Position numbers and translations under genes: made by a program
Assembly (NCBI GenBank): GCA_040285855.1
Contig: JAUFOQ010000013.1
Coordinates: 1,798,001-1,862,000, forward strand
Length of the DNA: 64,000 bases
From: Eukaryota sp. GEM-RC1
Lineage: Eukaryota
Reading direction: 5' to 3'
Part shown: piece by piece, positions 1 to 64,000 of the stretch
Layout of the letters: each line of letters starts with the position of its first letter
How positions within the stretch are numbered: position 1 is the stretch's first letter
Notes under the pieces: model-generated
What the model was told of the DNA's origin: nothing
Database searches by the model: none
What the model saw: the letters and a program-made list of their open reading frames with translations, nothing else

Positions 1-437
1 TTGAGATCTTGAGCTGACACTTTGAGCAGAGCTTGATGTACTACTTCCTTCTCACTTTCCTCATATTGTTGCTTTGAAACGTTAGAAGGATAGACTTTGA
101 CAAAGAAGGATGTTACCATATCATTTCCTTTCTTTAGCCAGGAGCCCAATTTGGATGGATTGTCAGTCCAGTGTCTGTTCTTTGGAGAATACTCAATTGT
201 CAATAAAGAGTCTTGGTGGACAAACTTCTTTAGTTTTTCAGCCGTAGCGTGATAATCAGCGGTAATCATTGCATTCAAGGAAGATAAGAGCACTGAATGA
301 TCTTCGTTTGGCATAACGCAATAGTGCAGCAGCTTGGATGTGTTATTCAGAATTCTCTTACCCCCTTTGATGCCAAAATAGGCTATAGTTACTCGAACTT
401 GATCTGTTGTTGAAGGTGTTGAGTTAAAGGCAAACAT
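1..437 (-). CDS. Partial hypothetical protein (runs off window start)
   Basis: ATG at 437 opens a stop-free frame (MFAFNSTPSTTDQVRVTIAYFGIKGG...EKEVVHQALLKVSAQDL, ~145 codons) to base 1; not in the ORF track; no recognisable motif. Confidence 0.55.
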   Translation of the reverse strand, partial: MFAFNSTPSTTDQVRVTIAYFGIKGGKRILNNTSKLLHYCVMPNEDHSVLLSSLNAMITADYHATAEKLKKFVHQDSLLTIEYSPKNRHWTDNPSKLGSWLKKGNDMVTSFFVKVYPSNVSKQQYEESEKEVVHQALLKVSAQDL

Positions 438-2054
438 TCAAGTGGTGCAGGCAAACAGAAGTGAAATTCACAAATGACAAACACATCAGATTGTTATCTT
501 GACCAGTGTTTTCAATGACTTGACTCAGGTCAAGTTTGTAGTTTTGAGCAGACCATATCTTCTAGTATAATGACAAATCTTTATAAGAAATCACAGAAAC
601 ACACTACAAGACCGATACTTAATCATCCTCACCACGCATGACAAATACTTCATCATCGTTTTCGATATCATGATGAGTCAGTTGATGGTTTGGATCTGTA
701 TAAAATCAAGAGAACAATCAAATGATCAATTACAATGGATTACGCGAAATGGAAGACAGAGTAATACAGATATCAATGTCAGATATGCTTTAGCCGAAAG
801 ACAGCACGTACAAAAGACACGTAGGTCGTCTTGCTTATGCAGAAAATGGATGTCCAATGTTCGATGAACATCTCATTATAGTAAGAAGGATATGTATGAA
901 GATTGAGGTCATAAGAATGAGTCTAATGGGGTCTAAGACAGACATATATGGGATACACCTCCTCTAGAAGGTATCCTGTCAAGTAACCACGTTCCAACAT
1001 CCATGAAACTAGTCTACAAGGACGATTTCGAGGTTTGGGTTGTTTGGAAAGTCTTTGGGAAAAAGAGAAAAATGGGACAAAAGAATTCCCGTATTATCCG
1101 TTTGAAGTGAAACGCACAGACGGACGACATTTTCTTTCTCGCACAACAATTCTTTTCCTTGGTTGCCGTTGTTCTCTCCATCTACTTTCCTTGCAAACAT
1201 AGACTTTCCTTTATTGATATTGTTATACATTATGTTATCTCATCTGTTTCTTTCTTCTTTCCTCTGTAATAGTAATTGCTTATTGTTCTCACTATTTCCT
1301 CGTTGTTCTTAGCGGCATTCACTATTTCAGGTTTTGAACTCGTAAATTGAGATCCTACTTTTCTTCGACAACAGCTTGATAGGTATTCCTAAGTGCCCCT
1401 GTGGATGATAGTCATCAGTAAGTAGTCAACAGCATGGCTAGGGCTTTTAAGAAACAAGCCTGACACATTTGACGTACCGATAGACATCACTTCTCAAAAA
1501 GGAAGTTATCAGCTTTCAATGGAAGACTACAAACTTGAATTTAATAAATTGCAACGTACATCATAATTAAAGTCAGTTGTTGTACCTGGTGTATGGACAG
1601 TATGATCTGCATGATATAAGACACATTTATCTGCATCAATGAACCAAACATGTTCTACTCTTTCTGCTAACTTCTCCATGAGTCAAATGTGGGAAGCAGG
1701 TGTCACAGGGCAATCTTACAGTAACTAGAGTATCAATAAATTTCCGTTGTCTTCTGATCATAGAGCGATAGGTCACAATGTCTGAGCTCTGGGAAAGAGT
1801 TGTAATAAAATGGAAGCCAATATATTAATGCTTGCTGAACACGTTCGCTTAAGTAAACACTACTCCTAAAAGAAAACACAGAGTGTAATGCATTGAGGAA
1901 AACATGTACGGGATAGATGGATTGAGATAAGAAGGAATCAATCAGGGGAAGAATTGTTGTGTCAAGAAAAAATTGTCGTCCGTGGGGGTGTGTATTTAGC
2001 CTGGACCTTTTTTTGTGGAATTTCCCTATGTCACTCTTGATCCTTCATTGACCG

Positions 2055-3173
2055 ATGATCATGGGTCACAGTCTTCTATCAATTCCAAACATGGACAATG
2101 TATCTTCCTCTTCTAGTATTTCCTTCACGCGATGCAACTCTAACGTAGTGTCTGTTGCGCCATCATCAATACATCTTCCTTCTAAATATATAGAACTTCC
2201 ACAGTCTTTGTTCATTCGGGTCATTCATCACTTTTTGAAAAGTCTCTTAGAGCCTTATCTTGAAGTCAATGTTCTTGAACCTAGTCAACATATCCTTAGT
2301 TTGAATCAAGTAATACCTACATTCTTGAAGAAAGTTGGCTATGTAAGTCACCGTTTCTTTGAATCTTCTTCTCTAGCAGTAAAAGTCTTTTTCCGAACAA
2401 ACACGTTTCATGTTGTTTCTGAAGATCTTCCTCAACTTTATTCATTTGCTTCTTTCTTTGGAACAGAAGTACAGTCTGTTTTCTTGTATTCGAACCTCAC
2501 ATCTAAAGTTGAAGACTTTCTTGGCCATTCTTCTATAATTACAGGATTGAAACTGAATTTAGACGAAACTATAGATTTGGAGTTTCTTAACAAGACTTCC
2601 CTCTATTTTCCACGTCTTAAACAACTTCATGTTCAGGCGTCTTCATCTATTTCTATGTTGTTGATTGAATTGTTGAAAGGGAATGATTCTGTCACAGAGG
2701 TCAATCTAGGTGGAAACTCTTTTGGTAATGAAGGCACTAAAGCACTTGCTGAAGCTTTAAAAATCAATTCTAAAGTGAAGACTATTGATCTGAGTTGCAA
2801 CTCTATTGGTGCTGAAGGCGCTAGAGCATTGGCAGATGCATTGAAAGTTAATACTACAGTTACAAGTGTTGATTTGTGTGAAAACTCTGTTGGAGCTGAA
2901 GGTGCTATATATTTGGCCGAATTATTAAAACTAAATTCTACACTGACAAGTATTAACTTGAGTCAAAATTCTATTGGTGTTGAAGGTGCTACAGCATTGG
3001 CAGAAGCGTTAAAAGTCAATAATACAATTAAAAGAATTAATCTAATGTACAATTCTATTGGATTTGAAGGTTCTAGAGCGCTAATAGAAACTTTAAAAGT
3101 CAATAAGACTTCGAGGAGAATTGCAGGGTTACTTGTGTTGAACGATTCACACAAGTTTAAAGTTTTAAATTGA
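2055..3173 (+). CDS. RI/NLRC3-type leucine-rich-repeat protein with family-specific (F-box-like) N-terminal domain
   Basis: 28-aa repeats (N.IG.EGA.ALAEALKVN.TVTSI.L); N-terminal LPQSLF...LKKVGYVSHRFFESS block shared with three paralogues in the window. Confidence 0.85.
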   Translation: MIMGHSLLSIPNMDNVSSSSSISFTRCNSNVVSVAPSSIHLPSKYIELPQSLFIRVIHHFLKSLLEPYLEVNVLEPSQHILSLNQVIPTFLKKVGYVSHRFFESSSLAVKVFFRTNTFHVVSEDLPQLYSFASFFGTEVQSVFLYSNLTSKVEDFLGHSSIITGLKLNLDETIDLEFLNKTSLYFPRLKQLHVQASSSISMLLIELLKGNDSVTEVNLGGNSFGNEGTKALAEALKINSKVKTIDLSCNSIGAEGARALADALKVNTTVTSVDLCENSVGAEGAIYLAELLKLNSTLTSINLSQNSIGVEGATALAEALKVNNTIKRINLMYNSIGFEGSRALIETLKVNKTSRRIAGLLVLNDSHKFKVLN

Positions 3174-3345
3174 ATTTTAAATAGTTTCAATTTTAGTGTA
3201 GAGAACGAAAACTCTTACATATAAATGTAAACAACTTCTTTTTTGGAAACATTTGACGACCACAACTGTAAATAAAATTAGAAATACTTCTGTAAGTACC
3301 AAAGAGATATTTATATACGATAAAACAAGTTTAAATCTTTCAAGT

Positions 3346-5361
3346 TTAATTAATACCTAAAGCACGAACCTTCTCCTTAACAGCTTCCTTGGTAAACCCT
3401 GCCCACTTCAATACATCAGAAGCTTTGCCAGAAAGACCATAAGTCTCAACAGACATAGTTTCGAATCTCTCAGCATACTTATGTAGCAAATACCACTTAC
3501 CAGGAGTAGCAAGTTCAACTGACAAAACAGCCTTACCAGCCAACTCTTCCAACTGATTGGTACATGAAAAATACTTTTCCAAATGAGGAACTGAAATCAC
3601 CTTAACCTCAGCTTCATCTCTCAACGCTTCCATCACCATTCCAGTCTCACTTCCGGAAGCAAGAACTACTACAGAAGGACTAGCGTGATCTTTTACCACG
3701 ATGCAACCGTTACGTTCAAAGACGGAGGGTCTGTACTGTTCCAATTGAGCTTCAGACAGCAGAGAAGAAACAGGAAAGATACCTTGTCTAGATCCAATGA
3801 TTACTGAAGGACAAGAAGTCTCAGAAAAAGCGGACGCATATGCCAACATAGTTTCTCTAAGATCACAAGGTCTGTAAACCTTCAAATTAGGCATCTCACG
3901 TAGTTGAGAGAGCTCACCCACAGGCATATGAGTAGCACCATCTTCACCCACAGCAAGAGAGTCATGAGTAAGAACATAGACCACTGGGAGGTGAGAAAGA
4001 GCTGCCAATCTAATGGAACCCATCATATAACCAGCGAAGACCATGAAAGTAGCACAGAATGGTCTAATTAATCCATAGGCAGCGATACCATTACAAACAG
4101 CGGCCATACCATGTTCACGAACACCAAATCTAATGTTTCTAGGAGAGAAGTCTTGGGTGGTCATGAAGGTTTCTCCCTTGATATCAGTCTTGTTTGAAGC
4201 TGCCAGATCAGCAGATCCACCTAGAACTTCAGGCATTAGGCCAGCAATAGAGTTGATACATTGATGAGAGGTTTCTCGTGTAGCTTTTGACTTGGAGAAG
4301 AGCTCAGCATCAACTGATTGCGCTAGTGATTGATAGAGCTCATCTGTTGACTCAAAAGGAATCTTTCCAGCAAGACGACGTTCAAACTCAGCTCCTAAAG
4401 CAGGGAACTGTTGCTTATACTCATCAAAGAGACTAATCCAGGCACGATGACTTTCCTCACCTTTAGAAATCACCTTTTGATACTCTTGATGAACCTCTTC
4501 AGGAACATAGAACTTCTCGTTCTCAGGCATACCCAAGAACTTCTTCAAGGTTTGAATTCCTTCATCTCCAAAGGGAGCTCCATGAGCTTTAGAAGTGTTC
4601 TGGGTGGGGGCACCAAATCCAATGGTAGTTTTAACGTCAATGAGGACTGGTTTCTCAGTAACTTGAGTAGCTTTCTGGATGGCAGTGGCAATGGCTTCGA
4701 AGTCAGAATCACCCTTTTCAACAACGATTACTTCCCAACCTAAAGCACGGAATCTGTCAGGAACGTTTTCAGTGAAGGAAACGTCTGTTCTTCCGTCAAT
4801 GGTGATGTTGTTATCATCATAAAAGACAATGAGTCCTTCAAGACCTAAGTGACCAGCAAGAGAGCAAGATTCGAAGGCAACACCCTCTTGAAGACATCCG
4901 TCACCAGCAATAGCATAGATGTTATGGTTGATGAGGGAAAACTCGGGTTTGTTGAACTTGGAAGCAATGTGGTTACGAGCAATGGCCATACCTACAGCAG
5001 CAGAGATTCCTTGTCCGAGAGGTCCCGTAGTCATCTCAACTCCAGTGGTTAACCCTCTTTCAGGATGACCAGGAGTTTTAGAGTGTAACTGACGGAAGTT
5101 CTTGAGTTGGTCCATGGAGCAGTCTTCGACACCGAGGAGATGAAGAAGAACGTAGTGAAGAGCGGAGGCGTGACCGTTGGAGAGAACAAAACGGTCTCTG
5201 TTAGCCCATGTGTAGTCCTTTGGGTTGACGTTCATGAATCGTGAAAAGAGGATATGTGCCATAGGGGCAATACCAACAGGGGCACCGGGATGCCCACTGT
5301 TGGCCTGTTGTACCATGTCGGCGGCGAGACATCGAATAGTGTTAACACAAAGAGAGTCCAT
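3346..5361 (-). CDS. TKL1: Transketolase
   Basis: 671 aa uninterrupted; ANSGHPGAP, RDRFVLSNGH, TTGPLGQG, GDGCLQEG (ThDP motif), FGVREHGM, THDS..VGEDG.TH.P. Confidence 0.97.
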   Translation of the reverse strand: MDSLCVNTIRCLAADMVQQANSGHPGAPVGIAPMAHILFSRFMNVNPKDYTWANRDRFVLSNGHASALHYVLLHLLGVEDCSMDQLKNFRQLHSKTPGHPERGLTTGVEMTTGPLGQGISAAVGMAIARNHIASKFNKPEFSLINHNIYAIAGDGCLQEGVAFESCSLAGHLGLEGLIVFYDDNNITIDGRTDVSFTENVPDRFRALGWEVIVVEKGDSDFEAIATAIQKATQVTEKPVLIDVKTTIGFGAPTQNTSKAHGAPFGDEGIQTLKKFLGMPENEKFYVPEEVHQEYQKVISKGEESHRAWISLFDEYKQQFPALGAEFERRLAGKIPFESTDELYQSLAQSVDAELFSKSKATRETSHQCINSIAGLMPEVLGGSADLAASNKTDIKGETFMTTQDFSPRNIRFGVREHGMAAVCNGIAAYGLIRPFCATFMVFAGYMMGSIRLAALSHLPVVYVLTHDSLAVGEDGATHMPVGELSQLREMPNLKVYRPCDLRETMLAYASAFSETSCPSVIIGSRQGIFPVSSLLSEAQLEQYRPSVFERNGCIVVKDHASPSVVVLASGSETGMVMEALRDEAEVKVISVPHLEKYFSCTNQLEELAGKAVLSVELATPGKWYLLHKYAERFETMSVETYGLSGKASDVLKWAGFTKEAVKEKVRALGIN

Positions 5362-5699
5362 TGGAGTGAAGATTTAGCTTTCCCATTAGTTTGGGTCTTT
5401 CGACTTCATTATCTACATCTTCTTACAAACAAACGACCAGACTGTTAAGTAAAGGAAATCGAATGCTAAAAATCCATCATCCTTCTGTTAAACCAGTCAG
5501 TCTTGAGACACCATCTATTTCTACAGGAAAACTGATCACGTGAGCATTAGCACCAATCCACAATTGAATACATCGTTGGTATGGAAAGTTCTCAATTTAG
5601 TCGGTCTCTATTAATTTACATATTTGTAAGTATTCCCTGATCCCTATGATGCAATCGTCAATTCTGTGTGATTTAAAGAAGTCGTTTCAACTTTTATTG

Positions 5700-5917
5700 T
5701 AATATTTTTTTTTCTTGGAAGTGCTGCTAAAAATTTCTTTGATGCCTTTTCAAAATTGTGTCGTGGACAAAGAAAAATTTCAATCAGACTCTTTGGCGCA
5801 ATCGCATTGTTTTCTTTGTATAGAAGTTTCCCAAAGTATTTGAATCATAGACTGGACAAATTGTTTGGTGGTAGTTCAAGAGTAGATGTGGATCATTTAA
5901 TATTTTTTAAGTAGTAC
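5700..5917 (+). mobile_element. 3' fragment of CRE-like non-LTR retrotransposon (family C)
   Basis: Near-identical to 28995-29195 (GCTGCT.AAAA.TTCTTTGATGCCTTTTCAAA...GGTAGTTCAAGAGTAGATGTGGATCATTTAATAT). Confidence 0.75.
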
Positions 5918-5919
5918 TA

Positions 5920-6426
5920 CACTGGTTTGTCTAATTTGTCTCACTGAGACTATTTATCTGATGCGACTAATTCAAAAGGTGAGACCAATTTGAAGACTAC
6001 TTTACCGGTGCTTATTACGATTCATTGCGAAAAACTATTGATCATTGATAATATGATTCCCATAAACACACCCCGAATATTTTCCACTATGTTCTTCAAA
6101 AACAATGTGCATTAGAGCCCACGTCTAACTACTGCTTATCTAGTCCATAATACCATCAGAATCCCAATTATCTTCGTCGGAGGAACTAACAGCAAGGACC
6201 TGAGGTCGGGCGAAGCGTGCTTAAACGAAACCAAACGCTGCAAGGATGGGTCATGAAGAGACATGTGAGTAGATCTTACAGATAAGACATAGGAAAAGGA
6301 AAAAATAATAGAAATACTTGCAGAGTATATTTGGATTATAGTCTCACTGACAAAATTCAAAGGTAAATTTTAGAATTAGTCTCACTGAGACTAAATTGCT
6401 GATGAGACTAATTAGATAAATTAGTG
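5920..6426. mobile_element. Tc1/mariner-type MITE nested in the CRE 3' end
   Basis: TA|CACTGGTTTGTCTAATTTGTCTCA ... TGAGACTAATTAGATAAATTAGTG|TA imperfect TIRs, TA flanks, internal GTCTCA/TGAGAC subterminal repeats. Confidence 0.75.
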
Positions 6427-7370
6427 TAGTAGTTTGTAGTTTGTCAATTTATGACATAAACAATCTTTTCGTTTCAACTTTCTTTATGTGTGTTTTTTCA
6501 AGATTCCTTCAAAAGAGGGAATTGTGTCTACTTTTAATTCTTTGGTTAAGTCTTGGATCTACAATGTTGGTTCAAAATCTTCATTTTTGATTAATAGTTG
6601 TTGAATTTTGGTGACATGATGCTACCTAAGTGTAGAAATACAAAGTGTATTCATTGTAGCCTTCCTTCGTAGTGTTTGTAGGCTTGGCTGTTTTTTAAAA
6701 AAGAGAGTTTTTCCTTCTTTTTTAGACTGTTCACTGATATACGGATAGTATACTGTTTTTGTGACTTCATGACGTGACGTACTGGAACAGAAAAGTTATA
6801 GAATATTTGTTGGTTTTTAGATTAAGTCTTGCTACTAGTATGTTTTCAGATGAAACAATGTACATACTAGTACTACCATTCTAGAAATTTAGTTCGTTTA
6901 ATATATTCTAGTCCCATGATGTACACTAAAGTGAACAATACGCAAATGTGTTGTTCTAAAAGGTAATTGAAAGGAAATAAGCTATCAATACTCTAACCAT
7001 CTTTGATTAGAATCAAGTGGTCCTTATTGAAGGTGATAAATAGAGGTCATTTTTTTGATACTTTTGCAGACTGTAATTACGATAACTAGGCATTGATGTC
7101 GTTGTTTTTTAATCATGCTGAAGTGACTAGATGATTGATCAGGATGACCAGTTTGTGACACACTAAATACATCCACCAATGTTCTAAAATGTTCAAGATA
7201 ATTTATCTTTATTGATACTCAACAAGCACTCAAAATGAATTCCTGTCAACAAATATCAATATTCGTCAAAATTTGAAAAACAAAACCCGACTATAAACCA
7301 AATTATAGAGATACAGTTTCCACCCCAAAACCTAACACAATCACCACTATAAACCCTTTTTGAATCACGT

Positions 7371-8236
7371 CTACAGTCCATAATCCAATCCAGAGAACTC
7401 CGCCCTTCTTGGAGCATCTAAATCTCTATAAGACACCACTTCCTTAGCCCTGGGATCTGGTTCGTAGCTTCTTCTGGGAGGAGATCGCATGGGAGAAGGT
7501 GACGGATCACGAGCTGAAGGAGGTTTAGGTCGGTTAGGATCCGACAAAAAGTTCTGCAGAAACTCATCGTACTGGTCTTGTTCAATCTGTTTCTTTCGCT
7601 CTTCAATTAGCTCAGGGTGCTTCCTAGTAAAGTGCTTCTCCATAAACTCCATGCCCTTAAACAGCTTCCTACATTCAACTATACCACACCTCACGTTACG
7701 AGGTTGATCTTCTTTCCCTTCAATTATAGGTTCAAGGTGAGATTCTTCCTTGACAATATCAGCAATTGCCACGTCATGTACAGTGGATTCTTCCTTTTCT
7801 ATTGGATGATACTGCTTTCGGAAGTCCTCTTCAGACTTGTGGCTTTCAAAATACTCTTTGGCCCACGTTTGCTGAAACTCCGATAGGTAGTCGTCGTAGC
7901 GTTCTTGTAGCGTTGCTGGGGGAGCAGACGGTTGTTCCCGGCAGAAAGCCTTGAAGGAGAGGGGTCTGTCTGGATCTGGTTCACGGTCATATACAGGGGA
8001 ATATGGCCTGTAGCGGTCATATCGTCTATCTCTGTCATCTATGCGTCTTCTTCGTGGTGGTGGAGAATAGTTTGACCGAGCATGAGGACGTCGTCTTTCA
8101 TAAGGCTCCGGTGACCTAGAATATCGAGGGGTGTCCTAGACCTTCCAGGAGGTGTTCTGTCTCTTTCTGAAAGAGTTGGGGATGGAGGAATAACTCGAGG
8201 TGGAGGTGGAACAAAAGATGATTCCTCTGAAGTCAT
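7371..8236 (-). CDS. SRRT: Serrate/Ars2 RNA effector (compact, ~288 aa; one homopolymer frameshift)
   Basis: Adding one base to the G4 run at 8128-8131 gives a continuous frame with an RS/P-rich start, LSFKAF...ERYDDYLSEFQQTWAKEYFESHKSEEDFRKQYHP, C2H2 finger (CGIVECRKLFKG...HFTRKH), F.SDPNRP and SYRDLDAP. Confidence 0.85.
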
Positions 8237-8954
8237 TGGTAACAACAGAAAGATGGAGAAGTGTTCAGCAGATGATGGAAAACCTGTTTCTTTGAATTAC
8301 TGTCCACTTTCCAGATGAATCCAGACACCTCACTATCATCAACTCTATCTGACATCCAGACCACGGCAAACATATTTGTTTCTTCCATTGCGTCTTCGCT
8401 CAATGGAATGATGATGAATGGCGAAGCATCTTTTGAAGATGTTTTCTCCGCACACCAATTGCTACATCATCTCATTGAACAGGTTCAACAAAACTTAAGT
8501 GACTAGTTTTGACCAGTATTTCTCACTAACACCTATACCATTAGTATATTCTCATTCATTTCTTTCCCTTATCATTTCTCTTTGTTTGTTTCGATCCGTA
8601 TCTCACTGTCATGAGTTCACTACCGTTACCTCGTTTCTCAAGCTGTTGATTGCATGACCTTGACTGATTACCACTTTAGATTACTAACCAATGTCAGGTC
8701 AACTCATCTACTGAAGTAGCGGAAATCTTCCTATTCAAATACAATGATTGATCTCTTCATCTATGAGTTTCTTCAAAGATCGTTTGTACATGTTGAATTG
8801 ACTTGCTACTATTAGATACCTAATCCAGTTTATTTGACAACACTATCACCAATCCTACATTGTATTGTCTCACCTCATTTTACTTAAAGCAGATCTTGTT
8901 CGATTCTTTATTTTATTATACACTAAGATAAATACATTCACTTTGAACCTACAT

Positions 8955-10395
8955 TCACTTTGAGCCTTCGTCACACGTTATAACACAACCACAACATCTT
9001 CCCAAAGTAAAGTCCTTATAATCACCACTCGTTTGTGAAAAGTCACGATGATCATCCAAATGAAGATCCATACATCCTCTTGCAACACCCTTGCACTTCT
9101 CTGCTGCTTCCCTTGCATCCTGAGTACTTCTCAGATGCTCTGGTGAAGGTGGTTGGAAGTCTCTGGAAGTGGGACTTCCTTGGAAGGGGATCTTTTTCTT
9201 AGGGGAAGAAATAGAGGGTTTAACGAATTCTTCAAAGATTGATCTATAAATGTCCTTGTCATAGTCAGTTGGAGGTTTGAAACATCTACTCTCAGTACCA
9301 AAATCAGGTTTAGAGACCTCTTTAAGATCGATACTCGACTTGTGAGCATTCCCTTCGACATTAGGAGTAACCGAGCACTTCTTTGGAGTATACTGACGTC
9401 GAGCCTCTGACTGGCCTTCAAAAACAATCTTTCTTCTGGGTTTTGTTGGAGTTACTTTAGAAGGAGACATGGCTTGAAGGTAGTCATCTCTGGATGGAGA
9501 TTTAAAGGAAGACCGGAGTTCAGTTTCCAAGGGAGTTTTGTCAGTGAATCTGATTGAGCTTGACCTCATGTTAACTTTAGGAGAGTGTTTGGTGGGAGAG
9601 ACTTGTTTAGGGGAATACTGATCTCTGTAGGAGCTACTCGCGTTGAACTTGAGTGGTTTGCGTTGGGAATGACTAGGAGAAGGAGGGGTGAGAGAGAGCT
9701 TGTAGATGTCAGGATCATAAGCACTGTAGGTGGATCTAGAGGTAGTGGTGGGCTTAGGGGTGTTGGAATCAGTGAGAGCAAGTGAGGACTTGTGAGCATT
9801 GCGAGTAAGACCAGTGTCAGCACAGGGGTCCACCTTGTATGGCTTGAACTGGGATTGGTTCTCGGTGGTGCTGGTGAAGGGAATCTTCTTACGTTGGGAG
9901 GGGGGAGCGGCTGGGGGAAGATAGCTTGTAACAAGACGAGTCAGGCGCTCTGTAACTAGAACTCTCAGTTTCGAAGAAGCGATCGTTTGAAGGAGACTTG
10001 ATGTTGGACGAATGGGCATCGAGTGTACGGGTAGAAGAGGGAACATATGCGGACTTGTCAAAAGCAGGGTAATCAGACCTTGAACAAGATGAACCCACAA
10101 AGGGAATGCGAGGTTTAGACCTAGTCAGGCCAACGGGGGATTTAGTTTGAAGAAGATCAGGGGAGATGGGGTGAGCTGGATATTTCTCACGAGATTCAGT
10201 TGAAAGAAACCGGTCATTACCAGGAGACAGATTGTTGCTAGGGGGTTTGAAGAGTTTGGCGGGACAAACATCGTGTTGAGGATAATCTGACCGTGCTGTT
10301 GATGATCCAGAAAACGGAATATGTTTCTTCACCTGAGGTTTAGGGGTATGGTTGATGTGACAACGACACTCACATTTACAGCTGAGACATGTCAT
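8955..10395 (-). CDS. SAXO/STOP-like microtubule inner protein (frameshift near 9900-9917)
   Basis: Cys-rich N-terminus (CLSCKCECRC) and repeated IPF.G.S..RSDY / F.TES motifs in both ORF pieces; junction lies in two C-runs. Confidence 0.65.
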
Positions 10396-10517
10396 ATTTC
10401 CGGAGTCTTATGAAGGAAAAGGTCAATGCCAATAGAATTTGGTGATGCTATTTTTGTACCAACAAATTGGCGGAAACAAAAATGGACTTCTCACACGTCA
10501 CCACCAATTTACGGTGA

Positions 10518-13500
10518 TGTCATCACTATGTCTTGAGCATAATACTATTACGATTACTTCTGGAACTCCTACAATTACCAGGGAATTTCCTGTGAAAGGA
10601 CGAACTTTCGATTTTGAGAATCCTTCACATCACGCTATGACTAAACCTATCATCTCCTGTGTTAATATTGAAGATAGTGTTGTCAATTTTCAGGAATGCG
10701 TCATACGCGTCAATTGCGCGCATTTTGACTTTGATTTTTTTGTGGCTTTTGTAGAAGTCTTTAAAGGCTGTTGGACTGAAGACAGAGTTATACAGTACAT
10801 CTTTTATTGGCATCACACAAACCCTTGCCGCTAATACCCTTTTGTTTCTTAAAAGGTCACAATATATCACAATATGAACTTATTTACGATCAAGTCGGAG
10901 CGATTACGTGACTTTATAAGGCCTGAGGCACGGTTATGAGAAACAAACAGTGTAAAACTTTGGGCGGTCCTTAATAAGTGCATTTATAGAAAGTTACCTC
11001 AGCTTCCCACTTGTTCATGTAGCCAACCAGAAATTCAACTACAAAGCCTGGTGAAGAGCCCCCTAGCAGCCCACGTGCTAGTGTTGAGGATGAAGCTCAT
11101 GTTGAGCGAAGCCGCGACGATGTTGTCCCACAGCGTATCACCCTTCGTGTAGATCAAATACCACCCCAAGTTTTTGATGAGATTAAGACGAAAATGCATG
11201 ACACCTGTACTTTGAATCTTTCTCAGTCCTTAGCCATTCTTTTGGATCTTAGTCGCAAAACGCTTTCCCTAGAAAATGCCTTGGAGCTTTACGACCTATT
11301 CGCGACATATCCGTTTGCTCAATATAATAATCTCAATCCTAACGTGCTGGTTTTGTCACGTTCTCTACCAAAACCAAAACCCAATACTTTACAGAAAGAT
11401 CCCTTGATTGAATTCCCCTTTCAAGAAGTAGAAGCCTTGGAAAAACTTCAACAATCAATGAGTGCTGCTTTTGGCGATCACACTTTACGCATTAATTATC
11501 ATTCAAACGTCTTACCTGTCATTGGCAGTACAGGTTGTGGGAAATCCCGTTTAATCCAACATGTTGTTTCACTTCCACTTCAAGTTGAAAAACCCATTGA
11601 AGTGGAACTAAAGTTACAGAACTATCTATATGACTTTCCCCTGTATACAGAACTACAAGACTCAAGAAACTTGGCCTAGCTGCCCTCCTCAATTTTTTAA
11701 TTGGTTATCGTTCAAGTTCTGTACCATATGTTCAATCAAATATTCTGTTGTTGTCTTCCAGTGTTTTCTTGTGTCTTTACTTGAGCGAAGTTCAGTGTCT
11801 TTTGATGTTACCGATGCCTATAATGAGGAATTTTACACGGAAATCAAGAACAGAACAGAAGAACTATTAAATCTTGTAGACCATAACCTCAGTATCGTTG
11901 AGATCACCAAGACTTTAGTTAAAGATCTTGTGGCTGCAATGGAAAAAGAAACAATCTTTTGTTTGTTTTTAGATCAAGTGGATACTTTAATTCATAACCG
12001 CAACTTTCAAGGTCTTTCTTTCAACGATCCTTCTTGGAATTTGTATCGTTCACTTCGCCATGCTGCGAGGAACCTTTTGCCTGTTCTTCACATTCCACAC
12101 ATTCCATATGCAGACAGATTTCTTTTGATTGTGACAGGGACTAACTTTAATCTCGCCAACTTTTGTCTTTCGGATGTTCGAGTAGGTGACAATCGACCCG
12201 CAGTCATAGAACCTCACGAACTTTCCGTTCCTGGAGGTCTTTCTCTTCCACCTGTGCTCGTTTCTCCTCCCCAACTGGATCCTCTTGTTTTCTTCGAACA
12301 TGAACACCGTAACCTTCTTGAACCCCTTTCTGATCTCCTTAGCGTTGGGTTGGCTATATCCTTGAGACCCCTTTGGATTGCTATATTTAAGAAAAATTCA
12401 TTTGGTTATCTTATGAAAACAAACGAGAAGATTTTAAATGCTTTAAAATACTCGTCATCACAGTATTCGTTATCAAAATGTCCAACAACTGCGCTTAGTT
12501 CTGACAATACAGTTTTGTTTGCTCTTCTGTTAACATGTTGTCTTAATTCCACCCTTCCCTGTCATGTTCTCTCAACATTGGTTGAGTGCTCCTTTGCATC
12601 AGTTACTAGAGTTGATTTCAGTGAAAGGAATCAATCACAGGAAGAGGTATTCTTATCAGTTCCATTGGTTGATCCTTTAGTAGCAACGTGTTGTTGGAAC
12701 GTGATCATGGAGAGGGTTCGAGGTCGTCCATATGAATTCTTTTCATCTTTAAAAGAATTAGGGCCTTTCACAAAAATACCAGTGACAACATTTTTATTTT
12801 TCGGAACTACCATACCCATATCAAATATACCAGTGAAGAATCAACCTTCCTTCTAAGCTGCTTTTTTTTATGAGTTGTGCTGCTATATCTTAGACAATAG
12901 ACTAAAAGTCATACACACTACGGTGCCTTGTCTTCTTCGGTGCTTCAACTTCACGTTTTACATCCGGAGGACTTAAAGGAGTAGCATAGTTTGTCCAAAC
13001 CCTTTTATCTCGAGGACGAACTACCCAATCCTCATAAATCTTACTCTCAGTGTTTCTTGCTCTTCTCCAAGGGATTTGAGTTAACTGACATTTAAGTCAT
13101 ACATTCATGAATTCAGGAAATGTCTTCTGTTTGCCATCTTCCGCAGTCACAATGTTGTTGATCCAAATCGACAATATACTAATAGATCCTTTGTGATTCA
13201 GCGGTTACTTCAATAAATCTCCCATTGTTACAAACTGTCATCATCCTAGCTTTGCCAACTCTTCCCTCCATTGTCTGCAGGACTGCAGTGAAGAGCAAGA
13301 GTGTTCGACTAGTGTAGAAATGTATCAATTATCGTCTTGTCTTCGATGGATGTTTAAAGCAAAGGTGCAACCTGTCATTGTACAGCAGATCAGAAGCCTT
13401 GTGGTATCAGAGTGAGTAGTTTTTACATCGCGCTATGTTTGAATGGATTCATGATAAAGAGGTAATAGAAGATCATGTTTATTGTCATTCACACACGATC

Positions 13501-14481
13501 CAAAGTAGGAGAGACAGGAAGATGTACTTCTCAGTTTATAAGCATCACTGGTAGTTTTGATAAACCAGGGTATAAGTGAAATTCCGATTTTTCGTTGACT
13601 GGTATTTTTGTAATAATCCCAAAGAATTATTGTCGGTGTTGATATTTTCTGGAGTTAGTTCCCGCTCTATCAGTCCTATTAGTGAATCAATTGCTGCGTG
13701 TTTGTTACTTTACTTGTTTGCATTGGCTAGAGATTCCCCACACAGTCATGTTACTGACTTCTTAAATCCAGTGTCACTTTTTAAAGTGATGAATCTATTT
13801 CCTGGAACTGAGAAAATTGTAGAGATTCAGTTAGATGGAGAACATACTCAAGAGGATGATGACGCAGAAAAGAATTGGTTTGTCAATGCAAATCATACCG
13901 TTCCTCTTCCCTCTGCGTTTTCTGATGTCAGGCTTTCTGAGATCTCAGGAACAGATCTCATTCAACTCCAAAATGATATTCTCGATGCATTTATTCTCCG
14001 TGTAATGTTCATTTGTACCCCCAAGAACGTCGGTTTTGATCTACTTATTCCAGTGCTCTCAAGAGAAGCTCTAGAAAAAACTGCTGCAGAACTAAGAACA
14101 ATCATTGAAGAAGAACAAAACGTCCCCAAGTTCATTGGAATTTTAAAAGTCTCTGTAAGAACTGGTAATAATATTGGTAGAATGATACCAGAACTTGTTA
14201 AAAAAAGAACATATTCTTCTACTGCTCTTACTCACATCAATTTGGGTATTTCTTTTGCTGAGAATTGGTCACGTGATACGATTGCCATTAGTTCTCGTGA
14301 AAGTGATCTCAAAGATGGATGGGTTGTTAATGTCTCTAAATTATCTCCTCAATTAGAGAACTTTTTTCAGTCGTTCGGAGAGAATTTTGAGCTACCCCAA
14401 ATCCATGAGAACCTGGAGAAGAATCAGTCACAGTGGTTTCCAAATGTAGCGGATCTTCAAGACGACAAGGGAAGTTCTTGA
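10518..14481 (+). pseudogene. Crinkler-like P-loop NTPase + restriction-endonuclease-like effector, interrupted by a MULE
   Basis: Walker A VIGSTGCGKSRL, Walker B-like FCLFLDQVDTL, C-terminal FICTPKNVGFDLLIPV...ILKVSVR; removing 12761-13629 rejoins ...SSLKEL|LSVLIFSG in frame. 5' boundary uncertain. Confidence 0.6.
12761..13620 (-). mobile_element. Internally deleted MULE (Mutator-like) DNA transposon
   Basis: 9-bp TSD AAAGAATTA (12752-12760, 13621-13629); imperfect TIRs GGG..T.T.ACAAAAATACCAGT; relic frames VKTTHSDTTRLLICC..TGC.F...HSC (MuDR N-terminal domain) and SPPDVKREVEAPKKTRHRS. Confidence 0.88.
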
Positions 14482-15893
14482 TATAACAAGGGAAGTTCTT
14501 GATACAGTTGTGTTTTTAGATATACAATTGTATACGAAATATAAATCAATTTTAAAATTTACTTGATTTGTTGAATGATTTGGCGTCATGTATTTTTGTA
14601 GATACAGATTGCATATTCTTTGTCGTGGTGATAAAACGGAAGATATCATGCGGTAATAACAATTGTCACACCATTTAGAAACTGTTACTAGGTCCTATAT
14701 TGGGAGGGTAGACGGTATACTAAGGGTAGCACATATTGAACAAAAACTATTATGAAGAACGTTGATTAACGAGAAGACATTGTGATTACAACGGCCATGG
14801 TAGCTGAAGATGATGGAAATCAAAGATTCGATTAAATCACACAACTTAAGAAATATTGTAGTCTAACTAATTCAAGAAAAGTTAGACTGCAATTTCTAAA
14901 TATAAGCTCTTTGATATTTAAAGATTGTCGAACAATAAAGCCATCATTACAACGGTGTTGATTTTAGTTAGTATAAATCAAAGCTCCTCTTTTATAATCA
15001 ACAACGTGAGGTATCTAAACAATCAAAGATTGTTATCCAAGGGAAGGTTTGTGGGTAATACAACATTTTTTAAGAAACATTAAACAATCTAGATCTAATG
15101 AAGGTATACAACATCTCTTTAATGTTGAGTTGTTCTCGAAACCAAAAGAAATTCAATAAAAAGAACTACAATGTAATATGTTCTTGAACTAATAGGAGAT
15201 AATATATTATTCCACAAGCAAACTCTTGTTAAATTTTAAATATAACAACTAATGCTTGAGACACGGTGATCAACTAATTTCGGCCAGTACTTTACAATTA
15301 CCAATTCTAGCAAGGTATGCAATGATCTTAAAATTGGTGGTAATACACAGTGTGGATTACACAGCGTCTATTATTACAAACGAACACCGTGTCATTTCTT
15401 CTACTTTTCTGGTTCTAGTTTTGTCAGGGGTTAGTGTGGACCAAAAGTAATAACGAATAGAGACTGTTTCCTAACTCCTGTAAAGAACTGATGAAACACA
15501 TATGAAAGAGCTGTTGAGTTTATAGTATCGATAGTATTGTGGTATATTCATTAGTAGCAACTCAACAAAAGTTGCTAGCACCGTTTGGCTAACAAATTGA
15601 CAACCTTCGTCGGTGTTGAAGGTTGATTTGAGTTAAAAACGTCATCAACGATTAACAAAACTATTAGTTTGTACTTTGGTCAGTACAATCCGCATTATTT
15701 TTTCAAAGAATGGAAGGGTCGTGAATTAAAGCAAACCCATCAGCAAGAAAAACAAAGAAGTTTAAATACAAGTTGTAGATTTGTTCACAAGATAATGGAC
15801 AAGCACAGGGAAAGGAGATTAAGTGAGTGCCACGAATCAACAGACATTAGAATCTAAAGTTTGGATTTGAACACATTTCTTCGTTTAACATTC

Positions 15894-17904
15894 ATGTCGA
15901 ACTCAGAACCACCAGTGAAGAATGACCGTTCGTCAGAAGATCCTATCACAATAACTAGTAATGATGTATCCGCTGCCCTCTCCGCCTTTGCTCTATCCTC
16001 ACAGCAACCTCATTCTGGTGAACTGCTTTGCCCCCGCCTTCCCCCCTTCCGATCGCTTCTATTTTCAGCAGTCTGTCTTGTTTTTAATCCACCTCCACCT
16101 ACTGAAACGCCTCTGTAAATCTACTCTCGAAGAGGATCGTCGTCGTCATTGTCTTTTCTCTTGTGTGAAGGATGGAATAGCTACATTCTTCAAAAAGGTG
16201 GGCTTTCTGAGCAATCGTTTCTCTGAACCAGCGCATCTTGCAGTCACGGTGTTTTTTAAAACCCATACGTTCCATGTAACACCGCAATCCCATTCTCAAC
16301 TGTTTTCATCTGCTTCTCTCTTAGGAGCAGACGTTAAATCTATATTCTTACATGTGACACATGTCACATTCCAATTTCAAGAATATCTTGATTATTCCAA
16401 CGTCATAACTGGACTCCACATCAAATCACGTCGGAATTTGGATTTTCTTTACAAGTCTTCTTCTCTATTTCCAAAGCTCCGCCATCTTCATGTCCATGTA
16501 GATGCTTTTTCCTTGGAATTTATCAACCTGCTGAAAGTAAACACCAATGTAACCATTGTTAATATGACTGGTAACCGGATGAGTACTGATGAAGCTCGAC
16601 TGTTGGCAGAGGTACTGAAAGTCAATGGTACATTGACGGGTATTATCTTGGAACGTAACTTCATTAATGGTGATGCTTTTATATCACTAGCAGAGGCGTT
16701 AAAAGACAATGGTACATTGACAAATATTAATCTTCGATCAAACTCTATTGACCATGAAGATGGAAACGTGTTGGCAGATGTCTTAAAAGTCAATGATACC
16801 TTGACAAGTATTGATCTTGGATCTAATTCTATTCATGGTGATGGTGCTCGAGCATTGGCAGAAGCGTTAAAAGTCAATGGAACATTGACAAGTCTTAATT
16901 TAAGGTCAAACAAGATTCGAGATGAAGGTGTTATAGCATTGGCAGAAGCGTTAACAGTTAACGACACAGTTACCAGTATTTATCTAGGGTATAACTCCAT
17001 TGGAGATGAAGGTGCTATAGCTTTGGCTGGTACGTTAATAGCCAATGCTACAGTTACAGGTATCTGGCTGATCGGAAATTGTATTGGGACTGAAGGCGCT
17101 AGATCACTTTCAGAGGCGTTAAAAGTCAATACGACAGTTACCAGTGTTGATCTGGAACAAAACTCCATTGGAGATGGAGGTGCTATATTACTTTCAGATG
17201 CGTTAAAAGTCAATGATGTTGTTACCAATATTAATCTCTGTGGAACCTCTGTTGGATATGAAGGCGCTAGATCACTTTCAGAGGCGTTAACAGTCAATAC
17301 AACCGTGACCACTATTATTCTGTGTGGAAACTATTTTGGAGATGACGGCGCCAGATCACTTTCAGAAGCGTTAAAGACCAATACGACATTAACAAGTATT
17401 CTCTTAGGAGGAAACTCTATTGGAGCCGAAGGCGCTAAAGCTGTGGCAGATGCATTGACAGTCAACACGACAGTAACAAGTGTCAACTTAGGTGGAAACT
17501 CTATTGATGATGAAGGTGCTGAAGCTTTGGCAGATGCATTGAAAGTCAACACGACAGTAACAAGTGTTAGTTTGTTGAAAAACTCTGTTGGAGCTGCAGG
17601 CGCTAGAGCTTTGGCAGATGCATTGAAGGTCAACACGACAGTAACAAGTGTCAACTTAGGTGGAAATTGTATGGATGATGAAGGCGCTAGAGCTTTGGCA
17701 GATGCATTGAAGGTCAACACGACAGTAACAAGTGTCAACTTAGGTGGAAATTCTATTGATGATGAAGGTGCTGAAGCTTTGGCAGATGCATTGAAAGTCA
17801 ACACGACAGTTACAAGTATTGATCTTGAAGCTAACTTTTTGGCGTTAGAGGTACAAGAGCATTGGATGAAACATTGCAAGTCAATAGAAACCTTAAAATA
17901 TTAA
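15894..17904 (+). CDS. RI/NLRC3-type LRR protein, long paralogue (frameshift in C-runs ~16031-16046)
   Basis: About 15 28-aa LRRs; the last ones are near-identical 84-nt DNA repeats (~17440-17820); family N-terminal block FFKKVGFLSNRF. Confidence 0.85.
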
Positions 17905-18449
17905 AATAACTTAAAATATTAGGAGTTCATCATAATTTTCTCTTTGAATAAAAAAGGCTAATAAGTCAATTTCTAGTTCGATTTGTAACTAACTTGTGGA
18001 TCTGTAAGATGTCCAGAAGTTGTTCATGTACTGTAACTCAAAACTAGTTGGTCTTTGTTTCATTTGTAGTATAGAATAGTGTTACGAGAAACGTATCAAA
18101 ATTTGTCTGGAAACGTTTCGGGAACGTTTCCACGTTTCCGAAACGCATTTTTATGTGTTCAGTTCTCATTACTTCCTAATCGAATTTCTATCTTCCAAAA
18201 TTTCTAAAATATCAACACTCTCACTGTTTTGTAGTATGTCTCAACGACAATGATGAAGGTGAATTCGTTCAGATTGCAGACAGCGACGACTCTTCGTCAC
18301 TTTTCTCTCCCAGTGGCCGAAGAAAAGACTCTACTGATTACCTTGTGAGCACGGCCTCTTCAAACTGGATATACTATAGAATTTCTTTAATGTCTTCTGT
18401 TGTTCAATTTTGTATCGAATAACAAAAATCTGATGTTCAAAGATTAATA

Positions 18450-20214
18450 AAAAAACGGGGTTTATGATCAGTCAGTGAAATAAATGCATTTGCAGAAGTG
18501 AAAAACTAACAGACACTAACTAAAGTATCTAAACTATGATCCTTCTGTCCATCACCGAACAACTTACCTAAAATTGAATTAAAATATCTGTGCATTGAAC
18601 GCAACAACGCAAACGTTAACCTACTCAACCAAAAATATTCATTAAAAACTTTACCGTACTCAGAACACAATTTACCAAAGGAAGTTAAAAAACCTTGTGC
18701 AGCTGGTCCAATATTACCGTTTATCGACATCGCAAAAGGTTGAAACACAAAACAATTGTACCTGTCAACATTCAATTGGTTAATTAAGTGACAGTACTTT
18801 GTATTTTTTCCTTTTTCAGCCACTTCAAGAGCAGAAAAATCATCATCAAAAATTTTGGAAATTGATCTTGAATTACAAGGATCAACAGTCGTAAAATCCA
18901 TGATAATTTCCTGACAAGATAACCAAGGACCAATCAAATCACCACGACTTCTATCAACTTTTGGCTGATCAGAAAGATTAGCAAGTAAAGGTTCAATTTT
19001 TCCATGAAAACCATTAGCCTTAAACATATCCAAACATGTATCCCGGATACTGTTGTGAATAATTGATCGAAAATGAATAAATTGATGACAGTTAACTAAA
19101 TGATGGAAATTTGAAGCCTTTGAACGACCACAAAGACATGGAGAATGCTTCAAAAGACCGGAAGGCCATAAACCTAACCTAAGTCTCATGTTTATAAGCC
19201 ATTCATGATCCTTAAGATTAAAACAAAATTTTCTTGGCAAACGAGAAACAAATGAAGACGCAGCGCTTGAAGAAATATCATTCAAAAAAGCACAAAAAGC
19301 GGGACTCTTAGTCTTAGCCAAGCTAATACGGTTTTTAAAGTCCAAGCTTTCGTGAAACAAAACAAACTTCTTCTGTAACTTGCGAACACACAAAGGCAAA
19401 GAGAAAATGCTTCTCTGCTGAATTTCTGTTACCCCAACAGGAAATAAATCTGACCACAAATTGGAGTCAAGACTATCAATTAAATTTTGAAGACTAATTA
19501 ACCATGCACAAGGTGAGTGAAGTAAAAAATCTTTCGTTTTCCATAACACAGGATAACGATTCTGAAATTCAAACAAAAAATTCTTTAAAGACCCCAAAAA
19601 GGCACCATCACGCATGTACTTAGCTTTCGTGAATCCAATACCGCCAAAAGAAGTAGAAGTGAAACAATGAGAAGGAAGTGAAGAGTCTTTGTTACCAACC
19701 AGATAACTAACAAAATTTGTGCGCAATGAATTAAAATTACGAGATAATTCGAGAGTTAGTTCAGGCGGTAAACCACGTAAAAAGTGATTAATTTTACCAC
19801 CAAAACAAACTTGCAGCATAGCAAAAGAAACTTGTTTGCCTACATCTAGATCAACGATTTGGTTAAGCTGCTGAAAGATACAATTGTTCTTGTGTGATAA
19901 AGTCTCCTTAATTTTGTCATCATTACCAATATAATTGCCCAAAAACTTGACACATTCTTCTGAATAATTGACAAACGGAATGGAAGATTCCCCAAAATTC
20001 ACATCAACTGAAGAACGTCCAATGACAAGACATTTTTGAAAATTAATTGACAGACCAATACTTGAAGACAATTCAACAAAACGAGGAAAACTCGATTTAA
20101 TGACTTCCAAAGGGCCAACCAAAGAGGTATCATCAGCATACGAGTTCAACCTTAATCCTGGGAATTCGCTTGAGAATTTGCGTAGAATTCTTTGCAACGG
20201 CAAACAGAAAAGAA
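18450..20214 (-). mobile_element. 5'-truncated CRE-like non-LTR retrotransposon (RT + RLE), family A
   Basis: YADD RT motif, CLCG...HLVNC zinc knuckle, HNSIRD, RGDL, MDFTTVDP, AEKGK..KY, FQPFAMS..G.IG; 11-bp TSD AAAGATTAATA (18439-18449, 20215-20225). Confidence 0.9.
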
Positions 20215-20329
20215 AAAGATTAATAGAAACTATCCAATAAAGACAAAACAAACATCCCGTTTGCTCGTCTCTTTGAACTTCTAGTACGAAGTTCTACTTC
20301 AGTAGTAGATAAGTTTTGTCCTATTAATC

Positions 20330-20475
20330 TTTGTCTTATCATCTGGAAAAGGCTGAACAGCGAAAGTGTTCAAATTATGCGAATGCTTTGAAGAAGCTTA
20401 ATGAAAATATATATTCTAAATTTTGATTTATTCCATTTGCAATTTCAATTTTTGGCAACATTGGTCCAGCAGGTT
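20330..20475 (+). mobile_element. Short CRE-like RLE fragment
   Basis: Degenerate LEKAEQRK...IYSKF.FIPFAISIFGNIGPAG, homologous to 28880-29010. Confidence 0.6.
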
Positions 20476-20523
20476 TAGATTGATTTAGTCTCTTATGTCG
20501 TTCTAATAACAAACTTTTCTTTT

Positions 20524-21630
20524 TTATAACCTGACACCCTCAATTTCAACAACATTATTGATTTTTAAAGCCTGAGCAAGAGCTCTAGCACCAACATCAC
20601 CAATAGAGTTTCCATAGATATAGATACTTGTAACTGTATTGTTGATTTTCAACGCCTCTGCCAAAGCGCTAGCACCTTCATCTCTTATAGCGTTAATTCG
20701 AAGATCAATTCTTACAAGTGTACTATTAACTTTCAACATTTCTGCCAACGATACAGCACCTTCATCACCAATAGAGTTGTTACCTAGGTTTATACTAGTA
20801 ACTGCAGAATTAACTTTTAACGCCTCTGCCAAAACTTTAATGCCTTTAGCGCTGATAGAATTTCGACTCAGATTTATACTGGTCACTGTCGTATTGACTT
20901 TCATTACATTTGCCAATGCTCTAGCGCCTTCATCACCAATATAGTTCCAACTCAGATCAATACTGGTCACTGTAGAATTCTCTTTCAACAATTCAATCAA
21001 CAACATAGAAATAGATGAAGACGCCTGAACAAGAAGTTGTTTAAGACGTGGAAAATAGAGGGAAGTCTTGTTCAGAAACTCCAAATCTATAGTTTCGTCT
21101 AAATTCAGTTTCAATCCTGTAATTATAGAAGAATGGCCAAGAAAGTCTTCAACTTTAGATGTGAGGTTCGAATACAAGAAAATAGATCGAACATCTGCTT
21201 TAAAGAAAGAAGCAAATGAATAAAGTTGAGGTAGATCTTCAGAAACAACATGAAACGTGTTTGTATGAAACATCACCTTTACTGCTAGAGAAGAAGATTC
21301 AAAGAAACGGTGGCTTACATAGCCAACTTTCTTCAAGAATGTAGGTATTACTTGTATAACTCGGCGGAAAGGACAATGACGATCAAAATCCACTTCCAGC
21401 GGAGACCTCGAAAGCCGTCTCAGCAAGTGAAGAAGAATTATATTGATCAAAGACTGTGGGAAACGTATGTACATGAGTTGAGGACGGAGGCTCAACATCG
21501 GAGCAGACGGTGCAACAGGGTGTAGTCGTGTGGAAGAAATAACTTTAGGAGACAAGGAGCCACCACACATTGATGGAGTCCTGCTATGGAGTCCGTCAAA
21601 TGAATGACGCCTCTTTGAAGGACCAGACAT
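20524..21630 (-). CDS. RI/NLRC3-type LRR protein paralogue
   Basis: 28-aa LRRs; ~120-aa segment almost identical to the 2055-3173 protein. Confidence 0.85.
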   Translation of the reverse strand: MSGPSKRRHSFDGLHSRTPSMCGGSLSPKVISSTRLHPVAPSAPMLSLRPQLMYIRFPQSLINIILLHLLRRLSRSPLEVDFDRHCPFRRVIQVIPTFLKKVGYVSHRFFESSSLAVKVMFHTNTFHVVSEDLPQLYSFASFFKADVRSIFLYSNLTSKVEDFLGHSSIITGLKLNLDETIDLEFLNKTSLYFPRLKQLLVQASSSISMLLIELLKENSTVTSIDLSWNYIGDEGARALANVMKVNTTVTSINLSRNSISAKGIKVLAEALKVNSAVTSINLGNNSIGDEGAVSLAEMLKVNSTLVRIDLRINAIRDEGASALAEALKINNTVTSIYIYGNSIGDVGARALAQALKINNVVEIEGVRL

Positions 21631-21870
21631 GATTCTTCAATAAAACAAAGAAATCTCGTGCTTACATTCTAGAACCAATATTTCTTGGCTTTATGAGTGT
21701 CCTATGGGACAGGGGATAGTCTATCCTTGTTAAACAACTTGTTTATTGAACATGTAGTAAAGTTCCATAATCCAGCAGTGAACGCTAACACGCAACTCAG
21801 CCTATGGTAGAAATTGATAGGAAAAGTGTTGTGACTGTTATCAACATGAAGCTACCATACGTCCGTTTTT

Positions 21871-22330
21871 AAAAAGATATATTTTATTTGAAGACGCCGA
21901 CCACGTACAATGTACACTAACCAAAACTAGAAGACACTAGTTAAAGTATCTGAACTAAACTCCACCTGACTCAAACAATTTAGCTAAAACAGAATTGAAA
22001 AATCTAAACATCGACCGAAACAAAGCAAAAGTCAATCTTGACAGCCAAAATCCCGCATTGAACACCTTTCCATACTCTGAACACTATTTTCCAAAAGAAA
22101 CTAAAAAATGTTGTGCTGAAGAACCAATAGTACCATAAAGTGACATAGCAAAAGGCTTAAAAACAAAACAATTATAGCATTCAACCTAATAATTGAGTCA
22201 CCATATTTTGTGTCCTTACCATTTTCCGCCGTCTTGAGAGGTGAATAATTTTCATCTAGAATGTTAGAGACTGAACTGCAATTATAGGGATCAACAGTAG
22301 TGAAATCCATAATAATCTCTTGACACGAAA
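21871..22330 (-). mobile_element. 5'-truncated CRE-like element (related to family A)
   Basis: CQEIIMDFTTVDPYN...AENGKDTKY; 9-bp TSD TCCGTTTTT (21862-21870, 22331-22339). Confidence 0.8.
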
Positions 22331-22516
22331 TCCGTTTTTTTGTCCTGATTTTTTACAAAATGAGTTTGAGTTTTGCGTATTTAGTTGTATAAATACTATT
22401 TATTAAATAGACTACCTCTTGAAAACAATCAATGACGTCAACAATTTATGTTATCACAGCTATGATTTCTGAGAATAACAATGAGATTGACAAAGAAAAA
22501 CACTAAAACTAGAAAA

Positions 22517-24882
22517 CTAAACAAATCTCTCAACTATAGCCCTAAAGTTCTGAACCTTTATATCAGAATCACCCATCAAAAGTAATCGTTTTTGAATTAA
22601 TTTTGCTAGAAATGATTCAGATGCTATTAATAACTTGACAAAACGTTCATCAACAAGCAGACAATAAATTACTTCTGGACAAAAGACTTCAACTAACTCT
22701 CGTTGAAGATTCTGTATCAAAAGTAAATCAAATAGTGCAAAACTCTTAATTTTTGGAAATAAAAGACCAATTGTCAGAAATAGTTTTGGCTATAACTATA
22801 AAGAAGTCTGTCGAAGTCAACAAATGCATATAGGGTGATAGAACAGATGCAATTGCTGTTAGAAAACAACCATACGATTCTTGGTCGTTGTTTTTAGAAA
22901 TCAAGTTGGAACAAAAGTTCAAAACAAATTGAAGCGAATCTGGGCAAAATTTTAAAATTTTCAAAATAGAACTGCCACACGTCCGTCCAACAGACAGTGC
23001 CAGACTCAAACTAAATATTTTAATTTCTGATTCATTTCCATGACGTTTAGTATCAGGAGTTGAAGAATCAGTGGAGAAAAATAAGGATAAACTCGAAATT
23101 AAAGAAAATAAGATACTAGAAAATTCAGACAGATCGTGATTAGTGAACAATCGCTTCGTCACGCAATCAATCAAAAATGATAACATGCTAAAATCGGCTA
23201 TTGAACTGCTTACATGAGTTTCTAAGTGACAAACAGCTTTAAAAACAGTAGGAAGCAACAATTCAATACACTGCTTTGGAAATCTTTCAAAAATTAGAGA
23301 TATTATCAATTTTTGTAAGTCCAGAGATAAATTAATAAATGGTCCATATGTTGATTTTTCTTCTTTTAATTGAAGATTTAACATCATTTGAAGAAACAAC
23401 AAACATAAAACAAAGCCGGCGACTGAAATTGTAAGATAATTTTTGATATTGTAAATGATTGATAAGGGAAATTTTGGAGAAAAATTTAAAAAATTCCAAA
23501 AATAATGACTTGACTTCGTCTCTGTGAGAAGCTCCATTCATACAAACAAGACGAACAGAATTTAATAAAATAGAATCAACTAAAGTAAAATCAAGATTAG
23601 AAAAATCAGAATTGATTAACAAATACTTGAAGGCATGTATGACAAATACTATACCATTATGAGCACCATCTTTTTTGATTGTTGGAATCACGTCAGCAAC
23701 AGTTTCCAGGAATGAAGAATCAGAAGCAAAGAAGCCGACCAAAGAACAAGTAATAAATGGAAAAAGTTTCGATTCAGTAGAACTACCAAAATGAGTTAAA
23801 CTATAGGAATAGACTTCCACTAAAGATTCAGAAAAATTAGATTGTTTAGAAATATTGAAAGGTAGCTTGTTCTTGTCAATGAAGCTACATATGAGTTGCA
23901 ACAGATGAAAATTAAATAATTCACAAATATTTCGATCACATCGTACCGCCTTAATTGGAAACTGAATCAAAATCTGATTACCTAATCGGTCAAAAAGATC
24001 GTCACTTAAACCGTCAACTAATAGATTGAGAACACTCAAAACTGTGACCCCCATGGTGACGTCAGCAGCTCTATCACCATCCCATGGACACAACTCTAGG
24101 AGTGAATCAATCAAAATAGGAACAAGTTTGACTGTCAAGAAATTCAAATCAATCGATGCTGACGTGATTGTTCTACGAGTATCCCAAAAAGGCAAGTCTT
24201 CATCATAATAGGAAGGAAACCGACTGACCTCCACACAGTTAGAAGTATTCACCAACTCAATCAACGAGAACAAAACTTTGAAAAGTTCCTCCTTTTTCAA
24301 ATGTTTATGACTCTGTATATCTTCCTGACACCTTTTAGTCAGGACTGATATAGGTACTAGAATGGAGTAAGCAAAGGAATGAAGAGGAACCTTAGCTAAA
24401 CAGAGTTGAAGAAGAAGAGCGATGGCATTGGCAGAGACAGAGAGATCAGGATGATTAAGAGCAGCACGTAGATGAGCCACAACTAGTTCAAGGATTGATG
24501 ACGTGATGACGGGAAGAGAAGGGATGAACTTGGAGAGGAAAAGTGTAGAAGAAGATCGAACGCGCGTGTCTGGATCGGTGAGAAGGACAGAGACCTTGGG
24601 GATGGCAGAGGGAAGCTGGGAAGAGTTAGAAGGGTTGGAAAAGGCGTCTATTAGAGAGGAAACAGCGGAATGTCGAGCTGAAGCAGCATGATGTCTAAGA
24701 CCTGGATAAATGGCGGTTAGAGTAGGTACATCACATGCAGCAGCAGACGCTTGCTTTATGGACAAGGATTTTGACTGAACTTTAAGGATGGTTTCGTTGG
24801 AAGAGCTACGTTTTGCCCCCACCTTGGTTTTCCGCTTATCAAAATCAGTGTTTTTGTTCTTTGTGGGTTTGGAACGAACCAT
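22517..24882 (-). CDS. IPI1: Ipi1/TEX10 pre-rRNA processing protein (split by homopolymer indels)
   Basis: N-terminal DF.K.K.KVG.K..S.NET..KVQSKSLSI..Q, LRHH....R..AV..L, L.D.D.RVR, late YGPFINL.LDLQ; junctions at A-runs near 23355-23367 and 22750-22754. Confidence 0.8.
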
Positions 24883-25231
24883 AATTAAAGATTCGTTTAA
24901 GAAAGATCTGGTGAAAGTACAGTACTACTAGTAGTAAATTACTTCAAGAAAATTTATTGAGAAAGAATCCAATTTGTGAATCGGTCGTTTTATAAGATGA
25001 TAATTAGGTGTTGGTGGTCCAATAGTCTTATGTAAGCTTTTTGACTGGGACTTTTAAATACGTTAATTATGACATTCTAAAAGACATCTCAGAAAAATCA
25101 GCAACGTTTCCAACCTGTTTCCAAATGCAAACAAGCGGATTAGAACGTTTTTTAACCGTGTAACGTGGAAGTGGTTTTATGATCAACAAAATCTTCAGTT
25201 TTACTTCACTGTCTTTTAGTCCAAATATATA

Positions 25232-25921
25232 ATGGACTTACATTCTTACCTTGATGAACAACTTAATAAGCATGGTGTGCCTAAAGAATGTGCACCTCGC
25301 AGGAAGAAACCTACGACGACTTCAACTTCGTCATCAAAAACTCCTACCCATAATGCTTTAGAAAATCTCCCTGTTGTTCCAAGTGCTACTGTACGCTCTG
25401 CTGCTGCTCGTGCTCTAGGAAGAGAGTTAGACCTTCTCAAAACCAAAGCTGGGGAACTTACAGCCTCTCTACATCCTTCGTCATTCTCTTATCCTTCTTC
25501 TTACTCCCCTAGTCGATCCCTCCACAGATACACCGATCTCTCTGATGCTTCTGACTGTGAGAGTATTTCCTCCACGTCATCAACTGCCTCTACTTCTTCA
25601 AGACGACGTCGTACTCGTAAGAAGAAGAAGGCAACTTCTACTTCCTCAAAAAAGGCCACATGGACAACCTTTAGAGAAATGACTTTGCAACGGGAGGTGC
25701 AGATACTTCAACGTAAACTCAAACAAATGGAGTCAGAATCTACTAAATCCCGTCAATTAATTAGAGAGAATTCTCAACTTCGAGAAGCTGTACAGCGTCT
25801 TGAAGGGATTAGACTCCAACAACGTGCTTTAATTAAACAACTGAGGACAGATATAGATTCTTTATCGGGTTGTTGCTCAATGTCGGTGAAGAAAGTCACT
25901 CGGAAGAAAAAGAAACGATGA
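25232..25921 (+). CDS. Ser-rich/basic coiled-coil protein of unknown function
   Basis: 229-aa ATG ORF with C-terminal heptads (LQREVQILQRKLKQM...LREAVQRL). Confidence 0.7.
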   Translation: MDLHSYLDEQLNKHGVPKECAPRRKKPTTTSTSSSKTPTHNALENLPVVPSATVRSAAARALGRELDLLKTKAGELTASLHPSSFSYPSSYSPSRSLHRYTDLSDASDCESISSTSSTASTSSRRRRTRKKKKATSTSSKKATWTTFREMTLQREVQILQRKLKQMESESTKSRQLIRENSQLREAVQRLEGIRLQQRALIKQLRTDIDSLSGCCSMSVKKVTRKKKKR

Positions 25922-26125
25922 TTTGATTGATGATTTGATTGATTTTTTTGGTGATGTTTATGTTTAATTATTGGTTTTTGTATTGTATTGTTTCTTGTAC
26001 TATATTGTTTTGCCGTTGATGTTGTGATCAGATTCTTTCTTTTTTTACATCCAAATGATAACAAAGATTATGAATTTAAATTAAATTCTAAAATTAAATA
26101 AAAACACTAAAACTATGGGAAAAAA

Positions 26126-28152
26126 CTATAAAACTGATTGTATCAGCTGCTGTTTCTGTTCAAAATCAGAACACAGTGAAACTTTTAAATATTCAGCAAT
26201 TTCGGTAGCATTTGGCCACACAAATTTTTCCATGAAAATTAAAAAACTTGGAACAACAAAACCATCAATTGAAGGTAACTTTGAAAAGAAATCTAAAGCA
26301 AATTCTTGTTCTAATGAATTCACCAATGTAAATAAAAAAAGTTGAGCAAAAAATGCCTGTCGCTCATTCAAAGTGTCAAATTCAATTCCCTTTAGTATAG
26401 AATTTCTAATAACTTTTTTAAGAATTAAATCAGTAAAAAAAAGTCACCAGGTTTTTGACAGACCTCTTTTTTAAATCAGACATTGTCTTAAACCTATCCC
26501 AAAAAAGCCAATTGCAAGCCAAATCCAATCTCCTTGTTCATTTGAAATAACTTTTCCCCGAGAAAAGCATAAAACTTGTTATACTTACCCTCAGAACATA
26601 CACACGTCACCATCACCTTGGCCACGTCATGCAGGAAATGTTTTAATCTCGTTCCAGCATTAGAATTGGTTCTATCGTTATTAACCAAAGGATGTACCAG
26701 CCAAAGCCTGTCAACAGAATCTTCAAGACCATCTGAACCAACAATTGCTTCAAATATGGCTCGTCTAGTTGACGTTGCTAAACGTTTCTTCTTAGCAAGG
26801 TCAACAAGGATGTTTTCGTTGGAGACATTGCTGAGAGAACTTGATGAGAGGGATTTAGGAAGAAGTGATTGACAGTCGGTGGTGGTTAATAACTGTGTGA
26901 ACGTGATAGAAGAAAAAGTCTCGGTAAGTCCAGATTTTCGAACTTTACTTTTGAGCGAATCAAAAATGACTGCTTCAGAAGCTACTGAATTGACTGATTG
27001 AAGGTCAGACTTACCATTTTTGAGAGCATTAACTAAATCCAACAGAATTCTAATTTCAATAGGAATTGTCTCAAACTTTTCAAAAAATTCATGAGTCACA
27101 GTGAAAATATTTAAAAACAGCACAGGTTTTGAACTTCTCAAATCTTTTCCAACTCTACGTAACAAAGCATGACAACATTCTACAAAACAGTTACTTTCAA
27201 AATCAACTTGACACTTACCAATCAAAAAATGATAACAGTCAGAAACGATCTCTTCAGTCAGAATACCGGCGTAATAAAAACAAACAAATGCTTTGATATG
27301 ATTAGTTATTACTAAAGCAAGATTATCGCCATACTGAGCCGTTGAAAACGACGATAGAAAATCAAATCTTTTCAAAATTTTGGAAATAATAGAAATCATT
27401 AGAACTCGTGACTGTGATGACAAACAAATCTCAACAATAACAAGTATAAGAACACTCAAGGATCCGACTGTCACGTTTGGATTAAGTAGTGATTGTAGTA
27501 AAATATTTGAAAAATCATCGGAAAAATTCAAAATCTGATCATTTTGAATTAATTTCGCTATACTAGATCCAATGCTTTGAAAGTTACTGGTACCAGCTCT
27601 ATTGAACAAACCTTTGATCTTCTTTGCAACTTCTTTAGAAATTTTAGATTTAAATGCTGGGATCTCATTTAAGAGTGAGTCTAGGGAAAGAGATTCAGAA
27701 GATGTAGGAGGTGATGTGTCAGAAGGTGATGACGAGTCAATTGGTGATGACGTGTCAGCAGGATTTTGGTCAGAGTCAAAGTCAGACTCTCCTGAAGCCG
27801 ATGTCTCTTCTTCATCGTTATCAGAATCTGCTTCTGAGGAAGAGTCCTCCTCATTGAGGTTAGAGTTTTCTTGTTCCATAAGTAAAAGTTCTTCTTCAAG
27901 GTCTGAGTCAAGGTCTGAGAGAGATTTGTCACCACGAAACTCAGGTAGAACTTCTAGAAGATAAGAGAGACCATCTTCTTCGAATTCGGGAGGGATTTGT
28001 CCATTTTTCCAACCTGTGAGTTCTTGAAGATGACGAATTTCTTCATCTGAATCATAAGCAGTCTCAGAAAGAGGAGAGTGTTGTTGGTGAAACTCCTTAG
28101 TGTCAGATCGTTCCTTCTTGAAAGATTTAGAAGAAGTTTGACGGCGTTTCAT
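26126..28152 (-). CDS. NOM1: Nucleolar MIF4G/MA3 protein NOM1/Sgd1 (two homopolymer frameshifts)
   Basis: DEEIRHL..L.G...F.EDGL.YLL, IKGL.NR....N, L.T..RRAIF.AI.GS, C..E..YNK.YA.L, QLAFWDRF after removing one base each from A6 26501-26506 and A8 26435-26442. Confidence 0.85.
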
Positions 28153-28329
28153 GTATTTTTTTGACTCATTTTTCTTCAGAATGAATTCATAAACCTACAA
28201 GTTTCATCTGGCTCTTTAACATGAAAGAGTTCATTTCCTGTACTTCATAACCATTTGAATCTTGGATTTGGAGAAGACAACCAAACAATCAACCATTTTG
28301 GTAGTAATGACTACTAAATAGTTAATGGA

Positions 28330-29862
28330 TGCTTATTGAAGTGAGAAAACAGAGTCTAAATGAAACGAACAACAATAAGATCAAAATAATATCGATCGAT
28401 ATTTGAAAAGTTGATACGTTAAATCTCTTATTCTGAGACTTATACAGAGATCCAAAATCAGTTAAAAACTGAGAAGCCATATCACCAATACTACCAAAAA
28501 TAGAAGTATCAAATAGTACACACAAATTCCGAATCCAAATTTTGATTGAGACCAACAACATCTTTGGAATTCAACAGTCTCTATTTAAATTTTCAGTTAA
28601 ACAAAGAGGGGGATCTTCATACTCCGTGGCTTAAATCATGATAAGCGTTAGCGGAGTTTACTTCAGTTGATGTTTGCAACAAATCTTGTGTTATAGGGAA
28701 ACCATAAGTCATAAGGATATTGGATTCTTCTTTTAATCCGCTAACAGCTGCTGAAAAGCTCAAACATCCCACGTACGACTCTCAAGTTGAAGAATTAAAT
28801 CGAATATCATATTCCATGTATATATCCATGTGCTAAAGTATATTTGAATTCAGTTTCGAGTGATACTGAAAATCATTTATCCAAAGCTGAAAAAAGAAAA
28901 ATTAGTACATATTCTGACACAATGATCAAACTAAATTCCAATTTGTATTCTTCTTTTAAGTTCATTCCTTTTGCTATTTCAATTCTTGGTAATATTGGAT
29001 TTGCTGCTGAAAAATTCTTTGATGCCTTTTCAAAGTTGTGCCGTGACCATAGGAAAAATTTTAATCCGTCCATTTGGCGCAATCGCATTGTTTTTTCCTT
29101 ATATAGAAGTTTTCCAAAGTATTTGAATCGTATTCGGGACAAATTGTATCGTGGTAGTTCAAGAGTAGATGTGGATCATTTAATATCTTTTAAGTACTGG
29201 TTGTTTGTATTTCGTTAATTTATAACATAAAATTTGTATTCCAAATTTGTGTTTCAACCTTTCGTTGTTTCTCTTTTGGATCTATTAGTCCCGCTAGTGA
29301 TCAATTCTTTCAGGGTTTTGAATAACTGTGTAAAGGAACGAATCAGAAGTTTGGAATGGCTGAATGTATTAACCGTATTGTGTTGTTCATTTATCGAAAT
29401 ATTCATTTCTATTTCTCTCGATTAGTTGAGAAACTTTACCACTCTGGTGTGAAGGTTAATGGTGTGAAGGAAAAACGTACTGTTTTACTGAATAGGATGA
29501 AGTCGTTTGAATTTGGTCTTGGTGTTTTACAAATCGTTTTTACAAATACAAACTGTGTGGCCATTTTATCGTTTTGGCCAAAAAGGAAGACTTGTTGAAT
29601 TGTTGTTGTTAGAAATCATTGCATAATTATAATCATAATCATTCGTCATTTTGTTTCAGAATTAGTTGTACTGTAGACAATGTCAGACCGCCTCATTGTC
29701 AAGCAGCCTTTTTAAGTAATTCTTCTTTTAGATCACAACTTACAATTGTTCGTGGTTGTATGGGAAAAGATACCATTTAGATCTATAGACGTCACTACTT
29801 TTGATTGAGAAACTGATTTCATAGTTTTGTAGGAAGGTTACCTTATTGGGTACCGAATAAAG
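28330..29862. mobile_element. Cluster of CRE-like 3' fragments (family D on -, families B, C, B on +)
   Basis: SIFGSIGDMASQFL.DFG (-, ~28400-28510); copy resembling 49980-50175 at ~28605-28815; FIPFAISILGNIG at 28844-29218; FVFQPF at 29234-29520; family B tail GTAGGAAGGTTACCTTATTGGGTACCGAATAAA at ~29829-29861. Confidence 0.75.
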
Positions 29863-30099
29863 ATAGAGAAGAGGCAATGGCAGGATATCTATAGTAATAA
29901 TCGCTAATTCTAATGTCTTAATTGAAAGAAAGTCACGTATTCTACATGTACTGGTTCTGATGTTGAGTTTGTAGAGTTGAGATTTCGCTTTTCTGGTTTA
30001 AATGTCAACTTGACAACAATGCTTCTTTTCCTGAAGAGTTTGCCTTGTTTGTACTTCGTATCCTTTATTATACTTTTGTTTCTGATCATCTACTATCTC

Positions 30100-30874
30100 C
30101 AATGTCAAGTTTCCTCGTTTTGTGAACAAGTTCGCTTCTGCATTCCATTCATTCAATCATGTCAGCTTCCACAGTTCTCTCCTACTCTGGTCAATCAAAT
30201 ATCCTCATCTTCTTCAGACATTGTTCTCTCCTCACTAACTTTCTTTGTTAAACACGGTCGCTATCCTGAACCAAATCTGAATGTACCTCCTGGATATTCT
30301 GGAAACCATCAAGAGAAAACGACCTGTAATACTTTACCTAAAATGCATCTTTTTCATTTCCTTCTGGAGATCAAATCCACGAGGTTTAAAATCCAATGTG
30401 TCTATTCTAGAATCAGTTCTATCTCAAATTGGTCCTAAACAACTCTACTTTATGTGTGGATTCAGGGTGACCAAAGGCTCCATCATCATTGATTTCCCAT
30501 CAGATCACGTCATCCTTCCTCCGTCACGTGATGAGCTCATTTCTGTTTGTTGTACCCCTCATAAGAACAGTCTTTTAACGGTGTGTGGGAGAGCTCTAAC
30601 CAAGCATCATGCACGTGATTCATCCAAGAGTTTCTGGAACTCAGTGAAAGGGAATGAGCATGATAAGAACACCAATGGTTTGAGAGCTGTCAATAGAATT
30701 CTTAATGAAGCTACTTGGTCTAACATACATGAGATTAGCGGAAGGCATTTAGTTCTTGAAGTTAGAACTCATTTAGGTTATGGAGCAAGGTGGAAGTTGT
30801 TACCCGAATTAGAATTTAGAGGTTTCGTTGAACCAATGCATAAAGCTAATCCTAAGTTTCAATATCGTCATTGA
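30100..30874 (+). CDS. Conserved eukaryotic hypothetical protein (start uncertain, probable frameshift)
   Basis: LT..GRAL.KH..R...FW...KG....KN..........W.NIH.......LEVR...GYGARW......FRGFVEP, a motif set I recognise from uncharacterised plant/protist proteins. Confidence 0.6.
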
Positions 30875-31759
30875 TGACGTGATGATTATGTCGTGATTGT
30901 TTGATTAAGGTCTTAAACGGAAGCCATGTAATCGAAGGACGTCATTTTATGTTTTTTTGCTGACTTGATTGTTATCTTAGATATTAGATATCTTCATTAC
31001 GTTATGTCTTAGAATTTACAAAAATCAGTGGTCAAAACTAAATTAAAAATTTGAATTCAATACATCTAGTATGATTTTTTGATCTTACATGTTTTTGAAA
31101 AGTATCTTTGTGTTTTTCTGGTGATCACTTGGAAAGCATTACCAAACTGTAATTAAAATTAAGTTTAAAGTTTTTTAAAAAGTTTAGGAAAAAGTGCACT
31201 GAATTTTTTAAACGATTTCAGAAAAATCGTAAAAAATAGGATGTACAAACGTTTTGATCATTTGTTTTGGTTGAATCGGATCGTTTTTACTGTTTTTAAA
31301 ACAATTCCCCTAATCATCTCCAAAGCGTTATTAGCAGTGAGTTCCTTTTATGAGGACAAAGCTGTTGTAAGGTTTGATAGCGACGGGTGTTGTTTTAATG
31401 ATATCAAATTTTAGTAAAAAAAATTTTAAAATCAAATTTTAGTTGTTTGATCTATTACATTTATAATAAAACCAAGCTGAAAAAAAGTTATTAAACTTAA
31501 AACAATGAAGACTTTAGTAGTGGTTGTATATATACTAGGGAGATGCAACGACCTATACGTGATCCCCGCAACTACTCCCCTAATTAATTGTGTTCAATAG
31601 CTTCACAATTAAAGTTGGTCATCTGATCACGTCATCATGGTTGGAGATACAGTAATTACATGAAGAAACAGAACGAAAGGAACTATCAAATTCCTTATAC
31701 ATAATTTCCATAGTCAGAGTTTCCGAAAAGAAGAGATCAATCATATGTAAACCGTTTCT

Positions 31760-32134
31760 TCAATGAATATATGTGTGTAAGTCAGCATCTTTGACTTCTT
31801 CAAATTTAACTTTCCCTAATGCCAGTGCAATCCGAAGGGCTAACTGATGTTTACACATATAACTAGTGTCTTTAAGTACACTGAAGGAAAAAGCTGGACA
31901 AGAACAATAGTTCGGCATCACAGTGTAAGGTTGTTTCCCCTTGGCAAGATAAACAACTCGCCGGGATTCAGAAGCAATGAGACCACTCAATGCTGATGAA
32001 TCTATAAGATGAAGAGCGCTTTCAAGTTGACCTGGGAAAATGACATCCAGGATCTCTAGAAGTTCTTGAGAAAGAGTCTGAGTGGAGTTAATGAATCCCA
32101 GTATTTCTTCACAGAAATCTGTAAAAGGAAACAT
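31760..32134 (-). CDS. ZSWIM7: SWIM zinc-finger protein ZSWIM7/Sws1 (Shu complex)
   Basis: LESALHLID...YTV..NYCSCPAFSFSVL....MCKHQLA..IA.ALG. Confidence 0.85.
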   Translation of the reverse strand: MFPFTDFCEEILGFINSTQTLSQELLEILDVIFPGQLESALHLIDSSALSGLIASESRRVVYLAKGKQPYTVMPNYCSCPAFSFSVLKDTSYMCKHQLALRIALALGKVKFEEVKDADLHTYIH

Positions 32135-32279
32135 GTGAGATGTAAGTTGAGTAGAAAGTCAAACTACTGGTAGTAGAATGTACAAATATGGTGGAAGTCT
32201 TGCAATATAAATCTACTGCTAGTAGTAGAAGTAAAAGCAACAGAAATCTGCTTCCCCAACTTCTAGTTGAATCAAAACA

Positions 32280-32585
32280 ATGTCCTCTTATGACCAAGAG
32301 ACATCCAAGCTAACTTCTGAAATCGATAGTTTTACCGGAATTCTTAAACAACGTGTGCTTCATATGAGAGATTCAATTGAACGAGACAGTGAAATCATCA
32401 CCACTGCAATGACTCTTACTGAAGAGAATCAGGCCAGAGTTCATACCGATACAAAATCTATTGATGACCGTACACGCACATCTCGTCGTGGTCTTTTTGC
32501 TGATATTTTTCTAATGTTGTCAGTTGCTGCAGTTATTGCTGTCATGGTTATATTGATGAAACTCTTTCCAAAACCAAGACGCTAG
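32280..32585 (+). CDS. USE1: Use1-like Qc-SNARE (very short)
   Basis: SNARE helix LKQ......I.RD..I......EEN..RV, C-terminal TM ending MVILMKLFPK. Confidence 0.65.
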   Translation: MSSYDQETSKLTSEIDSFTGILKQRVLHMRDSIERDSEIITTAMTLTEENQARVHTDTKSIDDRTRTSRRGLFADIFLMLSVAAVIAVMVILMKLFPKPRR

Positions 32586-32948
32586 ATGTTCCTTTTACTG
32601 TGTTCCTTTTCTCTTTGGTATTTTCAGCTTTTTTTTGCATCTTCTCGGTTGCTGTTTAACGAAACTGTGTCATTGGTAAGACATTCTCGAACATAATACG
32701 AACATTTTGAGATTTAGAAGTCTGACTGGTTTGTGGAGTTTTTGATGTATTTATATAGTTGCATTTTAGAGCTATATGTGAACCCAATTTAATAGTGACC
32801 TTAAAAGACGTGTGTGTAAGTTTTTGTTACAGTTTTGTCCATAAAAACACGTCGTTGAGTTGGAAATGTGGGATGAAAGTTCGAAACATTTACCATCAGA
32901 TGGATCATCCAGAAAATTCAACTCAAAACTCATGAACTTTGTATCAAA

Positions 32949-34537
32949 ATGGGACGTCTAGAAAACTTCTATAGTGTTCATCTAACAACCTTTACTATAC
33001 TAGGTATCCTTGGAAGCTTCCTCATCTACTTTTCTGAAAAGGAATGGGACTTTGTTGACTCCTTTTTCATGTCCTTCTCATCAATCACTGATACCGGACT
33101 CACAACAACTTCTTTGGAGTCTGCCAAGTTTTCCACTCGTATTCTAGTTCTCTTCTTACTCCAACTAGGTAGTCCTGTTCTATGGACCTTGGTTCCAGTC
33201 GTTATCCGACGTCATTTCCTTATCAACAACTTCAACCATCCTGTTTGTACCGCTTCTAAGTATCCCGAGGAAGATCCCTCAGCCCCACCTATCCACCTCA
33301 ATCCAATTCCTCTCTACAAATACTCTAAAGAATATTGGGCTATGTCCCGCCTCATAGTAGTTGTTCTTGCCTACACTCTCTTCCTCTACCTGTTTGGCTT
33401 TCTCTGTCTGTCCCTTCGCTTTGCTCTCTCCCCCCATGCTAGGTACGTTGCTGATCAAGTGGGAGGGTGGAAGTTCTTTACGATCTTTCACGTAATTTCG
33501 GCCTCAACTAACTGTGGAATGTCACTCTTCTCTTCTTCACTTACCCCTTTTAGAGACGATCCTTTCATTTTGATCCCTTTAATGATTTTAATCGTCTTTG
33601 GTCAGACTGGATTCCCTGTTTTTCTTAGATTAATCATAATCAACAGGTCAAAAACGTCACGATATCGTCCTGTGTACACTTTCCTTCTTCATCATGGACG
33701 TTCAGTATATACTCATTTGTTTTCTACAGTGGAAACGTCATGGCTGGCGTTCTGGTGGTTGATTTTCTTTTTGTTCAATTTGGAGCTATTTTGATCTTTG
33801 ATTTTGACCACATGCCTGTTTCGAATCCTCTTTTGAACACGTTTTTCATGACAATCTCGACTAGAGTCACTGGATTCTCTACGATTGATCTATCACACGT
33901 CTCCCCACCACTTCTTATTATTTTAATTTTGTTACAAATTTTGGCGGTAACTCCTTTTATTTCTGTTCTTAGAAGTTCTGAAAAGACTGTAGAATCGTTA
34001 CCAGAACCAGGAGGCATCAAATCAGCCCTTCGGAAGTTGATCTCCACTCAACAGTTAAATACCTGGGCACGTGATTTCTTTTGGGTATATGCTTCTTGGT
34101 TAACTCTTACTATTATCATTTATAAGAGGTTAGATGGCTGGTTTTTGTTCAATCTTTTATACGAAGTTTCCTCTTCCTACGGTAACATTGGCTTAAGTAT
34201 GGGTTATCCAAGCACTGAGAGCTCATTTGCTTCTGAAACTGGAACATCAGGGAAGTTCGTGTTTTGCTTACTAATGTTGGCTGGTCGGCATCGTGGTTTA
34301 CCTTCGGTTCTTGATCAAAGTGCTTCTACTTTAACTTTTCAAGGGTTGGCTCAGAATGTTCTGAATTTGATACCTGTGGAAGTTTTAGCAAAGATGAATG
34401 TTAAGGAAGCTAAGAAAGTTGTAGCTAAACCTGATCCGGAATTAAATCCCTTATTAGAAGTTTTAATTGCAGATTGTGATGCCAACAATACCGTGACTTT
34501 GACTTCAAGTCACAGTTACTTAACCTTTCCCCCCTAA
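32949..34537 (+). CDS. Trk/HKT cation transporter (one frameshift)
   Basis: Pore-loop motifs S.ITDTGL, SASTNCGM, STRVTGF, SSYGNIGLS.GY and GRHRGLP; one extra T at 33768-33772 joins the two ORFs. Confidence 0.9.
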
Positions 34538-34968
34538 AAGATTGACCAACGTCAGGGAACTTAGGAGATTGATGGGTAAAGATCGGACATCAATGACTTC
34601 AGTGAAGGATTTGTTTGGAAGTTCAAAGGTTAATTAATTGAAGGATCAATTATGGAAATCGTTGTTTACAGTATGATTTCCAGTGATTACTTTATTTGAA
34701 AAACATGTGTGTTTTGAAACTTTTTGATTGAGTACTTTTTATGTCCTTAATTCTATTAAGCAATATTCTTTCGAAACAATTCTCTGTATTTACCAAACTT
34801 CATCATTTTCTATTGTCATTAAACAAAAGTTATTAAACAACGAATTCATTCACAAGAATGCTTTGTTTAGTACAAAGTACCTGGACTATATTTCAATTTA
34901 TTATTTTCTCTCAAAGTATTGTAGTTTTTTTAAACAAGTGTAGTTATTTTTTTATGTACAATGTCAAC

Positions 34969-35638
34969 AAAAAAACGGGGTTTATGATCAGTCAGTGAAA
35001 TAAATGCATTTGCAGAAGTTAATAACTAATAGACACTAACTAAAATATCTAAACTATGATCCTTCTGTCCATCACCAAACAACTTACCTCAAAGTGAATT
35101 AAAATATCTGTACATTGAACGAAACAACGCAAACGCTAACCTACTCAACCAAAAATTTTCATTGAAAACTTTACCATACTCAGAACACAATTTACCAAAG
35201 GAGGTTAAAAAACCTTGTGCAGCTGGTCCAATATTACCGTATATCGACATCGCAAAAGGTTGAAACACAAAAGAATTGTACCTGCCAACATTCAATTGGT
35301 TAATTAAGTGACAGTACTTTGAATTTTTCCTTTTTCAGCCACTTCAAGAGCAGAAAAATCATCCTCAAAAATTTTGGAAATTGATCTTGAATTACAAGGA
35401 CCAACAGTCGTGAAATCCATGATAATTTCCTGACAAGATAACCAAGGGCCAATCAAATCACCACGACTTCTATCAACTTTTGGCTGATCAGAAAGATAAG
35501 CAAGTAAAGGTTCAATTTTTTCATGAAAACCATTAGCTTTAAACATATCCAAACATGTATCCCGGATACTGTTGTGAATAATTGACTGAAAATGAATAAA
35601 TTGATGACAGTTAACTAAATGATGAAAATTTGAACTTG
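34969..35638 (-). mobile_element. 5'-truncated CRE-like element, family A copy 2
   Basis: Near-identical to 18450-19115; 9-bp TSD AATGTCAAC (34960-34968, 35639-35647). Confidence 0.9.
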
Positions 35639-35738
35639 AATGTCAACTTAGATAATCACACAACAGGAAACTAAATATTTAGAAAGACTATTAAAACAAA
35701 CTACATGTAGCGAACTACCGAATTCCGAGCAGTAACTA

Positions 35739-36321
35739 CACTAATCATGGTAATTAGTCTGTATTGGAAATTAGTCTCACATGGTAAATAGTCTCACTCA
35801 GACTAATTCTCATGTTGTAACACTTTAAACTGAAACTCGATTGGTAATTAGTCTCACTTTTTGTGATAAAATACCTATAAAATAGAACAACATTCGACGA
35901 ATACAAATACTGAACCACCTCGATATTACTTCTATTTTCCTATGAATAGCGTCTCCGCTGATGTTTGTGTTTACAAGTCAGGAAATTGAGTCAGGACGTC
36001 GTTTTTTCCAATAATGAGCTTGTTCGAGCACATCCTTTTGGTTGGTATACCCATCCTAATATGATTGTTGTGGAAGAAAATCAAGCAGACGTACCGAACG
36101 AAAGTTTTCCTGCTCTATTCATCAAAGTGAATGACAATTCATTTTTGTTTTGGTGGTGATACCAATTTCCAACAACGATAATTAGTCTGAGTGAGACTAT
36201 TTTTCTAACATGCTAATTAGTCTCACATGTTAATTAGTGTGTGTGAGACTAATTACCATGTGGATCCCTTGGACGATGACATATGAATTAGTCTGAGTGA
36301 GACTAATTACCATGATTAGTG
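35739..36321. mobile_element. Tc1/mariner-type MITE
   Basis: Perfect 22-bp TIR CACTAATCATGGTAATTAGTCT flanked by TA; subterminal TAGTCTCA repeats as in 5920-6426. Confidence 0.85.
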
Positions 36322-36879
36322 TACCACCAACCAGCTGGGTTAAAACAAAATCAATATACATACTACATGTAGTATCTCTATATTGATTTAAAAAGCGAAA
36401 AAGCAAATACATTGTTCGTTGATTGTCAAGGCACCTGTAACTTTAATTGTTAATTTCACTAGATGTTCCCTTTGAGAACTTCTTATCTTCAAGTTTTAGA
36501 TTTCTAGATTCTCGTGACCACACTGTTTTGAATGTATATTTAGATGGATCCAGCTACATCCGGGGGCAATTGTAAGATCGAACCCACAGCTTGCGTCATC
36601 GATCTGGAGAAAGTCGAGGCTTAACATTGAAGATAGAACTGATCAGAATCGGAGAAGATGGACTGTAAGATAATTATACAACATCGTTAATCGCGGGAGG
36701 TGCAATCCAATGTATTTTTGTATTTATCTCACTATTTTTGTTCCAAAAATAATAAAATTGATAGTATTAAAAGAAATGTAGGACCTATTTGACTGATCGA
36801 ACAATATGGTTGAAACTGTGAACTTGAATTCAGCTCAAGTATCTGTTACTTCTTGTATTAGTAACTGTTGGGTTCTTGG

Positions 36880-36995
36880 GAACAGAGAAAAAATCAAACG
36901 GTTATGCCCAATCCATGAGACTTACACACAGATCCAAAGTCAGTTAAAAACTGAGAAGCCATATCACCAATGCTACCGAAATAGAAATAGCGAAT
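36880..36995 (-). mobile_element. CRE-like fragment (family D)
   Basis: Shares CAGATCCAAA.TCAGTTAAAAACTGAGAAGCCATATCACCAAT.CTACC with 28447-28495. Confidence 0.65.
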
Positions 36996-37065
36996 TACAC
37001 CTAGACTGTTGTTGTTCAATAACCGTTGTAACAAACACTACTACTAGTAGTACGTTCAACACCAA

Positions 37066-37802
37066 ATGTCCCTCCTCACATCACTCTCAAATGTTCTCTT
37101 TGAACAACAATGTCCAGTTTCTTTGAAATCTCTCAGTGCCCGTTTCAATGAGTCTTTCCCAGCACTTGTTCCACTTCTTCAATCCTTTGTACACAATCAT
37201 GCAGACCAACTCTATCTGTATTTCCTCAACACCATTGAAACATCTTCTGGAAACATGTCAGTGACCATCTCTGACCACCAAATAGACTCTCATCCCCTTG
37301 GCAATCTCATTGACTCTACGCTTTACTGCTTGGTACCCAAACTATCTCATAGCTCACCTCCTTCTTTTCAAGACATCATCTGCTCTGACTTTAATAACAC
37401 CCCTTTTCGAGACGAAGAGCAAGAACCAATGGTAGAAGTAGAAACAATACACGAAGAACCAATGGTAGAAGTAGATGACGATCAATCTCCACCAGAAACG
37501 GAAGTTAAGAAACCTACTACTTTTCTACGCCAAACAATTACTTTGATTGATGATTCTTCTGATTTTGATGTTGAAGATGACGAAGTTAAGGAAGTTGCCT
37601 CAGCTCCTACTAGAACTAAAGTAACTAACGCTCCTTCAAGAGTTGTCACTTTAGGATCACCCAGACCATCCCTACCCAGCAGCCAACCGACAAAGACAAA
37701 ACGACAAGAGGAAGTTGTGGAAATTGAAGAAGATAAGCCAAAAAGAAGGTTTCAAAGAAGAAACAGATGTCAATTACATCATTCTTCTCGAAAAAATCGT
37801 GA
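37066..37802 (+). CDS. POLD3: DNA polymerase delta subunit 3 (Pol32/Cdc27)
   Basis: N-terminal winged-helix-like VSLKSLS.RF......L..F, disordered middle, terminal PIP box KKQMSITSFFSKKS* reached by adding one A at 37740-37744. Confidence 0.8.
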
Positions 37803-37855
37803 TTAATCTCTATTAATCATTTAGTTTATAATGAAGTTTTATATTTTTGAATTTT

Positions 37856-39361
37856 TTATTTAATTTTAAATCCACCTGTTATTAATAATTTGTGAAGCAA
37901 AAACAAAGCAGCAGAACTAATTTCTCGATCACTATCCATTAATAAATTGGATATTATCTTTTTGCCTCTCAATTTATTTAAAATTAACTTCCCAGCAGAA
38001 TGAATTTCCAAAAACCACGATAAGTCATTAATGGCCACAAGTACAGAAATTTTGTCAAAACTGTCGACATTTTTAATAATTGTCTCACCTTGACTTTCAT
38101 ACTGGACACCAGAAACGTAGCCATTTAAAAGGAAATCCCCATAACCTTGCAGATAAGCCAATAGAATTCTAAGTAAAAGATAGCCTTCTTTTTCAAAAAA
38201 GTGAATGTTTTGTGACCAGAAATTGGCGGACGAATGAGGCGGGGACCATTTAAAATTTAAAATATTCAACTCAGCTAAGTAAACATCCCAAGAAGACAAA
38301 GACTCAATGTTTTCCTCTAAAAGCGAACATACTTCCATCATTTCTGATGGAATGTCAGGGTCTTTCCACTTTCGACCAATCACCGACTTAAAGAGATCAA
38401 GGACGCCGGCATCAAAGAGACAAATAGATCCTGTCATTTGCTTTGATTGTGAAGCAATTTCCTGTTCAATATTTAAAATATTGACAAAAATTCCAGCACA
38501 CATTCTAACAATGGATTCCTTGTAGTCCCTACCTAATTGTTTAAAAATGTACACAATATTTGAAATCAGGCGGGACCCAACAAATAAATCAAAATGTCGC
38601 TTTTCAAAAGTAATTAACCACAGATTAAGTAATATACAATAAACAACTTGAGAATTTCCAGAATGAAACGGTAATAGATCTGATAGCTGACTTGTCATCA
38701 AAATCCCGACTTCGTTTCTAAAAATAGAATTCCGGCAAAAACAAGCTAACGCTCTTAAAATTCCTTCCATGTACAATGCGTCTGTCAAACCAAAGAATTC
38801 TTCCCCCTGCAACTCTGTGTCAGCAAACACTTGGATGACTTGATCGGTGATCTGCGTGTTAACACGTCGAAGAGACGTCAGCACGGAAGAAATCACAGAC
38901 AAACAACTTCTGAAAGTGGATAGAGTCGAATCTGATGAAGGAGACGAAATCAGAAGCAGAGAGGAACATAGCAAGGCCAGGACCTTAGGAAGTTTATGGG
39001 AGGAGTTTACGTTCTTTAGAATAGACTGGAAAAGCTCTGATCGGATACCAGTAAGTGGAAGAAAACATGATCTAGTTTGAGGATCTTTCAGAAAGAAGAA
39101 GAGTAGTGCAAGGCCAGAACTTAGACTCGCTGGAGCTGATACATGGAAAAAGTCAGAAAATGCGATGATTGCTTGTTCTACATCAGAAAGAAACAATTCA
39201 TGTCTTTCAGCAGGACTAACATCAGCCAACATGGAGAAGAAGTCAGCGGTTTCATCCGCAATGATCTTGGCATCACTTAAGGAATGGAATGGAATATGAA
39301 GAGATGCCGCTCGATTAAGAACTTCAAGGAAGACAGGTATGTAAGACAATGAAGTCGACAT
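37856..39361 (-). CDS. ATP6V1H: V-type H+-ATPase subunit H
   Basis: QVVY..LL.LWL.TF, KE.IVR, RKW.D.DI, LSSWD.Y..E......WSPPH.S..FW..N...F, VA.NDL..F......GK. Confidence 0.92.
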   Translation of the reverse strand: MSTSLSYIPVFLEVLNRAASLHIPFHSLSDAKIIADETADFFSMLADVSPAERHELFLSDVEQAIIAFSDFFHVSAPASLSSGLALLFFFLKDPQTRSCFLPLTGIRSELFQSILKNVNSSHKLPKVLALLCSSLLLISSPSSDSTLSTFRSCLSVISSVLTSLRRVNTQITDQVIQVFADTELQGEEFFGLTDALYMEGILRALACFCRNSIFRNEVGILMTSQLSDLLPFHSGNSQVVYCILLNLWLITFEKRHFDLFVGSRLISNIVYIFKQLGRDYKESIVRMCAGIFVNILNIEQEIASQSKQMTGSICLFDAGVLDLFKSVIGRKWKDPDIPSEMMEVCSLLEENIESLSSWDVYLAELNILNFKWSPPHSSANFWSQNIHFFEKEGYLLLRILLAYLQGYGDFLLNGYVSGVQYESQGETIIKNVDSFDKISVLVAINDLSWFLEIHSAGKLILNKLRGKKIISNLLMDSDREISSAALFLLHKLLITGGFKIK

Positions 39362-39584
39362 AATGGATTTTGATAATGATTTTGTTTATGATATATTTTT
39401 AGCTACTAAATGGTGTCTTGTAATTGAAAAAAATCTTGAACATATTGGTGGGTTATCGTTTCTTGGAAATATAGAAATTGGCGATATTGAATATGAATGT
39501 TATAAATTTAAGAATTTTCACATATACAATCCCTTTAAATGGAATACCTATAAATGTAATGAGCTAATTTTTTCGAAATAAAAA

Positions 39585-39764
39585 TGAGTCGACATTAATT
39601 GGAAAGAAATTCGACTGTGAATTTCATTCCGAATGCATAAGGGCATAACCCTTCACATTTTCATGATCTCATATAGAGCAAAACTCACAGTTTGACAAAT
39701 GTCTAAATTATTAGACAAATATCCTCATTCGCAAAGTCTTTTAAGACGAGCTAACTTCATAGAT
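39585..39764 (-). ncRNA. Candidate Fanzor omegaRNA (scaffold plus 3' guide)
   Basis: Immediately 3' of the Fanzor stop; hairpins at 39736-39747, 39700-39717 and 39639-39653, an 11-bp long-range stem 39680-39690/39615-39625, a possible pseudoknot 39726-39731/39630-39635, followed by a U5 run. Boundaries inferred. Confidence 0.55.
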
Positions 39765-42700
39765 TCAAGATTCCTGATCTTTCTGGTTTACGTGTGAGTC
39801 CTTGGGTACATCTTTCTTAGGCTTATTTGGACAAGTTGTTTTGTTATGTCCAGGTTGAAAACATATACCACACTTGTTAGGACCTCTGACAGTTGTTAGA
39901 GGACGCTTTGCTTTACCCTTACCCTTACTCACAGTCTTTTTCTTAGGAATCTGATCTGTATTCCCGCCATCCACGACAGGTGTTGTTTGAGATTTTGGTC
40001 TCTCGAGGATGGCAGGTCTACCTTGACCTTGAATGGTTCCATTTACAATATTATAAATATTGATAGCAGAATTGAAGTCTCTATTCCAGAGGACATGACA
40101 TTTAGCACATTCAACTAAGCCCCATGGTGAGACTTTTTTGCTCTTCAATCTTTCCTTCGATAATGGCAACTGTTTGGACCATTCATCATCAAAGTTACGC
40201 TCCACAATATTGTCTAATTGATTGTGTTCCATAATTTCCTTTTTTAATTCTTTCTCTTCCTTCTGTAACTTCTTCTTCCAATGAGGATCAGTGACTTTGA
40301 TCCCATCAGGATTGGAACAGATACCTTCGTCATTTCTGGAAACACATGCAGAGCAACATTTGCTGGTCTTAAATTCATCAACTAGGAACACTTTAAATCC
40401 AAATTTTCTTAATAATTTCCGAATTGAAGCACCTTTTACAGTAGATGCTTTACCTCTTCTTCGACGATAAGCAGTGTCGTTCCAGTCTCCATACCCAACA
40501 ACGACTTCATCTGAGTTTCCAAACTGGAGAGCAAATCTGTGAAGCATGTTTTTTCACTTCGTTCCTTTCTTGAATACTGTGTGAGACGATTCCGTCTAAA
40601 CCACTTTTCTTCGTAAATTCCTTCAGTATTTCTTTGATCAGTAGTGGGTGATCGTAATAAAGAACATGTAATTTCTTTGCCAAGAACAAAAGCAGAATAC
40701 TGAGTCAATTCACAAGATTTACTACCTGGCGAGTTAGAGCCCCATTGATCTAAAATTTGTTGCCCATTTATGTCAATGCGTCTGCCATCTGGACTGTGAA
40801 TAAATTGGGTAGAATATTGTTGTAACCGTTCGGATTCAGATAAACGGTGGAGATTATATCGTCTTATTTTCTTCTCCAGCTTCCTCTTCTTTCTCTTAGC
40901 TCTTTTTCTTTCCTTCCTTGTTTTTTCTTTTCCATGGAGACTTTTTAATATCGGCATTGCGCTCCCCAGCAGTGTATCTGAATACTTTCCAATCATCACG
41001 ATTTTTCAACTTGACAGTTGATGGTTTGTCAATAGTGGGTGCATCTTTCCAATCCTTCAATTCCTTTTTTAATTTTTTCAAGCTTCCTTTTTTCTTTGAT
41101 GATTTTGGAGAAATCTTTCTTCTTCTGAGATTGGCTGACGTATCGAAACCTTCGATTTCCTTTTCCTCCTTAGATTTTAAAGAAGCACAGTACATCAAAT
41201 CATGCTGATTAGGGTCAATAGCAACAATTCTTTTGGATTTCAACTTTAAGTTTTGAATTTCTGTGGAACTCAAAGAATCAATGTACCTTTCAGTAGCTGT
41301 GTAGTCAACTGCTTTCACCTTCTTATGAGGATTTCCTCTCCCATCAAGCAGATCTTTCCGCATCATCATTAAACTACAGCTAACTCCATCTGTGGAAATA
41401 GAACTGTATTTGAAGTCATGAGACAATGACTTTGGAAGACACTTTGGTTTCAAAACTGAGTGCCAAATGTCTTTTCGCACGTCATCATAGCTACCTTTAA
41501 TTTCTGATGCATAAACTTCTTTAAACCATGTAGTATCCAATCTGATATGATTAGGAATCAATGATTTTGTCAGAGGAAAAGGATTATTGGCAGTAACACC
41601 AGTACAAGAGTCTTCAACAAGACGTTTCAAATACACTGCATGACTTAAGAATTTCAAAGGATCTACTTTTTCAGCATAATAGATTGTTTTTTCCATTTTA
41701 CCTTCAAAAAAAGTAAACAAATAGTTAAAAAATAGTAAACTCAGTCTAGAATTGGGATCAGGAAACACTTCAACGTCTTAAATTAATTTTTGAAATTTTC
41801 CCATTAATGATCAACTGTCTGACTTCATTAAGCTTTGTACACAACTCTTGTCGTTGATTCTTATCAGTAAGCTTGTCAAGTCTATCTTTTTCAGGGTAAG
41901 CAAATTAAATACTTGAAAAACATGTTCGTGAAAGTGTTCACTCATGTTATTCTTGTAATTTGTAATAATTTCTGTTCCCATGTAATGCAATATACGAGAT
42001 AAACGATGACTACTGGGAAACACAATCCTATCAAGTCCAACAGATCGAGCAGCTAGTTCTAAACGAGGAATGTAATGAAACAATAAGTGTTGAGCAAACT
42101 GATTTTGAGTTGAGCCATCATTTGTGTTAGAAATTATGTTTGTTAACGACTCTTGTACAGTCTCAATATGATTCTGATTGTATACAAGTTTGTAGTCCCT
42201 AATCGTCATCATAGACAACACTTGTTCCATTGATTTCAACGTAAAAAAATTCTTCCAGTCTGGCAATTCAATTTTGGAAGTTTGAATTTTAGTCCAAAGG
42301 TCAGGTTCAGGTTCACCACTCGCATCTTCAATATTTTCTAATTTAACGGGAGGAGCAGTAGCATCGATAGACTCTGAATGTACATCTGTTTCTTCTTCAG
42401 TTGACTCATCTGTATCAGAATTCATTTCTTCCGTAACAGTTACATTTGGAACAGTAGCAGGCAGTAACTTCTGAATGTAACCTAAAATACCTGAATGGTG
42501 AAAATTATGAACAAAAAAATGTTTCAAAAAGAGAGTACTACGGACTCTTACTTGATGAGCTCTCTTAACACGAGATTCAATCATCCTAACCTTGGATTTC
42601 ATGATAACATTGTCCAGTCGTTTCTTAACCACTTTCATTGGTGACTTTGAACGTAATGTTTGCTTTTTGGGATCCAATAGGTCAGCCAACAAGTATTCAA

Positions 42701-45220
42701 TCAGAGGTAATTGTTGAATTGAGTTCATCAACAATAGCAGTCTTGTCGATTCCTTGGCCCAAAGTTCATTTACTTTCTCCAAATTTTTGACAAATTTCTT
42801 TTTAATCTTATCGACCTTCACTTTGGGATTGTCTGGAACTAAAACATTAATGCTGTCAATTATGCCATGCAAGTTTTGGACATTATTGACCAACTGAACT
42901 TCATCAAGATCAGAATCATGATTAAGTTCTTCCAAGCGTTTGACGGTTTCATTTTTAGAAAAAATATTTCATTTCAAGGAAAATTTGAACAACATTTTCC
43001 AAAAAACGGCCACCAGTAAAGACATAAAAATTCTTCAGTACAGCATTCAAATCGAGACTAAAAAACGGACCAAAAGTTGTTTCCTTACACCATTTGTTGA
43101 ACCAAAAGGGAATGTAGGGTTTAAATTCTGGAAAAGTAAACGTTGTATTGATTTTGAAGACTTGACAACGTGATGCAAGAAAGGGAAATGTATCTAAGTG
43201 AAAGTCATAACTCACAAACAATCGTGGACAATGTTGAGTAATGAAGGAAATGAAGTTTTTAAGCATACTGGATTCACTGTTTGAAATATGTAAGGTACAT
43301 AAATCCAAATTTGTAGTCTCAAAATTGCCATGGGAAAATAAGTGTTTTTCACTAAGGTCATTGTGATCAATGATCTGGATGGAAATTGATACAATCGGAT
43401 CAACAGAAGAATCACGTTTAACTTCTAATTGATCTTCAGCTTCACCTTCAACAGTTTCAATGTCATCATCATCTTCTTGAACAAGTTGAACATTTCTGCC
43501 ATTAATTCTTTCTTTTTTGGCAAAATCACTTTGAACATGAATTAAACAAAAAGTTGGTAGATTGTTCCAAAGTAGAGGGGATTTAAGAAAGTCTTGAATT
43601 TGTATTTCTTGTTCGATAGGCTCAGTGTGTAGATTTACTTCCATTTTATGAATTTCTTCTTGAATTGGCGATGGATACGACATAATGGAGGCCTGTGATT
43701 TGGGTGGTAGTTCAGATGGTGGTAATTCAGATGGCGATGGTAGTTCAGATGGTAGTACTTCAGATGATTCCAATGTGGACATACGGCGGTGAGTCTTTCG
43801 TATTGGAGTGTCACCAGTTGAAAAAAGGGAGCTGGTAGATCTAAATTTATTTCGTTTAATTAAGGGTGAACCTCGTGGTGATGGAACATCTGAAATTTTG
43901 GCTTTACTTTTTTTAGTGCTTAAACCAGTAGATGTTTTAGTGCTAGCAAGACGTGAACCTGTGAGAGGAATTGAAGTGGTTGGATGTTCTTTACCGGCAG
44001 GAGGTTGAATGGGTAACGATGGTACAATAGGAGCTACTGTGGTTTGACGTTGTTGTAGATAAAGTGTCCTTTGTTGAGACAAGACCTCCAGAATTTCTTC
44101 ACGAAATATGTCTGCTTGAAGTTCACTGTTCACTTGGATCAAATAAGTTTCCAAATACATCAGAGACGGAACATAGGCGAATCCTTTAAAAAGTTCAACA
44201 TATTTTTGAATATACGCAATGACATAAACTCCACAGTCGTTAGCAGACTGTCTTTTGGTCACAGGCACATAACGGAAAACATACCCCCATGGCACAAGTA
44301 CTTCGGATAATATGTCGACAGCTGGTTTTACCATAGACTTACTCATATCTTCGCTAGTTAACATTGGATCAATGAAGATCCATTCCTTCTCACAACAGTC
44401 TATAATGGCTAAACCCCAATGACAACCAGTGACACCTTCTCTGGAATAATTAGCATTTCTAGTCATCGTATCACTAAGGGGAACAAAGAGGTATTTGGAG
44501 TTTGTGATTTGATTTTTCTCAATTTTCGTCAACAACCATTGATCTAGCCGAAGAAGGGCATCTGGTGAAACAATATATTGAAGCAATGTGGTCGGATGGA
44601 TAAACATGCTTTCAAAGTCTAACTCTGCTTCTTGAAATATCACTTTACAGTACTCCACTATCGCTTCGTCATCAACCCATTGATTAGGATAAACTGAGTT
44701 TATGGCTTCTTGAGTTACGGGTCCTGGATTGGATTCAATATCACCATCAGCGGTGAGGTCTTTCGGGAACGGAGGATGGGAAGGGATAAACAGGGCAGAC
44801 GAGTACTTCATGGCAACAAATGTATGTGTTGATAAAACACAGAATGAACTGTCCTTATCTAAACTCAACTGAACCCAAAACCGTGCAATGGAGTCAGTCT
44901 CGAGTTGAGTAAGATAAGGACAGGATGGCGGCATCATCGAAGCAGCAGCAGTGGAGGGAGAAGCAACGGCAGTCATCACAGCAACGGCAGCGGAGGGAGA
45001 AGCAACAGCAGCGGAGGGAGAAGCAACAGCAGCGGAGGGAGAAGCAACGGCAGTCATCACAGCAACGGCAGTGGAGGGAGAAGCAACAGCAGTGGAGGGA
45101 AGAACTGTCCTTATCTAAACTCAACTGAGCCCGAAACCGTGCAATGGAGTCAGTCTCGAGTTGAGTAAGATAAGGACAGGATGGCGGACAACATCTGTTT
45201 GGATGTAGAACAAACGACAT
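39765..45220 (-). CDS. 2A - Ulp1/SENP8-like protease - PolB-exonuclease-like - Fanzor polyprotein (~1,800 aa; frameshifted in this assembly)
   Basis: Fanzor motifs T.YKNN..HF, FPL..S.IP.HIRLDT, STDGVSCS, RuvC-I AIDPN, YGDW, RuvC-II VDEFKTSKCCSAC, CAKC, RuvC-III WNRDFNSAINI. Protease W.DDE.I..Y, HWGL, FIDP, Q..NDCGVYV. 2A DIESNPGP. Pieces join by small indels at ~45100, 42959-42964, 41887-41891, ~41778, 40921-40926 and 40549-40554. Confidence 0.8.
44719..44760 (-). other. 2A-like StopGo peptide DLTADGDIESNPG/P
   Basis: Exact match to the D(V/I)ExNPG-P consensus, located directly before the protease domain. Confidence 0.85.
44845..45188 (-). repeat. Duplicated ~85-bp unit flanking 21-bp (AVASPSA) tandem repeats in the polyprotein leader
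   Basis: GAACTGTCCTTATCTAAACTCAACTGA...GATAAGGACAGGATGGCGG at ~44845-44931 and ~45102-45187; GGAGGGAGAAGCAAC repeats between. Confidence 0.9.
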
Positions 45221-45299
45221 TTATACTGTAGGAGGAAGGAAAATGAAATCCCACACAGACTGTAATGGACATGTGTGTGTCAATTCACGTGTTTAAAAG

Positions 45300-46258
45300 C
45301 ATAGCTGTCAAATACAAGTAACACCTGTTCTAAAAATACAAAAATACAAAAATACAAAAATACACATGCAAATACAAAAATACAAGTACTGTAATAAAAA
45401 ATGATTTAATAAGACACACTTTACTAAAAACACCAACACATGAAGTTGAATGTATGTCGATAAGCAAACACATGAAACATGGGATTATTAATAATGCTGA
45501 TACTACTTTCGAAAGTGATTCTTCCTCTTCTTGGAACACTACATTTCCATCTTGTACATTGTGCACTAGTCACAGCAACACTTAGTCTCACTTGAACTAT
45601 TTTACATTTCACGATGCTAGCCTCCAAACAGTTTAAAATGAAGTAAAACATAAATCAGTCCCGGTGAAAAGAATTTTCCACTGAAACTATTGATTGTGAC
45701 CAATGCAGTAACCAAGGATACCTGGTTTAACTTGTTATTCTGGTCGGAGAACAAGTAGACGAGGTGCATAGTTTAGGTGAATGATGTTCTATAATGACAT
45801 GTGGTAATGTATTGATAATCGCAACGATAATCACAACAACTGAATCACAAGTGTAAACTCCTCAAAAACGCCTATACTGCTATCTGATTGACTCCAAGTA
45901 CCAACAAAGACAGTTTGAGTTTGGCAAAATCAAAATTGAAAAAGATCAAAAGACAAAATCTCGATTAGTAGACGTAATTCTTATAAGTATACGAAACACT
46001 TGAAAAACAAAGTCTGGACAAAGTACCCACAACTGTTTCATTTACTATTACAAAGAAGTTTCGTATGTTTGGCTATCACCTTCAGAGTGACAAAGAACGA
46101 TAGTCAACCACTTTCTGTCAAAAAATACAAAAATACAAAAATACAAAAAAGCACATTGTTTAGACACGCTTGTATTTTACAAAAATACAAAAATACAGTG
46201 AAAATACAAAAATACAGTGAAAATACAAAAATACACTAATTTGTATTTTTCAGCTATG
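45300..46258 (-). mobile_element. Non-autonomous hAT element
   Basis: 8-bp TSD TTTAAAAG (45292-45299, 46259-46266); TIR CATAGCTG..AAATACAA; subterminal AAAATACA arrays; relic LSKVVSALLIIP...STSCVGVFSKVCLIKS resembling the hAT C-terminal dimerisation domain. Confidence 0.88.
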
Positions 46259-46559
46259 TTTAAAAGGAAATCTGTAATAAAGTCTATACCAGAATTTCCC
46301 ATGTCCTACTCAATCTTCAAACTCAGAAATACTTCTGAACAAGAAAGTCGTTCCCGTACCATCAAAACATATATGAAACTTGTTGTAAAGCTTGCTGATA
46401 AGCATGCAGTTAACTTGTCACTTGTTCTTCTTCCTTATGGAACATACAATTCTAAATCCATCCACATAACGGAAGTGTCAACATCTGACTTACCAGATGA
46501 TCTTAAAAAGGGTACCATGGATTTTTGTCTCAACCACAAATGAAGAAAACTACTCTAAC

Positions 46560-47110
46560 ATGTCTTCTTCTCCAATGAAGAGTAGCCGATCATGCAATGA
46601 TACTGTTTCAGTTGGTCACGTTATTGGTTATAAGAAGATCCCCTCTTCTACAACATCCTCTTCAAATTCTAGCTCTGATGTATCATATGCGTCATGCTCT
46701 CCTGCCCTTTCTTCCATCAACTCACTTGCGATTTCAACAATCCTTGTTGACTTTAATCCATCTTCGTTCTCTGAGTCGTTTGTTAGTACCATCTCTTGAA
46801 TGGAATCATATTAGGCATCCTAGTGTTCTCCTCACTTTAAAGAATGATATACCTGCGTTCTTTAAGAAACTTGGCTGGGTGAGTCACTATTTCTTTGAAT
46901 CTGCTCTTCTTGCAGTCAAGGTCTTTCTTCAAACAAACACGTTTCATATCATTCCTAAAGATCTTCCTCAACTATGTTCATTGACTTCTTTCTTTGGAGC
47001 AGAGGTTAAGTCTGTTTTCTTTCATATATCTGGATCGTTAACTGTTGATGAACTTTTCAATATTCCACCATAATTTCAGGATTGGAATTGCAATTGAATA
47101 CCAAATTCAC
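46560..47110 (+). pseudogene. Truncated LRR-family paralogue (N-terminal domain only)
   Basis: LRFQQSLL...IPAFFKKLGWVSHYFFESALLAVKVF.QTNTFH; frameshifted, no LRRs follow. Confidence 0.75.
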
Positions 47111-47668
47111 TTGGTCTTCAGACAGATTTTGAAAACAATTTGAACAATACTCATAGTATTTCCATGCAGACAGAAACAAAGGTTCTTACAATTGTCTACA
47201 ATATTGTACCACTGCACTGGAAGCAAAATGATACAACATAAAACAGTCTTTCAAATATGAAATTGAAACTGCAATTGTTAAAAGATTTAAATTTAATAAT
47301 GGCCAAAATTTTGAGTTTTCATTTGAATGATAGGGACAAGTACTTTAATGTGTTGTCGTTGACCAATACTTTTGTTGTGTCGATACTAGATTTAAATGAT
47401 GAATTGGTTTGTGATGAACAATGTTTAGGAATATTGGAGGAATTTCGTGAAGTGATGTGTGAATATTGTTGTGGGATTGGATATAAGGAGTCGTTTTCGT
47501 TGGCTGTGATGTTTGCGAGGGTGATGGGGGATATAGTAGTGCTAGTTAAGTTTGATAAACTGAAGTTGTATATTTTAATGGTTGTTTTTATCGACATTAT
47601 ATATAGAAGAAAACATTATGAGCAACAACAATTCAATACACATACGACACGTTGATTGAGATTGATTC

Positions 47669-47963
47669 TCACCAAATGTTGTAGTTACAAATGTTGTCAT
47701 TACAAATGTTGTATCACCAAATGTTGTAGTTACAAATGTTGTATCACCAAATGTTGTATCACCAAATGTTGTAGTTACAAATGTTGTCATTACAAATGTT
47801 GTCATTACAAATATTGTCATTACAAATGTTGTATCACCAAATGTTGTCATTACAAATATTGTCATTACAAATGTTGTATCACCAAATGTTGTCATTACAA
47901 ATATTGTCATTACAAATGTTGTATCACCAAATGTTGTCATTACAAATGTTGTATCACCAATGT
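47669..47963. repeat. 15-bp minisatellite (~19 units)
   Basis: Variants ACAAATGTTGTCATT, CCAAATGTTGTAGTT, ACAAATGTTGTATCA in tandem. Confidence 0.92.
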
Positions 47964-48621
47964 CGTTGACCTTAGTCTCATTCCAGATAGCATCTTGACG
48001 AAGTTGTTGAAATTCTTCGCCATCTAGAAGAAGGTCCCAGTTTGTTAAAGTAAAGGGCATGTATTGAGGTGCAATTATTTATGTGCAGGCAATTCAGAAT
48101 TTGATCTGACTCCTATAAATACAACTGCAATTGGTCAGTTTGGTACATTGTACTGTCAACAAACACATCTTAGCTTCCTGTAGATGATAATGAGTTACCT
48201 CAGTCTGATTTCATTATCGTGTTTTGAGTTGCTATACAAAAATGCAGTCAAAAACGACTGAAGACACAGCAGTGTATTACACGATCAGAGTTGTAGCAAA
48301 CCAGCAGAGTTGTAGCAAACCTTAGTGTTTTCCTTTGGAGGATAAGATGTCAATGTGATGTATGTGTAGTAGGATGGTTGTACAACGTTGAATTTATTCA
48401 TGACATGGTTGAACACGGTTCACAATTCTAAGAACGAATACCTGCAAACACGTCTCTATCTTGAAAGAAGCTCAACACTTGATATCAAAAGATGTATGGA
48501 ATCCATAAAGAAATTCGAGTTTATTCAGATGATAACAACTCTAAAAAGGAGAAAAAAGACACAAAGAAACAAAGTGTCCATCCTCAATATCTATACAATG
48601 GGAAGAAGAATGTGTGAATAA

Positions 48622-49050
48622 CTACTTTGACTTTGTTAATGCTTGAACAGCTTCAAGAATAAGTTGCTGGTTAGTTTCAACTATTCTTCCCTGCTGTACC
48701 ATTTCATCAAGAATAAGATGGGCCTTGTCAACATGGTACATGATGTGAAGTTCCCGAACATTTTCAAAGTATGCGTCAAAGATTTCTACCAGATTGTGAA
48801 TGAACTCCAGTATGGCCAGTTCATTCTCTTCATCATCAATACCAACAATAAAGAAGAGAGAAGCATATCTTCTATAAACTACCTTAAAGTCACCGTATTG
48901 CAGAACGGAACACTTCTTTTCATTTCGTTTCAGACATTCACGTACAATTTCTGTTTCTAGAGCAACTCGCTCTTCCATTGGAAGATAACGATAGTGTTGC
49001 GAAAGACGTGGTTGTCCTTGCTTATTGACGAGTACAAAGAATCGTATCAT
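48622..49050 (-). CDS. AP4S1: AP-4 adaptor complex sigma subunit
   Basis: MIRFF.LVNKQGQ.RLSQ.Y, YRRYASLFFIVG, ENELAILEFIH.LVE..D.YF.NV.EL.IM....KAH.ILDEMV. Confidence 0.9.
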   Translation of the reverse strand: MIRFFVLVNKQGQPRLSQHYRYLPMEERVALETEIVRECLKRNEKKCSVLQYGDFKVVYRRYASLFFIVGIDDEENELAILEFIHNLVEIFDAYFENVRELHIMYHVDKAHLILDEMVQQGRIVETNQQLILEAVQALTKSK

Positions 49051-49105
49051 TTAAGAGAAGATAGAGAGATGAAAGGTGTTGGTTGGAGTTTTAGGTGTTG
49101 AAAAG

Positions 49106-50640
49106 CAGTGTTTGAAAACCACCCGGTGCCACTCACCACCCGGGTGGCGTCTGGGTGGTACTGGGTGGATAATTTTGGTCTTACCATCATCTTCAATCCA
49201 TGACTTCCTGAATACATACTTCGTTGTTCAACGTGTCCTGAATACAATTATTTTAACGGGAGTTATTTTTAGGATCGGAGAGGCTAATATCATCTTACTT
49301 ATTTATTTTTCAGAGGGTTTTTCTAATCCCAAACCTAAACAAAGTACTTCATTGTTAGTTATTTTATATCACACACTGCTGCTCGGTTTCCCTTGGATGG
49401 AATCAATCTGTTGAATTCCAGTAATTGCCGTTGGATTCAATCTGCTAAAGATTTGGTATCATCATTGTCTCCTGAAATGTGGGAATCTTTGTTCCCTGCT
49501 CATTTGAAGGAGATTCCTTTAAAAAATATTTCATCTATACCGTCTGCTGTATGTAAGCTGCAAAATAAATTGACAAAGAGTTTGAACTCTTGGACTTTAA
49601 TAATCGTATTAGCTTGGCTAAAACTAATAGTCCCGAGTTCGCTGCTTTTTTAATTGATCTTTGTAATAGTGGACCTTCTGGATTTATTTCTCAAATTTCA
49701 AAGGTGTATGGTTTACATCTATCTGATGAAGCTTGGATGATCAATATGCGTCTTCGTTTGGCTATTTGGCCTGCAAATTTATTAAACTATTCAACTTGCT
49801 CTTGTGGAGCTAATGGTGTTTTTCGTCATTTAATTAATTGTCGTTATTTTATTCATCTACGTGCAATAATTCATGATGGTGTACGTGATTCTTGTTATTC
49901 CATGTTTAAAGCACATGGTTTTCACTCTAAAGTTGAACCAGTTTTGAATCATCTTTCAGATAATGAATTTACTGATGAAAAAGAGGGGATCTACATACTC
50001 CGTGGCTTAAATCGAGTCAATCATTAATGGATTTTACTACAGTGGATGTATGTAACAAATCTTGTGTTAGTAGGATTTTAGATTCTTCTTTTAACCCGTT
50101 AACAGCTGCTGAAAAGCTCAAACACTCCAAGTATGACTCTCAAGTTGAAGAATTAAATAGAAACTCATATTCCAAATTTGTGTTTCAACCTTTTGCTGTT
50201 TCTCTTTTTGGATCTATTAGTCCTGCTGGTGATCAATTTTTCAAGGATTTCGAAGAATTGTGTAAAGAAAAGAAGCGTAAGTTTAGAATGGCTGAATGGA
50301 AAAACCGTATTGTGTTTTCCATATATCGGAATATGCCTTTCTATTTCTCTAGATTAATTGAGAAATTGTAGAAGTTTGGTGTGAAGGTTAATGTTGATAA
50401 ACGTAATCTTTTACCGGGTGGTGATGAAGTCGTTTGGATTTAATCTTAGTATTATTTGTTTGTTTTTACAATTTCATAGTTTGTAGGAAGGTTACTTTAT
50501 TGGGTGCCGAATAAATTTCACTGCTAAAGTACTTTCAGTTTCATTGTATATGGTGTATAAAGTAGTTTTTGCACCAAAACTAATGTCTCGTACTTTATTG
50601 CCACCCGGGTGGCGTCCGAGTGGAAAATTTTCGAACACTG
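49106..50640. mobile_element. Non-autonomous hAT element carrying a nested CRE fragment
   Basis: 8-bp TSD TTGAAAAG (49098-49105, 50641-50648); TIR CAGTGTT(T/C)GAAAA; subterminal CCACCCGGGTGG palindromes at both ends. Confidence 0.9.
49381..50518 (+). mobile_element. 5'-truncated CRE-like element, family B
   Basis: W.INMRLRL..WP, CSCG...HLINC, IHDGVRD, MDFTTVDVCN, FVFQPFAVSLFGSI; possible TSD CACTGCT (49374-49380, 50519-50525). Confidence 0.85.
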
Positions 50641-51237
50641 TTGAAAAGTGAATCTCCTTGATTTTTCTTTGAAGGAAATCAACACTAAATGCTGCCTACT
50701 GGTTAAGGTAGACTAAAAAGTTTGTAAAACTAAGATCCAGACTGATCGATCAAAACGTCCACATCCTCTTCACTCTCATCTTCTGCAACGACGTCCTTTT
50801 CCTCACTCTCCTCAGTCTCAAGACATTGTACACAACTAATCTCAGAAGTCATTTGTTCAGATTGGCTTCTGCTGAGAATAGTTGGCCTGGATAGCCCAGA
50901 TAACTTTGCCTTCATGATTTCCATAATGTTGATGCCTGAATTTGATTACTGTGGAAGCTTCGTCTATAGTACTGGCCCAAAGGCTTGCACTTATGGGAGG
51001 GTAGACTGTATATATAAGAACTTCACTACAATTCAATCTGTAAAAATATACCACTTCTTTTATTAGTAATTGGGTTGTTTGAGAAGGATAAATCAAGGTT
51101 TTACTACAGCATTCATGAAAGTTTCAAGTTTTTATTCAGTTCTAGTTTTCGTACTTGTCTTACTGATTAAAAACAACTGTTTACAGATAATGGGACAAAG
51201 ATACAAAGTAAAGGCTATGAAACACTAGTAATATAAT

Positions 51238-51500
51238 GTTTATTCGGCACCCAATAAGGTAACCTTCCTACAAACTATGAAATTGTAAAAACAAACAAAT
51301 AATAATAAGATTAAATCCAAACGACTTCATCACCACCCGGTAAAAGATTACGTTTATCAACATTAACCTTCACACCAAACTTGTACAATTTCTCAATTAA
51401 TCTAGAGAAATAGAAAGGCATATTCCGATATATGGAAAACACTATACGGTTTTTCCATTCAGCCATTCTAAACTTACGCTTCTTAAATAATAATAAATAA
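51238..51500 (-). mobile_element. CRE-like family B 3' fragment
   Basis: Reverse complement of ~50270-50515; 11-bp TSD AGTAATATAAT (51227-51237, 51501-51511). Confidence 0.85.
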
Positions 51501-51935
51501 AGTAATATAATAAATGATTTTGTAGCTTCTTTAACGCAAATTTTAAAGACAAAATGTTTCGAATTGGAATTTCTTGGATATCAACAGGAAAGCACGATTA
51601 CCATAACTCAGGAGAAATATTTCCTATTTCACCACGGAGATGATTAAGATAAAAGCTGCTAGTACTTTCAAGAAGAGAAGTTCTTGATGGTTTTTTGGAT
51701 GTGTACTTAGCCTATTGTGTAATCGTAAAAACACGCGTTTTTTGATTAATAGTTTTTGTTTAGGTAATTTATAAGCAATTAACAGGCTTAGTATTGTTGT
51801 CAATAGAATAAAAATCTGTAAAAAAAAATTAACAGGCTTTTTTGAAAGTAATGACCAAGATGTAAACCAATACATTCAATTTTTTCAGAGAGTATAAGAG
51901 GTGATTACGATATTCAAATAAAATCTAAAACTCAA

Positions 51936-54900
51936 CTAATTTTCAGAAAAAGTGAAAGAGCACAGAGGACAACGTCTACTATCACTCGCTTCGAACCATT
52001 TCTCAAGACATTTGGTATGCATTTTGTTCTTACAATTAAGACAGGATCTATTGGGCAGACTTCCATTTTCGTAGAAACAAACAGAATAACAAATAGAACA
52101 CATATCAGCGGAATCAAGATTCTCGACACACTTGGAAAGTACGATAATTGCAGAAATGACAGCAAATCTAGAATTATTTAAATATCCCAATTCTTCAGAA
52201 TTCAATCCAGAAACTTCTTCTTTCAAATCAGAAATGGATCCATGAATCTTCACAGCAGAATTAAGTAATAGCGACCATTTTCTAATTTCAGCTCTAGTAG
52301 AGTTCAAATCACAAGCAAACGTGACCTTACACGGACGTAAAGGGAAATCGTCAGGATAAGAGAAGAGGAATCGTCCAGAGTTCACAGATTCACCCTTCCT
52401 TTCAACTATTAGCTCAATTGAATGACCTGGGAGAGTGGAAAGTTTAAAGACAACATTGGGAGCTTTAATCAAGTGAATTACTGGAACAAGACCTATAAAC
52501 TGAGATTCTTGCTGGAAAAAATGTGTCGAGAACGAAGCTGAAAACACACGTGAAAGATATTTAAAATATTTAGGCAATTTGTTGACATACGATCGGAATT
52601 CCTGTAGATGTGAATGAATAACTTCTTCTAAAAGGAGAAGATATGCAAAGTTCGATGATTCCTGTAACAAAACAGGAGAATTAAACTCTAACAAAGGAGC
52701 AAACACTTCAAGTAGAGAAAAAATAATTTCTAAATTTTTTGAATCCAATACTTTAAGATTTTGGGATTGTTCAATTTTTGAATCAATTTTGTCGACAATA
52801 AGAGAAGAGCTTTGGAGTCAGAATCTATTTCAAAAGAATAATCAAAATCAAAAACTTTTTGGGAGGCTGCAAACTTAGCAAAGGAAATTTCAAATTCAGA
52901 AAACAGAAACTTTGAAGAAAATAATCTCCCTGAAATTAAAACAAATGATGACGGGAAAAATCTAGCAAGACTGGAAATATTCTTGACTGACGAACAATCT
53001 GCATCAATTTTCAATTTTTGGAGATAATTGGAAAAAACAATGTCAAAATCACTTGCAATTTGTTTGGTACCAGCAATAGCACTGACGTGACCAATGACGT
53101 CAGCAATGAGACTAATCAAAACAGGAAATATGTAGGAATCAAAAGTGATTGCTTCACTGAAACAATTAGAAAATAACTTCAAAACAATGAAACATTTAAA
53201 ATATGTCAAATCACTAACATCAATCGTTTCCAAGAAGAGTCGCAGAGATTTAAAACTAACATTTTCGTTTGCAAAAATGACTTTAAGCTGATCAAATGTA
53301 GACCATAAATTTAAATTTTGTTGATTCCAGCTACTTAAGCCAATAATTGACGATCCTGCTTTAAAACCGTCATGGTCACTTTTTAAACTATTAAAATTTT
53401 CAATATTATACATTTTGGAAAAACAGAACTGTAAAATTTTGAATTGGTGAGGCAGTAAAACAGAATTGGAAGAATCAGTGTTTTGATTGAAACTTTGATT
53501 GGCAAATACAAATGAGTGCACTAAATAGAACATAAAAGAATCAATATTGGTACGATCTAATACACTGTTTAGTTGCAAATTGAAATCCTCACATGGTTTG
53601 GCTTGAATTAAGTGAAGAATATGGGTTCCGAAAACAGTCAAAAAGCAATCAAAGAGCTCTTCTAGATTGACAAAAGGGAAGGACTGTCATTTTGATTGAT
53701 GAATAAAGCTAAGCCAATGTGACGGCTGAGATTTGATGAATCCAATGCAAATAGGAATGGTTTTGATTCAAATGAAAACAATAGCAGCAGGTCTTTCAAA
53801 AAGAATAAAGCCTGGTCGGAGATATTTGATTGACAATCTGAGAAGGAGGATACGAATTGGTTAATGAAATAACTGGCATCATTAACAGCAATCAGTTTTG
53901 ATTGATTGTCTAACAATGAGTCAAATTGAGGACCATAATCAGTACTGAGAATTTTAAAAAGTAGGAAAATGAAAAAATCAATCGTCTGATTGTCAAACTG
54001 ATTAATTTCATTACAATTGAGAAGAGAATTTAATATTTTGAAATATTTCGAAGGCCAACAACAGGTGTGGTGAGATTTCATTAAAACAATATAATCTGTG
54101 CAGACCGGAGGTAAATCGACATAAACCAAAAATTCTTCACAAGCAAGTACGTCATCATCAGTCAGCAAGTGGTCAAGAACACGTTTACAGAAATCAGAAT
54201 CCAGGAAATCAAAATTTAAACCCCGAATTAAATGAATTCTAGCAACTTTTAAATTAGAAAACAATGAAGCTATGTCCGAAAAATCATAGAAAGATTGTAA
54301 AAATCCTAATACAAATTTAAAATTTAGAGAATCAACAGATTCATTTGCAAAAAGTCGTTTAATAATTATTAAAAATTCTACTGACTGTTCCGAAGGCAAG
54401 GAATTAAATTCAGCATATTTAGCACTGATTTCATAGAAATTTGGTAACAAGAATGAATCAAAACAGAGCTCAGAAAACAAAAAAAGAGTTACCATACTTA
54501 CTTCATGAATATTTAAAAATGAATATTTCAAAAATGAACAAAATATAGCAGGGAATTGATTATAAAACTTTGAATTTTGGTGTGAGTCGTTCAAAAATTG
54601 TAAAAGAGCGCTACACAATTGAAATCCAAAACATCTTGAGCTAAAACATCAAACTCCAAATGACTTTCAAAAAACATGGAAAAATAATTTAACATTAAAT
54701 TATCAAAATCATCAGGAGAGGATTTCACTCCAATAACAATTAGAGAATCCTTAAAAGAATTGTACAAATCAATCACATTGGACCGTGATTTAACAGCGGT
54801 TATTTGTTGAAATTTTTTCAAAATATATTCAGACCACAGAAGAACTCCATGGAGAACTTGTTCCTTATAATTTGAATTATTCCAGAATTTTTTAAAAAGA

Positions 54901-55876
54901 GAGGAATTAGTTCACATGCTGTATCATCAAAAGCATCATTTTTAATAAATTCCAGGATTTTTGTAAAAACTTCGGAAGTTAATCCTCCCGGTAAGACCAA
55001 TAAGCAAGCTAATACTTCAGTAAACAAAGAATCCCTTGCTAGAAGATTTAAAAGTTTAGAAATTAACTTTTTGATGAACTTATCAACTGTTAAGTCCTGC
55101 CTCAACAGAAAATTCCAAAATTCCTGTGACATTATCAATTTAAATACAGAAAGTCGTAAATATTGGGGCATTGCGTGACCAATCAGTTTAAGTAATCCTG
55201 ATTGACTACCGGGATCAATCAGTTTTTCAATCAAATCCAATAACTGCCAACTATTTGAGTTTAGACATTCTTCTTCAGAAACACGTATAACCCAATTAAA
55301 CAGACCAACACCCATGTTTAAGGAAATAGCTACTATTTCAAAGGATTGTTCTTGAGACCATCCGTCGTTGAGAAGAGCAACGGAGGACTTTGAAAGGCAA
55401 GTGTTTAGGAAAGATTGAAAGTGTGAAAAGAAAGAGCTAAGTAGACGATCAGGGTGCTTGAAAAGGGAGGAGAAAGAAGATGACGAAATTCTGGCGACTT
55501 CACTTGACGGGTCAAAACTCAGGCCAACCCAAGGAGCAATGAAAAGAGGAAGAGCTGGTTTCAAATGTTGTTTGGGAAAGCGAGAGACTTGTTGGAGTAA
55601 CCGAGCAGTGTTGAGTCTAACACGGCTATTTGGGTCATGAACAAGGTGAGGAAGAACATTCTGAAGAGCCAAACAGAACGTCGACAGTAGTGAGGGTTCT
55701 AGAGAAGGTATCTCTTGACAAAGAGTCGTCAGAGCCTTTGCCCTAGTGATTTCACATCTTTTCTTAAGTTTTTGAAGAGGAACAGATATAGTTAGCGGGA
55801 GGTCGTCCGTAACAAGAGCAGAGTTTTGGAAGAACTGTGTTCCAGTAAGTAATGCAGCAGCATCTGATAGTTTCAT
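51936..55876 (-). CDS. LTN1: Listerin/Ltn1 RQC E3 ubiquitin ligase (four frameshifts)
   Basis: N-terminal L.KLKKR..ITR.KAL..L, L..DPNSRVR, PW....FDP..EVA; C-terminal RWD-like YP.DFPL and RING CSICYSV....GSLP...C..CKNK.H..CL.KWF..S....CPLC. Confidence 0.9.
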
Positions 55877-56456
55877 TGACAAAGATGGTGATAAAAGTAA
55901 AAGAATTTCTCATTCGGCAAAAACAGAAGCAGCTTCAAAAACTATACAAGCATACCCTCTACTATGCTTGTATTGGAACCTGCTTGTATTAGCGTCCATT
56001 ATATTTGTAAGATACTAATGGCAAGAACATCATCATTGTATTTCCATAATCCCAACCAATGTAAGAGTTTATTTGCAACAATTAATTAATACATACTAAT
56101 CCCAACCAGTAATCATTAAATTGCCCTGTCGATCATGAAAACCATTAAAAGCGAACCAAAATATGTGACAATCACTTGATCAAACAAGTTGTTCATTAAT
56201 CTCCTAACTGAACCAGTTCTAGGTAGGGAGTTCTCACAGTAGTTCTACCCTACTGTGAGAACAAACATAATACTGTGAGAACTAACGATTACGTTAGTTT
56301 AACAGTGTTGTAGCATGACGGCCTTAACTGCCATGAAAGATCAGAGATCAATCAGAACATGACCATAATTTAACTTCAAAAGAAGAGAACTGATAATTAA
56401 TATAATTTATTCAAAGATTAAAAAGAATCAGAATAAAACAAAACTAAATACTGTAT

Positions 56457-56612
56457 TTACTTAAACCAAGCAATGGCTTTCCCGTCCTTAGGGAAGTACC
56501 AATCATAAGACAAGAAAACTTCCTCGTCCTTCAAAGGTCTAAGGGCATACAGACCAACCAGCTTCTCCCCGTTGACATCATTGTGACCCATAGGCCATAG
56601 GCGCATGGCATT
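56457..56612 (-). pseudogene. SET-domain C-terminal fragment
   Basis: NAMRLW...VNGEKLVGLYALRPLKDEEVFLSYDW resembles W.V.G..R.GLFALR.I..GEELT.DY; no upstream SET core. Confidence 0.5.
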
Positions 56613-58382
56613 TGAAAATTCGGTTATGGTACAACACTGCTTTTTAATTACCCTACTGTGAGAACAAACATATTTACTGTCATTTTTGAGAAACTTCATT
56701 TTATCATTGATTCTGAGAATTGTAATTAGTCTTTTAATACAGACTTGTCCGTCAGGTGTTCTAGTCTTTTTTTTAAAAAAAAGAAGAAAAATCACAATGG
56801 CTAAGGTCTTTCGTAGAACTAGAAACTGAAATCTGTAAGAGGTTTGCAAGAGGTTTAACATCACTCACAGCGGTGTCATATCGAAACTAATGATTTTTTT
56901 AAACAATTGACGATACTTTAGGACGGTACAAGTGTACTTGCTTGTTTCAGTTAGAGAAGCCGAGTGTGTTCTTTCCTGGTAGTATCCATTTCGATGTTGC
57001 GCTGATGCAACCTGTTTCAGACTATAATAAAACGCAAACTTGTGGTGTACTCATATAGTTATGTATCTCACAGCTCAACAAATTGGAACTGAAATATTTC
57101 AAACATATAACCGTTACTGTTATTACGACAGAATGCAGGTATTTGGTACCGACATTTGCAATGACGAGGTGTTTCGTTTTCAGTTTTCAAAGAGTGACGA
57201 ATCCTGTCATAGAAGTCACTGAAATTGAGTTCAGACAAAGAGTCTGTCTCTATTTAAAATCGAGACAAAATGAATCTTAAGCAAACAGTGTATTTGGTGT
57301 ACCAATGTACACACTATAAAAATACAATTACTCAATTACTATTTAACTTTATGCATCGCACTCGAACTTCTTTTGGTATTTCTAGTACCAAACAGCCATG
57401 TGTTTTTAATCATGGAATATCAAGAATCACGAATACCATCATGAATAACTGAACGTAACTGAATATAACAATGATACTTTCTGAATCAGCGTGTATTAAG
57501 TTATTGTTGCAAAGCACATTCTTTTTCAAATAATGACAATTACTTAAATGGCGAAAAACACCATTAGCCCCAAAAGATCACGTTCAATAATTTACCAATT
57601 TTACTTGTAGCTGAACGAAGACGCATTTAAAAAAAAAGTTAATGACTGCGGTTATTAAGATACAATTTGTGGAATTTCCTTAGAACAGTTTTAGTCCACG
57701 TTGGTGGCCAATTACAAAGGAGAAAAAGACTCAATATACCCAATAGCTACGTGACTGGCAATAAACTCAGCATTTATTGCCATCGAATCTCACAGAAGCA
57801 TTTTCCCTGGAGGTGATGTGCAAGTATCAAGCCTTTGAGTCAAAGACATGATCATTGCATGAATTGGTTTAAAAACTATTCGATTCAACCAAAACATAAT
57901 ATCAAGAATCTTGTTTTTGTTATTAGATTTATGTTATGTTTGGTGTTTGTTTAACAAACATTCTATATTAACTGATCAGCAAACTGTTGACAAACGATGA
58001 GCTAAACAAATGGACATTGAATCTGCAGACTGAGTACGCTCGAATCGACTCGAGTTCGAGCATACTCACACTTATCTGAGTCAACTCTAGTTACGGGGGC
58101 ATATATTTATTGGTTGGATCAGATATTACATGTAGAGAGAAATACAAAATGATTTATAAACGGAAAAACAATCACAAAATACAACACTGAATGATGCTTT
58201 CCCAACAACAACAACAACCAAAAAAAAGATATCAAATACAAAAGCACAACGAAAATGAACTCAAATTAAAATACCGAAACAACAAGCAAATTGATACAAA
58301 TCAAATTTCAAAAGGAACAAGTTTGAACACAAAAAAAAGAATGAAAAACTAAGAAGCCATGTAGACATATAACTCAATCAAA

Positions 58383-59028
58383 TCACGACTTTCCTCTTCC
58401 CCTGAGTAAAGAGCCTCTATTAAGACTTGGTTTCGATGGTAACGATGTGTTCTTCGAATGACCAGTTGTGTCAGCAAAGGGGTCTAAAGAAAGGGGTGCA
58501 GCGGGAGTAGTAGCATTGTGGGGGGCATTGGGGGAAGGCACACTGGTGACGTTGCTGGTGAACTTAACTGGTTCAGGGGGGCTTCCATACGGATTTTATA
58601 TGGTCTTTATCATATACTGAATTGCCCATGGCAGACCCAAAGTATCGAAGAGATCGTTTAACACCATCAGTAATAGCTTCTTTCTTAGCTAGACTGATCG
58701 CTGCTCCTTTACTACGCTGGGCATCGCCAGTTCCGTATCCAATATCCTCATGATAGTTACCAGACTTTAAAGAGACTCGAATAAGAGCCGAAACTCCACA
58801 CGAAAAGCGATTGTTGTTTTCCTCCAGATAGTCAACCTCAACAGACTTAACTTCTGTACTCCACCCGTCAAAACCAAAGATCTCATTGGCTTTTCGTACA
58901 ACTTTCCATCCTTCGAGATAAGTAAGAGAAGATCCGCCAGGACCTGGTCGTTTAGAAAGATCACTGGCAGTCAGATTTTCTGAAAGAGCAGAAGATATAG
59001 CCTCATAGTTAACCCATGAAGAAGTCAT
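58383..59028 (-). CDS. RAD52: Rad52 recombination mediator
   Basis: S.RPGPGG..LTYLEGW.V...ANEIFGFDGWS, LKSGNYHEDIGYG, AKKEAITDG.KR.LR.FG..MGN.VYDK; removing one base from G6 58576-58581 extends a low-complexity tail (end uncertain). Confidence 0.93.
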
Positions 59029-59064
59029 GAGCAATAAAGTTGTCAATTTTGTTTCGGTTCTGCA

Positions 59065-61135
59065 ATGAACCTAACAGATGAACAAGCTTCTGTCATTCAA
59101 TCTACTGACAATCCTCTATTCGTGAATGCTCTTGCAGGAACTGGAAAAACCGAAACATTATGTCAAACACTCATATATCATCTTTCTCACCACCCTTCTG
59201 CTTCCTTTCTTGTTCTTACTTTCACTAAGTCTGCCAGATCAGAACTGCAAAACCGTATATCTGTGTTACTCCAAAATCATGGATTAATCCAACACATGAA
59301 TCAATTTTCCATCACTACATACCATTCTCTGGCTCTGTTACATGTAAGATCTGAGTTTCCAAATTTTAAATTTTCTCTCCTGAGCACATCAGAATCTTTG
59401 GATCTTCTTTGTGACTGCTTTGATACCGCCATTGATAAACTAGAAGTCACAGATGCTGATATTGAGGTAACTGTGGCTTTGATTTGGAAAGTATATACTT
59501 TGGGTTCAGCCAAATTATTAAAATTTCTAACAATTTCTCGAGAAGTTGACAGTTTTCTGAATTCTTTGAATTTTGACACTTGTGCAAAAATTTGATTTTT
59601 AACACATTGAATTATTATCAGCACTTCAAATCACAAAACTATCTCCTGGATTTCGCTGACCTCTTGTTTGCGTGGCTCGAAATTTTAAAATCTCAATTAA
59701 GTTTGAATTCTAAACAGTCTTCAAATAATTTAAATTATTCAGTTATTGCGGGAGATGAAATCAATGACTCATCAGAATTACAATTACGCATACTCTCCCA
59801 TTTGTACAAAATCTATAATTTTCCAAGATTGTTTATTGTTGGTGATTGGAATCAGTCAATAATGTCTTTTTGTGGTGCAGACTTTCAGAATCAACTTTTA
59901 TTTTCTGATGTTTTCCCTCAACTGACCACATTGTACCTCACTGTCAACTTTCGCAGTTCTCCACCTGTTGTGAAGTTAGCCAATTCTATACTCACAAAAT
60001 TTAAAATTTTCAATAATTCGTCTAGTCCTCAACTTATCCCTTGCTATGTCAACAACGAACGGTCATTTCCACCGCCTTCGTTGGTTCTTCTCTTTGGGGA
60101 AGTTAGGGAAGCTTTGTTTGTGGCAGAAAAAATTAACAAGATTAAACAACGGTCTTCAGTTGTAAGTAACATTGGCGTTTTGTTCAGAGTTTCTCGTCAC
60201 TCTTGGATTTTAGAACTTGTGTTTAATCTCTATGGGATTTTCTACAACAAAATAAGTGGCCAGCAGTTTAAAGATACGGCGTGTGGGCTCTTCCTTTCAT
60301 CATTAATTGTTCTTTTGGATTTTTTTGAGAATTCAGTTTCATCGTTAATTGTTCAAAACTTTCAGTTGTTTACTGTTGAAAGCTCCTGGCAAATTTTAAT
60401 TTCTCATATTCCCAAACTTTCCGAAGATAAAAAAACTTGTCTTTTGAATAGACTTCGAGCATCACGGTGGATTCCTTCAATTGACAACAAAACCATTGAT
60501 GATGATCTACTTGTTTATATGAAGTGTTTTTCAAAAGTGAAACGCCAATGCTCTCAGAAAGTTCATTTTTCAAAAACATTTGTACTTTTTTTAAATATCT
60601 GTCACAAGTTGAAACTGAAGATTTGTTGTCAAAATTGTACTCTTTTTCTAATTTTTCAGCCATAATATCAAGGTTTCCATCTGCTTTTGAGTTGTATATT
60701 AAACTGAATCAGGTCGAGTTCAACATGTCTACCATTTCTGAAGATGATAAGGTAACTCTTTCTACAATTCACTCTAGCAAAGGACTTGGTTTTTCAACTG
60801 TTTTTTTGACTGGACTTGTTAATGGAAAGTTTCCGCTTATTTCCACAAAATTCAATCACATTACAGTTGATTTGGATGAAGAGCTCCGATTGTTTTATGT
60901 TGCCGTCACTAGAGCTAAAGTTTCTCTTATTTGCACTGTACCTTTGTCTGCTGATTATTGTCTTTCTTCATTTATTGATGAAATGATATTCCAAAATTTT
61001 AAATTTGTACCTCCAGCTAATTCGACTGAAATTATTAATATCACTAAGAGTATTGAGACTCATCTTTTGGATCCTAATAATCCATCCCTATTACTGAAAT
61101 TGAGAGACCTCGTGCAATTGAAAAGAAGCAATTAA
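59065..61135 (+). CDS. UvrD/PcrA/Srs2-family SF1 helicase (two frameshifts)
   Basis: A.AGTGKT, LTFT.SA..EL..RI, TYHSL, DE.ND, VGD.NQSI..F.GA, L..NFRS, STIHSSKGL.F, EE.RLFYVAVTRAK; junctions at A5 59586-59590 and T5 60527-60531. Confidence 0.9.
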
Positions 61136-61254
61136 AATTAAGGCATTCGATTAAACACGCGTGTTTTTAAACATTATGTTTTTACCACGCTTTTTTTGTG
61201 GAATGTGATCTTGAAAATCTCTTTCCAACCTTTTGTGATTTCGTCCTTATATTA

Positions 61255-64000
61255 TTCCAAATCAAAGTTGGTACACAAAACGCTGTTTATTTGATATTGA
61301 AGGCTTTTCATCAACAATAACACTCAAACTCACATGTTATTTATTGGTTCTCATCATTGAAAAAGATTTTCTTTTATTATTGATTGGGTTTACATCTTTG
61401 ACATCTTTCAAGTTGTTCGACATTTTTGTATACTTATATTCCGTATCCAAATCATTGCCTCCAAAATATAAATTTGTAAGACCAAATGAAAAATACAAAA
61501 TCCACACGACTAAATTATTTTTGTAAAAGAATCATTTTGTTTATTCTAAAATGGGAGTTTCATTGTTGTGGAAGAACACTTCTAATTGTCTTGTCCATAC
61601 ACTTTTGCTTGGGCTTTTGGTTAATCTAATATGGATGTGTGCCGTTAATAACACAAGCATCATGGAGCTACTTAAGATTGTCCACTTGTCTGCAACCATA
61701 GTTGGAATAGTAGATGATTTCTTCTCCAATAAAGACCAATCATAAAATGACATTCTTTTGTACACTACTGTATGAAGACAGTAAAGACATGTGGTAATCA
61801 TTTTTTGACTCTGTATTGTTGTTGTATCACAACCACTTGACATCATAACCATTGAGATGCTGATACTACAATCGCGTCTGTCATCGATTTTAACAAAAGA
61901 GATAACAACACCTCTACATCATCCTATTCTTACGTCTTTCATTTATCGCTTTCTATTTCTCTCCATTAGTTGAGAAACTGTAAAATTTGGTGTGAAGGTT
62001 AATGTTTAAAAACGTAAAAACGTCCTTTTCAGGAGATGAGTATTCTCAGCATTTGGATAACGTGTCTTTTGGTGATTTGGTCGTTTTGAGAATACTAATC
62101 CTAATCAAACTTGATATACAAAAACGCTGTTAATTTGATATTGAAGACTTTTTAATTATTTCTCATCATTGAAACAGATTTTCGTTTATTATTGATTGGG
62201 TTTACATCTTTCAAGTTGTTCGACATTGTAATATATTTTAATTCAGTACCCAAATCATTGCCTCCAAAATATAAATTTGTAAGACCAAATGAAAAATACA
62301 AAATCCACACGACCAAAATATTTTTGTAAAAGAACTATTTTGTTTATTCTAAAATGGGACTTTCATTGTTGTGGAAGAACACCTCTAATTGTCTTGTCCA
62401 TACACTTTTGCTTGGGCTTTTGGTTACTCTAATATGGATGTGTGCCGTTAATAACACAAGCATCATGGAGCTACTTAAGATTGTCCATTTGTCTGCAACC
62501 ATAGTTGGAATAGTAGATGATTTCTTCTTCAATAAAGACCAATCATAAAATGACAATCTTTTGTACACTACTGTATGAAGACAGTATAGACATGTGGTAA
62601 TCAATTTAATTTGATTTTGTATTGTTGTTGTATCACGGCCACTTGACATCATAACCATTGAGATGCTGATACTACAATCGTGTCTGTCATCGATTTCAAC
62701 AAAAGAGATAACAACACCTCTACATCATCCTATGTTTACGTCTTCCATTTATCGCTTTCTATTTCTCTCTATTAGTTGAGAAACTGTACAAATTTGGTCT
62801 GAAGGTTAATGTTTAAAAACGTAAAAACGTTCTTTTCAGGAGATGAGTATTCTCAGCATTGGGATATCGTGTCTTTTTGTGATTTGGTCGTTTTGAGAGA
62901 TACTAATTCTAATCAAAGTTGATATACAAAAACGCTGTTAATTTGATATTGAAGACTTTTTAATTATTTCTCATCATTGAAACAGATTTTCGTTTATTAT
63001 TGATTGGGTTTACATCTTTCAAGTTGTTCGACATTGTAATATATTTTAATTCAGTACCCAAATCATTGCCTCCAAAATATAAGTTTGTAAGACCAAATGA
63101 AAAATACAAAATCCACACGACCAAAATATTTTTGTAAAAGAACTATTTTGTTTATTCTAAAATGGGACTTTCATTGTTGTGGAAGAACACCTCTAATTGT
63201 CTTGTCCATACACTTTTGCTTGGGCTTTTGGTTACTCTAATATGGATGTGTGCCGTTAATAACACAAGCATCATGGAGCTACTTAAGATTGTCCATTTGT
63301 CTGCAACCATAGTTGGAATAGTAGATGATTTCTTCTTCAATAAAGACCAATCATAAAATGACAATCTTTTGTACACTACTGTATGAAGACAGTATAGACA
63401 TGTGGTAATCAATTTAATTTGATTTTGTATTGTTGTTGTATCACGGCCACTTGACATCATAACCATTGAGATGCTGATACTACAATCGTGTCTGTCATCG
63501 ATTTCAACAAAAGAGATAACAACACCTCTACATCATCCTATGTTTACGTCTTCCATTTATCGCTTTCTATTTCTCTCTATTAGTTGAGAAACTGTACAAA
63601 TTTGGTCTGAAGGTTAATGTTTAAAAACGTAAAAACGTTCTTTTCAGGAGATGAGTATTCTCAGCATTGGGATATCGTGTCTTTTTGTGATTTGGTCGTT
63701 TTGAGAGATACTAATTCTAATCAAAGTTGATATACAAAAACGCTGTTAATTTGATATTGAAGACTTTTTTAATTATTTCTCATCATTGAAACAGATTTTC
63801 GTTTATTATTGATTGGGTTTACATCTTTCAAGTTGTTCGACATTGTAATATATTTTAATTCAGTACCCAAATCATTGCCTCCAAAATATAAGTTTGTAAG
63901 ACCAAATAAAAAATACAAAATCCACACGACCAAAATATTTTTGTAAAAGAACTATTTTGTTTATTCTAAAATGGGACTTTCATTGTTGTGGAAGAACACC
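61255..64000. repeat. ~808-bp tandem repeat array (at least 3.4 units, runs off window)
   Basis: Marker TTATTCTAAAATGGGA at 61541, 62344, 63152, 63961 (periods 803, 808, 809); the first unit is more diverged. Confidence 0.95.

Follow-up and report, generated by a model that had tools for sequence, protein, structure and literature searches.

The window (the whole 64,000-nucleotide stretch analysed) carries on its minus strand a polyprotein frame of about 1,680 codons with about six breaks (39765..44811), composed from the N- to the C-terminus of a 2A-like motif, an Ulp1 protease, a PolB exonuclease-like domain, a Fanzor1 nuclease and a CCHC knuckle. The interval considered here (39585..39764) directly follows its stop codon on the same strand, and the host V-ATPase H gene lies 240-400 bp downstream. 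An initial annotation had proposed that this interval encodes a structured omegaRNA with a pseudoknot. Coordinates of the element and of its putative RNA are given for the minus strand.

The Fanzor1 polyprotein and its family

The 2A-like StopGo motif DIESNPGP (44719..44742) is conserved in paralogs and relatives; such motifs were already known in retrotransposons (PMC3708506). The Ulp1/C48 peptidase domain (44197..44541) shows the HWGL and QSANDCG motifs and scores above the Pfam cut-off (PF02902). The PolB 3'-5' exonuclease-like domain (43141..43434; PF03104, E 3e-7) is, among solved structures, weakly nearest to Pol delta (E 7e-4), and atlas matches to this region (scores 0.84-0.85) serve as a lead only. 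The Fanzor1 hallmarks span 40077..41393, with the TDG motif at 41393, the RuvC-I aspartate at 41216, the RuvC-II glutamate at 40376 and the RuvC-III aspartate at 40079, and the C-terminal CCHC zinc knuckle (39825..39875) falls below the Pfam cut-off. The RuvC-II glutamate stands six residues ahead of a zinc finger (DEFKTSKCC); this spacing and the TDG motif have been described for Fanzor1 (PMC10711439). RuvC-I reads DPN instead of DPG in the window and in the relatives P0001 and P0002, with the catalytic D and the P retained. By sequence, the solved structures nearest to the close relative P0003 are SpuFz1, PpFz1 and GtFz1. A Foldseek search with a structure model of the paralog P0170 (pLDDT 68.5) returned the same three proteins (E 5e-14, 2e-10 and 2e-5, respectively) and Fanzor2 at E 0.07. 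On its motifs and on these sequence and fold matches, the upstream gene is assigned to Fanzor1, in agreement with the Fanzor of the initial annotation.

The frame breaks were placed by frameshift-aware alignment to two relatives. Most of them are probably long-read homopolymer (assembly) errors, because every break region of the Fanzor1 frame contains an A or T run of 5-6, because paralogous proteins have a continuous frame across 42954, 40926 and 40554 and are broken at other A runs, and because host genes are split in the same way. Indeed, host genes for TrkH, a UvrD-like helicase, a condensin-like and a listerin-like protein are divided across frames near A/T runs (32949-34537, 59065-61135, 22746-24882 and 51936-55882), which suggests assembly indel errors, and consecutive ORFs continue the TrkH, UvrD and UvrD_C profiles from one frame to another with A/T runs at the junctions. 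The break at 41890 (site G AAA AAG) is common to the window and to all four paralogs that reach this position, and a sister family, 49% identical, reads through it; it may be a systematic error, an inherited lesion or a programmed -1 frameshift.

The C-terminal piece falls in a 26-member protein cluster, at least 15 members of which lie on 7 large contigs; among the 15 members listed, 14 share one NCBI taxon label and the remaining one is the window's own. Paralogs are 88-96% identical to the window, and 12 of the 15 listed copies end at the same stop. Where they are spanned, the catalytic residues are kept (D 4/4, E 12/12, D 13/13), and the TDG motif is found in the window and in two of three paralogs, the third having TDE. 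This sequence evidence indicates that the family is young and probably maintained. The argument relies on many near-identical copies with an intact D-E-D triad and not on the density of pairing in the interval, which the initial annotation had taken as a sign of maintenance and which does not show it.

A second taxon contributes 10 related proteins, five of which (1,394-1,494 aa) carry the 2A, exonuclease and Fanzor1 parts in a single frame. Both taxa are presumably free-living metamonad flagellates. The three acidic motifs of the exonuclease are intact in six of the seven sister proteins checked, the seventh being unmatched at the third motif, so that the PolB-type 3'-5' exonuclease of this sister family appears catalytically intact; in the window's family these motifs are degenerate and the Ulp1 motifs are kept. 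No close DNA relatives of the family were found in the viral contigs, metagenomes and prokaryote genomes searched. At least four more distant Fanzor1 families occur under the same taxon label (P0011, P0033/P0183, P0051, P0055, P0103 and P0190), and one of them likewise ends in a CCHC knuckle.

A Fanzor1-exonuclease/protease fusion was not found in print among the papers listed by searches of mostly open-access literature, in part judged by title or abstract; PMC10530073, PMC3627910 and PMC13565253 do not use the word "exonuclease" in their main texts. Searches of the same scope found no literature on Fanzor in metamonads. It is this carrier frame, more than the RNA, that lifts the interest of the locus: the single frames of the relatives, with intact acidic motifs, are a natural nuclease-exonuclease fusion. 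The exonuclease could trim guides or resect cut ends, and the fusion bears both on genome editing and on the spread of Fanzor elements without a transposase. The young multi-copy family also makes the guide boundary, the TAM and homing accessible by flank alignment.

Ends and surroundings of the element

An exact 12-bp direct repeat has its right copy at 39603..39614, beginning on the base directly after the 11-bp stem described below, and its left copy at 48507..48518, about 100 bp past the stop codon of a host gene for an adaptor-complex small chain. The repeat is a candidate target-site duplication, in which case the right end of the element would be 39615. No exact repeat shared by the 403-nt intergenic region and the 18.8 kb upstream is longer (empirical p 0.009-0.023 and 0.01), and near-matches of the motif are about as frequent in the window as expected (22 vs 21). 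The duplication may nevertheless be a chance match, because the 8.9-kb span to the left repeat also holds a fragment of a host LRR gene, a truncated transposase start of 34 codons and an insert resembling a MITE, and because the transposase start had one homolog and not twenty. We put the odds that the repeat is a target-site duplication at about even.

The right copy doubles as the 3' arm of a local hairpin (39630-39601), which fits its inclusion in the scaffold; a sequence-specific target would then be required. In Fanzor1 systems, duplications of up to 12 nt can form part of the scaffold, the guide being the 15 nt beyond (PMC10711439). By this rule, drawn from the available text of PMC10711439 and PMC13565253, the predicted guide of ~15 nt would be 39588..39602 if the duplication belongs to the scaffold and 39613-39599 if it does not.

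No significant inverted match, symmetric or asymmetric, was found that could serve as a terminal inverted repeat (TIR) of the element, whose left end is uncertain; an imperfect TIR at 45258-45238 was not significant (null 0.17) and was rejected. No transposase, HUH transposase included, is present within the element. Its 5' side holds two 86-nt copies of a long hairpin (44846-44931 and 45102-45187, together 44846..45187; z -5.8 and -5.9), which are separated by GC-rich short repeats and which occur in paralogs in two or three copies plus a variant sequence. Rfam gave nothing meaningful for these hairpins, and a hammerhead reading, an idea that comes from Penelope-like elements, was dropped for want of a meaningful match.

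Several other repeats were recorded in the window. The MITE-like insert (45293-46265, ~970 bp) is bounded by inverted ends of ~21 nt, has TTTAAA at either end and contains (TACAAAAA)n arrays. At 47575-48060, a 15/45-nt tandem array is joined to the opening 34 codons of a gene resembling an HTH transposase (91% to P0210). A family with repeated copies that resembles non-LTR retrotransposons is represented by fragments at 18506-20251 (with a YADD motif), 49590-50371 and 34954-35634. An LRR multigene family is represented by three genes and one fragment (2055-3173, 15961-17904, 20524-21630 and 46654-47031). A strong inverted-repeat region (35737-36323) contains the best-folding non-ORF tile (z -6.7 at 36121), and a tandem repeat of ~810-840 bp is present in at least three copies at 61231-64000.

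Folding of the interval

Each motif string of the initial annotation can be read on the minus strand, just past the stop codon at 39765, and its two central hairpins are borne out. The 7-bp hairpin TGTCTAA-TAAT-TTAGACA (39717-39700; pair probability 1.0) gains a 4-bp extension (39694..39723; 0.99-1.0) and is the candidate first stem-loop. The inner ATGTG-AAGGG...CCCTT-A-TGCAT hairpin (39633..39658) pairs through GGG/CCC with probability 1.0. Both keep this value for every local choice of ends that contains them. A small side hairpin (39668..39678; probability 0.4-0.8), absent from the initial annotation, lies on the 5' side of a three-way junction, at the same place as the side hairpin of the relatives described below.

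The stem that would close this junction (39614..39691) is more conditional. Its pairing potential is as claimed, with 11 bp including two G-U pairs (arms 39690-39680 and 39625-39615), extended to 13 bp (39691-39679 / 39626-39614), and it is a candidate terminal stem. Its formation depends on the end of the RNA: the probability of the 11-bp stem is 1.0 if the RNA ends at or before position 39606 and 0.14 in the interval as delimited, because its 3' arm also takes part in the local hairpin (39601..39630; 11 of 12 pairs), which excludes it. The two folds have nearly equal energies (-43.2 vs -43.9 kcal/mol), and a helix of at least 13 pairs arises in 22 of 400 shuffles. A terminal stem is present in all three competing folds. 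The GTCTT-AA-AAGAC string is also found (39747-39736), but the hairpin as originally drawn has a 2-nt loop, which is sterically impossible; a shortened hairpin forms with probability 0.25-0.87 according to the choice of ends.

Two further elements of the initial annotation did not survive. The CGAATG/CATTCG pseudoknot (39731-39726 x 39635-39630, within 39630..39731) is rejected: its 3' strand has three bases in common with the ATGTG/TGCAT helix, and a shuffled copy contains on average 4.7 perfect 6-mer complements at long range, which are present in 97% of 300 copies. Such a pseudoknot is not expected either, since the gene is assigned to Fanzor1; it is required in TnpB and Fanzor2 omegaRNAs (PMC10711439), and the available text of PMC10432273, PMC10711439 and PMC13565253 describes Fanzor1 omegaRNAs without one. 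The terminal U5 lies just outside the interval (39584-39580) and is uninformative, as the window contains 433 A/T runs of at least 5; no terminator-like site was found.

In the comparison with shuffled controls that the initial annotation had suggested, the 180-nt interval has a folding energy of -45.3 kcal/mol (z -2.62, with 2 of 200 shuffles as good); the fold as a whole exceeds chance. The trimmed interval 39752-39614 reaches z -3.92 (0/200). In the window, 11 of 388 non-ORF tile-strands, or about 3%, have z <= -3 (12 shuffles each). The fold of the interval is thus above chance but moderate, and not exceptional for this genome. In a sliding scan, structure peaks at the expected place of a guide scaffold and disappears beyond about 39520. 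The plus strand also folds more stably than its shuffles (z -1.8 to -3.4), but the minus strand folds better, with G-U pairs. An Rfam search of the interval returned nothing meaningful, a GC change-point at the interval was not significant (p 0.29), and no degraded copy of the 3' region was found elsewhere in the window. A near-match of the first-stem signature discussed below, just past the stop (39763), forms only four of seven pairs and was dropped.

A probable guide RNA and competing interpretations

An alignment search gave 160 related loci from giant viruses and metagenomes (L001-L160; ~30% identity, mostly on giant-virus contigs), the nearest relatives obtained at the DNA level. One right-end sequence after the gene, followed by variable flank, was observed in 144 of the 155 loci with a located NRD motif. 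A first-stem signature (UC ahead of a 7-bp stem whose loop ends in G), which SpuFz1 shares (PMC10432273), is found in 43 of 60 representatives. In a covariation set of 31 sequences chosen for a 6-nt loop, a selection that favours the first stem, double changes occur at all 7 pairs of this stem and 96% of cells pair. The rest of the relatives' scaffold is free of a pseudoknot and comprises a terminal stem that carries a side hairpin on its 5' side and has an uninterrupted 3' strand.

The candidate resembles this scaffold in layout. The relatives' RNAs have a 7-bp first stem, a linker of ~10 nt and a length of 99-140 nt from lead to end, and the candidate has a 7-bp hairpin, an 8-9-nt linker, an inner stem and 106 nt; both have a three-way junction with a closing stem, a 5' side hairpin and a continuous 3' strand. 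Its fold z (-3.9) is close to the relatives' median (-3.4, for 40 of the 60 representatives). At the sequence level, the relatives' covariance model gave 0.8 bits (E 6.7) on the candidate, which is absent from the match list of the whole window; on 26 other loci, the same model reached E <= 0.01 in 17, was weak in one and missed 8 Fanzor loci. A second model restricted to the first stem had no match at the candidate, and the UC...G lead and loop signature is missing at the 7-bp hairpin (39717-39700). A match to the relatives by sequence was likewise not found. The candidate is therefore like a Fanzor1 scaffold in layout, and sequence homology to the relatives is unsupported. The elements also differ: those of the relatives have TIRs (seen in 11 of 60 within the fetched flank) and stand-alone proteins of ~650 aa, features not found in the window element.

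The 3' ends of this large giant-virus Fanzor1 TIR family (L003-L160, e.g. L017:1793-1910) carry a sharply bounded and strongly covarying scaffold of ~115 nt, detected by model R1, for which a description was not found among the papers listed. In L001 (2113-2167), an insertion of ~35 nt in the loop of the first stem-loop indicates that the stem tolerates large inserts.

Among characterised systems, the window element shares with SpuFz1, PpFz1 and GtFz1 the TDG motif, the glutamate before the zinc finger and a candidate RNA after the ORF with a 7-bp hairpin, a linker and a terminal stem. It differs from them by DPN in place of DPG, by the lack of a detected TIR, by a first hairpin without the U-C lead and loop G, and by the ~1,680-codon frame with its 2A, Ulp1, exonuclease-like and CCHC parts. 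An RNA adjoining the right end of the element and a seven-pair first stem, past which the structure is free to vary, have been reported for Fanzor1 (PMC11423790, PMC10432273, PMC10530073). According to the available text of PMC11423790, the 7-bp first stem is the only feature common to the three solved Fanzor1 RNAs, reported Fanzor1 RNAs measure 75-150 nt and the 5' end of GtFz1 differs, so that the U-C lead and loop G may not be general among Fanzor1 RNAs. With TnpB and Fanzor2 the element shares the logic of a guide RNA at the 3' end; their pseudoknot is missing here, as expected for Fanzor1.

We consider it likely that the interval constitutes all or part of a guide RNA. The preferred reading is that it is the omegaRNA scaffold of the upstream Fanzor1 in a short form, with a probability of about 0.5; position, strand, size and layout fit a Fanzor omegaRNA, as initially proposed. 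The hairpins lie on the coding strand, 45-160 nt after the Fanzor1 stop codon, and this reading is supported by the fold, the layout, the Fanzor1 protein, the family of copies and the adjoining 12-bp repeat. It is weakened by the failure of the covariance model, by the missing UC...G signature, by the competition of the closing stem with two other pairings, by the ~3% of tiles that fold alike, by the lack of a TIR and by the broken ORF of the window. The RNA is a probable addition to the known class of Fanzor1 guides.

Under the short-scaffold reading, a pseudoknot-free RNA of ~105-120 nt would run from about 39720 to the right end (39615-39603) and be followed by a guide of ~15 nt copied from flanking host DNA. 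By analogy with characterised Fanzor1 systems, it would be released by read-through transcription and trimming and would contact the protein at two places, with its first hairpin at RuvC/TNB and its closing stem at WED; the complex would cut element-free alleles beside an AT-rich TAM. Repair from the filled allele would then restore the element, that is, homing (reviewed in PMC13565253). As the element contains no transposase, it would have to move with the help of a partner acting in trans or by break repair alone.

A longer omegaRNA of about 400 nt, of which the interval would be the 3' half, is less likely, and we treat it as a lead. It would start in the coding tail (40016-39990), a helix between 39944-39927 and 39622-39604 would close it, and the hairpins together with the zinc-knuckle codons would form an insertion in distal stem 2. 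At the place where the scaffolds of relatives begin, the coding tail contains a GC-rich 10-bp stem (39963..40016); TCA lies there at 39990 and TGTCG at 39978-39974. The relatives' first stem starts 92-111 nt past the NRD codon in 33 of 42 cases, and here TCA stands at +95, then TGTCG. This sequence has no 7-bp stem of its own, however, and equal scores are reached at 51 sites in 128 kb. The 10-bp stem beats synonymous shuffles (0/150 in two windows), the coding-tail zone reaches z -4.4 in the sliding scan and the fold of 40030-39599 has z -4.86 (0/100 as good). A coding-tail stretch (39914..39944) can pair at long range with 39645-39604. The resulting long stem has probability 0.95-0.99 for starts at 40060 and 40030 and ends at or beyond 39600, but drops to 0.05-0.71 if the RNA starts at 39993. 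With the 3' segment fixed, no synonymous block (0/300) and no random block (0/297) equals the duplex; in a free search, 4 of 28 random blocks were as good and the duplex (-29.9) barely exceeded those of 20 other gene ends (-29.3, -29.2). The 75-150 nt of published Fanzor1 RNAs (PMC11423790) also argue against this length.

The hairpins could instead be DNA signals at the right end, similar to those of Helitron2 or Replitrons, or a 3' UTR element, with the guide elsewhere or lost; we regard this as unlikely. Helitron2-associated Fanzor1 elements (CRe-1, -2, -3) and Replitrons likewise have no symmetric TIR, hairpins on both sides and variable 7-19-bp duplications or short direct repeats (PMC3627910, PMC10288648), features which the hairpin 39630-39601 and the 12-bp repeat recall (PMC3627910, PMC10288648). 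The missing TIR, the long hairpins on the 5' side and the below-shuffle folds of the plus strand point in the same direction. Unlike these elements, however, the window element has no Rep/helicase and no HUH transposase, TTTT does not precede its left repeat, and an asymmetric TIR was not found. The better folding of the minus strand, which uses G-U pairs, favours an RNA, and a family with an intact D-E-D triad needs a guide, which adjoins the right end in every characterised Fanzor compared. DNA-signal and guide-RNA roles can coexist.

That the folds arose by chance in AT-rich intergenic DNA, partly within the promoter of the V-ATPase H gene, is quite unlikely: the background frequencies of comparable tiles and of 13-pair helices, the lack of an Rfam match and the absent GC change-point agree with it, but structure peaks at the expected scaffold place, is gone beyond about 39520, and the family prior is high.

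A bolder scenario is an active Fanzor1 lineage, natively fused to a PolB-type exonuclease and Ulp1 behind 2A, whose fold-switching omegaRNA of ~400 nt would include the zinc-knuckle codons of its own gene; without a transposase, the element would spread by cutting target sites and resecting them, with 12-bp duplications left behind. Taken as a whole, we consider it very unlikely.

Follow-up and report, generated by a model that had tools for sequence, protein, structure and literature searches.

A reading frame on the minus strand of the analysed window (64,000 nt) joins a 2A peptide, a CE-clan cysteine protease and a PolB-type exonuclease domain to a Fanzor1 (Table 1). With moderate confidence we regard it as an interrupted member of a multi-copy protist element, likely mobile, which would be propagated by cutting with a guide RNA and copying by repair. 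This reading starts from direct observations, namely the domain order, the intact protease and RuvC residues, the in-frame fusion in other copies, the copy number and the mosaics. Once its pieces are joined, 1,818 codons extend from the ATG at 45220 to the final codon at 39768 (~1,820 aa). Every one of the co-oriented ORF pieces, which a preliminary description had joined to ~1,800 aa, was found again. Six frame changes are required in the window copy (~45100, 42955-42969, ~41892, ~41778, ~40930 and ~40550).

Table 1. Features of the Fanzor element and its surroundings (positions in the window)
Feature	Position	Strand	Remarks
Full ORF region	45220-39765	minus	repeat leader, 2A, C48 protease, PolB-type exonuclease, Fanzor1, CCHC knuckle, in this order
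Variable repeat leader	44743..45220	minus	frame break ~45100; in other copies, leader and 2A share one frame
86-nt hairpin units, two	45102-45187, 44846-44931	minus	flank 21-nt minisatellite 44939-45100
2A (StopGo) peptide	44719..44760	minus	motif G-D-I-E-S-N-P-G-P; predicted skipping at G/P
CE-clan / C48 Ulp1-SENP-type cysteine protease	44083..44721	minus	His 44421, Asp 44370, Gln 44250, Cys 44235
S/T/P-rich, likely disordered spacer	43556..44082	minus	crossover point between subfamilies
PolB-type 3'-5' exonuclease domain	42660..43555	minus	Pfam; includes 42955-42969 break
Fanzor1 (WED/REC/RuvC/zinc finger) with acidic and basic insertions	39990..42638	minus	breaks ~41892, ~41778, ~40930, ~40550
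C-terminal CCHC zinc knuckle	39831..39872	minus	weak Pfam match, E 0.23
3' non-coding stretch with structure; putative omegaRNA scaffold	39600..39720	minus	z -3.7
MITE-like insertion, separate	45300..46258		imperfect terminal inverted repeats; just upstream

Domains of the joined reading frame

Motifs and Pfam matches confirm the proposed fusion of 2A, protease, exonuclease-like domain and Fanzor. The scores of 25.2, 30.4 and 34.5 bits exceed the curated Pfam cut-offs for Peptidase_C48 (20.7 bits), DNA_pol_B_exo1 (23 bits) and Cas12f1-like_TNB (the C4 zinc finger, PF07282; 26.3 bits), respectively.

The motif DIESNPGP at 44742-44719 agrees with the 2A consensus D(V/I)ExNPGP, in line with the 2A described before. 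NPGP was found in 27 other proteins, including the divergent P0116; D(V/I)ExNPGP is complete in 26 of them and one carries DTE. According to excerpts of PMC3708506, the motif alone is insufficient for ribosome skipping. The preceding leader is of at least five types among the copies, and its hairpins fold with z = -5.8.

The protease triad is intact, as described before (His 44421-44419, Asp 44370-44368, Cys 44235-44233). Together with the oxyanion Gln it is invariant across nine aligned sequences down to 32% identity, and the catalytic Cys is retained in 28 of 29 other proteins showing the motif. The structure model (pLDDT 86.6; Foldseek E 2.8e-8) matches best NEDP1/SENP8 and ubiquitin/SUMO proteases with Z 15-16.6, in agreement with the SUMO/NEDD8-type protease proposed for this long ORF. 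For NEDP1 itself, 181 residues are aligned with Z 16.6 and rmsd 3.3. The fold and the His-Asp-Cys triad are shared with NEDP1/SENP8/DEN1 (PDB 2bkq, 2bkr) and multi-specific CE-clan proteases, at an identity of only 16-17%. Since enzymes for NEDD8, SUMO and ubiquitin tie within 1 Z, the fold does not reveal the substrate. We infer that it may be SUMO, NEDD8 or ubiquitin and that the protease may act while tethered to the target.

Cleavage of the polyprotein itself into protease, exonuclease and Fanzor products, in the manner of viral CE-clan proteases, is very improbable. The viral enzymes share the fold, and a Gly-Gly precedes the C-terminal knuckle in both subfamilies of the element, A (including the window copy) and B. 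However, their Z scores are lower (I7L 13.2, pS273R 12.5) than those of the ubiquitin-like-protein proteases. No Gly-Gly was found in the sequence between protease and exonuclease, where the spacer lies, or between exonuclease and Fanzor, and the one found within the exonuclease recurs in P0116, which has no protease. The self-processing polyprotein considered in the preliminary description is thus without support.

The exonuclease domain has the fold of Pol delta and archaeal PolB, with Pol delta as the best match (E 1.6e-6) in a search with the model of copy P0018 (mean pLDDT 59.5). All three catalytic motifs are degenerate in the subfamily of the window copy (HVQSD, YDFHLDT and MNSIQQ, the last opposite YCVND), whereas P0116 retains FDVET, YNCDKFD and YCVND. 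The window copy does not have the four DEDDy catalytic acids of Exo I, II and III. Judged from these motifs, the exonuclease is catalytically dead in the window copy's subfamily and intact in P0116. YLLAD had been considered as Exo III and was dropped after profile alignment of the copies with P0116.

Fanzors are DNA cutters, RNA-guided in the members studied. The RuvC residues D 41216, E 40376 and D 40079 confirm the D-E-D reported before; the Glu is shifted to just before the zinc finger and is aligned with that of SpuFz1. Together with the TDG in the WED domain (41393) and the C4 zinc finger, whose two Cys pairs are separated by a long insertion, they identify the protein as a Fanzor1. DPG in RuvC-I and TDG in WED are Fanzor marks (PMC10711439); here DPG is replaced by DPN, the same variant as in the SpuFz1 alignment. 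The Fanzor1 spacing D-X(125,275)-[TS][TS] (PMC3627910, excerpts), a descriptive range rather than a catalytic feature, is slightly exceeded because of insertions, with 283 residues in each of three copies and 281 in P0116. Copy P0089 gave the best matches to solved structures, SpuFz1 (E 1.7e-15) and PpFz1 (E 2.3e-10). Subfamily B has two CCHC knuckles and P0116 none.

Related copies and the origin of the frame breaks

A search for other copies and relatives, as suggested earlier, yielded ~90 annotated loci in one protist (101 named proteins, 90 tag-groups, 11 contigs) and the divergent P0116. Ten other proteins combine a Ulp1-like His motif with the N-terminus of the Fanzor in one chain. The overlapping intact chains P0037 (1,040 aa), P0015 (937 aa) and P0089 (644 aa) tile the full ORF, and P0082, P0089 and P0090 carry 41696-39768 in a single frame. 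It speaks against the full fusion that the longest protease-bearing chain has 1,098 aa and that none runs from the protease to RuvC-III. Leaders L2 and L4 are each paired with both protease types. Three proteins are A/B mosaics within one chain; such mosaics may alternatively stem from ordinary recombination or misassembly.

P0116 is a single ORF of 1,473 aa with 2A, intact exonuclease and Fanzor. In a 20-row tree (20 of 45 candidate rows, the others being without the chosen anchor motifs), a 100/99 branch leaves it on the side of the family. Since this divergent relative lacks the protease and the copies carry zero, one or two protease domains, sequence comparison indicates that 2A-exonuclease-Fanzor forms the core and that the protease is an add-on. 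The conserved partner of the Fanzor is the exonuclease-like domain rather than the protease. A query with P0089 located nothing in contigs from metagenomes or viruses. Among 105 distant Fanzor loci (viral: best 80 of 127 matches), none has a 2A or a fused exonuclease or protease; four exonuclease-profile matches and one weak protease-profile match among them are all on separate ORFs.

The break at 42955-42969 had been interpreted as the junction of protease and Fanzor. Its position is within the exonuclease domain instead, since a profile of the copies is collinear with P0116 across it (probability 98.6, 298 columns). Besides the T6 run, the frame overlap includes the A3 run 42969-42967, so that more than one crossover is possible, and the downstream frame, described as having no nearby ATG, contains in-frame ATGs at 42728 and 42638. 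The latter coincides with the Fanzor start and could initiate a separate Fanzor, which speaks against a single fusion.

Most breaks are read through elsewhere: at ~45100 in 5/5 other proteins sharing the leader start, at ~42965 in 26/27 spanning proteins, at ~40930 in 4/5 and at ~40550 in 16/17. At ~41892, 10 of 17 proteins read through, all from subfamily B, which is open across 41892-41778. Against the fusion, all five subfamily-B proteins tested end after GSLKK or RSLKK. Other copies, in turn, are broken at runs that are intact in the window copy (~43517 in 5 of 15; ~42520 without read-through in 12 of 28). The host genes for UvrD, TrkH and listerin in the window are likewise split, although short introns are possible for host breaks. 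Per run of at least six, the element has 0.33 breaks compared to 0.32 in 11 host genes. The breaks of the window copy are therefore likely to be mostly long-read homopolymer errors, although one or two could be genuine lesions.

It is quite unlikely that subfamily A as a whole is split or dead owing to genuine lesions common to its members at ~41892 and ~41778, with a working fusion only in other lineages. All seven subfamily-A proteins reaching ~41892 break there, some possibly representing one locus called twice, and none of the seven spans ~41778. The dead exonuclease motifs would fit, as would the break density by length (1.1 per kb in the element, 0.38 per kb in host genes; Poisson P 0.02-0.04). 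A further point is the change at 42955-42969, which is specific to the window copy and requires more than one homopolymer slip: other copies read MNNFSK here, and a single T alone does not yield it. On the other hand, the ~41892 break is located in an A run, the alternative frame past it is still clearly alignable with subfamily B, the catalytic residues on either side are kept across copies 86-97% identical, and host genes show the same type of break.

Other readings were rejected. Programmed -1 shifts follow a canonical slippery heptamer rule; such a shift at ~41892 is thought unlikely, because the heptamer is missing and an opposite second shift would be needed 110 nt on. An intron at 42553-42492 (GT..AG) was rejected, since both subfamilies conserve this segment as coding sequence and it can be aligned with the Fanzor REC helix. 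A 65-aa ORF (40704-40510) does not belong to the protein.

Proposed spread of the element

The ribosome would drop the leader at the 2A (predicted skipping), leaving a ~1,650-aa protein. Every copy would thereby obtain an identical N-terminus regardless of the leader carried. The 3' end of the element would likely supply the guide RNA with which the released protein cuts element-free target sites; host repair would then copy the element into them. Homing via break-stimulated recombination is described for TnpB (PMC10690162, excerpts) and proposed for Fanzors (PMC10530073, excerpts). Ancestrally, the exonuclease may have trimmed 3' ends at the cut, its intact form being that of P0116; here, presumably dead, it perhaps binds DNA. 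The protease, presumably captured later, would stay joined and might strip SUMO, NEDD8 or ubiquitin from host proteins around the break or the element itself, as an aid in evading silencing or in steering repair. Since no transposase domain was found in the element ORF, new insertions would depend either on a transposase supplied in trans or on cut-and-copy itself.

Spread without any transposase by RNA-guided cutting alone, where one protein, released by 2A, locates the site, cuts, trims (in the lineage with intact exonuclease) and strips SUMO/NEDD8 on site, so that the element is copied in by host repair, is in our estimate unlikely. If true, nature would offer in this element both a programmable deSUMOylase/deNEDDylase-nuclease and an exonuclease-Fanzor.

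A different route, which we consider doubtful, is that of a passenger of non-LTR retrotransposons whose RNA is copied by a reverse transcriptase (RT) in trans. 2A, protease, knuckle and hairpin leaders would then be of retroelement type, NeSL-type elements carry Ulp1 domains, and module swapping is compatible with template switching. The window contains RT-like ORFs elsewhere, presumably encoding RT as judged from a YADD motif. The 2A of non-LTR elements is located 40-80 aa from the ORF start (PMC3708506, excerpts), and in several copies of the present element it is found 65 aa from the Met. However, the RT label of the window ORFs was not confirmed by Pfam and PDB searches. The Fanzor element has no RT domain, and RT, APE and RLE Pfam domains occur in no piece or copy scanned. 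No 3' or 5' sequence is shared with the RT-like elements of the window, neither poly(A) nor a short tandem tail is seen at the 3' end, and the leader hairpins have no Rfam ribozyme match.

Relation to known systems, element ends and neighbours

The element shares the WED TDG, the RuvC D-P-N, the shifted Glu before the C4 zinc finger and W-N-R-D with the Fanzor1 proteins SpuFz1 (PDB 8gkh; Saito et al. 2023, PMC10432273) and PpFz1 (PDB 9cf0). Compared to these it adds an N-terminal 2A, protease and exonuclease and a C-terminal CCHC knuckle. Its Fanzor part by itself has ~960 aa and the whole ~1,820 aa, which is larger than the Fanzor mean of 620 aa (PMC10530073, excerpts) and than the 105 distant loci (viral: best 80 of 127 matches), with a median of 650 and a maximum of 821 aa. 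MCi-2 Fanzor1 from Mucor circinelloides and CRe-1/2/3 from Chlamydomonas are likewise multi-copy, with variable or truncated 5' regions and a conserved 3' Fanzor (Bao and Jurka 2013, PMC3627910). MCi-2 has no recognisable TIRs, and a fused protease, exonuclease or 2A is not reported for these elements in excerpts of that paper. In contrast, the variable leader of our element is translated and bounded by 2A.

L1Tc, Ingi, L2, Crack and CR1 non-LTR elements likewise carry G-D-(V/I)-E-x-N-P-G-P close to the beginning of one long ORF (PMC3708506, excerpts), but the present element contains no APE or RT and its cargo is a Fanzor. The 2A motif is thereby placed in an element without reverse transcriptase. 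An Ulp1 domain of undefined precise function has also been captured on the transposon-encoded anti-silencing protein of non-TIR MULEs (KAONASHI / VANC). Targeting there relies on protein-motif recognition in plants, whereas the Ulp1 domain described here is fused to a Fanzor nuclease (PMC13317346, excerpts). No Fanzor joined to 2A, Ulp1 or PolB exonuclease was found in literature searches and term searches of Fanzor papers, covering the text of PMC10530073 and PMC10432273 with part of its supplement.

The role of Fanzors for eukaryotic transposons is an open question (PMC10530073, excerpts). In this family Fanzor1 is linked to a presumably end-trimming exonuclease and, within one of the lineages, also to a ubiquitin-like-protein protease. 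Its natural variants (exonuclease intact or dead; zero, one or two proteases) and ~90 recombining copies therefore make homing, end processing and anti-silencing separately testable. Fanzor1 tolerates an N-terminal cargo of 600-850 aa, which is useful for editing tools.

The z of the putative omegaRNA scaffold was obtained from a single DNA copy, and z <= -3.5 was reached by 3 of 179 background windows. An Rfam scan gave eight matches, none reaching the gathering score. At the presumed ends of the Fanzor element no terminal repeats or target duplication were demonstrable, only 7-9-mer matches; the 7-mer direct repeats are few and short and were taken as chance. A sigma-70 promoter scan of the window remained at chance level, sigma-70 being irrelevant to a eukaryote. 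The MITE-like insertion, which we take to be hAT-like, likely lies outside the Fanzor element. It is flanked by an 8-bp direct repeat, TTTAAAAG (45292-45299 and 46259-46266).

Integrity of the fused reading frame

The window has a eukaryotic gene content (V-ATPase H, adaptor sigma chain, Rad52 and LRR genes). As the preliminary description had it, co-oriented ORF pieces join into a chain of ~1,800 aa, spanning 1,818 codons and requiring six frame changes, and the residues named there were confirmed at their positions. The domains follow in the order repeat leader, 2A motif, C48 protease, low-complexity spacer, PolB-type exonuclease domain, Fanzor and CCHC knuckle; the three Pfam domains all score above the curated Pfam cut-offs. 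This Fanzor1 architecture is real and apparently not previously described. In the accessible parts of PMC3627910, PMC10711439, PMC10530073 (excluding its domain-survey figure), PMC10432273, PMC3708506, PMC13317346, PMC6338049, PMC10690162 and bioRxiv 10.64898/2026.09.24.754024, as in literature-search listings, no Fanzor is described as fused to a 2A, Ulp1 or PolB exonuclease. In supplementary file 6 of PMC10432273, ORF SPPG_05489 of a Spizellomyces locus is labelled 'dna pol'.

Features of the window
Feature	Position	Strand	Remarks
Element, ATG to stop	45220-39765	minus	
2A motif	44742-44719	minus	
Polypyrimidine tract with terminal AG	45226-45245	minus	5 nt upstream of the ATG; resembles a 3' splice acceptor
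Candidate guide RNA	39720-39600		120 nt
UvrD-like helicase	59038-61135		3 pieces, overlapping frames
TrkH transporter	32877-34537		2 pieces, overlapping frames
Listerin	51936-55909		4 pieces, overlapping frames
Fourth split host gene	22746-24924		overlapping frames
MITE-like insertion	45292-46266		959 bp; AAAAATAC subterminal repeats; 8-bp flanking direct repeat
Inverted repeat pair	50270-51484		246 nt, 98% complementary, arms 723 nt apart
Presumed RT-like, non-LTR-like copies	18446-20293, 34966-35623, 28699-29464, 49569-50396		
Expanded LRR family	2052-3173, 15955-17904, 20524-21636, 46579-47073		N-terminal region in common
Minisatellite	47673-47963		15-bp
Tandem array	61248-64000		~808-bp

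Homolog searches and cluster look-ups, three of each (15 of 26 members listed for the largest cluster), yielded at least 101 related proteins under the name Eukaryota sp. GEM-RC1, which is an unclassified eukaryote, and one under Eukaryota sp. TZLM1-RC. The former belong to 90 locus-tag groups and lie on 11 contigs. Identity to the window is 86-97% in subfamily A, its own group of copies, and 31-80% in subfamily B, depending on region. Among all fetched proteins spanning each break, the window's own excluded, the frame is read through in 5/5 at ~45100, 26/27 at ~42965, 10/17 at ~41892, 4/5 at ~40930 and 16/17 at ~40550. The whole ORF is tiled by the overlapping proteins P0037, P0015 and P0089, and ten proteins carry the Ulp1-like His motif and the Fanzor N-terminus within a single chain. 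Some copies are broken at runs left intact in the window. The splitting of UvrD, TrkH, listerin and a fourth host gene is probably due to assembly errors. In a comparison with 11 host genes of our choice, each run of length 6 or above had on average 0.32 breaks in the host and 0.33 in the element, whereas breaks per kb came to 0.38 and 1.1, respectively (P 0.02-0.04).

Since other copies read through or break elsewhere and host genes are split likewise, we infer that the frame breaks are mostly long-read errors, with a real lesion or two possible. Against this reading, all seven subfamily-A proteins that extend to ~41892 are broken at that point, none of the fetched ones spans ~41778, five subfamily-B proteins share a stop after RuvC-I, and no complete chain was found among the fetched proteins. 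On the same observations the window's subfamily could be split or dead, which we regard as improbable.

Exonuclease, protease and Fanzor

A search with P0015 over 1.84 billion representatives gave 204 matches, and the best 150 include P0116, a divergent relative of 1,473 aa in one chain. Behind its leader and 2A (DVEANPGP) come a spacer, an exonuclease in which Exo I/II/III are intact, and a full Fanzor; a protease domain was not found in it. Over the C-terminal part of the Fanzor, P0116 shows 28% identity, and it clusters with the window's family (support 100/99, 20-row tree). In the profile comparison, the alignment runs collinearly through the window's break at 42955-42969, which therefore sits inside the exonuclease domain and is not the protease-to-Fanzor junction originally assumed. 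Pol delta is closest to the exonuclease both by sequence (P0116 stretch as query) and by fold (model of copy P0018, mean pLDDT 59.5); the Atlas label is PolB-exo. In the window's subfamily, the catalytic acids of all three motifs are gone. Exo I and II acids are retained in the related protein P0126 and some are lost in P0121 and P0111, family variants that show stepwise decay. Because P0116 has no protease, subfamily A one and subfamily B two, the core was presumably 2A-exonuclease-Fanzor and the protease a later acquisition.

The protease model is confident (pLDDT 86.6). Its top fold match, NEDP1/SENP8 (E 2.8e-8, Z 16.6), is tied with enzymes cutting SUMO and ubiquitin; the substrate may accordingly be NEDD8, SUMO or ubiquitin. 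Triad and Gln are invariant in 9 aligned sequences with identity as low as 32%, and the catalytic Cys is retained in 28 of 29 other proteins with the motif visible, which argues for selection on catalysis. The second Ulp1-like domain of subfamily B (P0024, P0025, P0026, P0052, P0054) has His and Asp with Ser at the Cys position and is likely a pseudo-protease. The preliminary description had also considered a self-processing polyprotein. No Gly-Gly was found between the domains, which argues against this alternative; we consider it very unlikely.

Copy P0089 matches SpuFz1 and PpFz1, and its alignment contains TDG, DPN, a shifted Glu, the C4 finger and WNRD. Downstream, the candidate guide RNA, for now a candidate only, folds better than shuffles (z -3.7; 3/179 background windows equally low), and Fanzor guide RNAs sit at the corresponding place according to the accessible part of PMC10530073. 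Across 105 distant loci (best 80 of 127 viral matches kept), the median length of the Fanzor ORFs is 650 aa and the longest reaches 821; no fusion to a protease, exonuclease or 2A occurs among them. This longest one, an 821-aa Fanzor-like ORF at 8153-10615 of L001-L003, lies on viral-collection contigs of 339-733 kb.

Leaders, mosaics and proposed mechanism

At least five different tandem-repeat leader types occur upstream of 2A, and leader types L2 and L4 are each found with both protease types. The window's leader unit forms a strong hairpin (z -5.8) with no match in Rfam. Presumably, the leader works as DNA or RNA, and its variable peptide is removed by 2A. Three chains are A/B mosaics, which fit copy-to-copy repair but also template switching or misassembly. 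Element ends, target duplication or a transposase could not be demonstrated in the window. An RT-mobilised passenger, for which template switching might likewise account for the mosaics, seems unlikely to us.

We somewhat favor the following mechanism, which ends in copying by host repair. Beyond the directly observed architecture, residues, copy number and mosaics, Fanzor/TnpB, 2A and Ulp1 precedent suggests that the element would be transcribed and a ~1,650-aa protein freed at 2A. With a guide RNA supplied by the element's 3' end, this protein would cut element-free sites, and the element would be copied in through host repair. The protease, still attached, may strip ubiquitin-like marks.

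Pfam and PDB gave no match for the RT-like copies of the window, a label we assume from motifs. A weak tblastn match of the related protein P0078 lies between the arms of the inverted repeat. The MITE-like insertion seems to interrupt a plus-strand frame resuming at 46259.

Follow-up and report, generated by a model that had tools for sequence, protein, structure and literature searches.

The window, a stretch of 64,000 nucleotides from Eukaryota sp. GEM-RC1, carries on its minus strand a 2A (StopGo) motif of the viral kind immediately ahead of a Ulp1-like protease, which is followed by pieces of a Fanzor1 nuclease. This arrangement raises the question of whether the motif is a genuine 2A peptide and, if so, what it would do for the enzyme behind it. 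A first-pass annotation had placed the motif exactly at the protease N-terminus (44719..44760) and had proposed that it releases a protease-Fanzor protein of ~1,650 residues from a leader of ~165 residues. The site is as follows.

44719..44769, minus strand: 2A/StopGo peptide, F-P-K followed by DLTADG (upstream motif 4) and DIESNPG/P, from the sequence, a chance estimate and conservation.

Read directly, positions 44760-44719 encode DLTADG-DIESNPG/P, with the predicted skip point between Gly (44724-44722) and Pro (44721-44719), the Pro codon beginning at 44721. The stop-to-stop frame around it (45114-42955) is 719 codons long, with the motif at codons 118-132, and DIESNPG/P agrees with the core (D/G/C/N)(V/I)ExNPG/P in an open frame. 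NPGP occurs only once across all six frames of the 64-kb window, in which 2.8e-5 occurrences of the strict core D[VI]ExNPGP would be expected by chance.

The residues upstream of the core were assigned to a published class. StopGo motif 4 is WV(R/K)DLTx[acidic]G, coupled to Asp at p12 and Ser at p15, and an assayed example had almost 100% activity (Li et al. 2026, PMC12846837). The window site fits this motif: it shares with motif 4 and with class A 2A peptides the core, the hexapeptide, Asp p12, Ser p15 and the Lys before DLT (K-DLTADG), but has Phe-Pro in place of Trp-Val and belongs to a DNA element in the nucleus of a protist rather than to an RNA virus. Some of the viral 2As retrieved here have Phe at the Trp register or Pro after that register. 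The viral dataset of PMC12846837 contains 24 instances of FPKDLT, the two rows displayed being of motif 1. The identical 14-mer is peptide A10495 of Rao et al. (2025, PMC12338488), of unclassified origin, predicted, and untested in that list; in the same work, Trp-to-Phe in class B peptides caused a 2.3-fold mean loss, with 5 of 7 peptides active and 2 of 7 without detectable activity. A canonical core is insufficient for activity, because several canonical CR1 2As show little or none (PMC3708506), and highly active 2As were reported in only 43 of 580 retroelement contigs, 56% being mid-range (preprint 10.64898/2026.09.24.754024). Judged from its sequence, the window 2A is highly likely to support some skipping.

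The frame downstream of the motif contains three regions.

44077..44721, minus strand: Ulp1/C48 (NEDP1/SENP8-like) protease domain, from Pfam, alignment A1, AlphaFold2 and Foldseek.
43560..44076 (limits approximate), minus strand: Ser/Pro/Thr-rich linker with basic patches, from the sequence.
42958..43560, minus strand: DNA polymerase B exonuclease-like domain (Pfam core 43434-43141), from Pfam and the atlas.

The 2A-bearing frame matched Peptidase_C48 in Pfam (E 1.7e-5), and His 44421, Asp 44370, Gln 44250 and Cys 44235 were invariant in alignment A1; we take these to be the His-Asp-Cys plus Gln catalytic set of the Ulp1/C48 family. In the AlphaFold2 model (10-row alignment, pTM 0.81), the mean pLDDT was 34, 35 and 42 over the 30 residues up to Gly, and rose to 88-95 in blocks from Pro, with the first helix at +4. 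Because the pLDDT jumps at Pro, and the fold and catalytic residues are those of C48, the predicted protease fold begins at the skip-site Pro, in line with the earlier claim that an Ulp1-like fold starts within a few residues. With a canonical core, so low a chance expectation and a fold from Pro, the placement of a 2A at the protease N-terminus was borne out. Stand-alone relatives begin 12-17 residues ahead of the point equivalent to Pro. The top structural match in Foldseek was the NEDD8 protease NEDP1 (E 3e-8), and at 19% identity this likeness does not fix the substrate as SUMO, NEDD8 or ubiquitin. Many family members have two tandem Ulp1 domains (P0006, P0058, P0078, P0093, P0100); in the P0006-type second domain, HWG is retained and the Cys motif looks altered.

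The exonuclease-like domain, which lies between the protease and Fanzor1, was absent from the first-pass annotation. It matched DNA_pol_B_exo1 in Pfam (E 3.4e-7), and the atlas agreed for both Peptidase_C48 and DNA_pol_B_exo1; we found no report in the literature of a PolB-exonuclease-like domain fused into Fanzor1. By eye its acidic set seems incomplete, the first and third acidic motifs looking altered, and the domain may be inactive. FTGG at its end was considered as a self-cleavage site and rejected, as it is lost in the sister subfamily.

Absence of NPGP from homologues had been named beforehand as one observation that would speak against the motif; instead, all 48 scorable first protease domains proved to be 2A-like. 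We gathered 104 proteins by word-index searches, a full HMMER search and cluster look-ups, and omitted nine from the family counts: three stand-alone Fanzors, P0065, P0067, P0069 and P0072, and two cluster mates. The four named proteins, two of them named viral, were rejected as family members, as they resembled it through repeated 2As only. A 2A-like site was present in 48 of the 95 non-viral proteins, the window's own counted (44 canonical, 4 non-canonical), and these 48 comprise every first protease domain whose N-end is present. No 2A was found in the internal protease copies (0 of 12, two of them classed as internal from homology and upstream sequence) or in the stand-alone SENP8-like relatives of 211-226 aa (0 of 5). 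The 2A-bearing proteases form seven classes with a mutual identity of 23-41% and are scattered through the whole family clade in a tree of 27 rows, in which the stand-alone proteins stand apart at 100/99 support.

Sixteen distinct 17-mers were observed among these sites. L, T, D, E, S and N are invariant, and 14 of the 17-mers have Phe at the Trp register. The free positions vary, the x of DLTxDG being A, M, I or T and another position P, K, Q, V, L or A. The essential residues are fixed and the free ones variable, which is the pattern expected from selection on the peptide. Nine representatives taken from the first 28 scorable proteins gave 24 pairs in which both the leader and the protease class differ; in these pairs, the 16 residues leading up to the skip point were 88% identical, as against 24% for the ten residues that follow Pro and 14% for positions -30 to -21.

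All family members with a name displayed are from Eukaryota sp. GEM-RC1, a free-living metamonad (PMC11316075), nine proteins from the HMMER search being counted by sequence alone. Since the name-checked members all bear one organism label, the copies are not independent, and gene conversion may inflate the conservation of the 2A. The queries included the 2A, which biased the searches toward short 2A-bearing matches; the HMMER search still returned proteases without it. Metagenome matches were rejected, the two loci among 150 candidate stretches being antisense repeats in a phage tape-measure gene. Viral contigs gave no match to the Fanzor query, and the five loci of 30 candidates found there with alignment A1 were likewise rejected, as they share the 2A motif only, without a protease.

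These data also bear on the reading of the motif as a relic, weak or without activity, that arrived with a borrowed leader and is kept alike as a stretch of DNA where copies recombine. Leaders and proteases do recombine at the 2A, one identical 17-mer occupies 24 of the 48 sites, and canonical but inactive 2As exist (PMC3708506). A relic is nevertheless very improbable, given that, in proteases as divergent as those above, substitutions fall where viral motif 4 is itself variable and leave the essential residues untouched, and that internal protease copies are without the motif.

We then considered what lies upstream of the skip point, where the following features were identified.

44722..45220, minus strand: leader ORF of ~166 codons from ATG 45220, frame-broken near 45100, from homologues and the disordered end of the model.
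44846..44931, minus strand: 86-nt hairpin, 2A-proximal copy (RNA fold z -6.0; no Rfam match).
45102..45187, minus strand: 86-nt hairpin, upstream copy, 98% identical (RNA fold z -7.6).
44939..45100, minus strand: spacer built from tandem repeats of 21 and 18 nt (periods of 21, 39 and 81, each a multiple of three).

The proposed leader of ~165 residues agrees in length with the 166 codons from ATG 45220, but this ATG is out of frame with the 2A in the window as written. Five homologues begin at the ATG equivalent to 45220 and run in frame into the 2A. Other ATGs in the leader frame are at 45057, 44976, 44937, 44934 and 44811; a 30-residue leader from Met 44811 is possible, but was rejected as the sole start, as homologues use upstream in-frame starts too. 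The duplicated hairpin, which is very stable, was absent from the first-pass annotation. The leader hairpins had no match in Rfam (E up to 5; three chance-level matches fell elsewhere), which ruled against a known self-cleaving ribozyme. In homologues, leaders of types A and B contain a unit related to the 86-nt hairpin in up to ~eight repeats.

Among the 48 proteins, the predicted leaders are 10-336 aa long (median 115), and 23 contain tandem repeats. By short motifs they were grouped into ten types, which are not all independent because types A and B are related. The same leader type is paired with several protease classes: B with I, II and III; C with I, II, III and V; D with II and III; F with II and V; and H with VI and VII. 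The exchange point between leaders and protease classes is the 2A region. Such swapping at the 2A is as expected if the leaders are nucleic-acid modules with a disposable peptide; that they keep the frame is suggestive only, because gene models display in-frame leaders only. The earlier proposal that the enzyme is independent of whichever leader precedes it is supported by this mixing of about ten leader types with seven protease classes.

The hydropathy of the leaders near the 2A was also compared (peak over 15 residues). It reached 1.27-2.5 in 7 of the 10 types, at least 1.75 in six, and was low in the window's type A (0.9) and in types F and I (0.7-0.8). A hydrophobic leader could imply that partial skipping serves two destinations, the unskipped protein entering the secretory route and the skipped one staying inside, for which the 2A-like signal sequences of sea urchin provide a precedent (PMC4981915). 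This use is extremely improbable here, considering the low peaks of types A, F and I, the organisation of the leaders as long repeat arrays, and a secreted nuclease fusion for which no use is evident.

Taken as a whole, the sequence data point to the probable reading that the 2A frees a uniform protease-exonuclease-Fanzor protein from a variable leader, whichever leader or start codon is upstream. Translation would start at one of several leader ATGs, the leader would be released at the 2A Gly, and the ribosome would continue from Pro. The resulting protease, joined to the exonuclease-like domain and to Fanzor1, would begin close to where a stand-alone SENP8-like enzyme begins. The leader, though translated, would matter as nucleic acid, through its hairpin and repeat modules, perhaps as promoter or end signals. 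The protease might remove SUMO/NEDD8-type tags to aid the element, either at the cut site or against silencing.

It is quite unlikely that the 2A acts mainly as a brake, with many ribosomes halting at Gly and thereby limiting nuclease and protease. Such a role was proposed for the N-terminal 2As of L1Tc and other LINEs or non-LTR retrotransposons (PMC3708506), a nuclease is presumably costly to its host, and a brake fits all the conservation data. Alone, however, it would explain neither why the site coincides with the start of the fold in every class nor why leaders are swapped there, and it is compatible with leader release rather than exclusive of it.

The extent of the protein released by the 2A depends on the Fanzor1 part, for which three features were recorded.

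39990..42638, minus strand: Fanzor1 nuclease split over four further frame pieces (RuvC-I Asp 41216; Glu 40376 within DEFKTS; C4 zinc finger; RD 40082).
39831..39872, minus strand: CCHC zinc knuckle, C-terminal in the Fanzor ORF (C-x2-C-x4-H-x4-C; Pfam zf-CCHC_2, E 0.044).
39620..39764, minus strand: candidate omega RNA (guide) scaffold, weak, positioned from Fanzor biology.

The last Fanzor piece matched the solved SpuFz1 (E 2.4e-6), as did the sister protein P0045 (E 1.8e-10). All parts of the published Fanzor1 motif, D-x(125,275)-[TS]-[TS]-xx-C4 finger-x(5,50)-RD (PMC3627910), are in order across the breaks, with a D-to-TS spacing of 283 codons versus the published 125-275. A 645-aa stand-alone Fanzor matched the window pieces in order, the match of frame piece 41005-40436 being weak (E 0.14). 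The Fanzor ORF stops at 39765, and the region behind it, in this one copy, had a fold z of -2.3 (4 of 200 shuffles equally good) and no Rfam match. For protease classes III-VII, a downstream Fanzor is putative.

As written, the 2A-carrying frame ends at 42955 (719 aa stop to stop), and the window copy has frame breaks near 42965, 41890, 41785, 40900 and 40550. The size of ~1,650 aa proposed earlier stood as a length, 4957 nt or 1652 codons from Pro to the Fanzor stop, but is counted across these five breaks. The break at 42965 is bridged by 23 proteins that read from the exonuclease into Fanzor, while two others besides the window's own end there; those at 41890 and 41785 are bridged by 10 proteins of the sister subfamily. 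No homologue reads across the two breaks toward the RuvC end, at 40900 and 40550, and no retrieved protein covers the 2A through RuvC-III. Within the window's subfamily, P0010, P0012, P0016 and P0019 stop exactly at the window's stop, after about 970 residues, and the sister proteins P0036, P0041, P0042, P0044 and P0045 stop together right behind RuvC-I. Several protease classes terminate without Fanzor in their gene models.

Each of the five breaks, unlike that in the leader, falls within or next to a run of 5-6 A or T. The host genes for TrkH (32877-34537), a listerin-like protein (51936-55909) and UvrD (59038-61135) are also frame-broken: in each, a single Pfam profile or protein can be followed from one overlapping frame into the next. 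The assembly of the relatives was made from Nanopore reads corrected with Illumina (PMC11316075). We prefer sequence error as the cause of the window breaks because of the A/T runs, the likewise broken host genes and the Nanopore-based assembly, and we infer that the 2A-headed product would be one chain of about 1,650 residues. The A-run breaks shared across copies could reflect systematic sequence error or a programmed frameshift, and the splits in the three host genes could be a sign of residual indel errors or of unrecognised small introns.

A shorter product, which concerns what is made rather than whether skipping occurs, seems somewhat unlikely: the 2A would then head only a protease, or a protease-exonuclease-partial Fanzor, and the nuclease end would be separate, frameshifted or dead in the subfamily. 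Consistent with it are the stops at A-runs common to four and five proteins, the two unbridged breaks and the protease classes that end without Fanzor; real frameshifts at the subfamily break would give a product of about 970 residues. It is opposed by the 10 sister proteins that read through the shared break, by the A/T runs at every break but the leader's together with the alike broken TrkH, UvrD and listerin-like genes, and by the ordered match to the stand-alone Fanzor.

The family is likely mobile, as inferred from its copy number and Fanzor content. Of the features that mark TIR DNA transposons of the Mutator, Ginger and Mariner types, neither terminal inverted repeats (TIRs) nor a target duplication was found above chance in the window copy, where the best end-to-end matches of 14-15 nt were within those of shuffles. 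Pfam found no transposase family in the ORFs scanned at the locus. Apart from RNA-virus matches, neither the ORFs of the element nor the 38 homologues that were scanned matched a reverse transcriptase (RT) or APE family. Regarding Helitron2 features, 5' hairpins are present, and a RepHel protein was not found at the locus. The ORFs at 46202-47655 were rejected as the element's transposase, as they matched no family and 46840-47025 matched three LRR host genes in the window.

Among known systems, the closest published layout is that of MCi-2 of Mucor, an unclassified Fanzor1 family in which an exchangeable 5' part lies on a common 3' part (PMC3627910). It likewise has a Fanzor1 nuclease and no recognisable TIRs, but the account of MCi-2 given there mentions no 2A, protease or exonuclease fusion and gives target duplications of 11-12 bp, versus none found here in one copy. 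APE-type non-LTR retrotransposons (L1Tc, Ingi, CR1, L2, Rex1) resemble the family in having a 2A near the start of the long ORF, in some cases directly before the first enzyme domain, and in copies that vary in sequence (PMC3708506, PMC3894237). They differ in that their leaders have about 40-80 aa as compared with 10-336 aa here, and the window family has Ulp1-exonuclease-Fanzor1 downstream without reverse transcriptase or APE. Ulp1 domains are also found in Ginger1 and Mutator transposons, as a mobile-element C48 protease that in Ginger1 is fused to the nuclease protein, and were proposed to have a role in transposition in Ginger and Mutator (PMC2836005). There the domain is C-terminal to the DDE transposase, whereas here it is N-terminal, behind the 2A, often doubled, and by fold nearest NEDP1/SENP8.

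A bolder model would describe the family as LINE- or RNA-virus-like, with interchangeable 5' tandem-hairpin modules plugged via the 2A into a polyprotein that equips the RNA-guided Fanzor1 nuclease with a de-SUMO/de-NEDD8 protease and an exonuclease-like domain; the family, without TIRs or a transposase, would spread by homing or an RNA intermediate. We regard this model as unlikely. One review notes that Fanzors are not known from any retrotransposon (PMC13565253).

The neighbouring genes are those of a eukaryotic host, with V-ATPase H below the element and a clathrin-adaptor small chain above it (Pfam). Several other features of the window were observed. The ORF pieces 49569-50515 and 51239-51484 contain HD and PD-like motifs without a Pfam match, presumably recalling a restriction-like retrotransposon endonuclease, and a 246-nt inverted duplicate (98%) was noted with them. 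A 15-nt unit is repeated about 19 to 25 times at 47628-48002, where several frames are open. Clustered copies of TAATTAGTCTCA-like motifs in both orientations occur at 35746-36314 and 45582 and are possibly a promoter element. Upstream of the leader, the TACAAAAA repeat forms clusters at 45329-45385 and 46110-46240, which might belong to a promoter or to the left end. At 58573-61135, a Rad52/Rad22 gene and a UvrD-family helicase gene are arranged head to head.

In the literature, we found no description of a 2A from a Fanzor element or from any other DNA transposon, and no natural protease fusion to Fanzor in the main text of PMC3627910, PMC10711439, PMC10530073, PMC10432273 or PMC13565253. 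Natural 2As have been described mostly in RNA viruses and retroelements, and the reason for the frequent position of eukaryotic 2As near the start of an ORF was stated to be unclear (PMC12338488). The family presents a natural test, in which about ten leaders and seven proteases meet at a single constant joint where the fold begins. With it, the range of StopGo would come to include a Fanzor-bearing element and the metamonads. If the 2A is active, it shows how a mobile element can exchange its 5' control modules while its enzyme is left undisturbed.
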